DNA from: Acetobacteraceae bacterium | Lineage (GTDB): Bacteria > Pseudomonadota > Alphaproteobacteria > Acetobacterales > Acetobacteraceae | Length of the DNA stretch: 64,000 bases | NCBI GenBank assembly: GCA_965231175.1 | Contig: CBDDMJ010000009.1 | Location: 60,496-124,495, forward strand | Direction of reading: 5' to 3' | Position numbers and translations under genes: made by a program | The notes under the pieces: generated by a model | Database searches by the model: none | Told to the model about the DNA's origin: nothing | What the model saw: the letters and a program-made list of their open reading frames with translations, nothing else | In this document: in pieces, positions 1-64,000 of the stretch | How the letters are laid out: every line of letters starts with the position of its first letter | Numbering within the stretch: the stretch's first letter is position 1

Positions 1-123
1 CCGAACAACGCACAAGCCGCCGCACTGGCCACAGCCTCCGCCGCGCTGGGCGCCACCGTGGCTGATGAGCTGGTGGCCATGGCAGTGCGGTTCGTGCGGT
101 ATGTGGCGATGGCGGTAAGTTAA
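1..123 (+). CDS. 3' end of an unidentified CDS (5' part outside the window)
   Basis: Frame 1 is open from position 1 and ends ...VRFVRYVAMAVS* at TAA 121-123. Codon style is like the neighbours. No family was recognised. Confidence 0.3.
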   Translation, partial: PNNAQAAALATASAALGATVADELVAMAVRFVRYVAMAVS

Positions 124-325
124 GGAAGGAAGCACTTCTTTTTGTGAACAAAAAGAAGCAAAAAAACTTTATTAATTTGGGTTCGGGGGCGTGGTTGGTT
201 CAACGCCCATGGTCTGGCATAAAATTTATGCTGGGTCCGGGACGTTGTCCGCATCGCGGCCCATGTCCTTAAGGGGCAAAACTTTTTCGGCGCAGCTTTT
301 TTTCAAAAAAGCTGCTGCTTGCTTT
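122..325. repeat. MITE/REP-like nested palindromic intergenic element, copy E1 (long form)
   Basis: Left end is AAGGAAGGAAGCA + hairpin CTTCTTTTTGT/ACAAAAAGAAG + CAAAAAAACTTT. The interior has a GGGCGT..AACGCCC hairpin and a CTGGCATAAAATTTATGCTGG palindrome. The right end hairpin is CAGCTTTTTT/AAAAAAGCTG + CTGCTTGC. Confidence 0.8.
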
Positions 326-480
326 CAGGACCAGACCGTCAACAATCCGACCACCAGCAGGGCGCCGATGGCGCCGAGGACGTTGAACAGCAGGAATTTG
401 GTGAACCAGTTCCAGCCGGTTTGGCTGGTTTGGTCGAATTCGTTTTCGATTTCGGCGGTGTTTGTGGGTTGTGCGTCCAT
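325..480 (-). CDS. small single-TM membrane protein (51 aa), not in the supplied ORF track
   Basis: ATG at 480-478 and TGA at 327-325 give MDAQPTNTAEIENEFDQTSQTGWNWFTKFLLFNVLGAIGALLVVGLLTVWS. It has a polar N-terminus followed by one hydrophobic helix. The gene fits exactly between purN and element E1. Confidence 0.4.
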   Translation of the reverse strand: MDAQPTNTAEIENEFDQTSQTGWNWFTKFLLFNVLGAIGALLVVGLLTVWS

Positions 481-489
481 GATCGGCTT

Positions 490-1101
490 TTACGGGCTGC
501 CGGGTGCGGTTTGCAAGCGGTTTACGTAGGCGGCGAGGGCTGCCGGATAGAGCAGGTGTTCTTGCGCCAGGACGCGGTCTGCCAGGGTGTCCGGGGTGTC
601 GTCGGGGAGTACCGGGACTTCAGCTTGCATCAGGATCGGGCCTTCGTCCATTGTTTCGGTGACCAGATGTACGGTGCAGCCGTGGCGGGACAGGCCGGCG
701 GCGAGGGCCCGGGCGTGGGTTTCAAGGCCGGGTAGGGCCGGGAGCAGGCTGGGGTGGATGTTCAGCATGCGGCCGGCCCAGCGGTTGACGAGGTATGGCG
801 TCAGCAGGCGCATGTAGCCGGCGAGGCAGACGATATCGATGGCGGCGTCGGTAAGGGCGGCGTCGATGGCGGCTTCGTGGGCGGCGCGGTTCTCACCGTG
901 GGGGCGGCTGGGGATGGCCTGGGTGGCGATGCCGGCGGCGGCGGCGCTGGCAAGGCCGGGGGCGCCGGCGCGATTGGAGATGACAAGGGCAATTTGCGCG
1001 GGGTAGTCCGGCTGGGCGGCGGCCTGGATGAGGGCGGCCATGTTGGAGCCGCGGCCGGAGATGAGGATCGCCACGCGCGGTTTGGCGCCTGGCTGAGTCA
1101 C
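490..1101 (-). CDS. purN: phosphoribosylglycinamide formyltransferase
   Basis: 203 aa with [21 protein letters not shown] and [17 protein letters not shown], which are typical PurN blocks. It overlaps the purM stop by 4 nt. Confidence 0.9.
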
Positions 1102-2099
1102 GCGAACAACTGCTCGGTGTTTTCGATGGTGACGCCGGGTGCAGCGGTAACGGCGCCGAGGCGGAACGGTTGTTCGCCTTGCTGTTGCAGGAGGGCTGTG
1201 GCGGCGGCGGCATCCGTTACCACCAGCGCCATGCCGATGCCGCAGTTGAAGACCCGCAGCATTTCATCCGGAGCGATGCCGCCGGTGCGCGCCAGGTGGC
1301 CGAAAATGGGCGGCATCGGCCAGGGGGCGGTGAGCGACGCGCCGCAGCCCGGCGGCAGGACGCGCGGCAGATTGCCGGGCAGGCCGCCGCCGGTGATATG
1401 CGCGGCGGCTTTCAGCAACCCGGCCTGGTGCAAAGCCAGCACCGGCTGCACGTAGATTCTGGTGGGCGTCAGCAAGGCGGGGTCGAGCGGCAGGCAGGCG
1501 TCCGACAGGATGCGCCGGACCAGGGAAAACCCGTTGGAATGGATGCCAGAGCTTGGCAGCGCCAGGATGGCGTCGCCGGGGGCGACATCGCGCGGCAGCA
1601 GCGTGCCGCGCTCAGCCGCACCCACAGCGAAACCGGCGAGATCGTAATCCCCGCCCGCATACATGCCCGGCATTTCCGCGGTCTCGCCGCCGACCAGTGC
1701 GCAGCCGGCCTGACGGCAGCCTTCGGCGATGCCGGCGATGATGGTGGCGGCGGCCGCGACATCGAGCGCGCCGGTGGCGAAATAATCCAGAAAGAATAAC
1801 GGCGTGGCGCCCTGGACGATCAGGTCGTTGACGCACATCGCCACCAGGTCGATGCCGACATGGTCGTGGATGCCGGTTTCGATGGCGAGCTTCAGCTTGG
1901 TGCCGACGCCGTCCGTGGTGGAGACCAGGATGGGGTCCGTGAAGCCGGCAGCCCGCAGGTCGAACAACGCGCCGAAACCGCCGATGCCGCCGAGCACGCC
2001 GGGACGCAAGGTGGATTTCGCCAGCGGCTTGATGGCCTCCACCAGCGCCTCGCCGGCAGCGATGTCGACGCCGGCATCGCGGTAGGTCAGGCTGGCCAT
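1098..2099 (-). CDS. purM: phosphoribosylformylglycinamidine cyclo-ligase (AIR synthetase)
   Basis: [20 protein letters not shown]... with GGFGALF and DGVGTKLK blocks. The start was chosen at the internal ATG 2099-2097, because the ORF-track N-terminal extension has no PurM-like sequence. Confidence 0.9.
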
Positions 2100-2212
2100 A
2101 TGAAACTCCGATGCTGGCTTTGTTTTGGTGAATAAACGCTTTAGATGGATGGGATGGATATGACTGCCTGCCTGCCTTTCACCATAACCGCTTTGCGCGC
2201 GCAATATTTCGC

Positions 2213-3307
2213 ATGAACCAGCTGGTGCCGGGCAGCAGAGTGCAGTGGCAGCGTGTGCTGCTGGTGGGTATCGTGATTCTGGTGCTGTGGGAATGTCTGC
2301 GGCTGTTCTCCTCCATACTCACCCCGTTCGTGGTGGCGGCCGGGGTGGCGTATTTTCTGGACCCGGCGGTCAGCCGCATCAGCCGGCTCGGGGTGCCACG
2401 GGCAGTGGCAGCCCTCGGGATGCTGCTGGCGGCGGTGATCCTGATCACCCTGTTCGTGCTGCTGCTGTACCCGGTGATCGTCTCGCAGATCAGTCAGCTG
2501 GTCAGCAACCTGCCGGGCTATATCGTGATGGTGCAGAAGGAAATCGGGGTGATCCTGACCGAGGTGGAACACCGGCTGGGACCGGGGCAGATGAGCCAGA
2601 AGCTGCGCGACCTTGCCTCCAACCAGGCCGGCAACATCATGTCCATCGCCGGTACCGCGGCAACCAGCATCATCGGCAGCAGCTTTGCCGTGGTCAACGT
2701 ACTGACCCTGCTGATCATCACGCCGATCGTGGCGTTCTATTTCATTCGCGACTGGCCGGCGATCGTGCGCCATGTGGATACCTGGCTGCCACGCCCGTAT
2801 GAAGGCGTGATCCGCGCCCAGGCCGTGGAAGTGAACCGCATCCTGGCCGCCTGGATACGCGGCCAGGCGATTTGCTGTCTGATGCTGGCGACCATCTACG
2901 CCGTCGGCCTGACCATCGTCGGGCTTGACCTCGGGCTGATCGTCGGCCTCGCCGCCGGGTTTCTCTCCTTCATCCCCTATGTCGGCACCATCGTCGGCGC
3001 CCTGGCGGCAGTCGGCCTGTCGCTCAGCCAGGCGCCCGGCTGGCACGGCGTCCTCTCGGTGCTCGCCGTGTTCGCGGTCGGGCAGGCGCTGAACGACTAC
3101 CTCATCCAGCCGCGCTTCCTCGGCGACCGGGTGGGGCTGCACGCCGTCTGGGTGATCTTCGCCCTGTTCGCCGGCGGTGCCGCCTTCGGCTTCCTCGGCA
3201 TCATGCTGGCAGTGCCGGTAACCGCAACCCTCGGCGTGCTGGCCCGCTTCTGGCTGCGACGATACCTGCAAAGCTCCCTGTACCTGGACGCACCACCGGG
3301 GGCGTGA
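2213..3307 (+). CDS. AI-2E family (PerM/UPF0118) membrane transporter
   Basis: 364 aa, polytopic. Sequence blocks such as [13 protein letters not shown] and [10 protein letters not shown] are typical of the family. Confidence 0.85.
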
Positions 3308-3317
3308 GGCGTTGGTG

Positions 3318-3528
3318 AGGAAGAAAGGAAGAAGGAAGTGACTTCTTTTTGTGAACAAAAAGAAGCAAAAAAACTTTATTAGTTTGGGCCTGAGACTTGG
3401 TTAGCAAAACGCCCATGGCCCAGCATAAATTTTATTCTGGGTTCGGAGGCGTTGTCTCTATCAAAGCCCCTGCCCTAGCATGGCAAAAGTTTTTTGCTTC
3501 TTTTTTTCAAAAAAGAAGTGCTTGCTGC
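3318..3528. repeat. MITE/REP-like element, copy E2 (long form)
   Basis: Same module order as E1. It has the CTTCTTTTTGT/ACAAAAAGAAG hairpin, AACGCCCATGGCCCAGCATAAATTTTATTCTGGG, and a CTTCTTTTTT/AAAAAAGAAG hairpin followed by TGCTTGC. Confidence 0.8.
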
Positions 3529-3532
3529 CCTG

Positions 3533-4267
3533 TTAAGCCGCATCCACGAGGACACGGCGGCCGGAGGGGCGGCGTTTCAGGGGGATTACGGCGTGCAGGT
3601 CTTTGCAGGCTTCGGCGACGGTCAGGCCGGCCAGTTGCGGGGCGAGGGTGGCGCCGGCGCGTTCCCAGAGGTTGAAGAGCCGCAGGTTGAACTTCCAGGT
3701 GAGCGGGGGGGTGAACAGGATGTTGTCCTGGCGTTCGACCTGGAAGAACAGGCTGGCGAGCAGGCGGGCGAGCTGGCCGGTGGAGTATGGCTGGCCGTGG
3801 CCGAAGGGGGTGGATTCCGCATAGGCCCACAGGCTGCGGCGGTTGGGGGCGATGACGATCAGCCGGCCGTCGTCTTTCAGGACGCGCCAGGCTTCGCGCA
3901 TCAGGCGGCGTGCATTGTCGGCCTGGTCCAGCGCGTGGATCAGCAGGATGCGGTCGAACGACAGGTCTGCGAAGGGCAACGCGTCTTCCTCGGCGGTGCA
4001 GGCCAGGCTGGCGCGCCCGGCTGGCCAGGGCGCCTGGCCCAGTTGCTGCGGTGACAGGGCGATGCAGCGGGCAGCCTGGCCGCGCCACAGCCGCAGGTAA
4101 GGGCCGGTATGGCCGATGCCGAGGATGGATTGCCCGGCGCCGGTGGGCCATATATCCAGCAATTGCCGGCGCAACCGTTGCGCGGTGAGAGCGCCAAGCG
4201 GTGTGCCGTAAAATTCTGCTACATCTCGTGCATCGATCGCCATACCGTCTATATACCATGAAAACAT
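3533..4267 (-). CDS. class I SAM-dependent methyltransferase
   Basis: 244 aa with ILGIGHTGPY, DRILLIHALD and LKDDGRLIVIAPNR, giving a methyltransferase type-11-like layout. It is divergent from gloB. Confidence 0.75.
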   Translation of the reverse strand: MFSWYIDGMAIDARDVAEFYGTPLGALTAQRLRRQLLDIWPTGAGQSILGIGHTGPYLRLWRGQAARCIALSPQQLGQAPWPAGRASLACTAEEDALPFADLSFDRILLIHALDQADNARRLMREAWRVLKDDGRLIVIAPNRRSLWAYAESTPFGHGQPYSTGQLARLLASLFFQVERQDNILFTPPLTWKFNLRLFNLWERAGATLAPQLAGLTVAEACKDLHAVIPLKRRPSGRRVLVDAA

Positions 4268-4284
4268 GTTCAGGAGAGATGATT

Positions 4285-5010
4285 ATGACTGTGACCGCCA
4301 CTGCCGTGCCCATGTTGACGGATAATTATGCCTGGTTGTTGCGTGAATCGGCGACCGGGAAAATCGCCATTGTCGACCCGGCCGAGGCAGCCCCGGCGAT
4401 CGCTGCCATCGACGCTTTGGGCGGCAAGCTCGATTACATATTTCTCACCCACCACCATGGCGACCATATAGACGGCGTGCCGGAATTGGTTGAGCGTTAT
4501 CACCCCGCTGTAATCGGCAATGCCGGGGATGCCCACCGTTTGCCGAAACTCGACAATGCTGTGCATGAAGGCGATCTGGTGAATTTCGGTGCCGCCAAGG
4601 CCCGCGTCATCGACGCCCCCGGCCATACGCTCGGGCATATTGCTTATTACATCGCCGATGGCGGCATATTATGCTGCGGCGATACCATGTTCAGCCTGGG
4701 TTGCGGGCGGCTGTTCGAGGGCACGCCGGCGGACATGTTTGGCAGTTTGCAGAAATTCGCTGATCTGCCGAAAGACACGCTGGTTTGTGCCGGCCATGAA
4801 TATACCCAGAGCAATGCCAAATTCGCCCTGGCCATGGACCCGGACAATGAGGCCCTTAAAACCCGCGCCGATGAGGTGACCCGCCTGCGTGCCGCCGGCC
4901 AGGCCACTCTGCCGGTGAAGCTGGCAACCGAGCTGGCAACCAACCCGTTCCTGCGCGCGCCGGATGCGGAGACATTGGGGAATTTGCGGAAGGCCAAGGA
5001 TCATTTTTAG
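4285..5010 (+). CDS. gloB: hydroxyacylglutathione hydrolase (glyoxalase II)
   Basis: MTVTATAVPMLTDNYAWLL..., with the metallo-beta-lactamase motif THHHGDH and GHTLGH. The ATG at 4285 lies 7 nt after AGGAGA. Confidence 0.85.
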   Translation: MTVTATAVPMLTDNYAWLLRESATGKIAIVDPAEAAPAIAAIDALGGKLDYIFLTHHHGDHIDGVPELVERYHPAVIGNAGDAHRLPKLDNAVHEGDLVNFGAAKARVIDAPGHTLGHIAYYIADGGILCCGDTMFSLGCGRLFEGTPADMFGSLQKFADLPKDTLVCAGHEYTQSNAKFALAMDPDNEALKTRADEVTRLRAAGQATLPVKLATELATNPFLRAPDAETLGNLRKAKDHF

Positions 5011-5081
5011 AAGGCAAGGAAGCAGCAGGTAAACCGGCGGGCCAATGTGTTTTCAATGCAGTGGGATTGTTTTCGCATTTA

Positions 5082-6779
5082 TCAAAGATTTCCAGCGGCC
5101 AATAGATCGGCTGCGTGATGGGCGGCGCGGGCGGATAACGCCATATAGGTCAGGGACGGGTTTTGAACTGCGGTGGATGTCATGCAGGCGCCATCCGTAA
5201 TGAATAAATTTCCTACATCGTGGCACTGGTTCCATCCATTCAGCACCGAGGTTTTTGGATCCCGTCCCATACGGGCTGTACCCATTTCGTGAATGCAGTC
5301 TCCCGGTATGCTTGGAACAATCGTTTCAGGTTCAGGGCTATCGATATCCACAGCGCCGATTTTTTGAAGAATTTCAACGGCGTCTTTTGACGCTGCACGA
5401 ACGAGTTTCCATTCATTCTTGCCCATGACAGCATCGATATCGGCAATCGCCCCACCCCATTGGTCGGTTCCGCCCTTGTAAATCCGCACGCGATTTTCTG
5501 AATTCGGCAGGGTTTCGCCGAACATATCCAGGGTGACGCGCCAATTCCCCGGCATGCGGTTGCTTTTCTTGAAGGCTTCCCCGATACCGGGCCGGTTCCC
5601 CGACCAGCCCGGACGCGCGCAGTATACCTGGAAAGCAAACCCGCGCAGATAGGCTTCATCGATTTCCGTTACGTTTCGATAACGTGGAATGTAACTGGGG
5701 GTGGGGCGCCTGCCCGAATAATATTCATCCTCAAATCCCGGTAATGTGGCGCTGATGCGCGGCCCGCGCACATGGTCCATGAGATTTCTACCAACCTGAT
5801 CGCTCCGATTGGCCAGGCCATTCGGAAAGCTTGCAGATTTTGAATTCAACAGGATGAGCGCCGTGGCGATTGTCGAGGCATTTAGAAATATCAGCCTTGC
5901 ATTATAGATGCGCCGTTCTCTGGTTTGCGTATCGATCACATTGACGCCGGTTACCTTTTGGGTCCGGGCGTCATAATTGACCGAATTTACGATCGTATCC
6001 GTCAGAACGGTTAAATTTCCGGTCTGTCTGGCGGCGGGAATTGTAGCCGAGACAGATGAGAAATAAGCGCCGAAGCTGCATCCATGAAAACATTGGTTGC
6101 GTACCTGACACTGTCCGCGACCGAGGGCGGCCTGTTGGTCCGTTACCCGGCGGAGATTTGCCACCCTGCCGATGATGAGTTTGCGCGTCGGGTAATTCGT
6201 TTCAAGACGTTTCTTGAATTCTGTTTCTGCACAGGTCATCTCGAACGGCGGCAGAAAATCGCCGTCGGGTAATTGGGCAAGCCCTTCCGTAGTACCGGAT
6301 ATACCGATAAATGGCTCAATTTTGTCGTACCAGGGGGCGATGTCTTCATACCTGATGGGCCAATCGACGCCGTGCCCATCTTTAAGATTTGCTTCAAAAT
6401 CCATTGGCGACCAACGATAGCAGAGCCGGCCCCACATTAATGAACGGCCACCGAGCTGGTAACCACGCCGCCATTTATAGGGTTTGTTTTGGGCCGTGCG
6501 GTAAGGGTGCTCGCTGTCCTTAACCCAGAATTGTTTTGTAGACTCCTTGAAAGCGTAAAGGTCATTCTGCACCGGATAATCCCGCGCCACCTCGTCCTCC
6601 GATACGCGATCGAGATTTGTGGTCTCCCATGGATCAAGCATATCCGTGTAATCTTTTGCAGGTTCGATATCGCGGCCGCGTTCGATCATCAAAACCTTCA
6701 GGCCGCGTTGCGTCAGTTCCTTGCCGACCCATCCACCGCTGATGCCCGAGCCTACGACGATTGCATCGAAATCAGACAT
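5082..6779 (-). CDS. GMC-family FAD oxidoreductase (large subunit of a membrane/periplasmic sugar dehydrogenase type)
   Basis: 565 aa with the N-terminal FAD fold DAIVVGSGISGGWVGKEL and a C-terminal GMC block HEMGTARMG. It is the last gene of the lower-GC minus-strand operon. Confidence 0.85.
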   Translation of the reverse strand: MSDFDAIVVGSGISGGWVGKELTQRGLKVLMIERGRDIEPAKDYTDMLDPWETTNLDRVSEDEVARDYPVQNDLYAFKESTKQFWVKDSEHPYRTAQNKPYKWRRGYQLGGRSLMWGRLCYRWSPMDFEANLKDGHGVDWPIRYEDIAPWYDKIEPFIGISGTTEGLAQLPDGDFLPPFEMTCAETEFKKRLETNYPTRKLIIGRVANLRRVTDQQAALGRGQCQVRNQCFHGCSFGAYFSSVSATIPAARQTGNLTVLTDTIVNSVNYDARTQKVTGVNVIDTQTRERRIYNARLIFLNASTIATALILLNSKSASFPNGLANRSDQVGRNLMDHVRGPRISATLPGFEDEYYSGRRPTPSYIPRYRNVTEIDEAYLRGFAFQVYCARPGWSGNRPGIGEAFKKSNRMPGNWRVTLDMFGETLPNSENRVRIYKGGTDQWGGAIADIDAVMGKNEWKLVRAASKDAVEILQKIGAVDIDSPEPETIVPSIPGDCIHEMGTARMGRDPKTSVLNGWNQCHDVGNLFITDGACMTSTAVQNPSLTYMALSARAAHHAADLLAAGNL

Positions 6780-6816
6780 TCGTCATTCCTCTGAAAGGTT
6801 GGTTTCGCCTGCAATA

Positions 6817-7407
6817 TCAGCCATCCGTTGCCCAGGTTTTACCCACAGGCGTGCAGGCATTCCAGACCCCGGGAATAGCGTGATACCGCAATTCAATTGT
6901 CGCGCCGGGTTTGGATAAATAATAACTTTCGGCGATCGTCGATTTGATTTCCAGATAATCCTTAAGTGGATGATCGGCTGCGGAAAATATTTCCTGGTCG
7001 AGCGGCTTCAACCGGGCGAAACGCTGTGCCGGAGACAGGGCGATGAAGCTTCCCTCAGGCCCGTTCAGCTGGTTTTGCAGCCGGGCAAACACTGTTCGCC
7101 AGCGCCGTTTTGTATCCGGTGATGCCCAGCTGCAAAATAATTCGCCCAGAATAGCGGGAACGCCTGCTGCGAGTGCGCCTGGGGTCTCCGTCGCGGGAAT
7201 GATTGTATCGGCAAGTGCTTCCAGAAAGATGGCTTCTTTTGCGGTCAGCCTGCTTGTCTCCATCGGAGACGTGCGCCCATGGATGGGTGCGACGATCGTT
7301 ACAGCCAGCAGGTTTTGTATGAATGCGCGGCGACTCGCGTCGGCAGTTACTTTTGGCTTTTCTGATATCCCGGTTTTAGCGGCGGCAATTTTGAATGGCT
7401 CATCCAA
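6817..7407 (-). CDS. gluconate 2-dehydrogenase subunit 3 family protein (small Tat-signal subunit)
   Basis: 196 aa with a twin-arginine-like signal SRRAFIQNLLAVTIVAP. LTAKEAIFLEALADTIIP..TPGA is typical of this family. It lies immediately upstream of the GMC gene. Confidence 0.75.
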   Translation of the reverse strand: MDEPFKIAAAKTGISEKPKVTADASRRAFIQNLLAVTIVAPIHGRTSPMETSRLTAKEAIFLEALADTIIPATETPGALAAGVPAILGELFCSWASPDTKRRWRTVFARLQNQLNGPEGSFIALSPAQRFARLKPLDQEIFSAADHPLKDYLEIKSTIAESYYLSKPGATIELRYHAIPGVWNACTPVGKTWATDG

Positions 7408-8164
7408 AGAATTGTTCCGGATAGAGAGAGTTATTTGGCGTTGTTTTACTCATCGAAGCGAAGAAATCTTTTTCATAAACCCGAAAAAAAACGGCGACTC
7501 TCTGGCCCGGATGACTTCGTTCAAAGTTGCAGTGAGGAACATTTCCAGAAACGACGAACACCGAGCCTGCCGGGCCCAGCATGGGCTTGGACCCGGGGTC
7601 ATCCAAGCTGCATGAATAGCAATACTGATAGGCTTTTCCGGTTTGACCCGCCTGCAAAGCCGCGGTCACCGGCTCGCGCAGGGCTGGCCATACCACGAAA
7701 GCACCATCGTTCTTGCTGAAGACGTCATCGAGATAGACAAATATGATTGCCACGGGAGTCTTTGGAGATGGCGTTTTTTCCGCTTCCGGAAAACCATCCA
7801 AATGGGGAGCGTTGGCTAATCCGCCGGTCTCTCTGACGGCAATTTGCGGATTAATAACGCAACGCAATGGCGTTGCCGTGTGGATGCCAAGCAAAAAATT
7901 CAAGCCGCGCTTTTCCACCACCGCGCGCAACCTGTTCAAGGCAAATGCGTCGCTGGGTTCGCCGATCCAATCAGCGACGCTTGCATCGATCAGTTTCTGA
8001 CACGCCGTTACATAAGCGATCTGGTTGCGTTCCTGCTCGGTTTGACCGCTGTCGTAGGCTGCGAGAATTTCGTTGCGAACATCTTCGACCAGCGCGGCAG
8101 GTAGTTTTTCCGCGAACTCGGCAACCCCATGCGTTTGATACCGGGAATGATCTACTGCTATCAT
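7400..8164 (-). CDS. PhyH-like Fe(II)/2-oxoglutarate dioxygenase family protein (tentative)
   Basis: 254 aa. It has a possible facial triad, H-x-D in APHLDG and a distal H in GNVPHCN, followed by R (GQRVAVFFR). It overlaps the next gene by 8 nt. Confidence 0.5.
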   Translation of the reverse strand: MIAVDHSRYQTHGVAEFAEKLPAALVEDVRNEILAAYDSGQTEQERNQIAYVTACQKLIDASVADWIGEPSDAFALNRLRAVVEKRGLNFLLGIHTATPLRCVINPQIAVRETGGLANAPHLDGFPEAEKTPSPKTPVAIIFVYLDDVFSKNDGAFVVWPALREPVTAALQAGQTGKAYQYCYSCSLDDPGSKPMLGPAGSVFVVSGNVPHCNFERSHPGQRVAVFFRVYEKDFFASMSKTTPNNSLYPEQFFG

Positions 8165-8204
8165 GTGGGGTCTTTCCAGTGGGAAGATCGGCTCGAAACG
8201 CTGT

Positions 8205-10016
8205 TCAACCTTCGACGCCGGACGTCATTTCATGGCGTGCCTCTGCCGGGCGGGGCTTAAGCGAAACGTTTCCACTCCTGACGAAATCGTGAAACAGCGC
8301 GCAACGGACGTTGAGCGTCTCGAAGCTGCCGACATCGACAACCCGGCCGGCTATCATGAATATGACTTCATCGAACAGCGGCAGCAAATGCATGCGGTGC
8401 AAAGCCACGATCATGGTATTGCCGGTGAAGCCTGCCAGCAGACCGTGCATGACCCGCGTTTCGGTATCCGGATCCAGATTGCTGGTCGGTTCATCCAGAA
8501 GGACCAGGCTGCTATCCATCGCGGCGGCGACGCCCCGCGCCAGGGCGATACGCTGCCGCTGGCCGCCCGACCAGTTCGCGCCGCTTTCGTTCACGCGCGT
8601 TGTCATTCCCTTTGGCAGTTCGGAAATGAATTCCGTGGCGCATACGATCGCCATCGCCAGATCAATTTGTGCTTCCGGCAGGGAGGCGCCGAGCGTCAAA
8701 TTCTCAGCCACCGTACCGATAAATAATTCCGCTTCCTGCGGTATCAAAGTCGCTTCCCGCCGCAGATCCGTAGACTCCGCGATGCGTTCGTCGAGGCAGA
8801 TTTGTCCCGTACTCGCAATTTCCAATCCCGACAGCAAGCGCAGCAGGCTGCTCTTTCCAGCACCGCTGGGGCCGACCAGCGCATAACGCTTGCCGCGCTT
8901 CAGCGTTAAATCAACGGAATTCAGGCTGAATTCGTTTTGTTCGCCATTGAAATAACGGTAGCTGAGGTCGCGCAGCTGAAGTTCCCGCCAGTTGGTTGGT
9001 GCGATCTCAGAGACCTGGCTGGATTGCGGGGCTTGCAGGATGAATCGGGAAGAGGCAAAGCCTGCCTGGTATTCCGCAAGCATCGCGAAATTGTTGGCAA
9101 TTACGCTCATGACACCTTCGGTACGTCTGGTATATTCATAAACCATGTAAAGACTGCCCAGCGCCAGGGCGTGTGCACCGCCGCGCAAAGCCAGCATGGC
9201 ATACATTGCCAACAGCAGGCACCAGACCGCAGTGCTGGATATCGAGATACTCACCCATTTTGCCTCGTTGATCCAGGCAAAGCGGCGTAACGGCACCAGC
9301 AGCTCGTTCAGGCGCCTTTGGATCAGCACTCTTACGCCCTGGTAGCGGCGCAATGCGTAAATGGTGAACAGATTCGCAAACGTATCAGTCCAGGCAACGC
9401 TGGCATTTCGTTCCGCCTGGTTGCGCTGGGTCGACAGGTTTATCAAAATCCGGTCGAAGCCCATGCTGATGAGGCTGATCGAGGAGAAACCGAATATGGC
9501 CGCCACACCGACCCAGGGAGAGATGAAGCATAAGGCGGCTATCGGCCCGATCAGACGCACAAAATTTTCAAGATAAATATACTGGCTTTCGGAAAACTGA
9601 TGCAGCGCGTTCGTGCTTTGGATGACACGCTGTGTGGTATCCGCGGAATGCTGGGTGCGGTGCCAAACAAGCGGTGCCAGTAAAAGACGACGCAACAGTT
9701 CCATTGTGAACGCTGTCCGTATTTTCAACGCCACGTTGCGCTCTAAAATCCGGCCGGACAGATGCAGCGCCCAGCTTGCCACGGTGGTCAGAAATACCAG
9801 CCCGAGGTCGCGCCCGGCTTCGGCAATGCCGGGGCTGCCATGGTGCTGAATGGCATTCAAAGCGTGTCCTACAAACCAGGGTACTGCCAGTAAGAGCATC
9901 TCCGCGACCAATAGCAGGCCGAAGGCGCCGATCATTTTGATCCGGCTGCCGGAGGCATAATGCCACAGCCCGAAATATAAGGCGCCGAACTGGCCGAACA
10001 GAGAGCGAATGTTCAT
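8205..10016 (-). CDS. ABC exporter, fused TMD-NBD half-transporter
   Basis: The start was chosen at MNIRSLFGQ... (ATG 10016-10014). It has 6 predicted TM helices, then Walker A GPSGAGKSS, signature WSGGQRQR and Walker B LVLLDEPTS. Its ATG overlaps the TGA of the upstream chitin-synthase-like gene (ATGA). Confidence 0.85.
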   Translation of the reverse strand: MNIRSLFGQFGALYFGLWHYASGSRIKMIGAFGLLLVAEMLLLAVPWFVGHALNAIQHHGSPGIAEAGRDLGLVFLTTVASWALHLSGRILERNVALKIRTAFTMELLRRLLLAPLVWHRTQHSADTTQRVIQSTNALHQFSESQYIYLENFVRLIGPIAALCFISPWVGVAAIFGFSSISLISMGFDRILINLSTQRNQAERNASVAWTDTFANLFTIYALRRYQGVRVLIQRRLNELLVPLRRFAWINEAKWVSISISSTAVWCLLLAMYAMLALRGGAHALALGSLYMVYEYTRRTEGVMSVIANNFAMLAEYQAGFASSRFILQAPQSSQVSEIAPTNWRELQLRDLSYRYFNGEQNEFSLNSVDLTLKRGKRYALVGPSGAGKSSLLRLLSGLEIASTGQICLDERIAESTDLRREATLIPQEAELFIGTVAENLTLGASLPEAQIDLAMAIVCATEFISELPKGMTTRVNESGANWSGGQRQRIALARGVAAAMDSSLVLLDEPTSNLDPDTETRVMHGLLAGFTGNTMIVALHRMHLLPLFDEVIFMIAGRVVDVGSFETLNVRCALFHDFVRSGNVSLKPRPAEARHEMTSGVEG

Positions 10017-11851
10017 ACCGTTACTTTGCAAATCATGAGTGTGAACAACAGCGATAGTCCGGACAATTCCGCCAGCGGGCTTAGACCGTGAACGAAAATC
10101 CCCGGCAATGACAATCCGATCCCGACGGCACAGAGGTTCAACACCAGCCAGCCGGCGAAGAACAAATCCCGCCAATTGCGAAGTTTCCTGAATTCAAGCA
10201 TGCCGAGATTACTGTCCCTCTGGCCTTTGGTACCCCAGCTGAGATCGTGAAACTTGAAGACGGAATAAGTAACCAGCAACGTTTGAATGATCGGATTGAC
10301 GAACCAGGAATATTCGAAAAAACGCCTCAGGATCAGCCATCTGTGCTTATAATCCGTGAGCGCGGTTTTGAATGCCGCCAACGCAATCGGCAACATTAAA
10401 ATCATCGGCGCGCGCCATGAAAAACCGGTGGCCAGCGCCATTGTTATCGATACGAAGGCGCAGGCGGACGCAATATCACGGCAGACCGGATAAATTCGCT
10501 TGGTGGATTTGGGGGCTTTGTAGGGGGTGTAAGAAATCAGGATCGCCGCCGCGGCAATGGAAATCAAGGTTGTTGCCTCGACAAGCGGACCGGAACGCTG
10601 GATTGCCAACCAAACGCAGACCCATGTGCAAATGGTAACGGCCGGCGTGATGAATTGCAGAATGATGGTGAGAAGCTGCCAGAGCATTGCCAAAGTAAAA
10701 TGCAGCTTGCGAGTTCTTGAACGATCGGCGCGGGTTAGCTGATCCGGCAATTTGCCGAGCATCCAAAGCCGGCAAGCGGTCGTACTGTTGATCCACCGCC
10801 TGCGCTGCTGCAACAACTCGGACATGGAGCGGCAAGCGTCCGTGACCGCATGGGCGTCCGCACAAAGGTCCAATTTCCAGTCGCGATTGCCGGCAAATAC
10901 GATTTCATTGCCCAGAACGCGATCCTCAGCCAAAAACATCAATCTTTCGAGATGCGTGCTGGGATTCGTGCCCCGGAGGTAGCGCTCTACCGGGCTGCCG
11001 AGATCCTTGGATCCGGGCCTCGCCTCACTTGTGAGGGCCAGCCATCGCGTGCCGGAGAACTGGCCGGGAAGCACGCTTAAATGACCGCAGGCCAATTCAG
11101 CCGGCAACGAATAGGCGGCCTGCGTCGCGAAGTCAAAAAATTGCCATGCGTGCAGAATTTGATTTCTGGATCTGGCTGCCGGCAACTTCACGCGGGAGGC
11201 CAGCGCACCGACATTTGGCTGTAATTCCATATGATGCACCATATAGCGCATAGCATGCATGTGGATTTTCGTTCCGGTATCAAGCTGATAGCAAAAATTA
11301 GGATTTAGTTTCGTACAGAGATGCCCGAAGAATAAACCATGGCTGTCGAGCTTGCCGCGATTTTCAGGCTTGACGCAGACCACAAAATTAACCAGTGCCG
11401 CGTGTTCCGCCATCATCTGCGGGCGCGTTCCCATCGCATCCAGCAATGCCCCCGCATCAAGGGATGAGAAGTGGAGGTCCCGATTAGGAAGTGAGGAATT
11501 TTCTGTTGAAAACAACTGGTTTTCAACAAGAAACCGCATGATCGAGGCGGATAGCTTTTCGGCGCCATCGGCCAAAATACAGACGCAGGAATTGGCGCGT
11601 TCGAGGGCTGGACGTTCGGTCGCAAAATCCAGCAGGCTGATCAATAAGGCAGATAATGTTGCAAGGAATGCCTCGACCGGCTCATTATACAAAGTTATGC
11701 AGATCAGATTTGTCGGCGACAAATAATTGTCCAGAGATGTTCTGCCAGCATAATCAAGATAATGATACGTGAAGCCTTCGTTCTCTTCAGTAATGCTGGC
11801 CCATTCGGCATCAATCGTAATTGCTTTACGCAACTTGAAATCAGCGCCCAT
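10013..11851 (-). CDS. eukaryote/fungal-type chitin synthase-like GT2 glycosyltransferase
   Basis: 612 aa with ICITLYNEP, CILADGAEK, YQLDTGTK, QFFDF..HLSVLPGQFSGTRW, FLAEDRVLGNE and QQRRRWINS. C-terminal TM helices and DLSWGTKG follow. GGGAG lies 6 nt upstream of the ATG at 11851. Confidence 0.8.
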   Translation of the reverse strand: MGADFKLRKAITIDAEWASITEENEGFTYHYLDYAGRTSLDNYLSPTNLICITLYNEPVEAFLATLSALLISLLDFATERPALERANSCVCILADGAEKLSASIMRFLVENQLFSTENSSLPNRDLHFSSLDAGALLDAMGTRPQMMAEHAALVNFVVCVKPENRGKLDSHGLFFGHLCTKLNPNFCYQLDTGTKIHMHAMRYMVHHMELQPNVGALASRVKLPAARSRNQILHAWQFFDFATQAAYSLPAELACGHLSVLPGQFSGTRWLALTSEARPGSKDLGSPVERYLRGTNPSTHLERLMFLAEDRVLGNEIVFAGNRDWKLDLCADAHAVTDACRSMSELLQQRRRWINSTTACRLWMLGKLPDQLTRADRSRTRKLHFTLAMLWQLLTIILQFITPAVTICTWVCVWLAIQRSGPLVEATTLISIAAAAILISYTPYKAPKSTKRIYPVCRDIASACAFVSITMALATGFSWRAPMILMLPIALAAFKTALTDYKHRWLILRRFFEYSWFVNPIIQTLLVTYSVFKFHDLSWGTKGQRDSNLGMLEFRKLRNWRDLFFAGWLVLNLCAVGIGLSLPGIFVHGLSPLAELSGLSLLFTLMICKVTV

Positions 11852-12283
11852 GCAAGCTCCCGTTACTGGATGAAGGACGAAAATTCATTAAGAAAACGGG
11901 CCTTGCACGAATGGATTTTGCAACCGGGCGGTTGATAATGCCCCTGGTTGGGTTTGCGAGAAACCGCTGTTAAGACACTTAGAAACGATATCCATTGCTC
12001 CTGAGTAATCAAGCGAAGTAGGACGAAAAAACCACACAACACAAGCGTTTTTTGCCTTAAATAATTTTAAACCATACATTTAATATTTGTAACCCGCGTT
12101 TTTCGTTTGGTATTCTGTCTTAGAAATAAAGACTTATCACTCTCATTTGATTTCAAGTCTCTGTTAGGGCTCGATGGCATTTAGAAGCATTATTTTTGGT
12201 TTTTTAATGTTATCGGGTTGATGCAGGAAATTATTCCGAGGTCATGACTTGCATCCCATACACAAAACAACAAAAAGGGATCG
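11852..12283. promoter_or_regulatory. AT-rich divergent intergenic/promoter region between the chitin-synthase operon and the acyltransferase gene
   Basis: This 432-bp non-coding gap is the most AT-rich stretch of the window, with runs such as TTTAATATTTGTAA and TTATTTTTGGTTTTTTAATG. It lies between divergently oriented genes. No specific promoter boxes were assigned. Confidence 0.35.
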
Positions 12284-13429
12284 ATGTTAGGGCCAAGCAG
12301 TCTCAAGGAACACAGTGTAAACAGGGATATCGAGACCCTGCGCGGGGTCGCCATCCTGTTTGTCCTTTTTCATCATTTCGGATTTCTGATCATAGGCATG
12401 CCTGCATATAAAATATTCAAAAGCGATTTTGGCTTGTGGAGCGGCGTGGATCTGTTTTTCTGTATTTCAGGGTTCATTATTTCCAAGAACTATTATGAAA
12501 ATTTTGCGCGAGCCGGAAAAAGCAGTCTATTTGCTGTGACCGCGGCTTTTTGGATCAAGCGCATTTTCAGGCTTTGGCCGTCTGCCTGGCTGTGGCTTGC
12601 CCTGATGGTTTGGCAGTTTACCGTACTCGGACTGGCACCTTTCTGGAACAATTTTTCAGATACGGCGGCTGCAGTGCTCGAGGTCGCCAATTTTCACTGG
12701 TGGATGTGCGCCAACGGGCAAAGCCAATGCGGGCAAATCTCGCATTACTGGAGCTTATCGTTGGAGGAGCAATTTTACCTGTTGTTCCCGCTGCTGTTTC
12801 TCCTGCCCCGCCAGCTGCATCTATGGTTGTTTCTTGGTATTGCCGCCATTCAAATTCCCATCCCAAGGGCACCATGGCAAGATATTCTATGGTTCACGCG
12901 GACCGACGCTATTTCTCTGGGCGTATGCATATATCTGCTGTCGCGGTCGCAGGCCTATCAGCAGATGCGACCGATTTTTCTACGCAATAAGGTTGCGGCT
13001 GCGGTCATAAGTGTTGGATTGGCGGTTCTGCTGGCCGCATTTGCAGAACCGCAAGGATTTCCGCAACGGGCGATCGTGCCATTTGCCACCGGTATGGTGG
13101 CGATCATTTCAGCTTTGTTTGTTCTCCTCGCTTCTTATGATGGTGACTGGCTTTTCAACCTGCCGGTATTGCGTCCCATCCTTCTTTGGATCGGCGCGCG
13201 CTCCTATGCGATCTATTTGATTCAAGTTTTTGCCTACCAGGCTGGACAATACCTTGTTTCCAAAAGCTGGGCGGTTCGCCTGGTGCCGGCTGGCTGGCTG
13301 CCGGTCGCGACCGCCATACTGACCTTTGGTCTGTTAGGAATTCTGGCAGAATTAAATTATCGATTGCTGGAAAGGCCTTTGCGAAAGCAAGGCGCGGTTT
13401 TCGCTTCCCGAATGATGCTTAGAGTCTAA
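12284..13429 (+). CDS. acyltransferase family 3 (OafA/NolL/NodX/ExoZ-type integral-membrane O-acyltransferase)
   Basis: 381 aa and polytopic. It has the N-terminal family signature RDIETLRGVAILFVLFHH. Confidence 0.8.
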   Translation: MLGPSSLKEHSVNRDIETLRGVAILFVLFHHFGFLIIGMPAYKIFKSDFGLWSGVDLFFCISGFIISKNYYENFARAGKSSLFAVTAAFWIKRIFRLWPSAWLWLALMVWQFTVLGLAPFWNNFSDTAAAVLEVANFHWWMCANGQSQCGQISHYWSLSLEEQFYLLFPLLFLLPRQLHLWLFLGIAAIQIPIPRAPWQDILWFTRTDAISLGVCIYLLSRSQAYQQMRPIFLRNKVAAAVISVGLAVLLAAFAEPQGFPQRAIVPFATGMVAIISALFVLLASYDGDWLFNLPVLRPILLWIGARSYAIYLIQVFAYQAGQYLVSKSWAVRLVPAGWLPVATAILTFGLLGILAELNYRLLERPLRKQGAVFASRMMLRV

Positions 13430-13432
13430 TCA

Positions 13433-13572
13433 AAGGAAGCAGCCGCTTTTTTGAAAAAAAGCGGCGCAAAAAACTTTTTTGAATCTGGAGCCGGGGCGTT
13501 TCAAACACCGATGACCCAGATTAACAAAAGTCTTTTTGCTGCTTTTTCTTCAGAAAAAGCAGTGCTTGCTTA
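13433..13572. repeat. MITE/REP-like element, copy E3 (short form)
   Basis: AAAGGAAGCA + GCCGCTTTTTT/AAAAAAAGCGGC hairpin + GCAAAAAACTTTT ... CCCAGATTAACAAAAGTCTTTTTG + CTGCTTTTTC/GAAAAAGCAG hairpin + TGCTTGCTTA. Confidence 0.8.
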
Positions 13573-14709
13573 CCTTAGCGCATCAATCCCGAGTTGGGCG
13601 AGGGTGGCCCAGGCGGTGGCGGAGAGGCAGGGGCGGCGGAAGTAGGAGAATTTGGTTTCGGGTTGGCCTGGTATGAGGCTGGGGCCGGTGGTCAGGCCGG
13701 TGGCGAGGGTTGGGGCGGCGGTAGCGTAGACGTAGCCGTTGGGGGCGGTGTTGGCGGCGATGGTTGAGGTGAAATTCGTGGCCAGGGGGTGCTGGGCGCG
13801 GTGCAGGGCCAGGGCTGCGAAGGCGGTGCCTTCCAGCCAGATGCCGTGGCTGGCGGCAGAAAAGCCGATGCCGTTGCCGTGCTGCAGTTTTTGGATGGCC
13901 GCCAGGGCCGAGGCGGCGGTGCCGATTCCGGCGAGGTAGGGCCAGATGCCGGCATCGGCGGCGAGCAACGGGTTGGCAGCGCCGCCGGGTGTGAGGCCGG
14001 CCTCGAAGACGCCGGTTCGACAGCGGCTGACAACGAAGGTTTTGGCGCTGGCGGCAGCGGGCAGGCGCAGTTTGGCGAAGGCGGCGTAGACATCGATATT
14101 CTGTTCGGTGCTTTGCCAGAGCTGTTTCAGAGGATGCGGTTCGAAGCCATAGAAGCCGCCGTAAAAACCTTGCGGGGCCGAGAGATTGGCGATGATCCAG
14201 TCTGCCGCGCGTTGCGCCGGGGCGGTTTGGCCAAGGGCGATCCACAGCAGCATGGCCCAGGCCAGCGGCCCGGTGGCGGTGCCGGCCTGGTAGGGGTCTT
14301 CGCGCCATTGGCTGGCTTGCCGGTCCCACCAGCCGGGCAGTCTGGCCGGCGTTGTCATGGCGCCAGCCTGATAGGCATTGCGCAGCCGCCCGTCGGTCCA
14401 GAAGCGGTCGTGGGTTTGCGCGATCTCCAGCGCGGCGCCGATGCGGCAGGCGGCGGTGGGCTCGCCGCCTGCCAGCAGGGCGAGGCCGGCGAGGGCATTG
14501 TCATAGACATAGGCGGCATTGGCCTGGGTGAGGTCGAAGTCGGTCGCTGCCGCACCGGTGTTGACGATGTAGCTCGGCAGCAGCACCGGGCCGGATGGCA
14601 GGGCGGCCATGGTGCGGCGGATGGCCCCCAGATAATCGGATGCCAATGCCGATGGCGCGGTGGCTGGCAGCAGCGCCAGGCCGGCGGTGAGCGTGCGGCG
14701 TGAGATCAC
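13570..14709 (-). CDS. secreted hypothetical protein (possibly an alpha/alpha-toroid fold)
   Basis: 379 aa with an N-terminal signal MISRRTLTAGLALLPATAPSALA. It is Ala/Gly/Trp-rich with repeated helical blocks. The family was not recognised. Confidence 0.55.
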   Translation of the reverse strand: MISRRTLTAGLALLPATAPSALASDYLGAIRRTMAALPSGPVLLPSYIVNTGAAATDFDLTQANAAYVYDNALAGLALLAGGEPTAACRIGAALEIAQTHDRFWTDGRLRNAYQAGAMTTPARLPGWWDRQASQWREDPYQAGTATGPLAWAMLLWIALGQTAPAQRAADWIIANLSAPQGFYGGFYGFEPHPLKQLWQSTEQNIDVYAAFAKLRLPAAASAKTFVVSRCRTGVFEAGLTPGGAANPLLAADAGIWPYLAGIGTAASALAAIQKLQHGNGIGFSAASHGIWLEGTAFAALALHRAQHPLATNFTSTIAANTAPNGYVYATAAPTLATGLTTGPSLIPGQPETKFSYFRRPCLSATAWATLAQLGIDALR

Positions 14710-15428
14710 CCCAGGACTTCGGCCAGGATCTCCGCGGTGCGGCCGTTGGCGATGGTGGCGGCGCGGGCGTCGTAATGCACGCCGTTCACCCGGGCGAAGG
14801 CGTGTTGAACGTTGGGGTAGATATGCGCCTCGATATTGGCATTGCCGGCAACGCCCTTGATGACCGCGGCTTGCGCCTCGGGTGAGCTGTACTCGTCATT
14901 GGCGGCCATATGCACCAGCAAAGGGGCGCCGACCTTGCCGACTTCCGGGACCAGCGCTTCCAGCCCGACGCCGTAATAAGAGACATTGACATCGGCATCG
15001 GCGCGCGTTGCCATCATGAAGGCGAGGCGGCCGCCCAGGCAGAAGCCGAGCGTGCCGGCCTTGCCGTTGCCGCCGGGGTATTTGCGCGCCGCCGCCAGCG
15101 CCACCTGCAGATCCGCGATGCCCCGGTCCTGGTCGAAGCCGTCCATCAGCGCGCTGGCCTGCTGCCATTCGGCTGCGGATTTGTCGGTGATGTCGACACC
15201 TGGCTGCTGGCGCCAGAACAGGTCCGGCGCGATGGCGATAAAGCCCATTGCCGCCAGTTCATGACAGGTGGCACGGATCGCCTCGTTGATGCCGAAAATC
15301 TCCTGGATCACCACCACGGCGCCGAACAATTTGCTGCTGTGCGCCGGTGCTGCCACATAGGCCGAAAATGTGCCGGTGCCGTCTGCCGCCGCTAGCGTGA
15401 TCTCAGTCATCCAGGCATCCTTCCGCAT
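14706..15428 (-). CDS. dienelactone hydrolase family protein
   Basis: 240 aa with VVVIQEIFGIN and the nucleophile elbow GFCLGGRLAF. It overlaps the downstream gene by 4 nt. The start could be the internal MTEITL. Confidence 0.85.
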   Translation of the reverse strand: MRKDAWMTEITLAAADGTGTFSAYVAAPAHSSKLFGAVVVIQEIFGINEAIRATCHELAAMGFIAIAPDLFWRQQPGVDITDKSAAEWQQASALMDGFDQDRGIADLQVALAAARKYPGGNGKAGTLGFCLGGRLAFMMATRADADVNVSYYGVGLEALVPEVGKVGAPLLVHMAANDEYSSPEAQAAVIKGVAGNANIEAHIYPNVQHAFARVNGVHYDARAATIANGRTAEILAEVLG

Positions 15429-15483
15429 TTCGGTGCGCTCACCAATCCACCGCTATCCACCTTACAGCCTACCGCATCCGGAT

Positions 15484-16611
15484 TTACAGATAGTGTTCGG
15501 TGAGCGGTGGAAACCCATTAAAATTTTGTGACGCATAGCTGGTGACATAGGCCCCGGTGTCGTGGATCAGCACCTGGTCTCCCGCGGTGAGCGCCAGCGG
15601 CAGGCGGTACGGGGTTTTTTCATACATCACATCGACGCCGTCACAGCTCGGCCCGGCCAGCACCACCGGGCCGCTAGGGCCTGACCCAGCGGTGATCCGG
15701 TAGCGGATCGCCTCGCCCTCGGTTTCCGCGAGGCCGCCGTAGCGGCCAATATCAAGATATACCCAGCGCCGCTCATCGGCCGGGTTGCGCTGGCATACCA
15801 GCACCGTCTCGGCCACCACCACGCCGGCATCGGCCACCATGGCGCGCCCAGGCTCGATCAGCATTTCCGGCAGGTCGTTGCCGAACTGCGCCAGCATGGC
15901 GTTCATGATGGCGGCGCCGAACTCATCGGCCGGCGGGATATCCTCCTGATAGCGGACCGGGAAGCCGCCGCCGAGATTGAGCATTTTCAAGCACAGGCCC
16001 TGGGCTTTGAGATCGGTAAACAGCATCGCCACCTGGGCGATCGCCAGCTCATAGGCCGCGGTGCCGGTCTGCTGGCTGCCGACGTGAAAGGAGATGCCGT
16101 GCGGGACCAGGCCAAGCCCCTGCACGTCCAGCATCAGCTCGCGCGCGCGCGCGATGGTGGTGCCGAATTTTTTGGACAGCGGCCATTCCGCGCCGAGATT
16201 GCTGACCTCGACCCGGCAATACACTTTGGCGCCCGGCGCGTGGGTGGCGATCTTGCGCAGCTCCTCGATCGAATCGAAGGCGAACAAGGCGACACCCTGG
16301 GCATGGGCGGCGGCGATGGCGGCGGGCTTCTTCACGGTATTGCCGAAGCTGATATCCGCAGGCCGCGCCCCCGCACCGAGACATTGCAAGACTTCCTGGA
16401 TGCTGGCGGCATCGAAGCAGGAGCCGAGCCCGGCCAGCAGGCCGAGGATGGGCGCTGCCGGATTGGCCTTGACCGCGTAATAAATGCGCGCCGCCGGCAG
16501 TGCTGCGCGCAAGGCGGCGTAATTTTCCGCCACGCGGTCCAGATCCATCACCAGACACGGTGTGGCGAGTGCCGCCGAAGACAAAAACGATGCGACCTTA
16601 GGGGTCATCAT
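15484..16611 (-). CDS. type III PLP-dependent ornithine/lysine decarboxylase family enzyme
   Basis: 375 aa with YYAVKANP (PLP lysine block), GGGFPV and a GPSCDG-like block. Confidence 0.85.
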   Translation of the reverse strand: MMTPKVASFLSSAALATPCLVMDLDRVAENYAALRAALPAARIYYAVKANPAAPILGLLAGLGSCFDAASIQEVLQCLGAGARPADISFGNTVKKPAAIAAAHAQGVALFAFDSIEELRKIATHAPGAKVYCRVEVSNLGAEWPLSKKFGTTIARARELMLDVQGLGLVPHGISFHVGSQQTGTAAYELAIAQVAMLFTDLKAQGLCLKMLNLGGGFPVRYQEDIPPADEFGAAIMNAMLAQFGNDLPEMLIEPGRAMVADAGVVVAETVLVCQRNPADERRWVYLDIGRYGGLAETEGEAIRYRITAGSGPSGPVVLAGPSCDGVDVMYEKTPYRLPLALTAGDQVLIHDTGAYVTSYASQNFNGFPPLTEHYL

Positions 16612-16845
16612 ACCAGCCTCTCAGATGAAGCCGCCGGAAACAGCCGGCAGGCAAAAGGTTACAAAACGGTCCAACGAACCAGCCACCGGAATGTCGCCAC
16701 CCCAATGCTGCCAGAACGCTTGACGTCGTTACGTAACCACGAGACTTCAAATGAGGCCGTGGCAGAGGCACGTGCGTTGCTGCGTGCGCTGGAATTACGG
16801 GCCACAACGGTAGAACGCAAGTGAATTTTGCGATTGGGTGGGGGG

Positions 16846-16995
16846 GAAGAAAGCAAGCAGTTCTTTTTTGAAAAAAAGAACCAAAAAACTTTTGCCATGC
16901 TGGACCATAGGCGTTTGCCTGACAGCGCCCAGGCCCAGACTCATAAAGTTTTTTTGCTTCTTTTTGTTCACAAAAAGAAGATACTTGCTTTGCTT
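16846..16995. repeat. MITE/REP-like element, copy E4 (short form)
   Basis: GAAGAAAGCAAGCA + GTTCTTTTTT/AAAAAAGAAC hairpin + CAAAAAACTTTT ... GGCCCAGACTCATAAAGTTTTTTTG + CTTCTTTTTGT/ACAAAAAGAAG hairpin. Confidence 0.8.
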
Positions 16996-19540
16996 ATGCT
17001 TGCTTGAACGCGGCATTCACCCAATAGCGCGGGGTTTTTTTGTAGCCGGTGTGGCAGTGGATGGTGACGGCCTGGGCCAGGGTGCGGCGGTCCAGCAGGG
17101 TGATGTGGTTCAGGAACCCGGCGGTGGCGGTGGCATAGCAGGCGGCGAAGGCGCGGGTGATCAGGCCGGGGCCGGTGGAGAGCCATAGTGTGTCGGTATC
17201 GCCGCGGTTGATGGCGGTTACGGCATCGGCCAGGGCGCGCATGATGACCGGGTGGCGCGGGATTGCGGCGATGAAGTTGTTGGCGAGGGTGCCGTGGTCT
17301 TCCTGGTATAATATCAGCTCGGCGCTGCCGAGGAGCGGGTGCAGTGATGCGGTGCAGCGGTCGTCGGCATCGGCGTAGATGCCGCCGGCCACGGCGAGCC
17401 ATGCCAGGCGGAACAGATCGGCTTTTTGTGCCGGCTCGCGGATGCGGCTGTAGGCGGCCTGGACGGCCGGGGGCGTGTGGCGGCGGAGAAATTGCTGCGC
17501 TGTGGTATCGTTGGCGATCTGCGCCCGGTAGTCCGGATTATGCTGCTGCCAGCTGCGCATCAGGGCGGCGACATCGGCGGGGATGTTTGTGGTGTCCCAG
17601 TAGTGCAGAATGGTTTTGGGAATGATTTGCGATGTTGGCGTGCTTGTATGGCTGGCCAGATACCCGGCCTCGGCGAGGGCCACCAGCAGGGTGACGGCGG
17701 CGGCTGTGCTATCCGGATTGGCGGCGACCACCGGGCGCAGGGCGGCCAGGCGGGGCTGCGGCGGCAGGGTTTGCAGTTTTTGCAGCTGCTGCACCAAAGC
17801 GGCATCCAGGCAGTAGTCATCGAGCCGTTGTCCGTAATGGTTTTGCGAGATATTGGGCGAGCGGCCTTGTAGGCGGATGGCAGGCAAGGTGAGCTGGCAG
17901 TAACGCTGCAAATGTCCGCGCGCCTCATCCAGCCGCAGCAGCATGGTGGTGAGGCGGATCAGCTCGGCCTGCACGGCCTCGTCCTGCGGATTTTGCGTCT
18001 CAGCGGCCTGGTATTGCGCCAGGGCTTCGGCAAACCGGCATTGCCGCTCCGCCAGCAGCCCCGCCATGCGCAAGCGCTGGGCGCGCTCGCCGGCGGTACT
18101 GGCCGGGGATGAGGCGAGGCAGGCTTGCACGGCAGCTGTATCGGCGGTGAGCATTTCGCTTTCGCAGGATTCCAGCCAGACGCCGAAATGGCGCGGCCAG
18201 GCGGCACGCGCGGCGCGGCCTCGGCTGAGCGCCTCTGCCAGGCGGCCGGACTGGCGCAGCAGGATCATTTCGATATGCGTGAGTTCGGGTGTGGGCGGAA
18301 ATTCCGCCCGCAGATTTCGCAACGCCGCCAGTGCCGGCTCGATCGACCCGCCATCGGCCAGAGCCCTGACCGCGCCGAGGCGGAAGGCCAGAAGCTGCGG
18401 CTGGCGTTGCGCCGCGGCCTGGTAGATTTGCAGTGCTGCCTGCGGGTTCTGCGCCAGCATCGCCTGCTCGGCCTGCTGGATGGTGATGTAACGGCAGAGC
18501 GGGTCCAGGCCTGCGGCCTGCGCCAACAACGCATCGCATTCCTGCTGCCGCCCCAGCAGACGCGCCTGCACCGCCATGTGTAGCAGGCTTTGCGCATGGG
18601 CCGGATGGCGATGATGCGCGGTGTGGAACAGCGCCAGTGCCGCCTCATGCGCGCCGGCCGCGCGCTCGATCATGCCGGCCACCGTCAGCGCATTCAGGCT
18701 GGCGGGATGTTGCCGCAATACGGCTTGCGCCGTGGCCCGGGCGGCCGTGAAATCCCCGGCGTCCCGCAGCTCATTGGCGATTTCAAGCCGGGCCCAGTCG
18801 TTCCCCGGCTCGGCGCGGTGTGCCCGTTCGAAATACGCCAGCGCGGCGGCGCGGTCTCCGGCGGCGCGCGCGCAATGGCCGAGACCGAGGCAGGCGTAGA
18901 ACTGTTCCGGCTGGTCCGCCAGAATTTCGTGATAGACCGCTGCCGCTGCGGCATGCTGCCCGGCCTCGCGCAGACCGGCGGCAATCTCCAGCCGGGCCAC
19001 CAGATTGTCGGGCTCGGCCGCCAGCGCGGCCTGGAAATGCGCCGCCGCCGCGTCGCCGTCTCCCGCCGCTCTGGCGCAGAAACCAAGGCCGATTTGCGCC
19101 AGGGCGGCATGCGCCGTTGCCAGCAGCGCCTGATAGATTGCCCGGGCTTCCACCAGCCGTCCCTGCTCGCGCCGCACGGTTGCCAGTTCCAGCCGTGGCC
19201 AGGGATTGCCGTCATCGGGCGCGCAGGCAAACCAACCTGCTGCTGCGGCAAGATCCCCGCGCGCCTTGGCGCACAGGCCGCGCCCCAGCAATGCGTAAGT
19301 CTGGTCCGGCTGGGCGGCGAGGATGGCGGCATAGGCTGCCTCCGCCTCATCAAGGCGGTTGAGGTGCCGCAGCGCCGCCCCGGCCTCCAGCCGCGCGATC
19401 AGATGATCCGGTGCCGCCTGCAAAGCGTTTTCAAAACAGGCGAGAGCGGCGGCGTGTTCATGGCGGTCCCGCGCCGCCAGGCCGAGGCTAAGATGCGCCT
19501 CGGCCGCCGCGAGGTCTTCAGGCGAAGGAGAACAGCTCAA
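16994..19540 (-). CDS. TPR-repeat protein fused to a C-terminal DXD-motif glycosyltransferase domain (Gly_transf_sug/OCH1-like)
   Basis: 848 aa. About 560 aa form Ala-rich TPR-like repeats (A..F..AL...P....A...LA). ILHYWDTTNIPADV and ADLFRLAWLAVAGGIYADADDRC follow. Confidence 0.7.
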   Translation of the reverse strand: MSCSPSPEDLAAAEAHLSLGLAARDRHEHAAALACFENALQAAPDHLIARLEAGAALRHLNRLDEAEAAYAAILAAQPDQTYALLGRGLCAKARGDLAAAAGWFACAPDDGNPWPRLELATVRREQGRLVEARAIYQALLATAHAALAQIGLGFCARAAGDGDAAAAHFQAALAAEPDNLVARLEIAAGLREAGQHAAAAAVYHEILADQPEQFYACLGLGHCARAAGDRAAALAYFERAHRAEPGNDWARLEIANELRDAGDFTAARATAQAVLRQHPASLNALTVAGMIERAAGAHEAALALFHTAHHRHPAHAQSLLHMAVQARLLGRQQECDALLAQAAGLDPLCRYITIQQAEQAMLAQNPQAALQIYQAAAQRQPQLLAFRLGAVRALADGGSIEPALAALRNLRAEFPPTPELTHIEMILLRQSGRLAEALSRGRAARAAWPRHFGVWLESCESEMLTADTAAVQACLASSPASTAGERAQRLRMAGLLAERQCRFAEALAQYQAAETQNPQDEAVQAELIRLTTMLLRLDEARGHLQRYCQLTLPAIRLQGRSPNISQNHYGQRLDDYCLDAALVQQLQKLQTLPPQPRLAALRPVVAANPDSTAAAVTLLVALAEAGYLASHTSTPTSQIIPKTILHYWDTTNIPADVAALMRSWQQHNPDYRAQIANDTTAQQFLRRHTPPAVQAAYSRIREPAQKADLFRLAWLAVAGGIYADADDRCTASLHPLLGSAELILYQEDHGTLANNFIAAIPRHPVIMRALADAVTAINRGDTDTLWLSTGPGLITRAFAACYATATAGFLNHITLLDRRTLAQAVTIHCHTGYKKTPRYWVNAAFKQA

Positions 19541-19880
19541 CGTCGAACATCAGCGTGGCGTTCGGCGGGATCGCCCCGCCCGCGCCGCGCGCGCCGTAGC
19601 CGTGTTCGGGCGGGATGATCAGCGTGCGCTTGCCGCCGACCTGCATGGTGGCGACCCCCTGATCCCACCCGGAGATCACCTGGCCGACGCCGAGCCGGAA
19701 AGCGAAGGGGCTGCCACGGTCGCGCGAGGAGTCGAATTTCTTGCCTTTGGCGCCGTTGTCGTACAGCCAGCCGGTGTAATGCACGGTGACGGTCTGGCCG
19801 GTTTTCGGGCTGTCTCCGGTTCCTACCACCTCATCCTGATACTGGATGCCTGAGGGTAGTGCTGTGAAATCTGTGCTCAT
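19518..19880 (-). CDS. FKBP-type peptidyl-prolyl cis-trans isomerase
   Basis: MSTDFTALPSGIQYQDEVVGTG...VHYTGWL..GKKFDSS..PF.F.LG.GQVI.GWD.G. The internal ATG at 19880 is preceded by GGAG. Confidence 0.85.
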   Translation of the reverse strand: MSTDFTALPSGIQYQDEVVGTGDSPKTGQTVTVHYTGWLYDNGAKGKKFDSSRDRGSPFAFRLGVGQVISGWDQGVATMQVGGKRTLIIPPEHGYGARGAGGAIPPNATLMFDVELFSFA

Positions 19881-20007
19881 GGTTCGCTCCATTGTTGACC
19901 TGGCCCCTATACCAGCCGCCATCGCCGCTGCCGAGAGCATGGGATTTACTGGAAAGCCGGTAGGTGTTGGCCTACATATGGACCGTATCAAGGATGAGGT
20001 TTCGGCC

Positions 20008-20577
20008 ATGAGCAAAATCGCCATTATCCACCATTCCGGCTATGGCCATACCCATCGCATGGCCAAGCATGTGGAAGAGGGCGTTGCCAATACCGGTGCC
20101 GATGTGCATCTCATCGCCATCAACGAGCATGGCGATATCACCGATTACGATTGGGAATTGCTCGGCAGCGCCGCCGGCATATTGTTTGGCTCCCCGACCT
20201 ATATGGGCGGGCCATCCTGGCAGTTCAAAAAATTCGCCGATGCCAGCTCCAAGCCCTGGTTCGCGCAATTATGGAAAGATAAATTCGCCGGCGGCTTTAC
20301 CAACTCCGCCACCATGAACGGCGATAAATTCTCCACCATCCAGTATTTCATCACCCTCGCCATGCAGCACTCCATGGCCTGGGTCGGCACCGGCATGATG
20401 CCCTCCAACAACAAAGCCGCCACCCGCGAATCGGTGAATTACGTCGGCGGGTTCGCCGGCGCCCTGGCGCAATCCCCGGCGGATGCCTCGCCGGATGAAA
20501 TGATCCAGGGCGATCTGCAAACCGCGATAAAATTCGGCGAGCGCTTTGCGCGGTTTGTGGCGGTGCATGGGAAGTAA
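20008..20577 (+). CDS. flavodoxin-like fold NAD(P)H:quinone oxidoreductase (WrbA-like)
   Basis: MSKIAIIHHSGYGHTHRMAK..., GSPTYMGGPSWQFKKF. The start was chosen at the internal ATG; the upstream part of the ORF is antisense to FKBP. Confidence 0.75.
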   Translation: MSKIAIIHHSGYGHTHRMAKHVEEGVANTGADVHLIAINEHGDITDYDWELLGSAAGILFGSPTYMGGPSWQFKKFADASSKPWFAQLWKDKFAGGFTNSATMNGDKFSTIQYFITLAMQHSMAWVGTGMMPSNNKAATRESVNYVGGFAGALAQSPADASPDEMIQGDLQTAIKFGERFARFVAVHGK

Positions 20578-20720
20578 GGCAGAAAGCAAGCACTGCTTTT
20601 TTGAAAAAAAGCAGCAAAAAACTTTTATGAGTTTTAAGCCGGGCGTTTCAAACACCAATGGCCCAGATTAACAAAAGTCTTTTTGCTGCTTTTTCTTCAG
20701 AAAAAGCAGTGCTTCCTTAC
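20576..20720. repeat. MITE/REP-like element, copy E5 (short form)
   Basis: AAGGCAGAAAGCAAGCA + CTGCTTTTTT/AAAAAAAGCAG ... GGCCCAGATTAACAAAAGTCTTTTTG + CTGCTTTTTC/GAAAAAGCAG + TGCTTCCTTAC. It starts inside the TAA stop at 20575-20577. Confidence 0.8.
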
Positions 20721-21377
20721 TTATAAAAGGGATGCAGCGATGTTGACTGAGAGGGCCAGCAGGATCGTGTTGAACAAGAAACTGATCATGCCGTGCAGGG
20801 TGGCCAGACGCCGTAATCCGCGGCCTGTGATGTTGACGTCCGCTACCTGAAACGTCATCCCCAGCACAAAGGAATAATACACGAAATCCAGATAATCCGG
20901 ATTTTCCTCATGTGGAAACTCCAGCCCTTTCTGAAACGATCCATCGGCGGTTTTTTCATAATATTCATGCGCGTAACGATACGCGAATGTCACCTGCGTG
21001 GTCAGCCAGGACAAAGCCAAAGTCGAAATCACGAAGGTGAGATAGGCGCTGCGATGCGCCTGGTGGGCGTCGTGATTGGTGAAAATGAAAATGGCGGCAA
21101 AACTCATTGCCGAGCCGATCAACGTCAGGGCGAAGATCGTCCACTCCCCCTCCTCCTGCTGCTCGGCGTCGCGGGCGATCCGCGTATGGTCCGAACGGGC
21201 AAACAAAACCGCCGTCAGACCCAGATAAACCACCGCCCCAATATCCCAGGCCACCACCACACGCGTCGCAACATGCGGCACCGAGGCCAGGCAAAAGTAA
21301 CTGCAAACCGCCAAGGCCAGACCGGTAAACAACCGCGGCCTGCCGCCTATAATTCTGAACAACCGCCAATCCAACAT
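20721..21377 (-). CDS. DUF1345 family membrane protein
   Basis: 218 aa with 4-5 TM helices and a DFVYYSFVLGMTFQVADV block typical of the family, as I recall it. Confidence 0.65.
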   Translation of the reverse strand: MLDWRLFRIIGGRPRLFTGLALAVCSYFCLASVPHVATRVVVAWDIGAVVYLGLTAVLFARSDHTRIARDAEQQEEGEWTIFALTLIGSAMSFAAIFIFTNHDAHQAHRSAYLTFVISTLALSWLTTQVTFAYRYAHEYYEKTADGSFQKGLEFPHEENPDYLDFVYYSFVLGMTFQVADVNITGRGLRRLATLHGMISFLFNTILLALSVNIAASLL

Positions 21378-21401
21378 GGCCGGGTATTGCCACAGCTTGC
21401 T

Positions 21402-22607
21402 TTATAAGGCGATGACCCCGGCATCCGCGCTGTTCGGAAAGATGCGCGCTAACGCGGCGTTGCTAAGGCCCAAATGAGTTTGCAGGGCGGATTTTGCCAC
21501 GCTGCGAACGTCCGTGGTGGGGGCGAGGTCGCGGTTTTCGAACAACTGGCTGGGGCGCAGGCCGGGCCAGGTACCGGCGATTTTGCCGCCGCGCAGGGCG
21601 CCGCCGAGCAGCAGTGCCATGGTGGCGGTGCCGTGATCGGTGCCTTTGGTGCCGTTGATGGCGGCGGTGCGGCCGAATTCGGTGATCACCAGCACCATGG
21701 TGTTGCGCCAGGCTGGGCCGAGAGCGGTGCGCAGGGCAGCGAGCCCGGCATCCAGCCCGGTGAGCGGGGCTTGCAGGCCGTTGACCTGGTTGCCGTGGGT
21801 GTCCCAGCCTTGCAGCTGAAAGGCGGCGATGCGCGGGCCGTCCGGCGCGGCCAGCAGGGCGCCGGCCTGTTGCGCCATGGCGGGGAAATCCGCACGCGTG
21901 GCTTTGGGCTTGGTGCCATCGTCGCTCATGATGTCCACGGTCTGGCTGAGGATGCCGGCATCGAAGGCGGTGGATTTCAGGCCTTGCCGGATGGCCGGGC
22001 CGGTCAGCGGGTCCGGCGCGTTGAGGGCGGCGATGCGTGCGTACAGATCCGGCGGCGGTTTGGCGAAGCTCTCGACCGCATAGGAGGCGACCGGCATTTT
22101 GCCACGGATCAGCAGCGGCGTGCCGATGCCGACCGATAGCCCGGCCGGCTCGGTGCCGCCGGTTGGCGGCAGTTCCGCGATCGCCCGGTTGAGCCAGCCC
22201 GAGGTGATCCCGGTTTCATCCGGCACGCCGAGCTGCAACAGGTCCTGCGCCTCGAAATGGCTGCGGGTGCGGTAAGGACCGGCCACCGCGTGCACCGGCA
22301 GCACCTGCCCGGCCTGGTACATCGTATAAATGTTGGCCAGGGCCGGATGCAGGCCGTAGAACCCGCCGAGGTCGAACAGGCCGTTGGGCTGGCCGGGGGC
22401 GGGAGGCACCAGCGGCGCGCGCAGGCTCAGCAGATTGGCATCGCCGTACGGCACCACCGCCGACATGCCGTCCAGCGCGCCGCGCAGCAGCACGACGACG
22501 AAGCGCTGGTCTCCCGGGGCGGCGGCCAGGGCCAGTTTCACTCTGGCGGCGCTGGCCACCACGGCCAGGCCGAGCAATGTGGCCCGCCGCGTGAGATGCA
22601 GGGTCAT
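21402..22607 (-). CDS. DUF1501 domain protein (sulfatase-like, Tat-exported)
   Basis: 401 aa with Tat-type signal LTRRATLLGLAVVASAA and the GWDTH block (LQGWDTHGNQ). It is paired with DUF1800 upstream. Confidence 0.85.
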   Translation of the reverse strand: MTLHLTRRATLLGLAVVASAARVKLALAAAPGDQRFVVVLLRGALDGMSAVVPYGDANLLSLRAPLVPPAPGQPNGLFDLGGFYGLHPALANIYTMYQAGQVLPVHAVAGPYRTRSHFEAQDLLQLGVPDETGITSGWLNRAIAELPPTGGTEPAGLSVGIGTPLLIRGKMPVASYAVESFAKPPPDLYARIAALNAPDPLTGPAIRQGLKSTAFDAGILSQTVDIMSDDGTKPKATRADFPAMAQQAGALLAAPDGPRIAAFQLQGWDTHGNQVNGLQAPLTGLDAGLAALRTALGPAWRNTMVLVITEFGRTAAINGTKGTDHGTATMALLLGGALRGGKIAGTWPGLRPSQLFENRDLAPTTDVRSVAKSALQTHLGLSNAALARIFPNSADAGVIAL

Positions 22608-22611
22608 GGGT

Positions 22612-23964
22612 CTATCTCCGTTGAAATTCCGGCGCGGCGAATAGCAGGGTCAGCGCCTCGCGCCGTGAGCCGGCCGCCGCCATCGCCGTGGCGGTGGCCG
22701 GGCGCAGCAGCGGCCCGAGCGCCACTGCTGCGATCGCTGCCGGCTGCGGGCCATTCGCACCATTGTCGAAGCGCGCGGCATAGGTATAGGCCCAATCGAT
22801 CCGGCTCAGCACCGCTGCCCCGCCATCCCAGTCGGCGGCCTGGCTGGACCAGCCGTTCGGCAACGGGGCGGCCCATAACGGCTGGCCCATCTGGCTCAGT
22901 ACGGCGGCGTAGTTCACCGGCGGCTGGTCCGGCGGCGGCGGGGCGGCGCGAATGGCGGAGAGAACGAACTCCATCGGGGTTTTGAGTTTGGTGAGGCCGC
23001 TCCAGGCGGCCGTTACTTCCAGCAGCGCCAGGGCCGCCGCCGCCAGGTCACCGCCGGTCTCCCGCAAGCGCCCGGCGATGTGGGCCACCGCCGCCGGCGG
23101 CGGGGTATCGGCGATGAAATGCGCCGCCAGCTGCTGCGCGATATGGTTGTAAGTGGCCGGATGCCGCGACAGGAAGGTCAAGGCGTCGATGCCGCCCTGT
23201 TCGCCGCCGCCGAAGCGCCGGCCCATGACCGTCTGCGGCCCCGGCTGATGCGCCCGCGGGCGGAACAGAAAGCCGGTGGCATCCCCCTGCCCGTCTTTGG
23301 CGCTGATCGACCAGCCGGTGAGCAGCCTGGCCATGCTGGTGACATCGGCCTGGCTGTACCCGGCGGCCAGCCCGACAGTGTGCAGCTCCAGGCATTCGCG
23401 GCCGAGGTTTTCGTTCAGGCCGCGGCCGGTGCGCTGACCCGCCGGGCTATCCGGTCCGACCGAAATATCGTTGGCGAGGTAGCGCAGCATCGCCGGATGA
23501 CGCTCTGCCGCCAGCAGCATGCCGGTGAAATTGCCGGTGACATGCGGGCGGATCGCCTCCCGGATGAAGGGTCCGGCCAGCGCGGCGGTTTGGCCCTGCA
23601 AAATGCTGACGGTGAAATGATTGGCCCAGAACCAGACCAGATGTTCACGAAACCCGACCGGCACTTGCGCCGCCCAGCCCATCTGCGCGGTGCTGTCGGC
23701 GCGGTACAGCGCCTTGGCCTGGGATTTGAACGGCGCTGCCGGCGTTCCGGCCTGGAGCAAGGCGCGCCTTGCCTTGAGATCCGCGATGGTGGCCTGCACC
23801 GCGGTCCGGCCATCCGGCAAGCCGGCAAAACCGGGGCTGTTCAAGGCCGGGTCCGGTCCGGCGAGGTCGGCGCGCAGCAGCGCCATGGCATCGTCCGTGG
23901 CCGCGGTACCCCATAACGGGCCCAGCCCGAAGCGGATCAGCGCAGGCGCCGTCATGTTGTCCAT
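22612..23964 (-). CDS. DUF1800 domain protein
   Basis: 450 aa with the LVWFWANHFTVS block characteristic of DUF1800. It lies 4 nt upstream of the DUF1501 gene. Confidence 0.85.
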   Translation of the reverse strand: MDNMTAPALIRFGLGPLWGTAATDDAMALLRADLAGPDPALNSPGFAGLPDGRTAVQATIADLKARRALLQAGTPAAPFKSQAKALYRADSTAQMGWAAQVPVGFREHLVWFWANHFTVSILQGQTAALAGPFIREAIRPHVTGNFTGMLLAAERHPAMLRYLANDISVGPDSPAGQRTGRGLNENLGRECLELHTVGLAAGYSQADVTSMARLLTGWSISAKDGQGDATGFLFRPRAHQPGPQTVMGRRFGGGEQGGIDALTFLSRHPATYNHIAQQLAAHFIADTPPPAAVAHIAGRLRETGGDLAAAALALLEVTAAWSGLTKLKTPMEFVLSAIRAAPPPPDQPPVNYAAVLSQMGQPLWAAPLPNGWSSQAADWDGGAAVLSRIDWAYTYAARFDNGANGPQPAAIAAVALGPLLRPATATAMAAAGSRREALTLLFAAPEFQRR

Positions 23965-24089
23965 CGAGACGGCTTACGCCGGTTTTGTGTAAGCGCATGT
24001 CACAAAGAGTAAGAACCGCTACCTCTGCCATATCTTCGCCTTGATGCATGTCTTCAAGGTTGCAGACGATATTCATGAAAGGATGAGCG

Positions 24090-24296
24090 ATGAAACGGTT
24101 GTTCTCGACTTTGGGCGTGCTGGCCCTGAGCCTTGCGGTGACAGGCTGCATCATAGCCCCGCGGCCCCGCGAGGGTTACTACCGGGCGCCGCCGCAGGCT
24201 TATTACGCGCCGCCGCCGCGACCCTATTATCCGCCGCGTCCGCAGCCCTATTACCCGCCGCCGCCGGGTGTCAGCGTGGGGGTCAACATCCACTGA
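24090..24296 (+). CDS. small Pro/Tyr-rich lipoprotein
   Basis: 68 aa with lipobox LAVTGC. The mature part is GYYRAPPQAYYAPPPRPYYPPRPQPYYPPPPG. An intrinsic terminator follows. Confidence 0.55.
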   Translation: MKRLFSTLGVLALSLAVTGCIIAPRPREGYYRAPPQAYYAPPPRPYYPPRPQPYYPPPPGVSVGVNIH

Positions 24297-24361
24297 CCAC
24301 CGTACGGCAGCGGCCATACCCTTGCCAAAAGCCGCGCCCTGCCGCAAAAGCCACCGGATCA

Positions 24362-24397
24362 GGCGCCCCCCTCAGCGGGGGCGCCAAATCCTTTTTA
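24362..24397 (+). terminator. Rho-independent terminator candidate
   Basis: A 9-bp GC stem GGCGCCCCC/GGGGGCGCC with loop CTCAGC, followed by AAATCCTTTTTAT. Confidence 0.55.
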
Positions 24398-24422
24398 TGT
24401 CCGTGGCTGGTGGAGGCTTTAG

Positions 24423-26502
<2,080 letters not shown>

Positions 26503-26504
<2 letters not shown>

Positions 26505-26709
26505 GGCAGAAAATAAGTTCTGCTTTTTTGAAAAAAAGCAGCAAAAAACTTTTGAATGCTGGGGCATGGGCGTGATGCGGACAACGCCTTTGAACCAGCA
26601 GAAATTTTATGCCGGGGCAGGGGCGTTCGGCGGACAACGCCCCTGGCCCAGATTCATAAAGTTTTTTTGCTTCTTTTTTGTTCACAAAAAAGAAGTGCTT
26701 TCTGCCTTG
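26503..26709. repeat. MITE/REP-like element, copy E6 (long form)
   Basis: It starts in the EF-G TAA stop. CTGCTTTTTT/AAAAAAAGCAG hairpin, two GGGCGT..AACGCC hairpins flanking CCAGCAGAAATTTTATGCCGG, then CTTCTTTTTTGT/ACAAAAAAGAAG. Confidence 0.8.
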
Positions 26710-26719
26710 ATAGGAGCTT

Positions 26720-27330
26720 CATGAACCTGCCCTTTCGCATTACGATCTGCGGTTTGGATGAGTTGGCGGGGCATTGATGCCCGGGTCAGTCATGTGCTTT
26801 CCATACTGGACCCGGACTGGCCGGTGCCGGAGGTATTTGGCGCTTACGGCGAGCATGAAAAGCTTGAATTGCGTTTTGACGACATTATTGAGCCGTATGA
26901 GGGCGAGATTGCGCCGCAGCCTGGGCATGTTGAGCAATTGCTGCGTTCGGACGGCGTTTTACCGAAACGGCGGCGCATCTGCTGGTGCATTGCCATGCCG
27001 GCGTTTCCCGATCCGCGGCATTTGCTGCTGCTGGCGCAGGCTTTGCCGGCGCAGCCGGGTGCTGCTATTTTTCCCGTCTGCGCTCCGCCCGCAAATCTGG
27101 CCCAACCTGCGCATTGTTGGGTTGCCATTCGGCCGCAAGGACCTGATTGCCGCGCATGGACCGCCAGCCTGCAGCGCAGGCTTACCTGGCCGAATTTTTG
27201 CGGCGTAAATCGGCATAATGTGCAGACGGTATCCGCCCGCAGATCTGGCCGAATTTGCGGATTGTCGAGAGTGGGTGATGCGGCGCTGGGCCGCAACGGC
27301 GATCTCATGTACCGCTGCCCACGGCATAAA
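26720..27330 (+). pseudogene. tyrosine-phosphatase-family (CX5R) gene, disrupted by frameshifts
   Basis: MNLPFRITICGLDELAGH runs into a stop at ~26775. The homology continues in another frame (IDARVSHVLSILDPDWP...LELRFDDI). The active-site block LLVHCHAGVSRSAAF sits in a third frame (~26975-27020). The C-terminal IWPNLRIV block occurs twice. Confidence 0.6.
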
Positions 27331-27539
27331 CGGCGGGCTGCAGTTACAGCCGTCAGGCCTATTATGGCGGAAGAGTTCACGACCCGCGGCCTGGACGGCC
27401 AGAGAGGTAGCGGCGGGTGCTGAAGTAGCTTTATAAGCGGAGCGGAGGTTGATTCACGCTCTGCAGGTTGCCGCGTTGACAACGCTGTCAAAATCTTTAC
27501 GCAATGATGCGGCTTTGGCTGCGGAACGCCGGTCATTTT

Positions 27540-28350
27540 TCCGGGGGCACCACCAGCGGCGACACCATAAACGGCGGCGGCGCGGAATATGGGAGTGATG
27601 CATGACCGACCAGGAAAAGCGGTGCAATACCGGCGGTCTGTTTGACCGCGCGTTGATCACCGGATGTTGTGACGAAATTCGCGACCTCGGCATCGACCTG
27701 CGCGATTGGATCAGCCGGGCGATGGGGTATGCTTTATACCGAGCTGGTTGGAGTTGACGCAGTGTTGCCATCTCCGGCGGCACCGCCTACGGCACCACGG
27801 TCAGCGGCGGCTACGAATATGTCACCAGCGGCGGCGTGGAAAGCAACGGCACCATCGCCGGCGGCACGCTGCAGATCGACACCGGCGCATCGGCCGGCAG
27901 CCTTCACCGGAGCGAGCACGTTGATTATCGCGCCTACAGCGGATTTCCGGCTTCGCACGGCGACAGCTGCACTTTCCGCTGGCACCGGCACAGCGATATA
28001 ACCATCTCCGCGCCGGTGAAACCACCCGATATCGCTACATGAGACGGATTTCAGCATTGACGGCGGTGCGCTGCGAAACCATCGCCTGTTTTTTCCCGGC
28101 CTGATCCGACGCGCGGCGAGGTGGCGGTGGAAGCGCTGCCCGGCCTTATCTGCGGCGCGGCCAGGCCGCTGGCTGGCTTGGTCGTTCCAGCGCTGCCACC
28201 GGCTTCGCCGATCCGTTGCGCGTTCTGCCCATCCGCATCACCGCCTCTGCGCTGGGGAATAACATCCCGTTGCAGGATTTGCTGGTCTCGCCGGATCACG
28301 CGATCTTTCTCGGCGGCGTGCTGATCCTGGGCCGAGGGCAATCAGGGCGT
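27540..28350 (+). pseudogene. Hint-domain / Gly-rich repeat surface protein remnants (multiple frameshifts and stops)
   Basis: Fragments lie in different frames: GGTTSGDTINGGGAEYGSDA*, ISGGTAYGTTVSGGYEYVTSGGVESNGTIAGGTLQIDTGASAGS, ..EVAVEALPGL.., and DPLRVLPIRITASALGNNIPLQDLLVSPDHAIFLGGVLI (Hint C-terminal block). Confidence 0.55.
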
Positions 28351-28444
28351 TTTTGACCATGCGGCGGGGGGATGGGAAAGGCGTGATAAGCCGGGCTATT
28401 GCAACTCTCGAATCCGACGAAAATGCAATGATCGCAAAAAATGG

Positions 28445-28565
28445 TTGATCTTCTCAAAAAAAGCAAAAAACTTCATGAGTCTGGGCCTTCGATCAAACGC
28501 CTCGGGCCGTGCATAAATTTCTCTGATGGTTCCAGGCTGTCCGCTTTACGCCCAGCCCCTTAAGT
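28445..28565. repeat. degenerate MITE/REP-like element, copy E7
   Basis: AAAAAAGCAAAAAACTTCATGAGTCTGGGCC..AAACGCCTCGGGCCGTGCATAAATTT retains internal modules. Both terminal hairpins are eroded. Confidence 0.5.
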
Positions 28566-28589
28566 TTTATTAACAATAAATTGGTTTCG

Positions 28590-29879
28590 TTAGTCGGCGA
28601 ACGGGTCCTGCATCAGGATCGTATCGTCGCGTTCCGGGCTGGTGGACAGCAGCGTGACCGGGGCTTCCACCAGTTCCTCGATGCGTTTGACGTATTTGAT
28701 GGCCGGCGCCGGCAGGTCCGCCCAGCTGCGGGCGCCGCGGGTTGAGCCGGACCAGCCTTCCATCACCTCGTAGACTGGTTTGGCGGCGGCCTGGGCGGCC
28801 ATGCCGGCCGGCAGATGGGTGTAGCGCTTGCCTTTGATCTCGAAGCCGACGCCGACTTTGAGTTCGGTCATGCCGTCCAGCACGTCGAGCTTGGTGAGTG
28901 CGAGGCCGTTGATGCCGCCGACCTTGACCGCCTGGCGGACCAGGGCGGCGTCGAACCAGCCGCAGCGGCGTTTGCGCCCGGTGACGGTGCCGAATTCATG
29001 GCCGCGTTCGCCGAGCATACGCCCGGTATCGTCGAATAATTCGGTCGGGAACGGCCCGGACCCGACGCGGGTGCAATAGGCTTTGGCGATGCCCAGCACC
29101 CGCCCGACGGCATCCGGCCCGACGCCGGCGCCGGCGGCGGCGGTGCCTGCCACGGTGTTGGAGGAGGTGACGAACGGGTAGGTGCCGTGATCCACATCCA
29201 GCATCACCGCCTGCGCGCCTTCGAACAATATCCGCGCGCCGGCTTTGCGGGCGGCCGACAGCCGCTCCCATACCGGCTCGGCGAACGGCAGCAATTGCGG
29301 CGCCAGCGCCAGCAGGTCGCGCAGCAGATCCGCCTTGTCGAATACCGGCGCGCCGAGGCCGGCGAGCAGCGTATTGTGATGCAGCAGCAATTCGTCGAGC
29401 TTGGCGGTCAGCGTTTCCGGCTCGGCGAGGTCGCAGACGCGGATCGCGCGCCTGGCCACCTTGTCCTCATAGGCCGGGCCGATGCCGCGCCCGGTGGTGC
29501 CGATTTTATGCTCGCCGCGCGCGGCCTCGCGGGCGGAATCCAGGGCCGCATGCAGCGGCAGGATCAGCGGGGCGTTATCGGCGATCCGCAGGGTTTCCGG
29601 CGTTATGTGCAGGCCCTGCGCCTGCACGCGGGCGATCTCCGCCAGCAGCGCCACCGGGTCTATCACCACGCCGTTGCCGATGATGCCGAGCTTGCCGCGC
29701 ACCAGGCCGGAGGGCAGCAGCGAGAGTTTATAGGTCTGGTTGCCCACCACCAAAGTGTGCCCGGCATTATGGCCGCCCTGGAAGCGCACCACGATATCGG
29801 CCCGGCTGGCCAGCCAATCGACCACCTTGCCTTTGCCCTCATCGCCCCATTGCGCGCCGATAATGGTGACATTGCTCAT
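28590..29879 (-). CDS. purA: adenylosuccinate synthase
   Basis: [21 protein letters not shown]..., 429 aa. The ATG at 29879-29877 overlaps the hisZ TGA (ATGA). The 94-aa N-terminal extension in the ORF track is not PurA-like. Confidence 0.9.
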
Positions 29880-31030
29880 GAGGAAGGCGCCTCCAGCGCC
29901 GTTGGGTAAGGCGCCTCCAGCGCCAGAGGTTGGTGGTTCTGATAGATGAAACCGCAGGCCTGGCGGCGCGCTTCGGCCGCATCGTCCGTGGTGCCGAGGC
30001 TGGAGACGGTGGCGTAACCCTCGGCCCGCAGCCGTGCCGCGTCTGCCGCCGGGGTGCCGTGCGGCAGAAAAATCCTTGCCCGCAAGACCGGCGGCGGCGC
30101 GACTTTGACGATCGTATCGGGGTACAAGGTAATTCCCGTTGCCGGTTCGCTGTCCCCGCACAAATATCGCCCGCCCTGCCCGAGCTCGGCCGGCTCGCCC
30201 AAAGCATACACCGTGAAGCAGATGCCGGTGTGGTATTGGTAGCCGCGAAATTCCACCGGGTCGACCGTGAGCATGAGGTCCGGATGGCGCGCCTGCACCG
30301 CCGTTACCGCCGCTGCCAGCCGCGCCGCATGGGCTTGTGCTGCCGCCGGCAGCGGGATGGCGAGCAGAGCCGGGATGGCGCGCGGCGCCGGGCCGCAGGC
30401 TTGCAGCAAGGCCAGCAGCACGGGCGTGAGCGCGCCGCCCAGCTGTGCCACCGCGGCGTGGTCCTTACGGTCCAGCGCGCGCGCCAGCTCCGGCTGGTCG
30501 CCGAGCAGCGGGCGCACCAGCGCCGGCAAAGTGAGATCGAAGCTTATTTGCGTCAGGCCGATCGCCGCCAATGCGGCGGCGGCGGTGAGGATGATCTCCG
30601 CATCGGCCGCCGCAGTATCATGGCCGATCAGCTCGATGCCGGCCTGGGCGATCTGCCGTTCCGGTTGCAGCTGCGAGCCGCTGATGCGCAGACATTGCCC
30701 GGCATAGGCCAGGCGCAGCGGGCGCGGGGCCGCACCCAGGCGGGTGACGGCGAGGCGGGCGATCTGCGGGGTGGTGTCGGCGCGCACGCCCATCATCCGC
30801 TGGCTCGCCGGGTCCATCAGGCGGAAGGTCTGTTCCGCGGTGGCCGCACCGGAGCCGGCAAACAGGCTGTCCTCGAATTCCAGCAGCGGCGGTTTGACGC
30901 GTTGATAGCCGTGCGCGGCAAAGCAATCCATGATGGCCTCGACCGAACGCGCCTCGATTTCAGCCTCCGGCGGCAGAACATCGCGCAGGCCGGCGGGCAG
31001 CAAGGCGGGATGAAGGCGGGGCTCGTTCAT
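29876..31030 (-). CDS. hisZ: ATP phosphoribosyltransferase regulatory subunit
   Basis: 384 aa. [13 protein letters not shown]...[13 protein letters not shown]...FRLMDP gives a HisS-like fold without an anticodon domain. Confidence 0.85.
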
Positions 31031-31128
31031 GGAACCGGCGCTATAGCATCCGCAACGGACATTACAAATTGCCAGAGACGTTACGCCTATGCTTCGATGG
31101 ACTGCAACCTTACCTTGTGGCCGGGCCG

Positions 31129-32532
31129 ATGCTGTTCAATTCAATCCCCTTTGTGCTTGGCTTCCTGCCCGTCACGCTGGCCGGCTATTGGCTGAGCGGG
31201 CGCTGGGGCAGCAAACCGGCGCGGTGGTGGCTGCTGGCGGCGAGCCTGTTTTTCTATGGCTGGTGGAAACCGGCGCTGTTGCTGCTGCTGATCGGCTCGA
31301 TATTAGTGAATTTTCAGGCCGCAGCGCTGATCCGCCGCTGGGGCAAGCGGTTTCTGGTTATCGGGCTGGGATTCAACCTCGGGCTGCTCGGGCTGTTCAA
31401 ATATGCGCCGTTATTCGGCATGACCGGGATATTTCTGCCGCTCGGGATCAGTTTTTTCAGCTTCCAGCAGATCATGTATCTGGTGGATACCTATCGTGGC
31501 GAGATCGGCGCCGCGGCGTTCCTCGACTATGCGTGTTTCGTGGCATTTTTCCCGCATCTGATCGCCGGGCCGATCGTGCGGCCGCGCGAGATGATACCGC
31601 AGTTCAAGGCCTTGAGGCCGCAGGTGATGCTGGCGGCGGGGCTGGAGATTTTTTTGCTCGGCCTCGCCAAGAAGCTGGTGCTGGCGGATAGTTTCGCCCA
31701 CTTTGCCGACCCCGGTTTCGCCGCCGCCGGCCAGCGGCTGCCGGTGACGCTGATCGAGGCCTGGGTGGCGCTGCTGGCTTACGGGCTGCAGATCTATTTC
31801 GATTTCTCCGGCTATTCGGACATGGCGATCGGGCTGGCGGCGATGGTCGGTATCCGCTTTCCGCTCAATTTCAACAGCCCCTATCAGGCCCGCAACATCA
31901 GCGATTTCTGGCGGCGCTGGAATATCACGCTCAGCGGGTTCTTGCGCGACTATCTGTATATTCCGCTCGGCGGCAACCGGCATGGCGAGGCGAGACGGAT
32001 TTTCAACCTGATGGCGACCATGCTGCTGGGCGGGCTGTGGCATGGCGCGGCCGTGCGCTTCATGCTCTGGGGCGGGCTGCATGGTGCTTATCTGGTGCTG
32101 CATGGCTGGTGGCGGCGGACCGGGCTGCCGATGCCGAAATTTCTGGCCCAGGCGCTGACGCTGAGCGCGGTGCTGCTGGCCTGGGTGCCGTTCCGGGCGC
32201 CGAGCTTTGCGGCGGCAGCGGATTTCTACAAAGGCCTGGGCGGGTTCAACGGGATCGCCTTGCCGGAGATTGTCTTGCATTTGGCACCAGCGCTGCGGCA
32301 TGTGGTGACGGCGGTGCCGGTGCTGCCGTATCTGGGCGATGCACGAAGCCTGAGCCTGCCGCAGGGGGTTTTGCTGCTGCTGTTGGGCTGGAGCATCGCC
32401 TTGCTGCTGCCTGAACTGCACAGCATGACCAAACCACGGCGCAATGCGGCGGTGGTGGCGAGTTTTGCTCTGACCGTGCAGGCGCTGTTTTTTGCGCCCT
32501 ACACGATACCGTTTCTGTATTTCCAGTTTTGA
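31129..32532 (+). CDS. MBOAT family O-acyltransferase (AlgI/DltB-like)
   Basis: MLFNSIPFVLGFLPVTL... with FFPHLIAGPI, NISDFWRRWNITL and GGLWHG (the conserved MBOAT His). Confidence 0.85.
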   Translation: MLFNSIPFVLGFLPVTLAGYWLSGRWGSKPARWWLLAASLFFYGWWKPALLLLLIGSILVNFQAAALIRRWGKRFLVIGLGFNLGLLGLFKYAPLFGMTGIFLPLGISFFSFQQIMYLVDTYRGEIGAAAFLDYACFVAFFPHLIAGPIVRPREMIPQFKALRPQVMLAAGLEIFLLGLAKKLVLADSFAHFADPGFAAAGQRLPVTLIEAWVALLAYGLQIYFDFSGYSDMAIGLAAMVGIRFPLNFNSPYQARNISDFWRRWNITLSGFLRDYLYIPLGGNRHGEARRIFNLMATMLLGGLWHGAAVRFMLWGGLHGAYLVLHGWWRRTGLPMPKFLAQALTLSAVLLAWVPFRAPSFAAAADFYKGLGGFNGIALPEIVLHLAPALRHVVTAVPVLPYLGDARSLSLPQGVLLLLLGWSIALLLPELHSMTKPRRNAAVVASFALTVQALFFAPYTIPFLYFQF

Positions 32533-33515
32533 AACGCCTGACGATCCTGGCGGTCTGCTCGTTCCTGCTGTATGGCATGGTGTTCGGATTTATCCTGGAC
32601 CGGCCATTGTCTTTAGGATTATTGCAGCTCGAGATGCAGCAGAAAACGGCGCGGCTGGCGCGGCTGCCGGCGCGCAAACTGGTGATCCTCGCCGGCTCGA
32701 ACGGGCCGTACTCGCATTCATGCCAGGTGATCGGCGCCATGCTGAGCCTGGCCTGCGAAAACGCCGGGATCGCCGTCGGCATCGGGCTCGACGATATCTT
32801 CATGCAATATGCTTCGTATTTGCATAAAGGCGATATCGTCTACATGCCGATGGAGACCGCGCAATATGTCACGACCCGGGCGCAGAACCGCAGCGATGCG
32901 GATGGCGGCATATTGCTGCGCTACGACCGCGCCCGGTTGATGCAGCTGCCGCCGGACCGCAGCATCGGCGCGCTGTTCTGCTGCAATCTCAGCGATTTTC
33001 TGGAATCCCTGGCCGAGATGCCGATCGCGCAGGCAGGGTTGATCAAACCCCAGGCCTTGCTTGCCACGGAGTATAACGAAGAGGGCGATCGCATCGGCGC
33101 CGTGTTGGCGAGTGCCGATAAATCATTGCTCAACCGGCCGGCGCGTCCGGCACCGGATGCCAAAGCCATTACCGCCGGCTATGGCGCCCAGCTGATCGCC
33201 GCCTTCGTGGCAAGCGAAACCGCGCGCGGCGTTATCGTCATCGGCGGCCTGCCGACCGATTTCACCGACGCCGCCCTACCGCCGCAAACCATCCAGGCCA
33301 TCAGTGATATCTACACAAAAAACGGCGGCAGATTCATGGTACTGGCAAATCACAGCCATTATCCGCGCGAAGATTTCTACGACAGCGAGGATCATCTGGC
33401 GCAGCCTTATCAATATATACATTCGGTGGCGGTGGCGAACATGTTGAAGCAAGCAGTTCTTTTTGTGAAAAAAAAGAACCAAAAAAACTTTGCCATGCTG
33501 GGGCATGGGACGTGA
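32529..33515 (+). CDS. hypothetical membrane-anchored protein coupled to the MBOAT gene
   Basis: The TTG start overlaps the MBOAT TGA (TTGA). It has an N-terminal TM helix MKRLTILAVCSFLLYGMVFGFIL. The last ~22 codons (KQAVLFVKKKNQKNFAMLGHGT*) are encoded by repeat copy E8. Confidence 0.5.
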   Translation: MKRLTILAVCSFLLYGMVFGFILDRPLSLGLLQLEMQQKTARLARLPARKLVILAGSNGPYSHSCQVIGAMLSLACENAGIAVGIGLDDIFMQYASYLHKGDIVYMPMETAQYVTTRAQNRSDADGGILLRYDRARLMQLPPDRSIGALFCCNLSDFLESLAEMPIAQAGLIKPQALLATEYNEEGDRIGAVLASADKSLLNRPARPAPDAKAITAGYGAQLIAAFVASETARGVIVIGGLPTDFTDAALPPQTIQAISDIYTKNGGRFMVLANHSHYPREDFYDSEDHLAQPYQYIHSVAVANMLKQAVLFVKKKNQKNFAMLGHGT

Positions 33516-33645
33516 TGATGACAGCGCCTCCGGACCCAGAATAAAATTTATGCTGGGCCATGGGCGTTTGGTTGCTAACGCCCATGGCCCAGACTCATAA
33601 AGTTTTTTTGCTTCTTTTTGTTCACAAAAAGAAGATACTTCCTCC
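33446..33645. repeat. MITE/REP-like element, copy E8 (long form)
   Basis: GAAGCAAGCA + GTTCTTTTT../..AAAAGAAC hairpin, CCCAGAATAAAATTTATGCTGGG palindrome, GGGCGTTTGGTTGCTAACGCCC hairpin, GGCCCAGACTCATAAAGTTTTTTTG + CTTCTTTTTGT/ACAAAAAGAAG. Confidence 0.8.
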
Positions 33646-33652
33646 CCCCTAT

Positions 33653-35065
33653 TTAATACTCCTCATCAGCCACATAGCTGCCGATCCGTTGCACCAGGTC
33701 GGGTGAGCGGTTGGACAGGATGGCGCCGTAGATGAGGGACAGGATGAGCAGGCCGAGGGCGAGGTAGGGGTAGAGGTTGAACGGGTAGGGTTGGCCGGGT
33801 TCGACCAGGCCCCAGAGCGGGAACAGCATGAGGGCAGTGCCGAGCAGGGGGATGATGAGGTGTTTGACGGCGCTGAAATCGGTGCGGTGGTGTTTCAGCA
33901 TATAGACCGGCAAAGCGAGGTTGGTGAGCAGATAGGTGATGATGATCGGGATGGTGCCGAGGGTGCCGGTTTCGCCGAACAGGGTGACCGGGTCGGTATT
34001 CCAGCCGAACACGATGACGATGGCGAAGGCGACCAGGATGTAGGTCCACATCGCGGTGTAAGGGGTTTTGTGCTGCGGGTGGATTTTGCCGAAGAATACC
34101 GGCAGCAGGCCCTCGCGGCTGGAGCTGAACAGGATGCGCGCCTGGGCGTTGGTGAGGCCGATCAGCGAGGAGAAGATGCTGGTGACACCCGCAAGATAAG
34201 CGACGATGAGCAGGAAGGCGGCAGAGGCCTTGAAGGCATCAACGAAGGGGATGGCGGAGCTGCCGATGGCTTTGGCATCGTTATGGAAGGCGGTTTCGGT
34301 GGCGAAGGCGAGGAAGATGTAGAGGATGCCGATGGCGACCGTGCCGGTGATGAGGGCGCGCGGCACGTTACGGCGGGGGTTGGTGGTTTCCTCCGCCAGC
34401 ATCGCGGAGTTTTCCCAGCCGATGAACAGATAAATGGCGAGCGGAAAGCCGAGGCCGATGCCGGCGAGGCCGCCGGAGATGCTGGAGGGCATCAGCGGGA
34501 CCCAGCTGATGGTATGGCGATTTACCACCAGCATGATGATGGCGCCGATCAGCAGCAGGATCAGCTCAAAATAAAAGAAGATCGCCGCCCAGGTGGTGGA
34601 CAGGCTGATGCCGCGCGATACCAGCAGGCCGACGATGGCGGTGCAGATCAGGCTTAGAAGCTGCCAGGGCACGTTAATGTGCAGGAACAGTTGCAAAGTA
34701 CTGTGCGCCCAGCCGCCGGCAATGACGACCACCGACGATGCCGCGATGCAATACCCCACCACCACAAATATGGAAGCCGCCGCCCCCGCCACCGGCCCGA
34801 ACGCCATGCCGATGAACGTGACGAAAGAGCCGGTGCTGGGACGATATTTTGAAAACTCCGCCAGCGTATTGGTGAGAAACAAGATCACCACCATGGCAAC
34901 CAATATCGTCAGCGGCGCGCCAACGCCGGCACCCGACACGATCAGCCCGAAACCGAAAAAGAAACTCATCGCCGGCGCAATGTTCGCCAGCGTGGACGCA
35001 ATGATCTGTGAAAGCCCGAGCGAATTCTTCTGCAACCGATGACCGGTTAACGCCGCTGATGCCAT
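33653..35065 (-). CDS. APC superfamily amino acid/polyamine permease
   Basis: 470 aa with ~12 TM helices and typical APC N-terminal blocks (IASTLANIAPAMSFFF). Confidence 0.85.
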   Translation of the reverse strand: MASAALTGHRLQKNSLGLSQIIASTLANIAPAMSFFFGFGLIVSGAGVGAPLTILVAMVVILFLTNTLAEFSKYRPSTGSFVTFIGMAFGPVAGAAASIFVVVGYCIAASSVVVIAGGWAHSTLQLFLHINVPWQLLSLICTAIVGLLVSRGISLSTTWAAIFFYFELILLLIGAIIMLVVNRHTISWVPLMPSSISGGLAGIGLGFPLAIYLFIGWENSAMLAEETTNPRRNVPRALITGTVAIGILYIFLAFATETAFHNDAKAIGSSAIPFVDAFKASAAFLLIVAYLAGVTSIFSSLIGLTNAQARILFSSSREGLLPVFFGKIHPQHKTPYTAMWTYILVAFAIVIVFGWNTDPVTLFGETGTLGTIPIIITYLLTNLALPVYMLKHHRTDFSAVKHLIIPLLGTALMLFPLWGLVEPGQPYPFNLYPYLALGLLILSLIYGAILSNRSPDLVQRIGSYVADEEY

Positions 35066-35094
35066 GGTATCCTCCTGTTGGTTTTATTTATTTT

Positions 35095-35241
35095 AAGGAA
35101 GTAAGCGCTTCTTTTTTGAAAAAAAGAAGCAAAAAACTTTTACTCCTTGGGGACATGGGTTGTGATGTCGACAACGCCTCCGCCCCAGACTCATAAAGTT
35201 TTTTTGCTTCTTTTTGTTCACAAAAAGAAGTGCTTCCTTTC
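35095..35241. repeat. MITE/REP-like element, copy E9 (short form)
   Basis: AAGGAAGTAAGCG + CTTCTTTTTT/AAAAAAGAAG + CAAAAAACTTTT ... CCCCAGACTCATAAAGTTTTTTTG + CTTCTTTTTGT/ACAAAAAGAAG + TGCTTCCTTT. Confidence 0.8.
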
Positions 35242-35244
35242 TCT

Positions 35245-35883
35245 TTACTTAACGCTGAATTCCGCCTCGGTCCGCGCGCGGATGTCTTCGATGGTGACGT
35301 CCGGGGCGTGGTCGATCAGGGTTAGCATCGGGGTTTTTGCGGGGTCGATTTCAAACACGCCGAGGTCGGTGATGACGAGGTCGACGACGCCGGCGCCGGT
35401 GAGTGGCAGGGTGCATTGTTTCAGCAGTTTGGGTTTATCGCCGGCGGTATGTTCCATCAGGACCACCACGCGCGGCACGCCGGCGACCAGGTCCATGGCG
35501 CCGCCCATGCCTTTAACCATTTTGCCGGGGATCATCCAGTTGGCGAGGTCGCCGTTTTCGGCGACTTGCAGGGCGCCGAGGATGGAAATGTCGATATGGC
35601 CGCCGCGGATCATGGCGAAGCTGGCGGCGCTGTCGAAGAAGCTGGTGGTGGGGATTTGCGTGACGGTTTGTTTGCCGGCGTTGATGAGGTCGGCGTCTTC
35701 TTCGCCTTCATAGGGGAAGGGGCCCATGCCGAGCATGCCGTTTTCGCTTTGCAGCTGGATGGAGACGCCTTCGGGGATGTGGTTGGCGACCAGTGTGGGG
35801 ATGCCGATGCCGAGATTGACGTAGAAGCCGTCCTTAAGTTCGGCGGCGGCGCGGGCTGCCATTTCGTCTCTGGTCCATGGCAT
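35245..35883 (-). CDS. scoB: 3-oxoacid CoA-transferase subunit B
   Basis: 212 aa with the [12 protein letters not shown] active-site Glu block. Confidence 0.9.
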
Positions 35884-35885
35884 GG

Positions 35886-36608
35886 TTATGCGGCCTTTTT
35901 GCGGGTGGTGCGTTGTTCGATGCGCTTGTCGAGCTGGTCCAGCTTGATCAGGCGTTTGACGAAGATGCCGGGGGTGATGATGTGGTCGGGGTCGAGCGCG
36001 CCGGGTTCGACCAGAAGTTCGACTTCGGCGACCGTGATTTTGGCGGCGGTGGCCATCATCGGGTTAAAGTTGCGGGCGGTTTTACGGTATACGAGGTTGC
36101 CTTCCGGGTCGGCTTTCCAGGCGTGGATGACGGCGAGGTCGGCGAACAGGCCGCGTTCCATGATGTAGTTGCGGCCGTCGAATGTGCGGGTTTCCTTGCC
36201 TTCGGCGATTTGGGTGCCGGCGCCGGTGGCGGTGAAGAAGGCGGGGATGCCGGCGCCGCCGGCGCGGATGCGTTCGGCCAGCGTGCCTTGCGGGTTGAAT
36301 TCGATTTCGAGTTCGCCGGCGAGGAATTGTTTGGCGAAGGTGGCGTTTTCGCCGACATAGGAGGAGATCATTTTTTTGATCTGCCTGGTTTCCAGCAGCA
36401 TGCCGAGGCCGACGCCGTCGATGCCGGCATTGTTGGAGATGATGGTGAGGTTTTTGACACCGGAGTCGCGTATGGCGGCGATCAGGGTGCCGGGAATGCC
36501 GCACAGGCCGAAGCCCCCGGACATGATGGTCATGCCGTCGTGCAGCAGGCCGGCGAGGGCGGCGGTGGCGTTGGCGTGGAGCTTGCCGTGGGTTTTGCTG
36601 AGACTCAT
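35886..36608 (-). CDS. scoA: 3-oxoacid CoA-transferase subunit A
   Basis: The start was chosen at [10 protein letters not shown]... It has [15 protein letters not shown] and [10 protein letters not shown] blocks. Confidence 0.9.
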
Positions 36609-36610
36609 GT

Positions 36611-37783
<1,173 letters not shown>

Positions 37784-37813
37784 GGTGGGGACCTTTTTAT
37801 GGATATTGCCTGA

Positions 37814-38983
37814 CTATAGGCTCTGCACCCATGCAGTGAAAGGCTCCCACAAGGCGTGCTCCGCATTGGTGCCGGCGATCATGCCGATATGTCCGGCGGC
37901 CGGTTCCACGATGACGGGGCTGGCGAAAGCCGCGGCGAGCGGGCGTGCCGAAGCCGGTGGCACCAGGCGGTCGCGGGCGGGGATGGCGCAGAATACCGGA
38001 CCTTTGAAGGTTGCCGGATCGACCGCCAGACCGGCGACGCGCCAGCTGCGCAGGGCTGGAGTATTGCCGCCATACCAGCCGCCGAGGGTCTCGCGCGCGG
38101 TGGGGGCGGCCAGCGGCACCCCGTCTGCCAGCCAGTCCTCCATGGCGACGAAGCGCAAGGCGCGCGCGCTGGTTTTGTCCTGGCCTGCGAAATCCCGGTA
38201 TTTTTCGCCGACACCCTGCGGGTCGATCATAGTGAACAAGGTTTGCAGGGCATCGATCGGCAGGGTGCCGGAGAGGTTCATCAGCGGTTCCATCAGGCGG
38301 ATCGTTTCGCTGAGTTTTTTGGCCTGGTCCGCGTCTGCGGCGTGAAAATCCCAGGGGGTGGCCAGCAGGGCCAGAGCCCGCACCCGGGCCGGCAGGCGGA
38401 GAGCCGCCGCCATCGCCAGCAGGCCGCCCATGCAGTAGCCGGCGAGTATCACCGGGCCGGGGGCCGCCAGGATGGCGCGCTCCAGGCGCCCGGCAATGTA
38501 GTCGGTCAGTGTGAATTGCCGTTCGACCTCGCCGGGCCAGCCCCAATCCAGCAGCAGCGGGCGGCAGCCGCGGCTTGCCAGCCAGCGCATCATCGAGGCC
38601 TCCGGCATCAGATCCAGTATATAGGCGCGGTTGACCAGGCTCGGGACGAACAGGACGAGGGCGCCGCTGCCGCCGTAATCCAGCAGCCTGGTCTCGCCTT
38701 CCTGCCAGAGCACCGGCGGGTCGCATAAACTGCGGCTGTAGGCCGAGCCGCGATAGGCGGCGATGCCGGCCACCAGCGCGCTATCGTGCCGGGCGGCGGC
38801 GGCGAAGCTGGCGGCCAGCGTATCGGGGTCAGTCCGGCCGTTCAAACCTTGCCAGACGTTGTTCCAGTTCGGCGATCCGCTGGCTGAGCTGGCGGATTTC
38901 ATCCAGGCCAGACTCAGATGCAGCAGCAGCGGCCGCGGGCCCCGGCGGCTGAGCGGGGCCGGCTGTTCGGGCCGCTGGATCAT
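37814..38983 (-). CDS. PhaC-like alpha/beta hydrolase (short, class III-like PHA synthase family)
   Basis: 389 aa with GPRPLLLHL N-terminal block, VPSLVNRAYILDL and lipase-box-like GYCMGG. It sits beside the thiolase and phaR. Confidence 0.7.
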   Translation of the reverse strand: MIQRPEQPAPLSRRGPRPLLLHLSLAWMKSASSASGSPNWNNVWQGLNGRTDPDTLAASFAAAARHDSALVAGIAAYRGSAYSRSLCDPPVLWQEGETRLLDYGGSGALVLFVPSLVNRAYILDLMPEASMMRWLASRGCRPLLLDWGWPGEVERQFTLTDYIAGRLERAILAAPGPVILAGYCMGGLLAMAAALRLPARVRALALLATPWDFHAADADQAKKLSETIRLMEPLMNLSGTLPIDALQTLFTMIDPQGVGEKYRDFAGQDKTSARALRFVAMEDWLADGVPLAAPTARETLGGWYGGNTPALRSWRVAGLAVDPATFKGPVFCAIPARDRLVPPASARPLAAAFASPVIVEPAAGHIGMIAGTNAEHALWEPFTAWVQSL

Positions 38984-39173
38984 GCGGCTTCAGCAGGTCG
39001 AGCGCCGTGGTGGCGGCCTGGGTCCAGGCTGCAAACAAGGTGGCCCAGCCTTCGCGCAGTTCGCGGTCCGCGGCCATCGCCGTCAGCTCGCTCTGCCACA
39101 GCACCAGCCAGTCGCGGCTTTGCGTATCCAGCCGGGCCGCGTGATTTTTGCCGGAGGTCGAAACATCGCCCAT
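38829..39173 (-). CDS. possible small coiled-coil protein upstream of the PhaC-like gene (uncertain)
   Basis: 114-aa ORF ending LDEIRQLSQRIAELEQRLARFERPD*. It overlaps the annotated N-terminus of the PhaC-like ORF by ~155 nt in another frame, so one of the two models must be wrong in that stretch. Confidence 0.35.
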   Translation of the reverse strand: MGDVSTSGKNHAARLDTQSRDWLVLWQSELTAMAADRELREGWATLFAAWTQAATTALDLLKPHDPAARTAGPAQPPGPAAAAAASESGLDEIRQLSQRIAELEQRLARFERPD

Positions 39174-39357
39174 GCCGCGTTTTGGCCCTTGTTGTCATTT
39201 TGTTGTCATCTGGCAATTGCTTGTACCGTACAACCCTGAATACTGGCTATATCCAGATTCAACCCCTGCTGATGGGCCCCTGCTGAAAGGTATGGTTGCA
39301 CCGCACAATCTCTTGTGTGATCGTAGCGGAAAATTGGCCTCAATAGCCTGGAAGCGC

Positions 39358-39981
39358 ATGAAAATGACCGTCGCCACACCTGATCTGTCCAATCCCGTCA
39401 TCGTCAAAAAATATGCCAACCGCCGCTTATACAATACCGAAAGCTCATCCTATATCACGCTCGACAATCTGGCCGAAATGGTACGCAACAACCGCGATTT
39501 CGTGGTCTACGATGCCAAATCCGGCGAAGATATCACGCGCAGCGTGCTGACGCAGATTATCGTCGAGGAAGAAGGCAAGGGCAAAGCCATGCTGCCGACC
39601 AATTTCCTGCGTCAGTTAATCGGCTTTTATGGCGATAATATGCAGAGCGTGGTGCCGCGTTATCTCGATCAGGCGATGAACAGCTTCGCCAAGCAGCAGG
39701 AATCCATCCGTACCGCCATGCAGCAGACCATCGGCACGTTTTTGCCGCCAGGCATGGAGGATGTGGGGCGCAAGAACATGGCGATGATGGAGCGTGCCAT
39801 GAATTTGTTCACGCCGTTCTACAAGGATGGCAGCGACGGCAAGGCCGGGGCGGCGCTGAATGAATACCAGGAGGAAATCATCAGCCTGCGCGCCGAGGTG
39901 GAGCGGCTGCAACAGCAACTGGCGACACTGCGCGCCAAGACCAAACCGGTACCGCCAAAAATGCCTGAGCAGGATCCTTAA
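39358..39981 (+). CDS. phaR: polyhydroxyalkanoate synthesis repressor
   Basis: MKMTVATPDLSNPVIVKKYANRRLYNTESSSYITLDNLAEMV is the canonical PhaR N-terminus. Confidence 0.85.
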   Translation: MKMTVATPDLSNPVIVKKYANRRLYNTESSSYITLDNLAEMVRNNRDFVVYDAKSGEDITRSVLTQIIVEEEGKGKAMLPTNFLRQLIGFYGDNMQSVVPRYLDQAMNSFAKQQESIRTAMQQTIGTFLPPGMEDVGRKNMAMMERAMNLFTPFYKDGSDGKAGAALNEYQEEIISLRAEVERLQQQLATLRAKTKPVPPKMPEQDP

Positions 39982-40118
39982 CTTTGCGACATCACCGGTT
40001 TTTGTGGGTGACGCCTGTGACCGGCGCGCTTAGAGCTGGATGACATTCAAAGGAGTTCGGTGTCTTCCATAACAGCCGGTATGAACGCAGGTCAGCGCCC
40101 GGAGCCTCATATACCAGT

Positions 40119-40562
40119 TTGCTGGGATTCGTGGCGCTGTGCCTGCTGGTGGGGGCCGCCGGTGCCGGGATCACGATCAGCAATATCCATAGCTGGTATC
40201 TGACCCTTGATCCGCCGCCGGCAACGCCGCCGAACCGGGTGTTCTATCCGGTGTGGACAGTGCTTTATACCATGATGGGGGTGGCGGCCTGGCGCGTCTG
40301 GCGGCTGCCCAACTACCATGCCGCCCTCACCCTGTGGGGCTGGCAGCTGGGGTTGAATGCGTTGTGGACCCCGGTGTTTTTCGGGTTGCATTTGCTGCTG
40401 CCGGCGCTGGCCGTACTCCTGGGTTTGAACGTCATGGTGGTTTTGACCATCGGCCGGTTTTACCGGCAGGATAAAACGGCGGCGTTTTTGTTGCTGCCTT
40501 ACCTGGGTTGGACCGGGTTTGCGGTCTATCTGAATGCCGGGTTCTGGTGGCTGAACCATTAA
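40119..40562 (+). CDS. tspO: TspO/MBR family tryptophan-rich sensory protein
   Basis: 147 aa with W..L..PP..PPN.VF.PVWT.LY..MG.A.W and LLLPYL.W..FA..LN. Confidence 0.85.
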   Translation: MLGFVALCLLVGAAGAGITISNIHSWYLTLDPPPATPPNRVFYPVWTVLYTMMGVAAWRVWRLPNYHAALTLWGWQLGLNALWTPVFFGLHLLLPALAVLLGLNVMVVLTIGRFYRQDKTAAFLLLPYLGWTGFAVYLNAGFWWLNH

Positions 40563-40580
40563 TAGGCTAAAACCGCCGGT

Positions 40581-41174
40581 ATGACCCAATCCACCGGACT
40601 GTCCGCCACCGCCGCTCTGCTCATCGGCCTCACCTTCGCCGTGTCCGCGCAGGCGCAGAACGATCCGACCGGCGGCAATCCAACGGGCATCAGCAATCCG
40701 GCCCCCGTGCAGCCGCGCCAGCCGGCCCCGGATATCGCACCGCCCGCCTTGCCCGGCGCCAGCGCGCAGGTGCTCAGCACCGCCCCCAAATTAACCCCCG
40801 CCTCCTCCGGCGACCCGACCACCGCCTTGTTTACCGCCATCAACAAAGCCGATTACGCGGCAGCCCAGGATGCCGTAAGCCGGGGGGCGGACCTCAATGC
40901 GCAGAACAGTCTCGGCGAATCCCCGCTCGATTTGGCGATTTCGTTGAACCGCAACGATATTACCTTCATGCTGCTCTCGGCCCGCAACGAAAGCGGCGAT
41001 AGCTATGCCCCGCCAGCAACGCCCGCAACGGCACGAAACCATGCCGCGCCGGTTGTGAAAACCTACACCGTCCCGGCACGGCTGGTGGAAACCCCGAAAA
41101 AACCGGCGGCACCAGCCAATGTTGCGGGTACGCCGAATGTGTCGGTCGGGTTTCTGGGGTTTGGGACGAAATAG
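40581..41174 (+). CDS. secreted ankyrin-repeat protein
   Basis: Signal peptide ...LTFAVSAQA. The ankyrin unit is TALFTAINKADYAAAQDAVSRGADLNAQNSLGESPLDLAISLNRNDITFMLL. Confidence 0.7.
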   Translation: MTQSTGLSATAALLIGLTFAVSAQAQNDPTGGNPTGISNPAPVQPRQPAPDIAPPALPGASAQVLSTAPKLTPASSGDPTTALFTAINKADYAAAQDAVSRGADLNAQNSLGESPLDLAISLNRNDITFMLLSARNESGDSYAPPATPATARNHAAPVVKTYTVPARLVETPKKPAAPANVAGTPNVSVGFLGFGTK

Positions 41175-41177
41175 CTA

Positions 41178-41250
41178 GCAGCAAGCAGCAGCTTTTTTGT
41201 AAAAAAGCTGCGCAAAAAACTTTTGCTCCTTGGGGCATGGGCGGTGGTGC
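41178..41250. repeat. half MITE/REP-like element, copy E10
   Basis: GCAGCAAGCAG + CAGCTTTTTT/AAAAAAGCTG hairpin + CGCAAAAAACTTTTGCTCCTTGGGGCATGGGCG. The second half is absent. Confidence 0.5.
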
Positions 41251-41260
41251 CAGCGTCTTT

Positions 41261-42631
41261 TCACTGTTGATTTAGGCTGACGATAACTTTCAGCCCTGGT
41301 CTGTTATCCTCAAGGGTGATCGTGCCTTCATGCAATGCCGCTATGGCGAGCGAAAGGGGCAGGCCCAGGCCATGACCGGGGCGATGGCGGGACGCATCAA
41401 GCCTGACGAAGCGCTGCAGCACGCGTTTACGGTCTGCAGGCGGAATGCCGCTGCCGTTATCGGCAAAATTTATCGCGATTTTGCCGTCGCGCCGGTTGGC
41501 ACTTATTGAAACGACGGACGCGCCTTCGGCATGCAGGATGATATTGTCCAGCATATTCGAGAAAAGCTGCAATATTAAATCCTGATCGCCGCGCAGCATC
41601 AAATTCGGCGCGATATCGGTCTCGATCAGGATTTCCGCCTCGGCGAAAGAAGGTTCGTAGCTCTCTATCAACATCAACAGGATCGAGGTGATCGACATAT
41701 CGGTGAAATGGGCGCGCCGGCCGCCGGCTTCGACCTCGGCAATCCGCAGCATTGCTGCAAAAATCCCAAGCGCCTGATCAATCTGAGCCAGCGCTTCATC
41801 GAATACCTCCCGCAATTCGGGTTCGCTCTGTCTTGCACTTGAAAGCTCAAGATGCTCCCGCAAACGCGCCAGAGGCGAACGAAGGTCATGAGAAATATCG
41901 CTTGCGACCTGCTTGAGATTTTCCATCAGGTGCTGAAGCCGCTGCAGCATCGCATTCATGCTGGCCGCCAGGCGATCGAACTCGTCGCCGGCAGGGGTGA
42001 TCTCAATCCGCCGCGACAGATCGCCCTGCATGATATCGCGCAATGTCGTGGCAAACATATCGACCCGGCTCTGCGCCGTGCGGGCGGCGAGATAGCCGTT
42101 CAACAGGCCAAGCGCCATGATAATGCCGAATACCGCAAGGAAGGATTGCGCAATCACTTTATTCAGGCTCAGCAGTGCTGTGGCATCGGCGGCAATAAAC
42201 AGTGTCTCGCCATCCGGAAAACGCCGCGCGATGCCGCGGATTGCTAAAACTCTCTTCGGCAAGGTCAAACCGTCACGCGCCCGGAATGTGCGCAAGCCGG
42301 TCCACCGGTTCGCCAAGCCTGGCGTAAGACGGAAATTCCCGGCTTTCCAGCGGTGATCCGCGCCGATATCCGCAAAGAACAAACCGCCTCCTTCGGCCAA
42401 GGTCGCGTTTACGTTTTGCGCCACCGGCTGGCGGTCATGCTGGATGTCGCCAAGAATATCGCTGAGTGCTGCGTCCACCGCATCGTCGATCTGTCCGCGC
42501 CAGGCAATTTCCGCCGCATGGTGAATGATGAGGAACACCAGAATGGCGCCGCCGAGCGACAGCGCCAGGCTGCGGAGTGCCAGGCGGAAACCGGAAGTTT
42601 TGAGAAGGCGTCGGGAAGCATCAGGCCGCAT
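41261..42631 (-). CDS. sensor histidine kinase (HAMP-HisKA-HATPase_c)
   Basis: The start was chosen at MRPDASRRLL.. It has two TM helices, the H-box ASDISHDLRSPL, the N-box LDNIILHA and the G-box DNGSGIP. Confidence 0.8.
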   Translation of the reverse strand: MRPDASRRLLKTSGFRLALRSLALSLGGAILVFLIIHHAAEIAWRGQIDDAVDAALSDILGDIQHDRQPVAQNVNATLAEGGGLFFADIGADHRWKAGNFRLTPGLANRWTGLRTFRARDGLTLPKRVLAIRGIARRFPDGETLFIAADATALLSLNKVIAQSFLAVFGIIMALGLLNGYLAARTAQSRVDMFATTLRDIMQGDLSRRIEITPAGDEFDRLAASMNAMLQRLQHLMENLKQVASDISHDLRSPLARLREHLELSSARQSEPELREVFDEALAQIDQALGIFAAMLRIAEVEAGGRRAHFTDMSITSILLMLIESYEPSFAEAEILIETDIAPNLMLRGDQDLILQLFSNMLDNIILHAEGASVVSISANRRDGKIAINFADNGSGIPPADRKRVLQRFVRLDASRHRPGHGLGLPLSLAIAALHEGTITLEDNRPGLKVIVSLNQQ

Positions 42632-43295
42632 CGATCTTATATCCGGCGCCGCGATACGTTTGAATGAGCGGCGGCGAAAAGCCGTTATCGATTTTGCTGC
42701 GCAATCGGCTGATATGCGCTTCGACAATGCTGGTGCGAGGTACGAAATGAAATCCCCACACATCTTCCAGCAACATCGTTCGGGTTACGACCTGACCGGC
42801 ATTGCTCATCAAATATTCCAGCACCTCGTATTCCCGCGGCTTCAGCAGAATTCTGCTGCCACCGCGGCGCACGGTTCTTGAACTTCTGTTGAGTTCCAGA
42901 TCGGCGATCTGCTGCACGACGGGCTGTTGCGGCACGGCATTGCGCCTGGTCAGAGCGGAAATCCTCGCCGAAAGCTCTGCCATGGCGTATGGTTTGACCA
43001 GGTAATCATCGCCGCCGGCCCGCAACCCCTGCAGCCGGTCATCCAACCCGCCCAATGCCGTCAGGAACAAGGCAGGCGTGTGAATGCCGGCGGCGCGTAA
43101 TGTCTGCAGCACGTTAATGCCATCCAGGCCAGGCAATAGTCTATCGAGGATCAAAATGTCGAAGCTGCCGGAGACGGCAGTGATCAAACCGGCTCGTCCG
43201 TCGCCGGCAACGTCCACCTCATGCCCATCCGCTGCCAATCCTTCGCAGAGATTTGCCGCTGCCTGTGGGTCATCCTCGATCAGTAGGATTCTCAT
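42621..43295 (-). CDS. OmpR-family response regulator
   Basis: MRILLIEDDPQAA...DILILDRLLPGLDG... with a winged-helix C-terminus (YRGAGYKI). Confidence 0.9.
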   Translation of the reverse strand: MRILLIEDDPQAAANLCEGLAADGHEVDVAGDGRAGLITAVSGSFDILILDRLLPGLDGINVLQTLRAAGIHTPALFLTALGGLDDRLQGLRAGGDDYLVKPYAMAELSARISALTRRNAVPQQPVVQQIADLELNRSSRTVRRGGSRILLKPREYEVLEYLMSNAGQVVTRTMLLEDVWGFHFVPRTSIVEAHISRLRSKIDNGFSPPLIQTYRGAGYKIDAA

Positions 43296-43431
43296 CGGCC
43301 TGCATTTAGCAGAGGCTGGGTGGTGTTGCACATAAATCGCGGCCGGCAGCATCCCACGACGGTTCAAGATTAAAATCAGACAAGGTTGCCGTAACGCTTT
43401 GGGCAAGTGCGAACATGCATTGCCGGTGGCT

Positions 43432-44757
43432 ATGCGGATGTTGATAGCCCTTTTACTGGCTGCGGTCCTTACCGGATGCGCTGCCTACCATGCCGCGCCC
43501 TTGCCGAGCGCGCCCAGCCTGGCATCAACGCCGGCCGAGCTGCCGGCTCGTTTGCCCGATGGCGTGCGTATCGATACCAGCATGCCTCTGTCCTTGCAGA
43601 ATATCGCAGCCCTTGCTGTTCTGAACGACCCGGCGCTTAAGGCCGCACGGGCTCAGCATGATATTTCCGCCGCCGAACTGACGGCGGGCATGCCGCCCGA
43701 TCCTTCCATTTCCGGCGGTTTTGCGGCCCTGCTCGGGGGGCCGGGAACGATGCCTGCGATCTCCGGTGCCTTCACCCAAGATATCGGCGCGTTGATCACC
43801 TATAAGACCGAGCGCCAGGCGGCATCGGCCGGGCTCGGCCAGGTGGATGCCGGAATTCTCTGGCAGGAATGGCAGGTTGCCGCACAGGCCGAACAATTAG
43901 CCGTAGCGATCTGCGCCGATCAGGCCAACCTCGCCAGCCTGCAGGCTGATCGCGCGCTGCTCACCAGCGTCGACCAGGCGACACAATCCGAAATTGCCCA
44001 AAGCAACCAGACTCTGAATGATGGCGCAACGAGCATGGCAGCACTTGCCGCCGTGCAATCGGCGCTGGCGGCCGTGGCGTTTCAGGCAAGCCATGACGTG
44101 GATCAGCTGGACGCTTTGCTCGGCCTGCAGCCCGGTACCGCCATCGCTATCGCGGCATTGCAGGTGCAGGCGCCACCTGCGGACCTGCTTGCCCGAGCCT
44201 TGGCCACTTTGGGCCAGCGCCGCCCCGATCTCATCGCGTTGCGCTACGGCTACGATCAGGCTGATGCGAGGTTACGCGCCGCCATCCTCACCCAGTTTCT
44301 GCCGCTCAGCCTGGGTGCCAATGGCGGGCGGGATACCACGGGCGTTGATACGGCCGGCCCGCAGATCACCCTGACCTTGCCGTTCTTCAACCGCAACCGC
44401 AGCGCCATCAAGGCAGCGGCGGCGACGCGCGCGGCGCTGGCCGCACAATATGCCGCCGCCCTCGATGGAGCGGCGAGTGGAATGCAGGCGCTGGCGGCGG
44501 ATATTGCGTTGCTGCAACCAGAAACCGCGCAGGCACAGACCGCAGCGATGCAGGCGGGCAGCATGGCAGCATCCGCGCAAACCGCCTTTGCAGACGGCCA
44601 GATCAGCGCCCCTGCCCTGGCCAACCTGCAAGTCGGCGCCGGCGAACGTCAACGCAATTATGTCAGCCTGCGCAGCCAGCTTCAAAGCACCGAAATCTCA
44701 CTGGCAACACTGCTCGGCCTTGGCCTTCCTTTACTTGAAGAGACATCACCATCTTGA
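43432..44757 (+). CDS. TolC/CzcC-family outer membrane efflux protein
   Basis: Lipobox LLAAVLTGC. It is Ala/Gln-rich with a two-repeat coiled-coil OEP layout. It is the first gene of a three-gene efflux operon with 4-nt overlaps. Confidence 0.75.
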   Translation: MRMLIALLLAAVLTGCAAYHAAPLPSAPSLASTPAELPARLPDGVRIDTSMPLSLQNIAALAVLNDPALKAARAQHDISAAELTAGMPPDPSISGGFAALLGGPGTMPAISGAFTQDIGALITYKTERQAASAGLGQVDAGILWQEWQVAAQAEQLAVAICADQANLASLQADRALLTSVDQATQSEIAQSNQTLNDGATSMAALAAVQSALAAVAFQASHDVDQLDALLGLQPGTAIAIAALQVQAPPADLLARALATLGQRRPDLIALRYGYDQADARLRAAILTQFLPLSLGANGGRDTTGVDTAGPQITLTLPFFNRNRSAIKAAAATRAALAAQYAAALDGAASGMQALAADIALLQPETAQAQTAAMQAGSMAASAQTAFADGQISAPALANLQVGAGERQRNYVSLRSQLQSTEISLATLLGLGLPLLEETSPS

Positions 44758-45803
44758 AAAAGCGTTTGTTCTCCGCTGGTTTAGCCGGCCTCGCAGTACT
44801 TGCCGGGCTTTTCCTGCTCATCCGTCCGGCGCCGAAGCCACCAGCCTCGCCGGCACCAAGTGCCATGGTCAGTTACGTACATGTGTTCCGGCAGGTTGTG
44901 CCGCTCAGGGTCGAAGGCGCCGGCAGCGTTGTCGCGGGGGTGGCGCCATCGGATATCAGCCTCGCCGCACCCGGCATTGTCACCGTCTTCACGGTGCGGG
45001 CCGGCCAGGCGGTTGATGAAGGCGAGGTGCTGGCTCTGGTCATGCCCGATCCCCTATCCGTTGCGGTTCTGCGAAAAGCGGGGAATGCCGTTCATGCCGC
45101 CGGCGCTGCCCGTGACCATGTGGCGGCACTGCTGGCACAGCATCTGGCAACCAAGGCCGACCTTGCCGCCGCGTCGCAGAATTTGCAGGACATGCAGACA
45201 GATTTTGCGGCTTTGCAAGCCACCGGCACCGGAACGCAACGCCGCCTCGTAGCACCCTTCGCTGGAACGATCACCGCCATCTCCGCGGCTCCCGGCAGTC
45301 TTTTGCCCGCCGGCACAGCGGTGTTTCAGCTTGCCGCCGCATCCGGGCTCAGCATCCTGGCCGGGGTTGCCGAAGCCGATGCGCTGCAAATCCGCCAGGG
45401 AGACACGGCGAGGATCACCCTTCTCAATACCGGGGTACAATTATCAGCGACCGTTGCGCAACGCGCAACGATGCTCAACCCGCAAACCGGTCTCATCGAC
45501 GTCACGCTGCTGCCGGCCGGCGCCGTTACGCTGGGTGAACCTGTGGCGGTTACGATTACCACGGGCAGCGTCGCGGCCTTTCAGGTGCCCAGTGCTGCGG
45601 TGTTGAGCGATGCAGAGGGCGATTATGTCTTCCTGCTCGATCATCGAAATATCGCGCATCGTAAAGATGTGCAGGTGATCGAATCTGAAAGCGGCACCAG
45701 CGTTCTGGCGCCAGATTTTGACGCCGGCATGCGTTTGGCAACCACCGGCGCCTATCAACTCTCGGACGGAATGACGGCAACGCTGCAAGGTATCGCCCCT
45801 TGA
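44754..45803 (+). CDS. efflux RND periplasmic adaptor (MFP)
   Basis: 349 aa with an N-terminal anchor and biotinyl-lipoyl-like/hairpin/beta-barrel pattern. It overlaps both neighbours. Confidence 0.75.
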   Translation: MKKRLFSAGLAGLAVLAGLFLLIRPAPKPPASPAPSAMVSYVHVFRQVVPLRVEGAGSVVAGVAPSDISLAAPGIVTVFTVRAGQAVDEGEVLALVMPDPLSVAVLRKAGNAVHAAGAARDHVAALLAQHLATKADLAAASQNLQDMQTDFAALQATGTGTQRRLVAPFAGTITAISAAPGSLLPAGTAVFQLAAASGLSILAGVAEADALQIRQGDTARITLLNTGVQLSATVAQRATMLNPQTGLIDVTLLPAGAVTLGEPVAVTITTGSVAAFQVPSAAVLSDAEGDYVFLLDHRNIAHRKDVQVIESESGTSVLAPDFDAGMRLATTGAYQLSDGMTATLQGIAP

Positions 45804-48800
45804 GCATGATTGTCTGGCTGGACCGGCATCGCCGATCTGTTCTTACAATAGCGGCGGCACTGGCGCTGGCAGGAATGACCGCAGCGATCAGCCTGCCGAT
45901 TGGTCTCTATCCCGATGCGTCCTTTCCACGTGTCCGCATCAATATCGATGCCGGCAGCCAGCCCGCATCACAGATGGTGTTGCAGACCACCCAGAAGATC
46001 GAACAGGCGGTCCGTGCCGTTCCAGGCGTTGTCGATCTTGTTTCCATCACCTCGCGCGGCGCAGCACAGATCACCGTGGATTTTGCCTGGGGTACGGATA
46101 TGGCAGCGGCAACGCTTGGCGTGAACGCGGCGATGGCGCAGAGCCTCGGCGGTTTTTCCTCTGGTATCAACTATACCGTTCTGCGGATGACCCCGAATGT
46201 GTTTCCGTTCATGGCCTATGCGTTATCCTCTCCCACCATAAGCCAGGCGCGGCTGCAGGAGATCGCTACCTATCAGCTGGTGCCGCTGCTCTCCGGGCTG
46301 ACCGGCGTTGCCCAGGCGCAGGTGCAGGGCGGCGATACCACAGAGGTTGAGGTGAGCGCCGATCCGCGGCGCCTTGAGGCTTTTCATCTCACGCTCGATG
46401 ATCTGGTGAATGCGTTGAGCGGCGCCAACACCCTGCAATCCGTCGGACGGGTGGAAGATCACGACCTGCTTTACCTGGTCCTGGCCTCCAATCCTTTGCA
46501 CGGAGTTGAGGATGTAAAACACACCGTCATCCACGCCGGACCTGCAGGTGTACTGCACCTGTCAGATGTCGCGGATGTGCGGATGGGGGTGGTGCCGCAA
46601 TTCCTCAGCGTCGATGCCAACGGCAAGCGTGCCGTGACGTTGTTGCTTTTCCAGCAGCCAGGCACGGACATGGTTCATATCGCCAAGGCGGCCGACCAGG
46701 CATTGGCAGGGTTCGCCGCGCAATTGCCGCCTGGCGTTACACTGACCAAGTGGTACGATCAGAGCGCGCTGGTGCTCGCTGCGGCAGGCTCGGTGCGGGA
46801 TGCCATTTTGATCGGCATTGTTCTGGCGGCGATTGTCCTGTTGATTTTTCTGCGCAGCTGGCGGATCACCCTGCTTGCCATTGCCGTCGTGCCAGCCGCG
46901 CTCGCTGCCGCCATTCTGGTGCTTTCCCTGTTCGGGCTCAGCTTCAATATCATGACGCTGGGCGGCCTCGCGGCTTCGGTTGGCCTGGTTATCGACGACG
47001 TCATCGTAATGATCGAACATATCGCAAGGCGGAGTGCGGAAGGTGCCAAGACCAAGGGACGCCTGTGGGTGTTGTCTGCCGGCAGCGAATTTCTCTGGCC
47101 GCTGACCGGCTCATCCGCCGCCACGCTACTGGTTTTCGCGCCGCTGGGCTTTCTGTCGGGCGTTACCGGCGCATTCTTCAAAGCACTCTCGTTGACCATG
47201 ACAGCCACCCTGCTGGCGTCCTGGGCACTTACCGCTTTGGCCGTGCCGTTGCTGGCAGGCACGTTAATGGATTTCGAACGCTGGCATGATCCTGGAGCAA
47301 ACCGCGAGGGCAGGTTGGACCGGCTGCTTGGCGGGCTTTTGGCGGCATTGTTTCGCCGCCCAGCACTCCTGCTCCTGCCGGCAGCACTCCTGCTCGGCAT
47401 CGGTCTGTTTTCATATTTTCATGTGCAGACCGGTTTCATGCCCGATCTCGACGAGGGTGGGTTTGTGCTGGATTTCATAACGGAACCTGGAACCTCGCTC
47501 GCGGAAAGCGAGCGCGAGATGGGAGAAATCGAAGTCATACTCCGTAACGATCGGGCGGTGCAGGACTACTCCCTGCGCGTGGGCGCCGGGTTTGGCGGCG
47601 ATCTGCATGAATCCAATTCCGGCGATTTCGTGATCCGCCTGAAACCGCTCGGCCAGCGGGACGGCATCAACACGGTTATGGCCCGGATCAGCGGCGCCAT
47701 CACCGCTCATGTCCCAGGCGTGAATTTCGATCCGCACCAGCTGATGGGCGATGAAATCGGCGACCTGACAGGCGTGCCTCAGCCGATCGAAATCAAGCTT
47801 GCCGCCGCCGATCCTGCCCAGCTTGATCCGGCGGCTGCGCGCGTCGCTGCCGCCATCAGCAAAATCGCCGGCGTAAACGCGGTGGATGACGGCATCATCC
47901 CGGCGGGGGATGCCATCAACATCACGGTAGACCTGGCGCGCGCCGCGGCTTTGGGGCTGAATCCTTCACAGGTTGCCGCAATGGTGCGGACTGCGATGGC
48001 AGGCATTGTCGCTACGCAATATCAAGGGGCCGAGCAACTCATCGGGGTTCGCGTGCGCCTGATCGGCGCTGCGCAGTTCAGCAGCGATGATCTGCAATCT
48101 CTGCCTATCTCCACGCCAAGTGGAGCCGTGGTGCCGTTGAAAAGCATCGCCAGTTTCAACGTCGTCTCCGGCCTGCCCGAAATCACGCGGGAGAATTTGC
48201 AGCAGATCGTGGACGTAACCGGGCGGCTCGACGGAAGAGGCCTCGGTGCCGGCATCGCCGATGTGAAGGCAGCGCTGGCAAAGCCCGGCGTATTGGGGCC
48301 TGGCGTGACGTATACGTTGGGCGGGCTCTACCAGCAGCAGCAAATGGCTTTCGCGGGGCTGGCGCGCGTATTTGCGGCTGCATTGCTCGCGGAATTCATT
48401 CTTCTGCTCTTGCTTTACGAACGGTTCACCTGGGTATTGGCGATCATCTGCACATCGCTGCTTTCCACCACCGCGGTCTTCACCGGTCTCTACGTCACCG
48501 ATGTTACGCTAAACATCACGGCGATGATGGGGATGGTGATGATTGTCGGTATCGCTACTGAAATGGCGATATTCTATGTCTCGGAGCTGCAGCATTTGCT
48601 CGCCTCCGTGCCGCCGCGGCAAGCCCTGATGACCGCCAGCGCCAACCGGCTGCGGCCGATTGCCATGACCACGCTCGCCGCCATTCTGACCTTGCTGCCG
48701 CTGGCGCTCGATGTTGGCCAGGGGGCCGGCATGCAGCAACCTCTGGCGGTCGCGATTATCGCCGGTTTGCTGGTGCAGTTTCCCCTCGTTCTCCTGGCCC

Positions 48801-48853
48801 TGCCGGTCCTCCTGTCCGTAATGTCATCCGGCTTTAGAACGAGCTTACCCTAA
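45800..48853 (+). CDS. CusA/CzcA-type heavy-metal efflux RND permease
   Basis: 1017 aa with the 12-TM AcrB/CzcA architecture and a GLVIDDVIVMIEHI block in TM4. Confidence 0.9.
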   Translation: MSMIVWLDRHRRSVLTIAAALALAGMTAAISLPIGLYPDASFPRVRINIDAGSQPASQMVLQTTQKIEQAVRAVPGVVDLVSITSRGAAQITVDFAWGTDMAAATLGVNAAMAQSLGGFSSGINYTVLRMTPNVFPFMAYALSSPTISQARLQEIATYQLVPLLSGLTGVAQAQVQGGDTTEVEVSADPRRLEAFHLTLDDLVNALSGANTLQSVGRVEDHDLLYLVLASNPLHGVEDVKHTVIHAGPAGVLHLSDVADVRMGVVPQFLSVDANGKRAVTLLLFQQPGTDMVHIAKAADQALAGFAAQLPPGVTLTKWYDQSALVLAAAGSVRDAILIGIVLAAIVLLIFLRSWRITLLAIAVVPAALAAAILVLSLFGLSFNIMTLGGLAASVGLVIDDVIVMIEHIARRSAEGAKTKGRLWVLSAGSEFLWPLTGSSAATLLVFAPLGFLSGVTGAFFKALSLTMTATLLASWALTALAVPLLAGTLMDFERWHDPGANREGRLDRLLGGLLAALFRRPALLLLPAALLLGIGLFSYFHVQTGFMPDLDEGGFVLDFITEPGTSLAESEREMGEIEVILRNDRAVQDYSLRVGAGFGGDLHESNSGDFVIRLKPLGQRDGINTVMARISGAITAHVPGVNFDPHQLMGDEIGDLTGVPQPIEIKLAAADPAQLDPAAARVAAAISKIAGVNAVDDGIIPAGDAINITVDLARAAALGLNPSQVAAMVRTAMAGIVATQYQGAEQLIGVRVRLIGAAQFSSDDLQSLPISTPSGAVVPLKSIASFNVVSGLPEITRENLQQIVDVTGRLDGRGLGAGIADVKAALAKPGVLGPGVTYTLGGLYQQQQMAFAGLARVFAAALLAEFILLLLLYERFTWVLAIICTSLLSTTAVFTGLYVTDVTLNITAMMGMVMIVGIATEMAIFYVSELQHLLASVPPRQALMTASANRLRPIAMTTLAAILTLLPLALDVGQGAGMQQPLAVAIIAGLLVQFPLVLLALPVLLSVMSSGFRTSLP

Positions 48854-48860
48854 TTAAATT

Positions 48861-49066
48861 AAAGGAAGCAGCCGCTTTTTTGAAAAAAAGCGGCGCAAAA
48901 AACTTTTGCCATTGAAGGCAAGGGCGTGATTCCGGCAACGCCCCCGAACCCAGGGTAAAATTAATGCTGGAGCATGGGCGCTGGCAATGACAACGCCCCA
49001 GCCCCAGATTCACAAAAGTTTTTTTGCTGCTTTTTTTTCAAAAAAAGCAGTGCTTTCTTGCCTTGC
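48861..49066. repeat. MITE/REP-like element, copy E11 (long form)
   Basis: AAAGGAAGCA + GCCGCTTTTTT/AAAAAAAGCGGC, GGGCGTGATTCCGGCAACGCCC, CCCAGGGTAAAATTAATGCTGG, GGGCGCTGGCAATGACAACGCCC, CTGCTTTTTTTT/AAAAAAAGCAG. Confidence 0.8.
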
Positions 49067-49067
49067 C

Positions 49068-50234
49068 TTAGCTCTGCACATCCGGGCTCAGTACGACGCA
49101 GCCGGTGGGGCCGTTCGATAGTTTTTCGCAGGCGGTTACGGCGTCGTCATGCGGCAGGCCGGTGACGCGGGCGCGGTATTTGGTGCCGGTGGCGAGGTGG
49201 ACGGCCATGATGGTTGGTTGCCCGTGGATCAGCACTTGCACGGCTGAGAGTTCGGCGATGCCGAGCGCGGCGTTGGCGTTGTCCTTGGTATTGTAGGCGC
49301 CGACCTGAATAGCCCAGCCATGGGTTTGGCCAAGCGGTGCCGATTGCGGCGGCGGGGTGTCGGCCATCGCCGCGGGGATGAGCGAGAAGCCGGCAGTTGC
49401 AGGCGGGCTGGGTGGTGCTGGCTGCGGCGGCGGGGTGACCGGCTGCGACAGCGCCGGCTGCGGCGTATAGACGGCGGATTCGGGTGGGGCCTGCGGCACC
49501 AGAGCGGCCACCAGCACCGGCGCGACCGGGTTGGCAGGGGCGCTGGGTGCGGCCGGCATATCGGGGGAGTAGCCGGGCGGCAGCAGGCCGCCGGCGCGGC
49601 TGGCGGGCTGGGTGTTCAAGGCCAGCTGGTCGGCCTCCGAGCGGTCATCCGGGTAATAGCCTTCGATGCGCGGCGCGATCATCGCGACGTAGCGCGTGGT
49701 CTCGTTTGGCAGCGGGGTGTGGTAATCCATGTACGAATCAAGCCGCCCGGGCCCGGCATTATAGGCGGCGAGGAAGCCGGGCGAGCCGTAGACGGTGTAC
49801 ATTTCATGAATATAGGCGGTGCCGGCCATGATATTATTATACGGGTTGAAGGCGTCATCGCCGAGCGCGTAACGCGCGGCCATTTCCTGGTAGGTTTCGG
49901 GTTCCAGCTGCATCAGCCCCATGGCGCCGGCGGGGGAGACGGTGAGCTGGCCGTCCATATATTCCTGGCCGCCGGATTCGACGCGCATCACTTCGCGGAT
50001 CCATTGCTGCGGCACGTCGAAGCGGGCGGCGGCGATGCTGATATAGGGTCCCCATGGATCGCCGGGCGGGCCGGGGGGGCGGTAATTGCCCGCGGCATGG
50101 TCGATATAGTAATTGGTGGTGGGGCCCTCCGCGATGGTGCGGCTGGGGCTGGAACAGGCGGACAGGGCGCTCAGCCCGGCCAGACAAGTGCCCGCCTGCA
50201 ACCAGTTCAGCCTGGATTTTGCCGGCGTGGTCAT
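49068..50234 (-). CDS. lytic transglycosylase (SLT domain) with C-terminal SPOR domain
   Basis: Lipoprotein-type signal (LSALSAC). The SLT catalytic block is VMRVESGG...GAMGLMQL..TY. A Pro-rich linker and a SPOR-like GWAIQVGAYNTKDNANAAL follow. Confidence 0.8.
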   Translation of the reverse strand: MTTPAKSRLNWLQAGTCLAGLSALSACSSPSRTIAEGPTTNYYIDHAAGNYRPPGPPGDPWGPYISIAAARFDVPQQWIREVMRVESGGQEYMDGQLTVSPAGAMGLMQLEPETYQEMAARYALGDDAFNPYNNIMAGTAYIHEMYTVYGSPGFLAAYNAGPGRLDSYMDYHTPLPNETTRYVAMIAPRIEGYYPDDRSEADQLALNTQPASRAGGLLPPGYSPDMPAAPSAPANPVAPVLVAALVPQAPPESAVYTPQPALSQPVTPPPQPAPPSPPATAGFSLIPAAMADTPPPQSAPLGQTHGWAIQVGAYNTKDNANAALGIAELSAVQVLIHGQPTIMAVHLATGTKYRARVTGLPHDDAVTACEKLSNGPTGCVVLSPDVQS

Positions 50235-50429
50235 GCCGGGGTCGGGAAAAACGGCGTCGCCACGGGTAAGCCTCCTGATCCAGCGTATTTACATCATTGG
50301 TTTGCAGTGTTCTGCTCAATAATGGCATAAACAAGGCACTGTAAGCCCTTACGGGCAAACGGAAGTTTCTGCAAGTAAAACCTGGGCGCCATGATTGTCT
50401 TTGGCATGGGTTTGCCGGTACATCACCTC

Positions 50430-50777
50430 ATGAAGCGCATTTTGCCCTTACTGTGTCTGGGTCTGGCCGCCTGCGCCGGGCGTGGCGCGCCGGCGGTGCT
50501 GCCGGTCCCCCCGGTGGCCGGCAAAATGCTGTACGGTACGGTTGCCGCGATCCGGCCGGTCGATATCGCCAGTGCGCAGGATGCTCAGGCCGCCGGCATC
50601 AACGCCGTGCTCGCCGCCTTGCAGCAGCCGGCCCTGACCCCGCCGGTGACAGCACAGGAGGTGGTGATCCGGACCGACGATGGCGGTGCAGTTTCGATCA
50701 TCAGCGCGGTGCCGCATAGCCCCGGCCAAAAGGTCGGGATTTTGCAGGGCACGCCGACCAGCCTGCTGCTGCGCTAG
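50430..50777 (+). CDS. small lipoprotein, unknown function
   Basis: MKRILPLLCLGLAACAG lipobox. About 115 aa. Confidence 0.5.
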   Translation: MKRILPLLCLGLAACAGRGAPAVLPVPPVAGKMLYGTVAAIRPVDIASAQDAQAAGINAVLAALQQPALTPPVTAQEVVIRTDDGGAVSIISAVPHSPGQKVGILQGTPTSLLLR

Positions 50778-50778
50778 C

Positions 50779-50918
50779 AGAGGAAGTAGCCGCTTTTTTG
50801 AAAAAAAGCGGCGCAAAAAACTTTCATAAGTCAGGAGCCGGGAGTTTTTAACGCCATTGGCCCAGATTAATAGAAGTCTTTTTGCTGCTTTTTCTTCAGA
50901 AAAAGCAGTGCTTCCTTA
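50779..50918. repeat. MITE/REP-like element, copy E12 (short form)
   Basis: AGAGGAAGTA + GCCGCTTTTTT/AAAAAAAGCGGC ... GGCCCAGATTAATAGAAGTCTTTTTG + CTGCTTTTTC/GAAAAAGCAG + TGCTTCCTTAT. Confidence 0.8.
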
Positions 50919-50974
50919 TAACCGGACCGCGCGCTGCAGTTGAAGACGGCTGCCCATTCGGCTATCGCCAGACC

Positions 50975-51874
50975 ATGAACATGACAGCACTGCCCGGTGC
51001 ACCGCCGGAGCTCGATTTGCTCACACTCGCCCAGCCGCCGGAAATCCAGATTTCGATCGCCGCAGCGCCCAACTGGCGCGCCCGCTTCGCGCTGGCGTGG
51101 ACGGATTTGCGGCAATCCGCGATGCTCTGGCGTCTGATCTGGACGCTGGCGCTGCTGGATATAAGGCTGCGCTATCGCGGCTCGATCCTCGGGCCGTTCT
51201 GGCTCACGCTGTCAACCGCCGTGATGGTCAGCTCGCTCGGGTTTTTATATTCACGGCTGTTCCATACCGACATCACGACCTATTTGCCGTTTCTGTCGCT
51301 TTCGCTGGTACTGTGGAATTTTCTGAATACGCTGACCGGCGATGCCTGCACCTGCTTCACCCTGTCGGAAAACATGATCCGCGCCATGCGCATGCCGCTC
51401 TCGCTGCACGCCGCGCGCGTGGTGATCCGCAATATCCTGGTGCTGGCGCACAATATTATCGTCATCGTCGGTGTCTTCATCATCATGCACCGCGCCCCGG
51501 GCGCGTTCTCGCTGCTGGTGATCCCGGCGTTCGCGCTCTGGGTGTTCGATGCCCTGGCCGTCGGCCTGCTGCTCGGCATCGTCTGCGCCCGCTTCAGGGA
51601 TGTGCCGCCGATCGTTGCCAGCATCATGCAGATCGCGTTTTTCGTCAGCCCGATCCTGTGGAGCCCGACCGTGCTGGCGCATCGCGGGCTGGGCATCGTG
51701 CTGATCAAATGGAACCCGTTTTTTGCGCTGCTGGAGATCGTCCGCGGGCCGCTGCTGGGTAGCCCGTTGATGGGCGAAACCTGGCTGGTGGCACTCGGCT
51801 ATTCCGCGGGACTCGGCCTGCTGGCCGCCCTGGCCTTTGCCAAGGCGCGGTCGCGCATCTCCTACTGGGTATAA
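50975..51874 (+). CDS. ABC-2 type polysaccharide/O-antigen export permease (Wzm/KpsM-like)
   Basis: The start was chosen at MNMTALPG.. It has the block D...RYRGS.LG.FW and 6 TM helices. Confidence 0.8.
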   Translation: MNMTALPGAPPELDLLTLAQPPEIQISIAAAPNWRARFALAWTDLRQSAMLWRLIWTLALLDIRLRYRGSILGPFWLTLSTAVMVSSLGFLYSRLFHTDITTYLPFLSLSLVLWNFLNTLTGDACTCFTLSENMIRAMRMPLSLHAARVVIRNILVLAHNIIVIVGVFIIMHRAPGAFSLLVIPAFALWVFDALAVGLLLGIVCARFRDVPPIVASIMQIAFFVSPILWSPTVLAHRGLGIVLIKWNPFFALLEIVRGPLLGSPLMGETWLVALGYSAGLGLLAALAFAKARSRISYWV

Positions 51875-51878
51875 GGAC

Positions 51879-52661
51879 ATGGCCAGCCTCAGTATCGAGC
51901 GCGTTTCGATCTCCTTTCCGCTGTATCACGGCGAAAGCCGCAGCCTGAAGAAAACCGTGTTCGCCGCCGCCTCCGGCCGGCTCGGCGAGGACCGCCGCCA
52001 CCGCCTGGTGGTGCAGGCGCTGCGCGATGTTTCCTTCACGCTGAACAGCGGTGACCGCCTTGGCTTTATCGGCTCCAACGGCGCCGGCAAAACCACGCTG
52101 CTGCGCGCCATGGCCGGTATCTACGAGCCGGTGGAAGGCCATATCCAGATCAACGGCGCCGTCACCGCCCTGCTGGACCCCGGGCAGGGCATGAACCTCG
52201 AACTCACAGGACGCGAAAACATCCGCCTGCGCGGCCTGTTCAACGGCCTCAACCCGGCACAGATTGCCCAGTTGATCGACGACGTCGCGGAATTCGCCGA
52301 GCTGGCCCAGTTCATGGACTTGCCGGTGCGAATGTACAGCTCCGGCATGGTGGTCCGCCTCGGCTTCGCCCTGGCCACCGCCACCAAACCGCAAGTCCTG
52401 CTGATGGACGAATGGATCCTCGCCGGCGACGCCAGCTTCATGGACAAAGCCCGCAACCGGCTGGAAACCATGGTCCGCGGCGCCGAGATCCTGGTGCTGT
52501 CGTCGCACTCGGCCGATATCATCATGAAATGGTGCAACCGCGTGATCTGGATGGACGGCGGTGAAATCCGCGCCGATGGAGCACCGGACGACGTCCTCTC
52601 CGCCTATCTGACGCCGGATCAATTCGCGCTGGCCAAGGCGACGTTGAAGGTGGTGGCTTAA
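51879..52661 (+). CDS. ABC polysaccharide export ATP-binding protein (Wzt/KpsT-like)
   Basis: MASLSIERVSISFPLY.. with Walker A GSNGAGKTT, signature YSSGMVVRL and Walker B VLLMDEW. Confidence 0.85.
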   Translation: MASLSIERVSISFPLYHGESRSLKKTVFAAASGRLGEDRRHRLVVQALRDVSFTLNSGDRLGFIGSNGAGKTTLLRAMAGIYEPVEGHIQINGAVTALLDPGQGMNLELTGRENIRLRGLFNGLNPAQIAQLIDDVAEFAELAQFMDLPVRMYSSGMVVRLGFALATATKPQVLLMDEWILAGDASFMDKARNRLETMVRGAEILVLSSHSADIIMKWCNRVIWMDGGEIRADGAPDDVLSAYLTPDQFALAKATLKVVA

Positions 52662-52909
52662 GACAAGGAAGCACTTCTTTTTGTGAACAAAAAGAAGCAA
52701 AAAACTTTATGAGTCTGGGCCTGGGGCGGAGCGGCCAAGGTTGCGTATGCGAAGCGTATGGAATGCCGCGGAGGGGTGGTCCGCCAAACGCCTCATGATC
52801 CGGTATAAATTTCTGCTGGGTACTGGGCGTTGTCTGCATCCCGCCCCATGCCCCAGAAGAATCAAAAGTTTTTTGCTGCTTTTTTTCAAAAAAGCAGTGC
52901 TTGCTTTAC
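52659..52909. repeat. MITE/REP-like element, copy E13 (longest form, extra internal insert)
   Basis: It starts in the TAA stop at 52659-52661. CTTCTTTTTGT/ACAAAAAGAAG, ATGAGTCTGGGCC, an extra ~50-nt insert containing GCGTATGCGAAGCGTATGG, a CCGGTATAAATTTCTGCTGGG module, then CTGCTTTTTTT/AAAAAAGCAG + TGCTTGC. Confidence 0.8.
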
Positions 52910-53707
52910 TTTTCCCTCATCCGCTCCGGCGATCATGCCGAAGCGGATGAACAGGTCGATCAGCACCAGGTTCACGTTGAATTTGAAATCGTCGGTGGTG
53001 GCGACGATTTTGAAGACTTCATCGAGCGGCATCAGGGTGAAGGACGCCATTTCTCCGTCTGCCGGGATGGGGGTGAAGCTTTCCGGCAGGATCAGGTCGT
53101 AGGCGAAGATGGCGTCGCGGCGCAGGCCTTCCGGGCGTTGCATATCGTAGCGGAAGAAGGCCACCGGTCTGGCTTTGGCGGCCAGGCTGGGGGGCAGGCT
53201 GGCTTCCTCGGCGGCTTCCTTGAGGAGGGTTTGCTGCCGGCTGAAGCCGGCTGCGATGCCGCCGGCCACCAGATGGTCGAGCTTGCCGGGGTCGAGTTTT
53301 TTATCGGCGGCGCGTTTGCCGACCCAGAGGTGCCAGCCGGCGGCGTTTTTGACCAGCCCGTTGACATGCACGCCGGCGCCGATGACGCCGAAATCCGGTA
53401 CCGCGCCGCGGTCCAGGATTGCCAGCACCGGGCCGTCCACATCCTGCCGCACGTCGAAATTTTCATCGCGCAGGGCGATGCCGGCGGCTTTGGCGATGGC
53501 ATTCAGCTGGCCGGCCGCGGCGCTGTGCAGCACCACGCGGTCTGTCACCTTGATATCCGGATTGGCGGCCAGTTTTGCCGCCAGTTCAGGGCTCACATAG
53601 CCGACGTGCCGGTCGCCGATGTGGAACGCCAGGCGGCCGCCGGGCAGGAATGCGTTCCGGCAGGCTGTTATGTGAGATAATAGCTTTTCAATTTCAGGTG
53701 TAGATGC
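52886..53707 (-). CDS. NUDIX-related (DUF4743-like) protein, tentative
   Basis: The start was chosen at MASTPEIEKLL. The Nudix box is only partly recognisable (GGIAAGFSRQQTLLKEAAEEASL). The last 8 codons and the stop lie inside repeat E13. Confidence 0.5.
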   Translation of the reverse strand, partial: ASTPEIEKLLSHITACRNAFLPGGRLAFHIGDRHVGYVSPELAAKLAANPDIKVTDRVVLHSAAAGQLNAIAKAAGIALRDENFDVRQDVDGPVLAILDRGAVPDFGVIGAGVHVNGLVKNAAGWHLWVGKRAADKKLDPGKLDHLVAGGIAAGFSRQQTLLKEAAEEASLPPSLAAKARPVAFFRYDMQRPEGLRRDAIFAYDLILPESFTPIPADGEMASFTLMPLDEVFKIVATTDDFKFNVNLVLIDLFIRFGMIAGADEGKVKQALLF

Positions 53708-53719
53708 CATCTGGCAGAG

Positions 53720-55609
53720 ATGAGACCTAGCCACTCCGTTGCCAACCCGTCGCCGCCAGCAGACCATAAGAGCAAGCCGGGCCGCAGCGGCTGGGCGACC
53801 ACCCGGTCATTGTTGCCGTATCTATGGCCGAAGAACGCCCTCGGCCTGCGGGTGCGGCTGGTGCTTGCCACGATTTGCATGATCCTTGCCAAGGTCGCTA
53901 CCGTTTATGTGCCGATCCTGTATTCGCACGCGGTCGATCAGCTGTCGCCGAAGGCCGGCATCCTGGTGGTTCCGGCCGCCATCATCGTGGCATATGGTTT
54001 GGTTCGCATTGCCTCGACGGCGTTTGGCGAGCTGCGGGACGCGCTGTTCGCGGCGGTGCAGATGCGCGCCTCGCGGGTGGTTGCCCGGCAGACCTTCGAG
54101 CATTTGCATGGCCTGTCGATGCGGTTTCATCTGGACCGCCAGACCGGCGGGCTTTCCAACGTTATTTTGCGCGGCACCCTTGGCATACAGAATGTGCTGC
54201 GTCTGGCCACGTTCAATGTGGTTCCTACCATCATCGAGCTGATGCTGACCGCCGGCATTCTTTGGTATATGTTCGGCATCTGGTTTGCCGTCGTCACTTT
54301 CCTCGCCGTGGTGGTTTATATGGGCTTCACCTTCGGTATGACTGCATGGCGCTCCAAATTCCGCCGCCTGATGAACCAGACCGATAACGAGGCGCAGACC
54401 AAAGCCATCGACTCATTATTGAACTTCGAAACCGTGAAGTATTTCGGCAATGAGGAGCATGAGGCCAGCCGCTTCGACCAGAGCCTGGCGCGCTATGAAA
54501 AAGCCTCGGTGCAGTCGCAGGTGTCGCTGAACGCCTTGAACATCGGGCAGGGTGTAGTGATTTCGTTGGCGCTCGCGGTGATGATGCTGATGGCTGCCGA
54601 TGCCGTCAGCCAGCACCGCATGACGGTTGGCCAGTTCGTGCTGGTCAATACCTATCTCATGCAGCTGTATGTGCCGCTTGGCATGCTCGGCTTCGTGTAC
54701 TGGCAGATCAGCCAGGGTCTGGTGGATATGGAGCAGATGTTCTCGCTGCTGCATGTCAACCAGGATATCGCCGATGCGCCGGATGCCCGCATACTGCCGG
54801 CCACCGGCCTGCCGGCCGAAGTGCGGTTTCAGGATGTGCGTTTTGCCTATAATCCGGACCGGGAAATTCTGCATGGCATCGGCTTCACCGTGGCACCCGG
54901 GCAGAAAGTCGCGCTGGTCGGGCCGACCGGCTCCGGCAAATCCACCATCAGCCGCCTGCTGTTCCGCTTTTATGATACCACCCAGGGCAGCGTGCTGATC
55001 GACGGCACCGATATCCGCGAGATCACGCAGAAATCGCTGCGCGCCAGCATCGGCGTGGTGCCGCAGGATACCGTGCTGTTCAACGATTCAATCTATTACA
55101 ATATCGCCTATGGCCGCCCCGGCGCCAGCACTGAGGAGATCGAGCACGCCGCGCGTCTGGCGCAGATACATGATTTCATCATCACCTTGCCGCAAGGCTA
55201 CCAGACCAAGGTGGGCGAACGCGGGTTGAAACTCTCCGGCGGTGAGAAGCAGCGCGTTGCCATTGCCCGCACCATTTTGAAAAATCCCCGTATCCTGATC
55301 CTGGACGAAGCCACCTCGGCGCTCGACACCGCCACCGAGCAGGAGATCGGCGCCGCCCTGCGCTCCATCGCCTACGACCGTACCACCCTGGTGATCGCCC
55401 ACCGGCTCTCGACCGTTACCGATGCCGATGAAATCCTGGTGCTGTCCGAGGGCAATATCGTCGAACGCGGCACCCATGCCGATCTGCTGGATGCCCAAGG
55501 CACTTATGCCGCCATGTGGGCAGCCCAGGTCGAGCTTGAGGATATCGCCGTCGAAGCCGGGATCGACCCGGTGCAGCTCGAAAAAACCGTCTCGGAAGCC
55601 GCGGCGTAA
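53720..55609 (+). CDS. ATM1/HMT1-type ABC exporter (TMD-NBD)
   Basis: 629 aa with 6 TM helices, then Walker A GPTGSGKST, signature LSGGEKQR and Walker B ILILDEATSALD. Confidence 0.85.
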   Translation: MRPSHSVANPSPPADHKSKPGRSGWATTRSLLPYLWPKNALGLRVRLVLATICMILAKVATVYVPILYSHAVDQLSPKAGILVVPAAIIVAYGLVRIASTAFGELRDALFAAVQMRASRVVARQTFEHLHGLSMRFHLDRQTGGLSNVILRGTLGIQNVLRLATFNVVPTIIELMLTAGILWYMFGIWFAVVTFLAVVVYMGFTFGMTAWRSKFRRLMNQTDNEAQTKAIDSLLNFETVKYFGNEEHEASRFDQSLARYEKASVQSQVSLNALNIGQGVVISLALAVMMLMAADAVSQHRMTVGQFVLVNTYLMQLYVPLGMLGFVYWQISQGLVDMEQMFSLLHVNQDIADAPDARILPATGLPAEVRFQDVRFAYNPDREILHGIGFTVAPGQKVALVGPTGSGKSTISRLLFRFYDTTQGSVLIDGTDIREITQKSLRASIGVVPQDTVLFNDSIYYNIAYGRPGASTEEIEHAARLAQIHDFIITLPQGYQTKVGERGLKLSGGEKQRVAIARTILKNPRILILDEATSALDTATEQEIGAALRSIAYDRTTLVIAHRLSTVTDADEILVLSEGNIVERGTHADLLDAQGTYAAMWAAQVELEDIAVEAGIDPVQLEKTVSEAAA

Positions 55610-55664
55610 GCTGGATTTGCGGCCGCCAGCCACCAAGTAAAGACGCCAAGAAAGGCAAAGCCCG

Positions 55665-55922
55665 ATGGAGCCAATACAGCCTACGCCGGAACGCGAGCTC
55701 TCCCAGGCCGGTTCGGTGGTCGATAAAAGCATCGAATTCATGACCGGCCAGAACATCCCGCCGCTCGCCATCGCTTCGGCCCTGCTCGGCGGCGCCATCG
55801 GCGTACTGTGCCGCAACCTGCCGGACGATATCGTTATCCAGATCCTGCAAAACGCCATCGAAAGCATCGAAACCGGCGAAATGCATAACGCCGCCGGCCA
55901 GGACCACGCCGGCACGGCTTGA
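55665..55922 (+). CDS. hypothetical protein (85 aa)
   Basis: The ORF is followed by a good intrinsic terminator. No family was recognised. Confidence 0.4.
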   Translation: MEPIQPTPERELSQAGSVVDKSIEFMTGQNIPPLAIASALLGGAIGVLCRNLPDDIVIQILQNAIESIETGEMHNAAGQDHAGTA

Positions 55923-55957
55923 CCCTGGCGGGCGGTTTCGCCATAACCTGCGGCGCG

Positions 55958-55987
55958 CAGCCCTGCAAAGGGCTGCTTTCTGTTTTG
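55958..55987 (+). terminator. Rho-independent terminator candidate
   Basis: Stem GCAGCCC/GGGCTGC, loop TGCAAA, followed by TTTCTGTTTT. Confidence 0.55.
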
Positions 55988-56008
55988 TAGACAAGTAGGA
56001 TATACCCG

Positions 56009-56308
56009 ATGGCCCGCCGCTGCGAATTGACCGGAAAAACCGTGATGTCTGGCAATAATGTCAGCCACGCCAACAACAAGACCCGCCGCCGTTTCCTGCC
56101 CAATCTGCAGGAAACCACGCTGACCTCGGATATCCTCGGTGCCGTCCGCCTGCGCCTGTCGACCCGCGCCATCCGGACCATCGAACATAATGGCGGCCTC
56201 GATGCCTACATACTTGGCCAATCCGCCAGCAAGCTGACCACCGAAGGCCGCGTACTGAAACGCCGCCTGAACCTGGCCTCCGCCAAGAAAGACGCCAAGG
56301 CGGCCTGA
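56009..56308 (+). CDS. rpmB: 50S ribosomal protein L28
   Basis: [34 protein letters not shown] is the canonical L28 N-terminus. Confidence 0.9.
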
Positions 56309-56336
56309 GCCGGATTACTTTCAAAGGGGTCGGTTG

Positions 56337-56476
56337 TAAGGAAGCACTGCTTTTTCTGAAGAAAAAGCAGCAAAAAGACTTTTATTAATCTGGGCCATTG
56401 GCGTTTAAAATTCCCGGCTTCGGACTCAAAGAAGTTTTTTGCGCCGCTTTTTTTCAAAAAGCGGCTGCTTTCTTTG
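56337..56476. repeat. MITE/REP-like element, copy E14 (short form, inverted relative to E3/E5/E12)
   Basis: GTAAGGAAGCA + CTGCTTTTTC/GAAAAAGCAG + CAAAAAGACTTTTATTAATCTGGGCC ... AAGTTTTTTGC + GCCGCTTTTTTT/AAAAAGCGGC + TGCTTTC. Confidence 0.8.
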
Positions 56477-56598
56477 TCAGGACATATCTGCTCCAGACCG
56501 GGTCCGGGGCAGCCCTTGCTTTCATGTCGACACCTGTCGACAAACGGGTTGGGCTTGGTTAAGGGGCAGGTATAACCCTCCAACTATTTAGGCTGCCC

Positions 56599-58329
56599 AT
56601 GCCCAGTTTCGCTCCTTCCGCACTGGCTGCCGAACGGCGCATGCCCAATCGCTGGGATGCCGCGGGGTTGCTGCTGGTGATGGGGCTGTTGATCGGCCTG
56701 GTGGATGTGGGGCGCAGCACGTTGTTCACGCCGCTTTCGGTGGGCCATGCCTCTGCCATTCATCTCGATCCGTCTTATTTGCCGGGTTATGCGCTGCGTA
56801 CCACGGCGCGGATGTTCGCGGCTTTGTTCGCCTCGCTGTTTTTTACCTTTACCTTTGCGACGGGGGCGGCGAAGAGCCGGCGGGCCGGGCTGATTTTGAT
56901 CCCGATCCTCGATATTCTGCAATCGGTGCCGATCCTGGGGTTTCTCTCGTTCACCGTGGTGTTTTTTCTGAACCTGTTTCCGGGCCGGGTTTTCGGTGCG
57001 GAACTGGCCTGTATTTTTGCGATTTTCACCAGCCAGGCCTGGAACATGGCGTTCAGCTTCTACCAGTCGCTCACCATGCTGCCGGCGGATTTGCAGGAAG
57101 CCGCACGGGCTTTCCGGCTCTCGCCGTGGCAGAAATTCTGGCGGCTCGATGTGCCGTTTGCGATGCCGGGGCTGGTTTGGAACACCATGCTTTCGATGTC
57201 CGGCGGCTGGTTTTTCGTGGTCGCGTCCGAGGCGATTACCGTGGGCAATACCACTTTCGCGCTGCCGGGCATCGGCTCTTATGTGGCGATGGCCTTGGCG
57301 CAGAAAAATCTGCTGGCGATTTTCTATGCCATCGTGGCGATGCTAGTGGTGATTTTGCTGTACGATCAGCTGCTGTTCCGGCCGCTGGTGGCGTGGTCCG
57401 GCAAGTTCCGGTTCGAGACCACGGCGGCGGTGGCGACGCCGGACCCCTGGATGTTGAAATTGATCCGGCAGACCAGCGTGTTCAGGGCGATTTTCGATAT
57501 GCTGGGCGATGCTCTCGGCGTGGTGCTGCGGCTGCGGCTGGCGGGCAGTTCGACCGTGCAGGTGGATGAGAACCGCCAACCGTCACGGGTGATCGATGCG
57601 ATCTGGTTTGCGATGATCGCTGCCCTGGCGGCTTACGCTTTTTGGAAAATCCTCGGCTTCATTGCCGGCTCCTTGCATTGGCACGATCTGGGCACGGCGT
57701 TGCTGATGGGCACCTATACGATGATCCGCGTGATCGTGCTGATGGCGATTGCGGCTTTGGTGTGGGTGCCGGTCGGCGTGTGGATCGGTCTCAGGCCAAA
57801 GGCGACGCGCATCGTGCAGCCGGTCGCGCAGTTTCTTGCGGCGTTTCCGGCCAATCTGCTGTTTCCGCCGTTCGTGGTGGCGATTGTGTATTTCCACGTC
57901 AGTCCGAATATCTGGCTGACGCCGCTGATGCTGATCGGCACGCAATGGTATATTTTGTTCAACGTCATTGCCGGTGCTGCGGCGTTCCCGGGCGATATGC
58001 GCGAGGCGGTGGCGAATTTCCGCATCCACGGCTGGCTGCGCTGGAAGCGGGTGATGATCCCCGGCATTTTGCCGTATTTCGTGACCGGCGCGATTACTGC
58101 GAGCGGCGGCGCCTGGAATGCTTCGATCGTTGCCGAAGTGGCCAGCTGGGGCAGCACGAATTTGCACGCAGAGGGGCTGGGCGCTTATATCGCGCAGGCC
58201 ACCACCGCCGGCGATACGCCGCGCATCGTGCTCGGCGTGGCGGTCATGTCCGCCTTTGTCATCACCTTCAACCGGGTCTTGTGGCGTCCGCTGTACGCCT
58301 ATGCCGCCCGCCGCACCACGATGGGGTAA
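56599..58329 (+). CDS. ABC transporter permease with duplicated (fused) transmembrane domains, NitT/TauT-like
   Basis: 576 aa with two successive ~6-TM BPD-type modules. The cognate ATPase gene follows 3 nt later. Confidence 0.75.
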   Translation: MPSFAPSALAAERRMPNRWDAAGLLLVMGLLIGLVDVGRSTLFTPLSVGHASAIHLDPSYLPGYALRTTARMFAALFASLFFTFTFATGAAKSRRAGLILIPILDILQSVPILGFLSFTVVFFLNLFPGRVFGAELACIFAIFTSQAWNMAFSFYQSLTMLPADLQEAARAFRLSPWQKFWRLDVPFAMPGLVWNTMLSMSGGWFFVVASEAITVGNTTFALPGIGSYVAMALAQKNLLAIFYAIVAMLVVILLYDQLLFRPLVAWSGKFRFETTAAVATPDPWMLKLIRQTSVFRAIFDMLGDALGVVLRLRLAGSSTVQVDENRQPSRVIDAIWFAMIAALAAYAFWKILGFIAGSLHWHDLGTALLMGTYTMIRVIVLMAIAALVWVPVGVWIGLRPKATRIVQPVAQFLAAFPANLLFPPFVVAIVYFHVSPNIWLTPLMLIGTQWYILFNVIAGAAAFPGDMREAVANFRIHGWLRWKRVMIPGILPYFVTGAITASGGAWNASIVAEVASWGSTNLHAEGLGAYIAQATTAGDTPRIVLGVAVMSAFVITFNRVLWRPLYAYAARRTTMG

Positions 58330-58332
58330 GAT

Positions 58333-59190
58333 ATGGATCAGGCCACCGCGATCGAGGCGCCGCTCGTCACCGTCCGCAACTGCCGGCAGGCTTACCATAA
58401 GGATGCCAGTGCCGATCTGATCGTGCTGGATGACGTGAACCTGACGTTGCAGGCCGGCGAGATTGTCGGGCTGCTGGGGCGGTCCGGCTCCGGCAAATCG
58501 ACATTGCTGCGAATTGTTTCGGGGCTGCTCAAGCCCACCGCCGGCGAGGTGAAATGGCGCGGCGTGCCGTTGACCGGGCCGGCCGAGGGGGTGGCGATGG
58601 TGTTCCAGAGCTTCGCGCTGTTTCCCTGGCTGACCGTGCAGGAAAACGTCGGGCTGGGGCTGGAAGCGCAAGGGGTGAAGAAGGACGAGCGTGAGGAGCG
58701 GACCGAGGCGGCGATCGATCTGATCGGCCTCGGCGGTTACGATACCGCCTATCCGAAAGAACTTTCCGGCGGCATGCGCCAGCGGGTGGGGCTGGCGCGG
58801 GCGCTGGTGGTGCATCCGGATCTGCTGCTGATGGACGAACCGTTTTCGGCACTCGATGTGCTGACCGCCGAGACGCTGCGTACCGACCTCATCGACCTCT
58901 GGATGGACCGCAAACTGCCGGTCAAATCCATCCTGATCGTCACGCATAATATCGAGGAAGCGGTGCTGATGTGCGACCGTATCCTGGTGTTTTCCTCCAA
59001 TCCCGGCCGGGTGGCGCAGGAGCTGAAAGTGCCGTTCGCGCATCCGCGCAACCGCTTCGACCCCGCCTTCCGGCAGATGGTGGACGATATTTACGGCATC
59101 ATGACCCGCCGCAAAATCAACCCGCCGCAAGCCGTGCCGGCAACCGGTTTTGCCACTCCGCTGCACCCGGTCTTGCCGCCATGCCAGGAG
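58333..59190 (+). CDS. ABC transporter ATP-binding protein, probably 3'-truncated at a sequence junction
   Basis: Walker A GRSGSGKST, signature LSGGMRQR, Walker B LLLMDEP and H-loop VTHN. ABC-like sequence continues to ~DDIYGIMTRRKINPPQ. The ORF then reads to a stop at 59232 through sequence that belongs to an antisense gene fragment. Confidence 0.7.
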
Positions 59191-59194
59191 CGAA

Positions 59195-59530
59195 CCGCAT
59201 CGATCTCGGCAATGTTGTTCTTGAGCAGGTAGCCGCAAAACCAACGCATGCCCTCGGTCACGGCGTCGTCATCGGCGACGCCCGCGCAAGCGGCGACGGC
59301 GCTGCGGATGGCCGCCTTCGCCTGCTCGCGGCCGAGATCGCGCGTCCGTTCGTAGAGCGCCAGGTTGTCGACGAAACGCTCCACCGCGATCGTGCCGTTC
59401 GCGTCCGGGACGTGAACGCGAATCGCATCCGTGTCCGTATCGACGCCGATCAGCAGCGTCGCGATTTTAGCGCCGCAGCAGTGGCTGCGTTCGACGGCCT
59501 GCGAGAGTTGTTGCAAGCGCTCGAGCAGGG
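59195..59530 (-). pseudogene. start-less internal fragment of an unidentified gene
   Basis: The minus frame reads ..AVERSHCCGAKIATLLIGVDTDTDAIRVHVPDANGTIAVERFVDNLALYERTRDLGREQAKAAIRSAVAACAGVADDDAVTEGMRWFCGYLLKNNIAEIDAVRS.. There is no ATG in the stretch. It uses G/C-ending codons like the downstream segment. Confidence 0.35.
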
Positions 59531-59544
59531 CCCCGGCGGCCCGC

Positions 59545-60155
59545 GCAGCGACAGCTCGATCACGCTCGGCATGTCCTACGACACCCGCGACAGCGTGCTG
59601 CTGACCCGCAAGGGCGAGCACGTCGACTTCTCCGCGGAGTTCGCGGGTGGCCCGCTGCTCGGCCAGACGAACATCTACAAGTTCCAGGCCGATGCGCAGC
59701 ACTACACCCTGCTGCCCTACGACATGATCCTGACCCTCGCGGGCGCCACCGGCGTGGTCGACTACTACGACAGCAGCACGGAAGTGCCGCTCTTCGACCG
59801 CTTCTTCATCGGCGGCTCGCGCTCGGTCCGCGGGTTCAGCAACCGCAACATCGGCCCGATCGACAACAACGGCGTGCCTCTCGGCGGCGACACCATGGCC
59901 TACGCCAATGTCGAGGTCACCTTCCCGATCATGGACCGTGTGCGCGGCGCCATCTTCACGGATGCCGGCTTCCTCGACGCCCGCCCGTTCCATTACCAGG
60001 ACGCGTACAACGAACTCGATGCCGCTGCGGGCGTGGGCCTGCGCCTGAACCTGCCGATCGGCCCGCTCCGGCTCGACTACGGCATCCCGTACAAGGACCA
60101 GGGCTACAACCACAGCACGGGCAAGTTTAGCTTTGACGTCGGATACCAATTTTGA
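59545..60155 (+). pseudogene. bamA: BamA (Omp85) C-terminal beta-barrel fragment; POTRA domains and most of the barrel missing
   Basis: ITLGMSYDTRDSVLLTRKGEH...FFIGGSRSVRGF...GGDTMAYANVEVTFPI...AGVGLRLNLPIGPLRLDYGIPY...GKFSFDVGYQF*. Only the last ~200 aa are present, with no in-frame plausible start. Confidence 0.75.
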
Positions 60156-60171
60156 GAGGGTGGCCGACTCC

Positions 60172-60792
60172 ATGAAAAAGCTTCTGTTTTGTGCTCTGCT
60201 GGTTTTTCTGCCGGTTTCGCTGGCCTCCGCTGACCTGAAGATCGCGACGATCGATCTGGGCAAGGCCTTCGATCAGTACTACAAGACGAAGGAGGCGGCC
60301 GCCCACCTCAAGCAGAAGCAGGAGGAGGCGCAGAAGGAAATTCAGGACAAGGTCGCCGACTACCAGCGCATCAGCGACGAGGTGAACACCCTCGACAAGG
60401 AGTCCCACGATCCGACCCTCGCCCCTGAGGCGCAGAAGGACAAGGCCAAGGCGCGCGACCAGCGCGGCGCCGACCTGCAGGCCGCCGGCCGCCAGATCGA
60501 GGAATTCCGGACCGAGCGCGGCAACGAGCTCAAGGACGAGTACGTCCGCCGCCGGAAGGAAATCGTCGACGAAATCACCAAGATCATCGTCGATTACTCG
60601 GGCCCGCAGGGCTTTGACCTCGTGCTCGACAAGTCGTCGGCCTCGGCCACCAGCGGCGTGCCGTTCGTGCTCTACAATTCGAACAAGCTGGTCGACATCA
60701 CGCCGGACGTCATCACCCGCCTCAACGCCGGTGCTCCGACGGGCGCCAATGCTGGCGCGGTTCCCGCCCCGGCCCCGGCCGCCACGCACTAA
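60172..60792 (+). CDS. skp: OmpH/Skp periplasmic chaperone
   Basis: MKKLLFCALLVFLPVSLASADLKIATIDLGKAF.., a Lys/Glu/Gln-rich coiled coil. It lies between bamA and lpxD, as is classical. Confidence 0.8.
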   Translation: MKKLLFCALLVFLPVSLASADLKIATIDLGKAFDQYYKTKEAAAHLKQKQEEAQKEIQDKVADYQRISDEVNTLDKESHDPTLAPEAQKDKAKARDQRGADLQAAGRQIEEFRTERGNELKDEYVRRRKEIVDEITKIIVDYSGPQGFDLVLDKSSASATSGVPFVLYNSNKLVDITPDVITRLNAGAPTGANAGAVPAPAPAATH

Positions 60793-60799
60793 CCCCAGC

Positions 60800-61837
60800 G
60801 TGGCGACGGTGCACACGGTCCGCTCCCTGGCCGAGCTGGTGGGCGGCGTCGTGGCGGGAGAGGGTGCCGACAAGGCCATCACCGGCCTGAACGATCTCAA
60901 GAACGCGGACCCGTCCGAGGTCTCCTTTCTCGGCAACGCGAAGTACGAGGGCATGGCGCGCGAAAGCCGCGCCGGCGCCATCCTCGTCACCCCGGCCGAC
61001 TCGTCCCGGCTGACCGGAACCCGCATCGAGGTCGCTTCGCCCAGTGCGGCTTTTTCGCAGGTCGCCGCCCTTTTTGCTTCCCCGCCCCTCCGCTACGAGC
61101 CCGGCGTGCATCCGACCGCCGTGGTTGCGCCCGACGTGGAACTGGGCGCCGGCGTCAGCGTGCAGCCCCATGTGGTGATCAACGCGGGCGTGAAGATCCG
61201 CGCAGGCACCGTCATCGGCGCCGGATGTTTCATCGGCGAGGGAACAGTCATCGGCGAGAACTGCCTGATTTATCCGCGGGTGACCGTGCGGGAGCGTTGT
61301 GTCATCGGCGCGCGCGTTATCCTGCAGAGCGGCGCGGTCATCGGCGGCGACGGTTTCGGCTACGATTTCAAGGACGGACGTTTTGTGAAGATCGACCACA
61401 CCGGCATCGTCCAGATCGACGACGATGTCGAGGTCGGCGCGAATGCCACCATCGATCGCGCTCGTTTCGGCCGCACGCACATTGGCGAGGGCGTGAAGAT
61501 CGACAACCTGGTCATGATCGCCCACAACGTCACCATCGGCGCCCACTCGGTCATCGTTGCGCAGGCCGGCATCGCGGGCAGCACCACGCTGGGACGCTAC
61601 GTTACCGTCGCGGCGCAGGCGGGCCTCGTCGGCCACATCACGATCGGTGACAAGGCCATTCTCACGGCGCAGTCGGGCGTGACGAAGGACATCGCCTCCG
61701 GCGCACAGATGACCGGCAGCCACGCCCGCCCGACGCGCGAGTACATCAAGCTTGAGGCGCTCACCACGCGCCTGCCCGACGTCTTCGCCCGCCTCAAGGC
61801 GCTGGAAGAAAAGGTCAAGACTCTCGGCGGCGAGTAG
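60800..61837 (+). CDS. lpxD: UDP-3-O-acylglucosamine N-acyltransferase
   Basis: GTG start, VATVHTVRSLAELVGG... Left-handed beta-helix hexapeptide repeats (IGA.V.I..GA.IG..) and a C-terminal helix are present. Confidence 0.85.
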   Translation: MATVHTVRSLAELVGGVVAGEGADKAITGLNDLKNADPSEVSFLGNAKYEGMARESRAGAILVTPADSSRLTGTRIEVASPSAAFSQVAALFASPPLRYEPGVHPTAVVAPDVELGAGVSVQPHVVINAGVKIRAGTVIGAGCFIGEGTVIGENCLIYPRVTVRERCVIGARVILQSGAVIGGDGFGYDFKDGRFVKIDHTGIVQIDDDVEVGANATIDRARFGRTHIGEGVKIDNLVMIAHNVTIGAHSVIVAQAGIAGSTTLGRYVTVAAQAGLVGHITIGDKAILTAQSGVTKDIASGAQMTGSHARPTREYIKLEALTTRLPDVFARLKALEEKVKTLGGE

Positions 61838-61939
61838 GCTGTGCGCGCCTCGAGCCGCTGACACGCGACCGTAACGGCGTCTGAAAAATTCCTGTCCACA
61901 CTCTCGCATCTTCCTGCATTCGCCATTAGATTTCGCGCC

Positions 61940-62830
61940 ATGGCATCCGCGCAGAAAGTGAAGATCGGCCTGCTTCAGACCTGGGCCGACGCGAATCCCG
62001 AGTCCAACCTCGAACGGACGCGCACGCTCGTGCATCAGGCGGCCGACCAGGGCGCGCAGATCATTTGCACGCAGGAGCTCTTCCGCTCCCCCTACTTCTG
62101 CCAGAGCGAGGACCACGCGAACTTTGCCCTGGCCGAGCCGATTCCGGAGGGCCCAAGCACGCGCGCCTTCCAGGAACTCGCGCGTGAGCGCGGCGTGGTC
62201 ATCGTCGCCTCGCTTTTCGAGCGGCGCGCGGCCGGGATCTATCACAACACCGCAGTCATTATCGACGCGGACGGCGCCTACCTCGGCATGTACCGGAAGA
62301 TGCACATCCCGGACGATCCGCTCTTCTACGAGAAATTCTACTTCACGCCGGGCGACCTCGGCTTTCGCGCCTGGGACACAAAGTTCGGACGCATCGGCGT
62401 GCTGATCTGCTGGGACCAGTGGTTCCCCGAGGCGGCGCGGCTCACCGCCATGCAGGGCGCGCAGATTCTTTTCTATCCGACGGCCATCGGCTGGCACCCG
62501 GGGGAGAAGGACCAGTACGGGCACGCGCACCATTCCTCATGGGAAACGATCCAGCGCGCGCACGCCGTGGCCAACGGCTGCTATGTCGCCGTGACCAATC
62601 GCGTCGGCCACGAGACGCCCATCGGCGGCGACGGCATCGAGTTTTGGGGCCAGAGCTTCATCGCCAACACCTCGGGCGAGATCGTGGCCAAGGCCGGCCC
62701 GCACAAGGAGCAGGTCATGGTGCATGAGATCGATCTTGGCACTGTCGACGTCACGCGCACCCACTGGCCATTCCTGCGCGACCGCCGCATCGACGCCTAC
62801 GGCGATCTCACGCGCCGGCTGATTGACTAA
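61940..62830 (+). CDS. aguB: N-carbamoylputrescine amidase (carbon-nitrogen hydrolase)
   Basis: 296 aa with the ICTQELF, YRKMHIPD and VLICWDQWFPE (catalytic Cys) blocks. Confidence 0.85.
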   Translation: MASAQKVKIGLLQTWADANPESNLERTRTLVHQAADQGAQIICTQELFRSPYFCQSEDHANFALAEPIPEGPSTRAFQELARERGVVIVASLFERRAAGIYHNTAVIIDADGAYLGMYRKMHIPDDPLFYEKFYFTPGDLGFRAWDTKFGRIGVLICWDQWFPEAARLTAMQGAQILFYPTAIGWHPGEKDQYGHAHHSSWETIQRAHAVANGCYVAVTNRVGHETPIGGDGIEFWGQSFIANTSGEIVAKAGPHKEQVMVHEIDLGTVDVTRTHWPFLRDRRIDAYGDLTRRLID

Positions 62831-62848
62831 CCGGTCCGATCGCAACGC

Positions 62849-63892
62849 ATGAACGCGACGCCGCGCGCCCTGGGCTACCACATGCCCGCGGAGTGGGAAC
62901 GCCACGACGCCACCTGGCTGACCTGGCCGCGCCGGGACGGCATCAGCTTCCCCGACGCTTTCGAGCAGATCCCCGCGCTCTGGGCCGGGCTGGCGAAGCT
63001 GCTGGCGGAAAACGAACTGGTCCACATCAACGTTTTCGACGAGGCGCACGAGGTTGAGATCCGCGAGGCACTCCAGCAGGCCGACGCGCCGCTCGGCACG
63101 CGCATTTACCTTCATCCCTTTCCCGCCTACGAGCCCTGGTGCCGCGACCACGGCCCGATCTTTGTCCGTCGTGCGCAGGAGCTCGCCGTGGTCGACTGGC
63201 GCTACAACGCCTGGGGCGGCAAATATCCGCCGTGCGACCTGGACGATGCCGTGCCGCAGCACGTGGCGAAGCTGCTCGATCTGCCCCTCTTCTCGCCGGA
63301 CATGATTTTGGAAGGCGGCTCCATTGAGGTGAACGGGCAGGGCACTCTGCTCACGACTGAGGCCTGTCTGCTCAACCCCAATCGTAATCCCGGACTGGGT
63401 CGCGCCGAGATCGAGCAAAACCTGCGCGACTACCTCGGCGTCGAGCAGATCCTCTGGCTGGGCGAGGGGATTGTCGGCGACGACACCGACGGCCATATCG
63501 ACGACCTCACCCGCTTCACCGACGAGACGACGCTGGTCACGATCATGGAGGACGACCCTGCAGATGAGAATTACGCGCTGCTGGTCGAGAACCGGAAGCG
63601 ACTCGAGGCCATGCGCACGCCGGGCGGCCAGCCGTGGCGCATCGTCGATCTGCCGACGCCCGGCCGCATCGAGCGCGAGGGCCAGCGGCTGCCCGCCAGC
63701 TACGCGAATTTCTACATCGCCAACGGCATCGTCATCATGCCCGGTTTCGATCACCCGAACGACGCGCGTGCCGCGGCGATTTTGCATGAGCTGTTCCCGA
63801 CCCGCCGCGTGATGGTTTGGCCGTCGCTGGACCTGATCTGGGGCCTCGGCGCGCTGCATTGCATCACCCAGCAGCAACCGGCGGCACGGTGA
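62849..63892 (+). CDS. aguA: agmatine deiminase
   Basis: 347 aa with MPAEWERHDATWL.WP, GGSIEVNGQGTLLTTE, DGHIDD and GALHCITQQQP (catalytic Cys). Confidence 0.9.
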   Translation: MNATPRALGYHMPAEWERHDATWLTWPRRDGISFPDAFEQIPALWAGLAKLLAENELVHINVFDEAHEVEIREALQQADAPLGTRIYLHPFPAYEPWCRDHGPIFVRRAQELAVVDWRYNAWGGKYPPCDLDDAVPQHVAKLLDLPLFSPDMILEGGSIEVNGQGTLLTTEACLLNPNRNPGLGRAEIEQNLRDYLGVEQILWLGEGIVGDDTDGHIDDLTRFTDETTLVTIMEDDPADENYALLVENRKRLEAMRTPGGQPWRIVDLPTPGRIEREGQRLPASYANFYIANGIVIMPGFDHPNDARAAAILHELFPTRRVMVWPSLDLIWGLGALHCITQQQPAAR

Positions 63893-63903
63893 CGACCGGC
63901 CCT

Positions 63904-64000
63904 ATGCGCTGGTTGCTGGCCTCCTGGGGGTCGCGTGGAGATCTGCATCCGTTCCTGGCGGTGGGCCGCGGTCTGCTCGCCCTTGGCGACGAGGTGACGC
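63904..64000 (+). CDS. 5' end of a GT1-family (MGT/UDP-glycosyltransferase-like) gene, truncated by the window
   Basis: MRWLLASWGSRGDLHPFLAVGRGLLALGDEVT resembles the N-terminal GT1 G-loop (GS.GD..P). Only 32 codons are visible. Confidence 0.45.
   Translation, partial: MRWLLASWGSRGDLHPFLAVGRGLLALGDEVT

Follow-up and report, generated by a model that had tools for sequence, protein, structure and literature searches.

A chitin synthase-family gene overlapping an ABC exporter gene in a low-GC block of an Acetobacteraceae genome

We analyzed a 64,000-nucleotide stretch of Acetobacteraceae bacterium DNA (contig CBDDMJ010000009.1, positions 60,496 to 124,495; hereafter the window), in which a low-GC block carries a gene of the chitin synthase (CHS) family and its neighbors. 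The features of the block are as follows, numbered from the first nucleotide of the window.

5050..13500, no strand: low-GC block with the entire gene set, ~41-59% GC against 63-71% in most flanking sequence
5082..6779, minus strand: GMC-family FAD-dependent sugar dehydrogenase large subunit, 565 aa (Pfam GMC_oxred_N and GMC_oxred_C)
6817..7407, minus strand: Gluconate_2-dh3-family small subunit (G2DH3; Pfam PF13618, E 1e-16)
7400..8164, minus strand: orphan protein, 254 aa, cytoplasmic, without family match
8205..10016, minus strand: fused TMD-NBD ABC half-transporter, type IV/ABCB-like exporter, 603 aa (Pfam ABC_membrane and ABC_tran)
10013..10016, minus strand: ATGA overlap of the CHS stop (TGA) and the ABC start (ATG), read directly from the sequence
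10013..11851, minus strand: CHS gene, ATG-to-stop ORF of 612 aa; GT2, CHS division-1-like, bacterial-type
11852..12283, no strand: divergent, AT-rich intergenic region between CHS and the acyltransferase gene, 432 bp, ~41% GC
12284..13429, plus strand: Acyl_transf_3 (AT3) integral-membrane O-acyltransferase, 381 aa (Pfam PF01757, E 5e-23; hydrophobic segments)
13442..13465, no strand: perfect GC-clamped palindrome GCCGCTTTTTTTCAAAAAAGCGGC after the AT3 stop codon, from a terminator scan

The CHS product has a short N-terminus, a GT-A catalytic domain with motifs M1-M8, and six C-terminal TM helices with an SWGTKG loop (M9), so that all nine CHS motifs are present. The motif strings quoted by a sequence-only reading of this DNA occur verbatim and in the order stated (full-length numbering): ICITLYNEP (T53-E57), CVCILADGAEK (D95 G96), YQLDTGTK (D191-T194), QFFDF (237-241), HLSVLPGQFSGTRW (V260-Q264), FLAEDRVLGNE (E309 D310 R311), QQRRRWINS (349-353), and DLSWGTKG (538-543). 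The several C-terminal TM helices it described are six hydrophobic helices after the catalytic domain (383-401, 421-439, 460-478, 481-499, 563-581, and 590-608), with the SWGTKG loop between the fourth and the fifth. Three motifs depart from the eukaryotic consensus (DGR to DGA, QxFEY to QFFDF, and VLPGA to VLPGQ). The long fungal N-terminal domain (PF08407), which had been reported missing, was indeed not found in the 612-aa protein by Pfam search. A GGGAG Shine-Dalgarno sequence lies 8 nt ahead of the CHS ATG. Relative to a 96% identical sister contig (L064), CHS has a dN/dS of 0.079 (101 synonymous and 32 nonsynonymous changes), and the gene is under purifying selection.

Both CHS profiles matched the 612-aa protein above the Pfam gathering cut-offs (Chitin_synth_1, PF01644: 54.2 bits, cut-off 25; Chitin_synth_2, PF03142: 51.5 bits, cut-off 27), and the generic GT2 profile Glyco_trans_2_3 remained under its own (23.6 bits, cut-off 27). 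The PgaC model reached only 19 bits (cut-off 422) and the NodC model gave no match, and the profile comparison proposed in the sequence-only reading thus came out on the CHS side. A phmmer search of the protein against PDB returned CHS matches only (best: PsChs1, 1e-27), and the family profile matched CHS at 1e-98 to 1e-90 and HAS at 1e-3, the PsChs1 alignment spanning family-profile positions 32-603, TM domain included. With the AF2 model (pLDDT 89.1, pTM 0.90) as query, the top 20 Foldseek matches were all eukaryotic chitin synthases (E ~1e-21, TM ~0.7), with superposition on the CaChs2, ScChs1, and PsChs1 cryo-EM structures at TM ~0.7; hyaluronan synthase (E 1e-9, TM 0.38) and BcsA/CesA (E 1e-6, TM 0.3) were far behind, again as the earlier reading would have it. 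Family membership and fold are established on these profile and model comparisons, which identify the protein as a genuine CHS family member.

Mutation of D291, D382, E495, D496, E432, Y433, V452, P454, R536, or W539 in PsChs1 kills or strongly weakens activity (PMC9556331). These residues align with D95, D191, E309, D310, D240, F241, V260, P262, R350, and W353, respectively, of the 612-aa protein; judged by this alignment, the mutationally essential CHS residues are all conserved or conservatively replaced. The N-acetyl group fits in PsChs1 thanks to the small S357, T385, and L412, where BcsA has His224 for S357 and bulky histidines for the other two (PMC9556331); the aligned residues here are G166, T194, and about V221. 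Among 39 aligned bacterial homologues, 32 columns are invariant, including the NE, DG, QxD, EDR, QRRRW, and WGTKG motifs.

The bacterial short-CHS clade, including the 612-aa protein, was split from 29 sampled eukaryotic CHS with 100% bootstrap; NodC, HAS, and BcsA are too distant from the protein even for alignment, and the phylogeny places it on the CHS side, apart from these three, as had been anticipated. The label "fungal/eukaryote-type" does not hold if it is taken to mean a recent import from eukaryotes, given the 100%-bootstrap bacterial clade. Its placement puts the protein among diverse short CHS that form a distinct clade of bacterial enzymes. Gonçalves et al. (2016, BMC Evol Biol 16:252; PMC5122149) described this clade on bioinformatic grounds from about a dozen genomes, with members in Dickeya, Pectobacterium, Brenneria, Agrobacterium vitis, Cellvibrio, and Teredinibacter. 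The clade has thus been known since 2016, and the host lineage, an Acetobacteraceae acidophile of soil or acid water (Acidocella/Acidiphilium relative), is newly reported here. We found 57 CHS loci of the clade among 185,579 species-representative genomes, no such gene on any of 72,556 plasmids searched, and at least 150 clusters at 50% identity; the clade is rare, as the sequence-only reading had asserted, yet larger than the 2016 tally. Its further statement that product and role are uncharacterised agrees with the literature searched, which yielded no functional follow-up on the bacterial CHS product after 2016.

Like the bacterial division-1 CHS of Gonçalves et al., the 612-aa protein has a short N-terminus without PF08407, all CHS motifs, and a low-GC island setting, and in our tree it shares the bacterial clade with the proteins of Musicola/Dickeya paradisiaca (P0069), Pectobacterium (P0073), and A. 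vitis (P0083). However, the members named by those authors are only 25-32% identical to it (nearest relative of any kind: 47-48%), their operon markers DUF1800/DUF1501 do not adjoin CHS here (the sole such pair is dissimilar and 10 kb off), and the genes coupled to CHS are instead those of an ABC exporter and of a GMC/G2DH3 dehydrogenase. The eukaryotic class I-III CHS of known structure (P. sojae Chs1, 7wjm; C. albicans Chs2, 7stl; S. cerevisiae Chs1, 7xs6) fold alike in the GT domain, the interface helices, and all six TM helices (TM ~0.7) and carry the nine motifs in the same order, but identity in structural alignment is ~18-20%, their dimer-building (domain-swapped) N-terminal domain (MIT/linker/swap) is missing from the 612-aa protein, and the latter is encoded in an operon with an exporter. 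BcsA (cellulose), PgaC/IcaA (PNAG), and class I HAS are likewise membrane-bound GT2 enzymes that work processively, carry D,D,D,QxxRW, and have a translocation channel, but their similarity to the 612-aa protein is far weaker than that of CHS, and the system here differs from synthase-dependent exopolysaccharide systems in having neither a c-di-GMP PilZ domain nor BcsB, BcsC, PgaA, or PgaB partners.

The gene had been placed inside a bacterial operon, and the ATGA overlap with the ABC gene bears this out. The 603-aa product from the ATGA start codon exists as a called protein in a public collection, and the overlap itself indicates translational coupling of the two genes. Walker A (GPSGAGKS), signature (WSGGQ), and Walker B (LVLLDE) motifs of the exporter are intact, its dN/dS relative to L064 is 0.064, its NCBIfam matches are to exporter families only (every one below its cut-off), and its best PDB matches are ABCB exporters. 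Orthologues (42-55% identity) adjoin CHS in seven loci (L001, L002, L003, L008, L058, and L062 among them) and six further loci have a member of a second fused ABC family in that position, so that fused ABC exporters occur near CHS in 13 of about 61 loci. NdvB/ChvB with NdvA/ChvA similarly pairs a glycan synthase with a fused TMD-NBD ABC exporter, which carries a soluble oligosaccharide to the periplasm; the cyclic beta-glucan synthase NdvB/ChvB, however, is of a family unrelated to CHS, and the NdvA/ChvA models match far under their cut-offs (PRK13657, 152 bits; chvA, 127 bits). Such a match is generic to the exporter superfamily and is no sign of orthology.

The start of G2DH3 overlaps the stop of the preceding gene by 8 nt, and its product has a twin-arginine signal (SRRAFIQNLL, read from the sequence), which marks it as the putative Tat "hitch-hiker" partner of the FAD dehydrogenase. 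The GMC protein has a CX6CX3C cluster at residue 224, the Cys spacing of a 3Fe-4S site in that enzyme group, and among solved structures it is closest to the fructose dehydrogenase large subunit (8.6e-42) and to 6a2u_B (7.7e-32), which was deposited as glucose dehydrogenase and is known as B. cepacia FAD-GDH. Recurrence with CHS extends to the dehydrogenase: a GMC orthologue (69% identical) lies in the CHS operon of L060/L061, where a G2DH3 homologue (48-54% identical) directly follows CHS with a 4-nt overlap, and another GMC orthologue (43%) lies near CHS in L025, although GMC is linked to CHS in only 3 of about 61 loci. Homology of L064 to the window stops exactly at the GMC start codon, with integrase/ArdC genes next, so GMC does not occupy this place in the sister contig and may be dispensable. 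The orphan protein is present in L064 (100% identical), and its gene was found near CHS nowhere besides the window and L064. It had no Pfam, NCBIfam, or PDB match and only a self match among 5.8 billion proteins, and its AF2 single-sequence model was unusable (pLDDT 36); an HxD...H spacing hints at a candidate Fe/2OG oxygenase.

The intergenic region 11852..12283 is presumed to be a promoter/regulatory region; its one sigma-70-like match (minus strand, 12093..12064) is no more than expected by chance. AT3 has no SGNH domain, is transcribed divergently from CHS, and has a GC content (49-53%) within the range of the low-GC block. No AT3 homologue was found near CHS in any other locus, and its tie to CHS is therefore one of position. 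The palindrome GCCGCTTTTTTTCAAAAAAGCGGC is a predicted bidirectional terminator at the right edge of the block, where GC climbs from 52-55% to 65-69% within 300 bp. The block is 8-15 points lower in GC than its flanks, which carry ordinary Acetobacteraceae genes including fusA, and is probably a horizontally acquired island.

YdjC/ChbG-family proteins are encoded directly downstream of CHS in four related loci, ChbG being a chitooligosaccharide deacetylase (PMC9402603), and the cluster of the closest relative includes a GlcNAc 2-epimerase. Gonçalves et al. listed a NodH sulfotransferase among bacterial CHS neighbors and reported CHS genes lying within secondary-metabolite clusters of Teredinibacter and Cellvibrio (PMC5122149). 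The neighbors that recur among relatives are ABC exporters, adenylation-PCP-thioesterase proteins, YdjC deacetylases, and a NodU-like carbamoyltransferase; adenylation-domain (NRPS-like) proteins occur in 18 of about 61 loci, and some relatives have outer-membrane beta-barrel, DUF5916, or CBM9 genes. The recurring exporters and tailoring enzymes point to exported, decorated GlcNAc oligomers. Nod factor synthesis combines a GT2 GlcNAc-oligomer synthase with an ABC exporter and tailoring enzymes, and the functional logic of this rhizobial lipo-chitooligosaccharide pathway (NodC-NodB-NodA-NodIJ, with NodU/NodH/NodX/NodL) is common to bacterial CHS systems. Across the family, analogues of Nod steps are the YdjC deacetylase, adenylation-PCP-thioesterase acyl loading, the NodU-like carbamoyltransferase, the AT3 O-acyltransferase, and fused ABC exporters. 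However, NodC has no family-level homology to the 612-aa protein and is without the full CHS channel domain that the latter carries, the exporter here is a fused half-transporter instead of NodI/NodJ, and neither a deacetylase nor an acyl-loading gene is present in the window operon.

Taken as a whole, a CHS-family synthase of GlcNAc chains whose product is exported with ABC help and then tailored is the reading we consider reasonably probable. The gene product would be an active, membrane-embedded, inverting GT2 glycosyltransferase with UDP-GlcNAc as the most likely donor, and would use the CHS mechanism to join GlcNAc units by beta-1,4 linkages into chitin or chito-oligosaccharide. We infer GlcNAc as the sugar because of the N-acetyl pocket alignment, the YdjC/ChbG neighbors, and the epimerase gene of the closest relative. 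TLYNE, DG, NRGKL, and DTGT would build the uridine-binding tub, E309 and D310 of the EDR motif would position the donor and provide the general base, and R350, R352, and W353 (QRRRW), together with QFFDF and the VLPGQ gate loop, would form the entrance of a channel through the six C-terminal TM helices. CHS would be the first gene of an acquired operon, followed by the ABC exporter, the orphan, and the Tat-exported FAD sugar dehydrogenase, with AT3 divergent. A short or medium chain would reach the periplasm or exterior, aided by the exporter, and be tailored there by oxidation (GMC pair) and possibly O-acylation (AT3), giving a secreted, decorated chito-oligosaccharide or soluble glycan, and not a structural wall polymer.

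BcsA extrudes cellulose through its own channel, and the enzyme could similarly be a true processive chitin synthase. Long, insoluble chitin would then leave by the channel of the synthase and act as exopolysaccharide in a biofilm or capsule, and the ABC exporter and dehydrogenase would have other or only auxiliary functions. The complete six-helix channel of translocating eukaryotic CHS is kept, as are the gate-loop proline and the QRRRW tryptophan, so that the enzyme could move its polymer out unaided, and the ABC protein would then have no explained role; the beta-barrel, DUF5916, and CBM9 genes of some relatives also fit. Gram-negative synthase-dependent exopolysaccharide systems (Bcs, Pga, Alg), however, normally require an outer-membrane porin/TPR component, and no gene for an outer-membrane porin or a TPR secretin is present in the window operon. 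Chitin exopolysaccharide is among the possibilities raised by Gonçalves et al. (PMC5122149), but with the ABC gene coupled to CHS and small-molecule tailoring enzymes as the recurrent partners, we regard it as rather unlikely.

Still less likely is a diverged specificity, in which another sugar is used or a non-sugar acceptor (lipid or secondary-metabolite aglycone) is glycosylated and ABC-exported, with no chitin made. The three motif departures, the NRPS-like neighbors, and the secondary-metabolite clusters of Teredinibacter and Cellvibrio would suit it. So would the type of exporter, as ABCB/MsbA-type exporters typically handle amphipathic substrates. However, the pocket residues that would accommodate the N-acetyl group are conserved, likewise the acceptor-stacking W353 and P262, the YdjC/ChbG and epimerase neighbors indicate GlcNAc chemistry, and adenylation and PKS/NRPS genes are absent from the window operon. 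Eukaryotic contamination, mis-assembly, or a decaying horizontally acquired pseudogene is highly improbable: the low GC of the block and the mobile element abutting the operon in L064 could be read that way, but this explanation is refuted by the intact ORF with its Shine-Dalgarno sequence, the ATGA overlap with a bacterial ABC gene, the same arrangement in the independent assembly L064 (96% identity), the low CHS dN/dS (0.08), the ordinary flanks, and the position of the protein in the bacterial clade, outside the eukaryotic one.

The gene under study had been read from sequence as a homologue of eukaryotic chitin synthases (CHS), and its translation contains each of the quoted peptide blocks verbatim and in the claimed order. 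The coordinates assigned to it were correct and the strand is minus; the plus-strand translation of the same interval is stop-ridden throughout and was rejected. A GGGAG ribosome-binding site lies 8 nt 5′ of the ATG.

Features of the window
11851 down to 10013, minus strand: CHS open reading frame, ATG to TGA, 612 aa
7400-8164, minus strand: orphan protein, 254 aa, identical in the sister strain
21402-23964, minus strand: pair of DUF1501 (401 aa) and DUF1800 (450 aa) genes, 10 kb from the CHS gene

Pfam, NCBIfam, PDB sequence searches and structure concur, independently, that the window protein is a chitin synthase and not a generic GT2 enzyme. Chitin_synth_1 (PF01644, 54.2 bits, cut-off 25) and Chitin_synth_2 (PF03142, 51.5 bits, cut-off 27) both matched at about twice their gathering cut-offs, and the generic Glyco_trans_2_3 profile (PF13632, 23.6 bits) fell under its cut-off of 27. 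In NCBIfam, scanned at E up to 0.01, the sole matches were PgaC (19 bits, cut-off 422) and an XrtP-associated GT (16 bits), bacterial models at noise level; the model of NodC, the Nod factor chito-oligosaccharide synthase, did not match, so that the protein has neither a NodC equivalog match nor NodC membership. A single-sequence search of the PDB matched chitin synthases exclusively (Phytophthora sojae Chs1, hereafter PsChs1: 1e-27; Saccharomyces cerevisiae Chs1: 4e-23; Candida albicans Chs2: 3.5e-21). A profile from 39 bacterial homologues found the PDB chitin synthases at 1e-98 to 1e-90 and aligned to PsChs1 over profile positions 32-603, transmembrane domain included, with hyaluronan synthase (HAS) as the second-best family at merely 1e-3. 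The AlphaFold2 model built on the homologue alignment is confident (mean pLDDT 89.1, pTM 0.90), and a Foldseek comparison with the PDB ranks 20 eukaryotic CHS cryo-EM structures first (query TM-score 0.66-0.72, E 8e-22 to 3e-18), followed by hyaluronan synthases (E 1e-9, TM 0.38) and bacterial and plant cellulose synthases (E 1e-6, TM 0.3; BcsA TM 0.3). Model, Foldseek and profile thus place the protein in the CHS fold, including its C-terminal channel-forming transmembrane domain, and the HAS, BcsA and PgaC values place it outside the hyaluronan, cellulose and PNAG synthases. The sequence-only reading of a CHS-family gene is therefore supported overall, and the feature is real: profile scores and model superposition both point to CHS, and the best match is none of NodC, HAS or BcsA.

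Nine CHS motifs, M1-M9 (TMYNE, DGR, KxxKL, DxGT, QxFEY, VLPGA, EDR, QRRRW and SWG), have been defined from the PsChs1 structure (PMC12653383, PMC9556331). All nine are present in order in the window protein, with substitutions in three (R to A, EY to DF, and A to Q).

CHS motifs in the window protein, by residue
53-57: TLYNE (M1)
95-97: DGA (M2)
164-168: NRGKL (M3)
191-194: DTGT (M4)
237-241: QFFDF (M5)
260-264: VLPGQ (M6)
309-311: EDR (M7)
349-353: QRRRW (M8)
538-543: SWGTKG (M9)

Mutation of D291, D382, E495, D496, E432, Y433, V452, P454, R536 or W539 abolishes or greatly impairs PsChs1 activity (PMC9556331). In the PDB alignment D291, D382, E495 and D496 correspond to window D95, D191, E309 and D310; E432, Y433, V452 and P454 to D240, F241, V260 and P262; and R536 and W539 to R350 and W353, so that these mutation-sensitive residues are identical or conservative in the window CHS. 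(Row 1 of alignment A1 and the AlphaFold2 model lack Met1, and their numbering is the full-length numbering minus 1.) C-terminal to the catalytic domain are six hydrophobic helices; as in PsChs1, helices four and five flank the SWGTKG loop. The GT domain begins at about residue 45 and the MIT/linker/swap N-terminal domain (PF08407, Chitin_synth_1N) had no Pfam match in the protein, which bears out the claim that the long fungal N-terminal extension is missing; a eukaryotic-style domain-swapped dimer therefore cannot form in the same way. A 612-aa CHS free of this domain could be a minimal bacterial model for work on structure and mechanism and on inhibitors.

A word-indexed search gave 89 CHS homologues, 84 of them ~500-760 aa long and from bacterial genomes and metagenomes, with hosts including Musicola (Dickeya) paradisiaca, Pectobacterium, Agrobacterium vitis, Nostoc, Leptolyngbya and Rhodoferax; the closest non-self homologues were merely 47-48% identical to the window CHS. 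When 1.84 billion cluster representatives were searched exhaustively with the profile, 824 proteins matched at E 1e-30 or better. The best 150 of these 824, all under 1e-117 and mostly ~600-700 aa, were bacterial-type only and so provided no outgroup for a tree; they put the bacterial family at 150 or more clusters at 50% identity. That such enzymes are rare in bacteria held true when one genome per species was scanned (57 CHS loci in 185,579 species, from Alpha-, Beta- and Gammaproteobacteria, Bacteroidota, Cyanobacteria and Desulfobacterota). A plasmid origin was rejected: a search of 72,556 PLSDB plasmids turned up no CHS homologue, and 24 kb of the window compared by megablast had short matches only, mostly to Azospirillum records. 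Large fusions also occur in the family (P0118, 2326 aa; P0112, 1122 aa; P0133, 1022 aa), P0118 matching the CHS profile in four stretches.

We reconstructed an unrooted neighbor-joining tree of 93 sequences (578 columns, Kimura distances, 100 bootstraps), in which the eukaryotic CHS came from fungi, oomycetes, plasmodiophorids and unnamed protists; HAS, NodC and BcsA are too distant for reliable alignment and were left out as outgroups. A split with 100% bootstrap sets 29 eukaryotic CHS, together with the metagenomic protein P0202, apart from all the remaining bacterial-type sequences. The window CHS grouped with its homologues P0002 and P0003 (100%), then with P0004 (86%), within a 12-member subclade (81%), and P0069 (Musicola/Dickeya paradisiaca), P0073 (Pectobacterium) and P0083 (A. 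vitis) fell on the same bacterial side. This grouping and the short N-terminus place the window CHS in the bacterial CHS clade, and the 100% split and the absence of PF08407 place it outside eukaryotic division-1 CHS (classes I-III). The description of the gene as eukaryote-type was right as to the family; the clade is the bacterial one. The bacterial set is nested in none of the sampled eukaryotic lineages; since it also spans four phyla and 150 or more clusters at 50% identity, the family may be ancient in bacteria, instead of stemming from a single recent eukaryote-to-bacterium transfer. The tree, being unrooted, does not decide the direction of transfer between domains. P0202 (659 aa), inside the eukaryotic clade, comes from a 3.5-kb metagenomic contig.

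Bacterial chitin synthase genes were first described by Gonçalves et al. (2016, PMC5122149) from about a dozen genomes, with a short N-terminus and in low-GC islands, in operons with DUF1800/DUF1501, epimerase, efflux and NodH-like genes and in secondary-metabolite clusters. The window CHS is accordingly a new, divergent member of an already described clade and not the first of its kind. What is new is the host lineage, Acetobacteraceae being absent from the 57 scanned loci and from the taxa in that study, and the accessory-gene set. Unlike the operons of 2016, the window CHS has no adjacent DUF1800/DUF1501 pair, which we found in 16 of ~61 other loci; the pair 10 kb away differs from the CHS-linked type, its DUF1800 being 29% identical and ~220 aa shorter (450 vs. 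~670 aa) and its DUF1501 34-47% identical over short segments only. The bacterial family is far larger and more diverse than the dozen genomes of 2016, which re-opens the direction of gene movement between bacteria and eukaryotes.

The CHS gene belongs to a locus of five codirectional genes and one divergent gene (~8.5 kb). Its stop codon overlaps the start of an ABC transporter gene (ATGA at 10013-10016), with codirectional genes downstream, as expected from the proposed bacterial operon. The 603-aa product read from the ATGA start equals a called protein in public data; it fuses TMD and NBD in one exporter chain, whose Walker A, signature and Walker B motifs are all intact. Directly downstream is the 254-aa orphan gene, then a Gluconate_2-dh3-family small subunit (G2DH3) with a twin-arginine signal, and last a GMC FAD dehydrogenase, whose nearest relatives of solved structure are the fructose dehydrogenase large subunit and 6a2u_B, a chain deposited as glucose dehydrogenase and known as the Burkholderia FAD-GDH. 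The orphan had no match in Pfam (E up to 1), NCBIfam (E up to 10) or the PDB (phmmer, E up to 10), matched only itself among 5.8 billion proteins, had no significant BLASTP match to a 330-aa hypothetical protein of the related locus L062, and gave a single-sequence AlphaFold2 model of pLDDT 36. Its HLDG...PHCNF segment (HxD...H) has a spacing reminiscent of Fe(II)/2-oxoglutarate oxygenases. An AT3 membrane O-acyltransferase gene diverges from CHS across a 432-bp intergenic region of 41% GC. No AT3 homologue was found near CHS in any other locus, so the link between the two is one of position and GC alone. The locus lies in a low-GC block (~5.05 to 13.5 kb; 41-59% GC vs. 63-71% in most flanks), at whose edge, directly after the AT3 stop codon, a 24-nt perfect palindrome (GCCGCTTTTTTTCAAAAAAGCGGC, 13442-13465) is a predicted terminator where GC jumps from ~52% to ~67%. 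Promoter and terminator scans of the window gave counts within shuffled expectation, and searches for tRNA genes and Rfam matches found none in the window and hence no island markers.

Parts of this gene set recur with CHS elsewhere. The loci of the closest CHS relatives (L001, L002, L003, L008, L058 and L062) each carry an orthologue of the ABC gene, 42-55% identical, no more than 6 kb from CHS, and a second fused-ABC family accompanies CHS in six further loci. In L060/L061, which carry P0004 (40% identical), CHS overlaps a G2DH3 gene by 4 nt, and a GMC gene 69% identical to that of the window follows. Over ~61 nonredundant CHS loci, we counted adenylation-domain proteins in 18 (adenylation-PCP-thioesterase proteins in the closest relatives), fused ABC exporters in 13, Cupin_8 in four, GMC in three, and a NodU-like carbamoyltransferase and a GlcNAc 2-epimerase in one each. 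YdjC/ChbG-family proteins were immediately downstream of CHS in four (L006, 11724-12599; L021; L029; L037; Cellvibrionaceae and other Pseudomonadota), on the same strand at 89-708 bp; three of these four also have an adenylation-domain gene, two a thioesterase and two a fused ABC exporter. ChbG is an established chitooligosaccharide deacetylase (PMC9402603). The carbamoyltransferase and the epimerase are both in L058 (L058:5809-7395 and L058:20391-21677), the locus of P0002 (47% identical), the closest CHS relative with a long contig, whose CHS cluster also has a TonB-type outer-membrane barrel.

In the literature searched we found neither a functional follow-up nor a reported product for any bacterial CHS, in agreement with the earlier statement that product and role are uncharacterized; the kind is known from 2016 and its function has no report that we found. 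The sole paper found left undecided whether the product is a chitin exopolysaccharide or chito-oligosaccharides, a class of compounds that, like its lipo-derivatives, has a key signalling role in plant immunity and symbiosis (PMC5122149). For the window operon as a whole, we consider it rather probable that the CHS is an active UDP-GlcNAc β-1,4 transferase, whose product would be a chito-oligomer or a soluble glycan resembling chitin; outward delivery would be assisted by the coupled ABC transporter, the Tat-exported dehydrogenase would oxidize the product in the periplasm, and AT3 might O-acylate it. The recurring partners (deacetylase, acyl loading, carbamoyl, sulfo and O-acyl tailoring, ABC) parallel the logic of Nod-factor synthesis with CHS in place of NodC, a functional resemblance and not one of family membership. 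It is a tentative and, on balance, doubtful extension that CHS operons give bacteria a way, independent of NodC, to make secreted and decorated chito-oligosaccharides. In such a route CHS would build the GlcNAc backbone, and its N-acylation would be the work of YdjC-type deacetylases together with adenylation-PCP-thioesterase proteins. Tailoring would fall to carbamoyl-, sulfo- and O-acyltransferases and a periplasmic dehydrogenase, and release to a dedicated ABC exporter. The window, from an acidophilic Acetobacteraceae host, would then hold a minimal variant yielding an oxidized and/or O-acylated chito-oligomer. The retention of a complete CHS channel, with which the enzyme could translocate its own product, would favor a chitin exopolysaccharide exported by CHS itself; this would leave the role of the ABC transporter without explanation, and we think it unlikely.

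An altered sugar or acceptor specificity of the window CHS we regard as quite improbable. PsChs1 accommodates the N-acetyl group through small residues (S357, T385 and L412), and BcsA has histidines at all three positions (His224 for S357) (PMC9556331). The window counterparts are G166, T194 and approximately V221, the last beside a two-residue alignment gap, a conservation that offers indirect support for GlcNAc polymer synthesis. That the gene is an artefact or a pseudogene is hardly conceivable. An independent metagenomic contig of a sister strain (L064:1-4779) is 96.3% identical to window 11561-6783, dN/dS between the two is 0.079 in CHS (101 synonymous and 32 nonsynonymous changes) and 0.064 in the ABC gene, and the CHS stop overlaps the ABC start; the EF-G of the window (24423-26504) clusters at 90% identity with proteins of Acidocella and Acidiphilium, which makes the host an Acetobacteraceae bacterium. 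With this sister contig, selection, and the host and island data, contamination and pseudogenization were rejected. The compact locus, the translational coupling of CHS and exporter and the clear purifying selection make it a convenient candidate for heterologous expression.

The similarity to the sister contig ends exactly at the GMC start codon (window 6779-6783). Past this breakpoint, L064:4746-13357 encodes a 502-aa integrase, an ArdC-N/MPTase protein, a second integrase and an AIDA/Hint protein, so the operon of the sister strain is bordered or cut short by a mobile element. Divergence is mosaic, with dS of 0.35 in CHS and 0.08 in the ABC gene and zero differences in the orphan and G2DH3 genes, which suggests a recent recombination breakpoint inside the operon. 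Outside the low-GC island, the window also encodes an 848-aa protein (16994-19540, minus strand) with ~600 aa of TPR repeats and a C-terminal Gly_transf_sug (DXD) domain.
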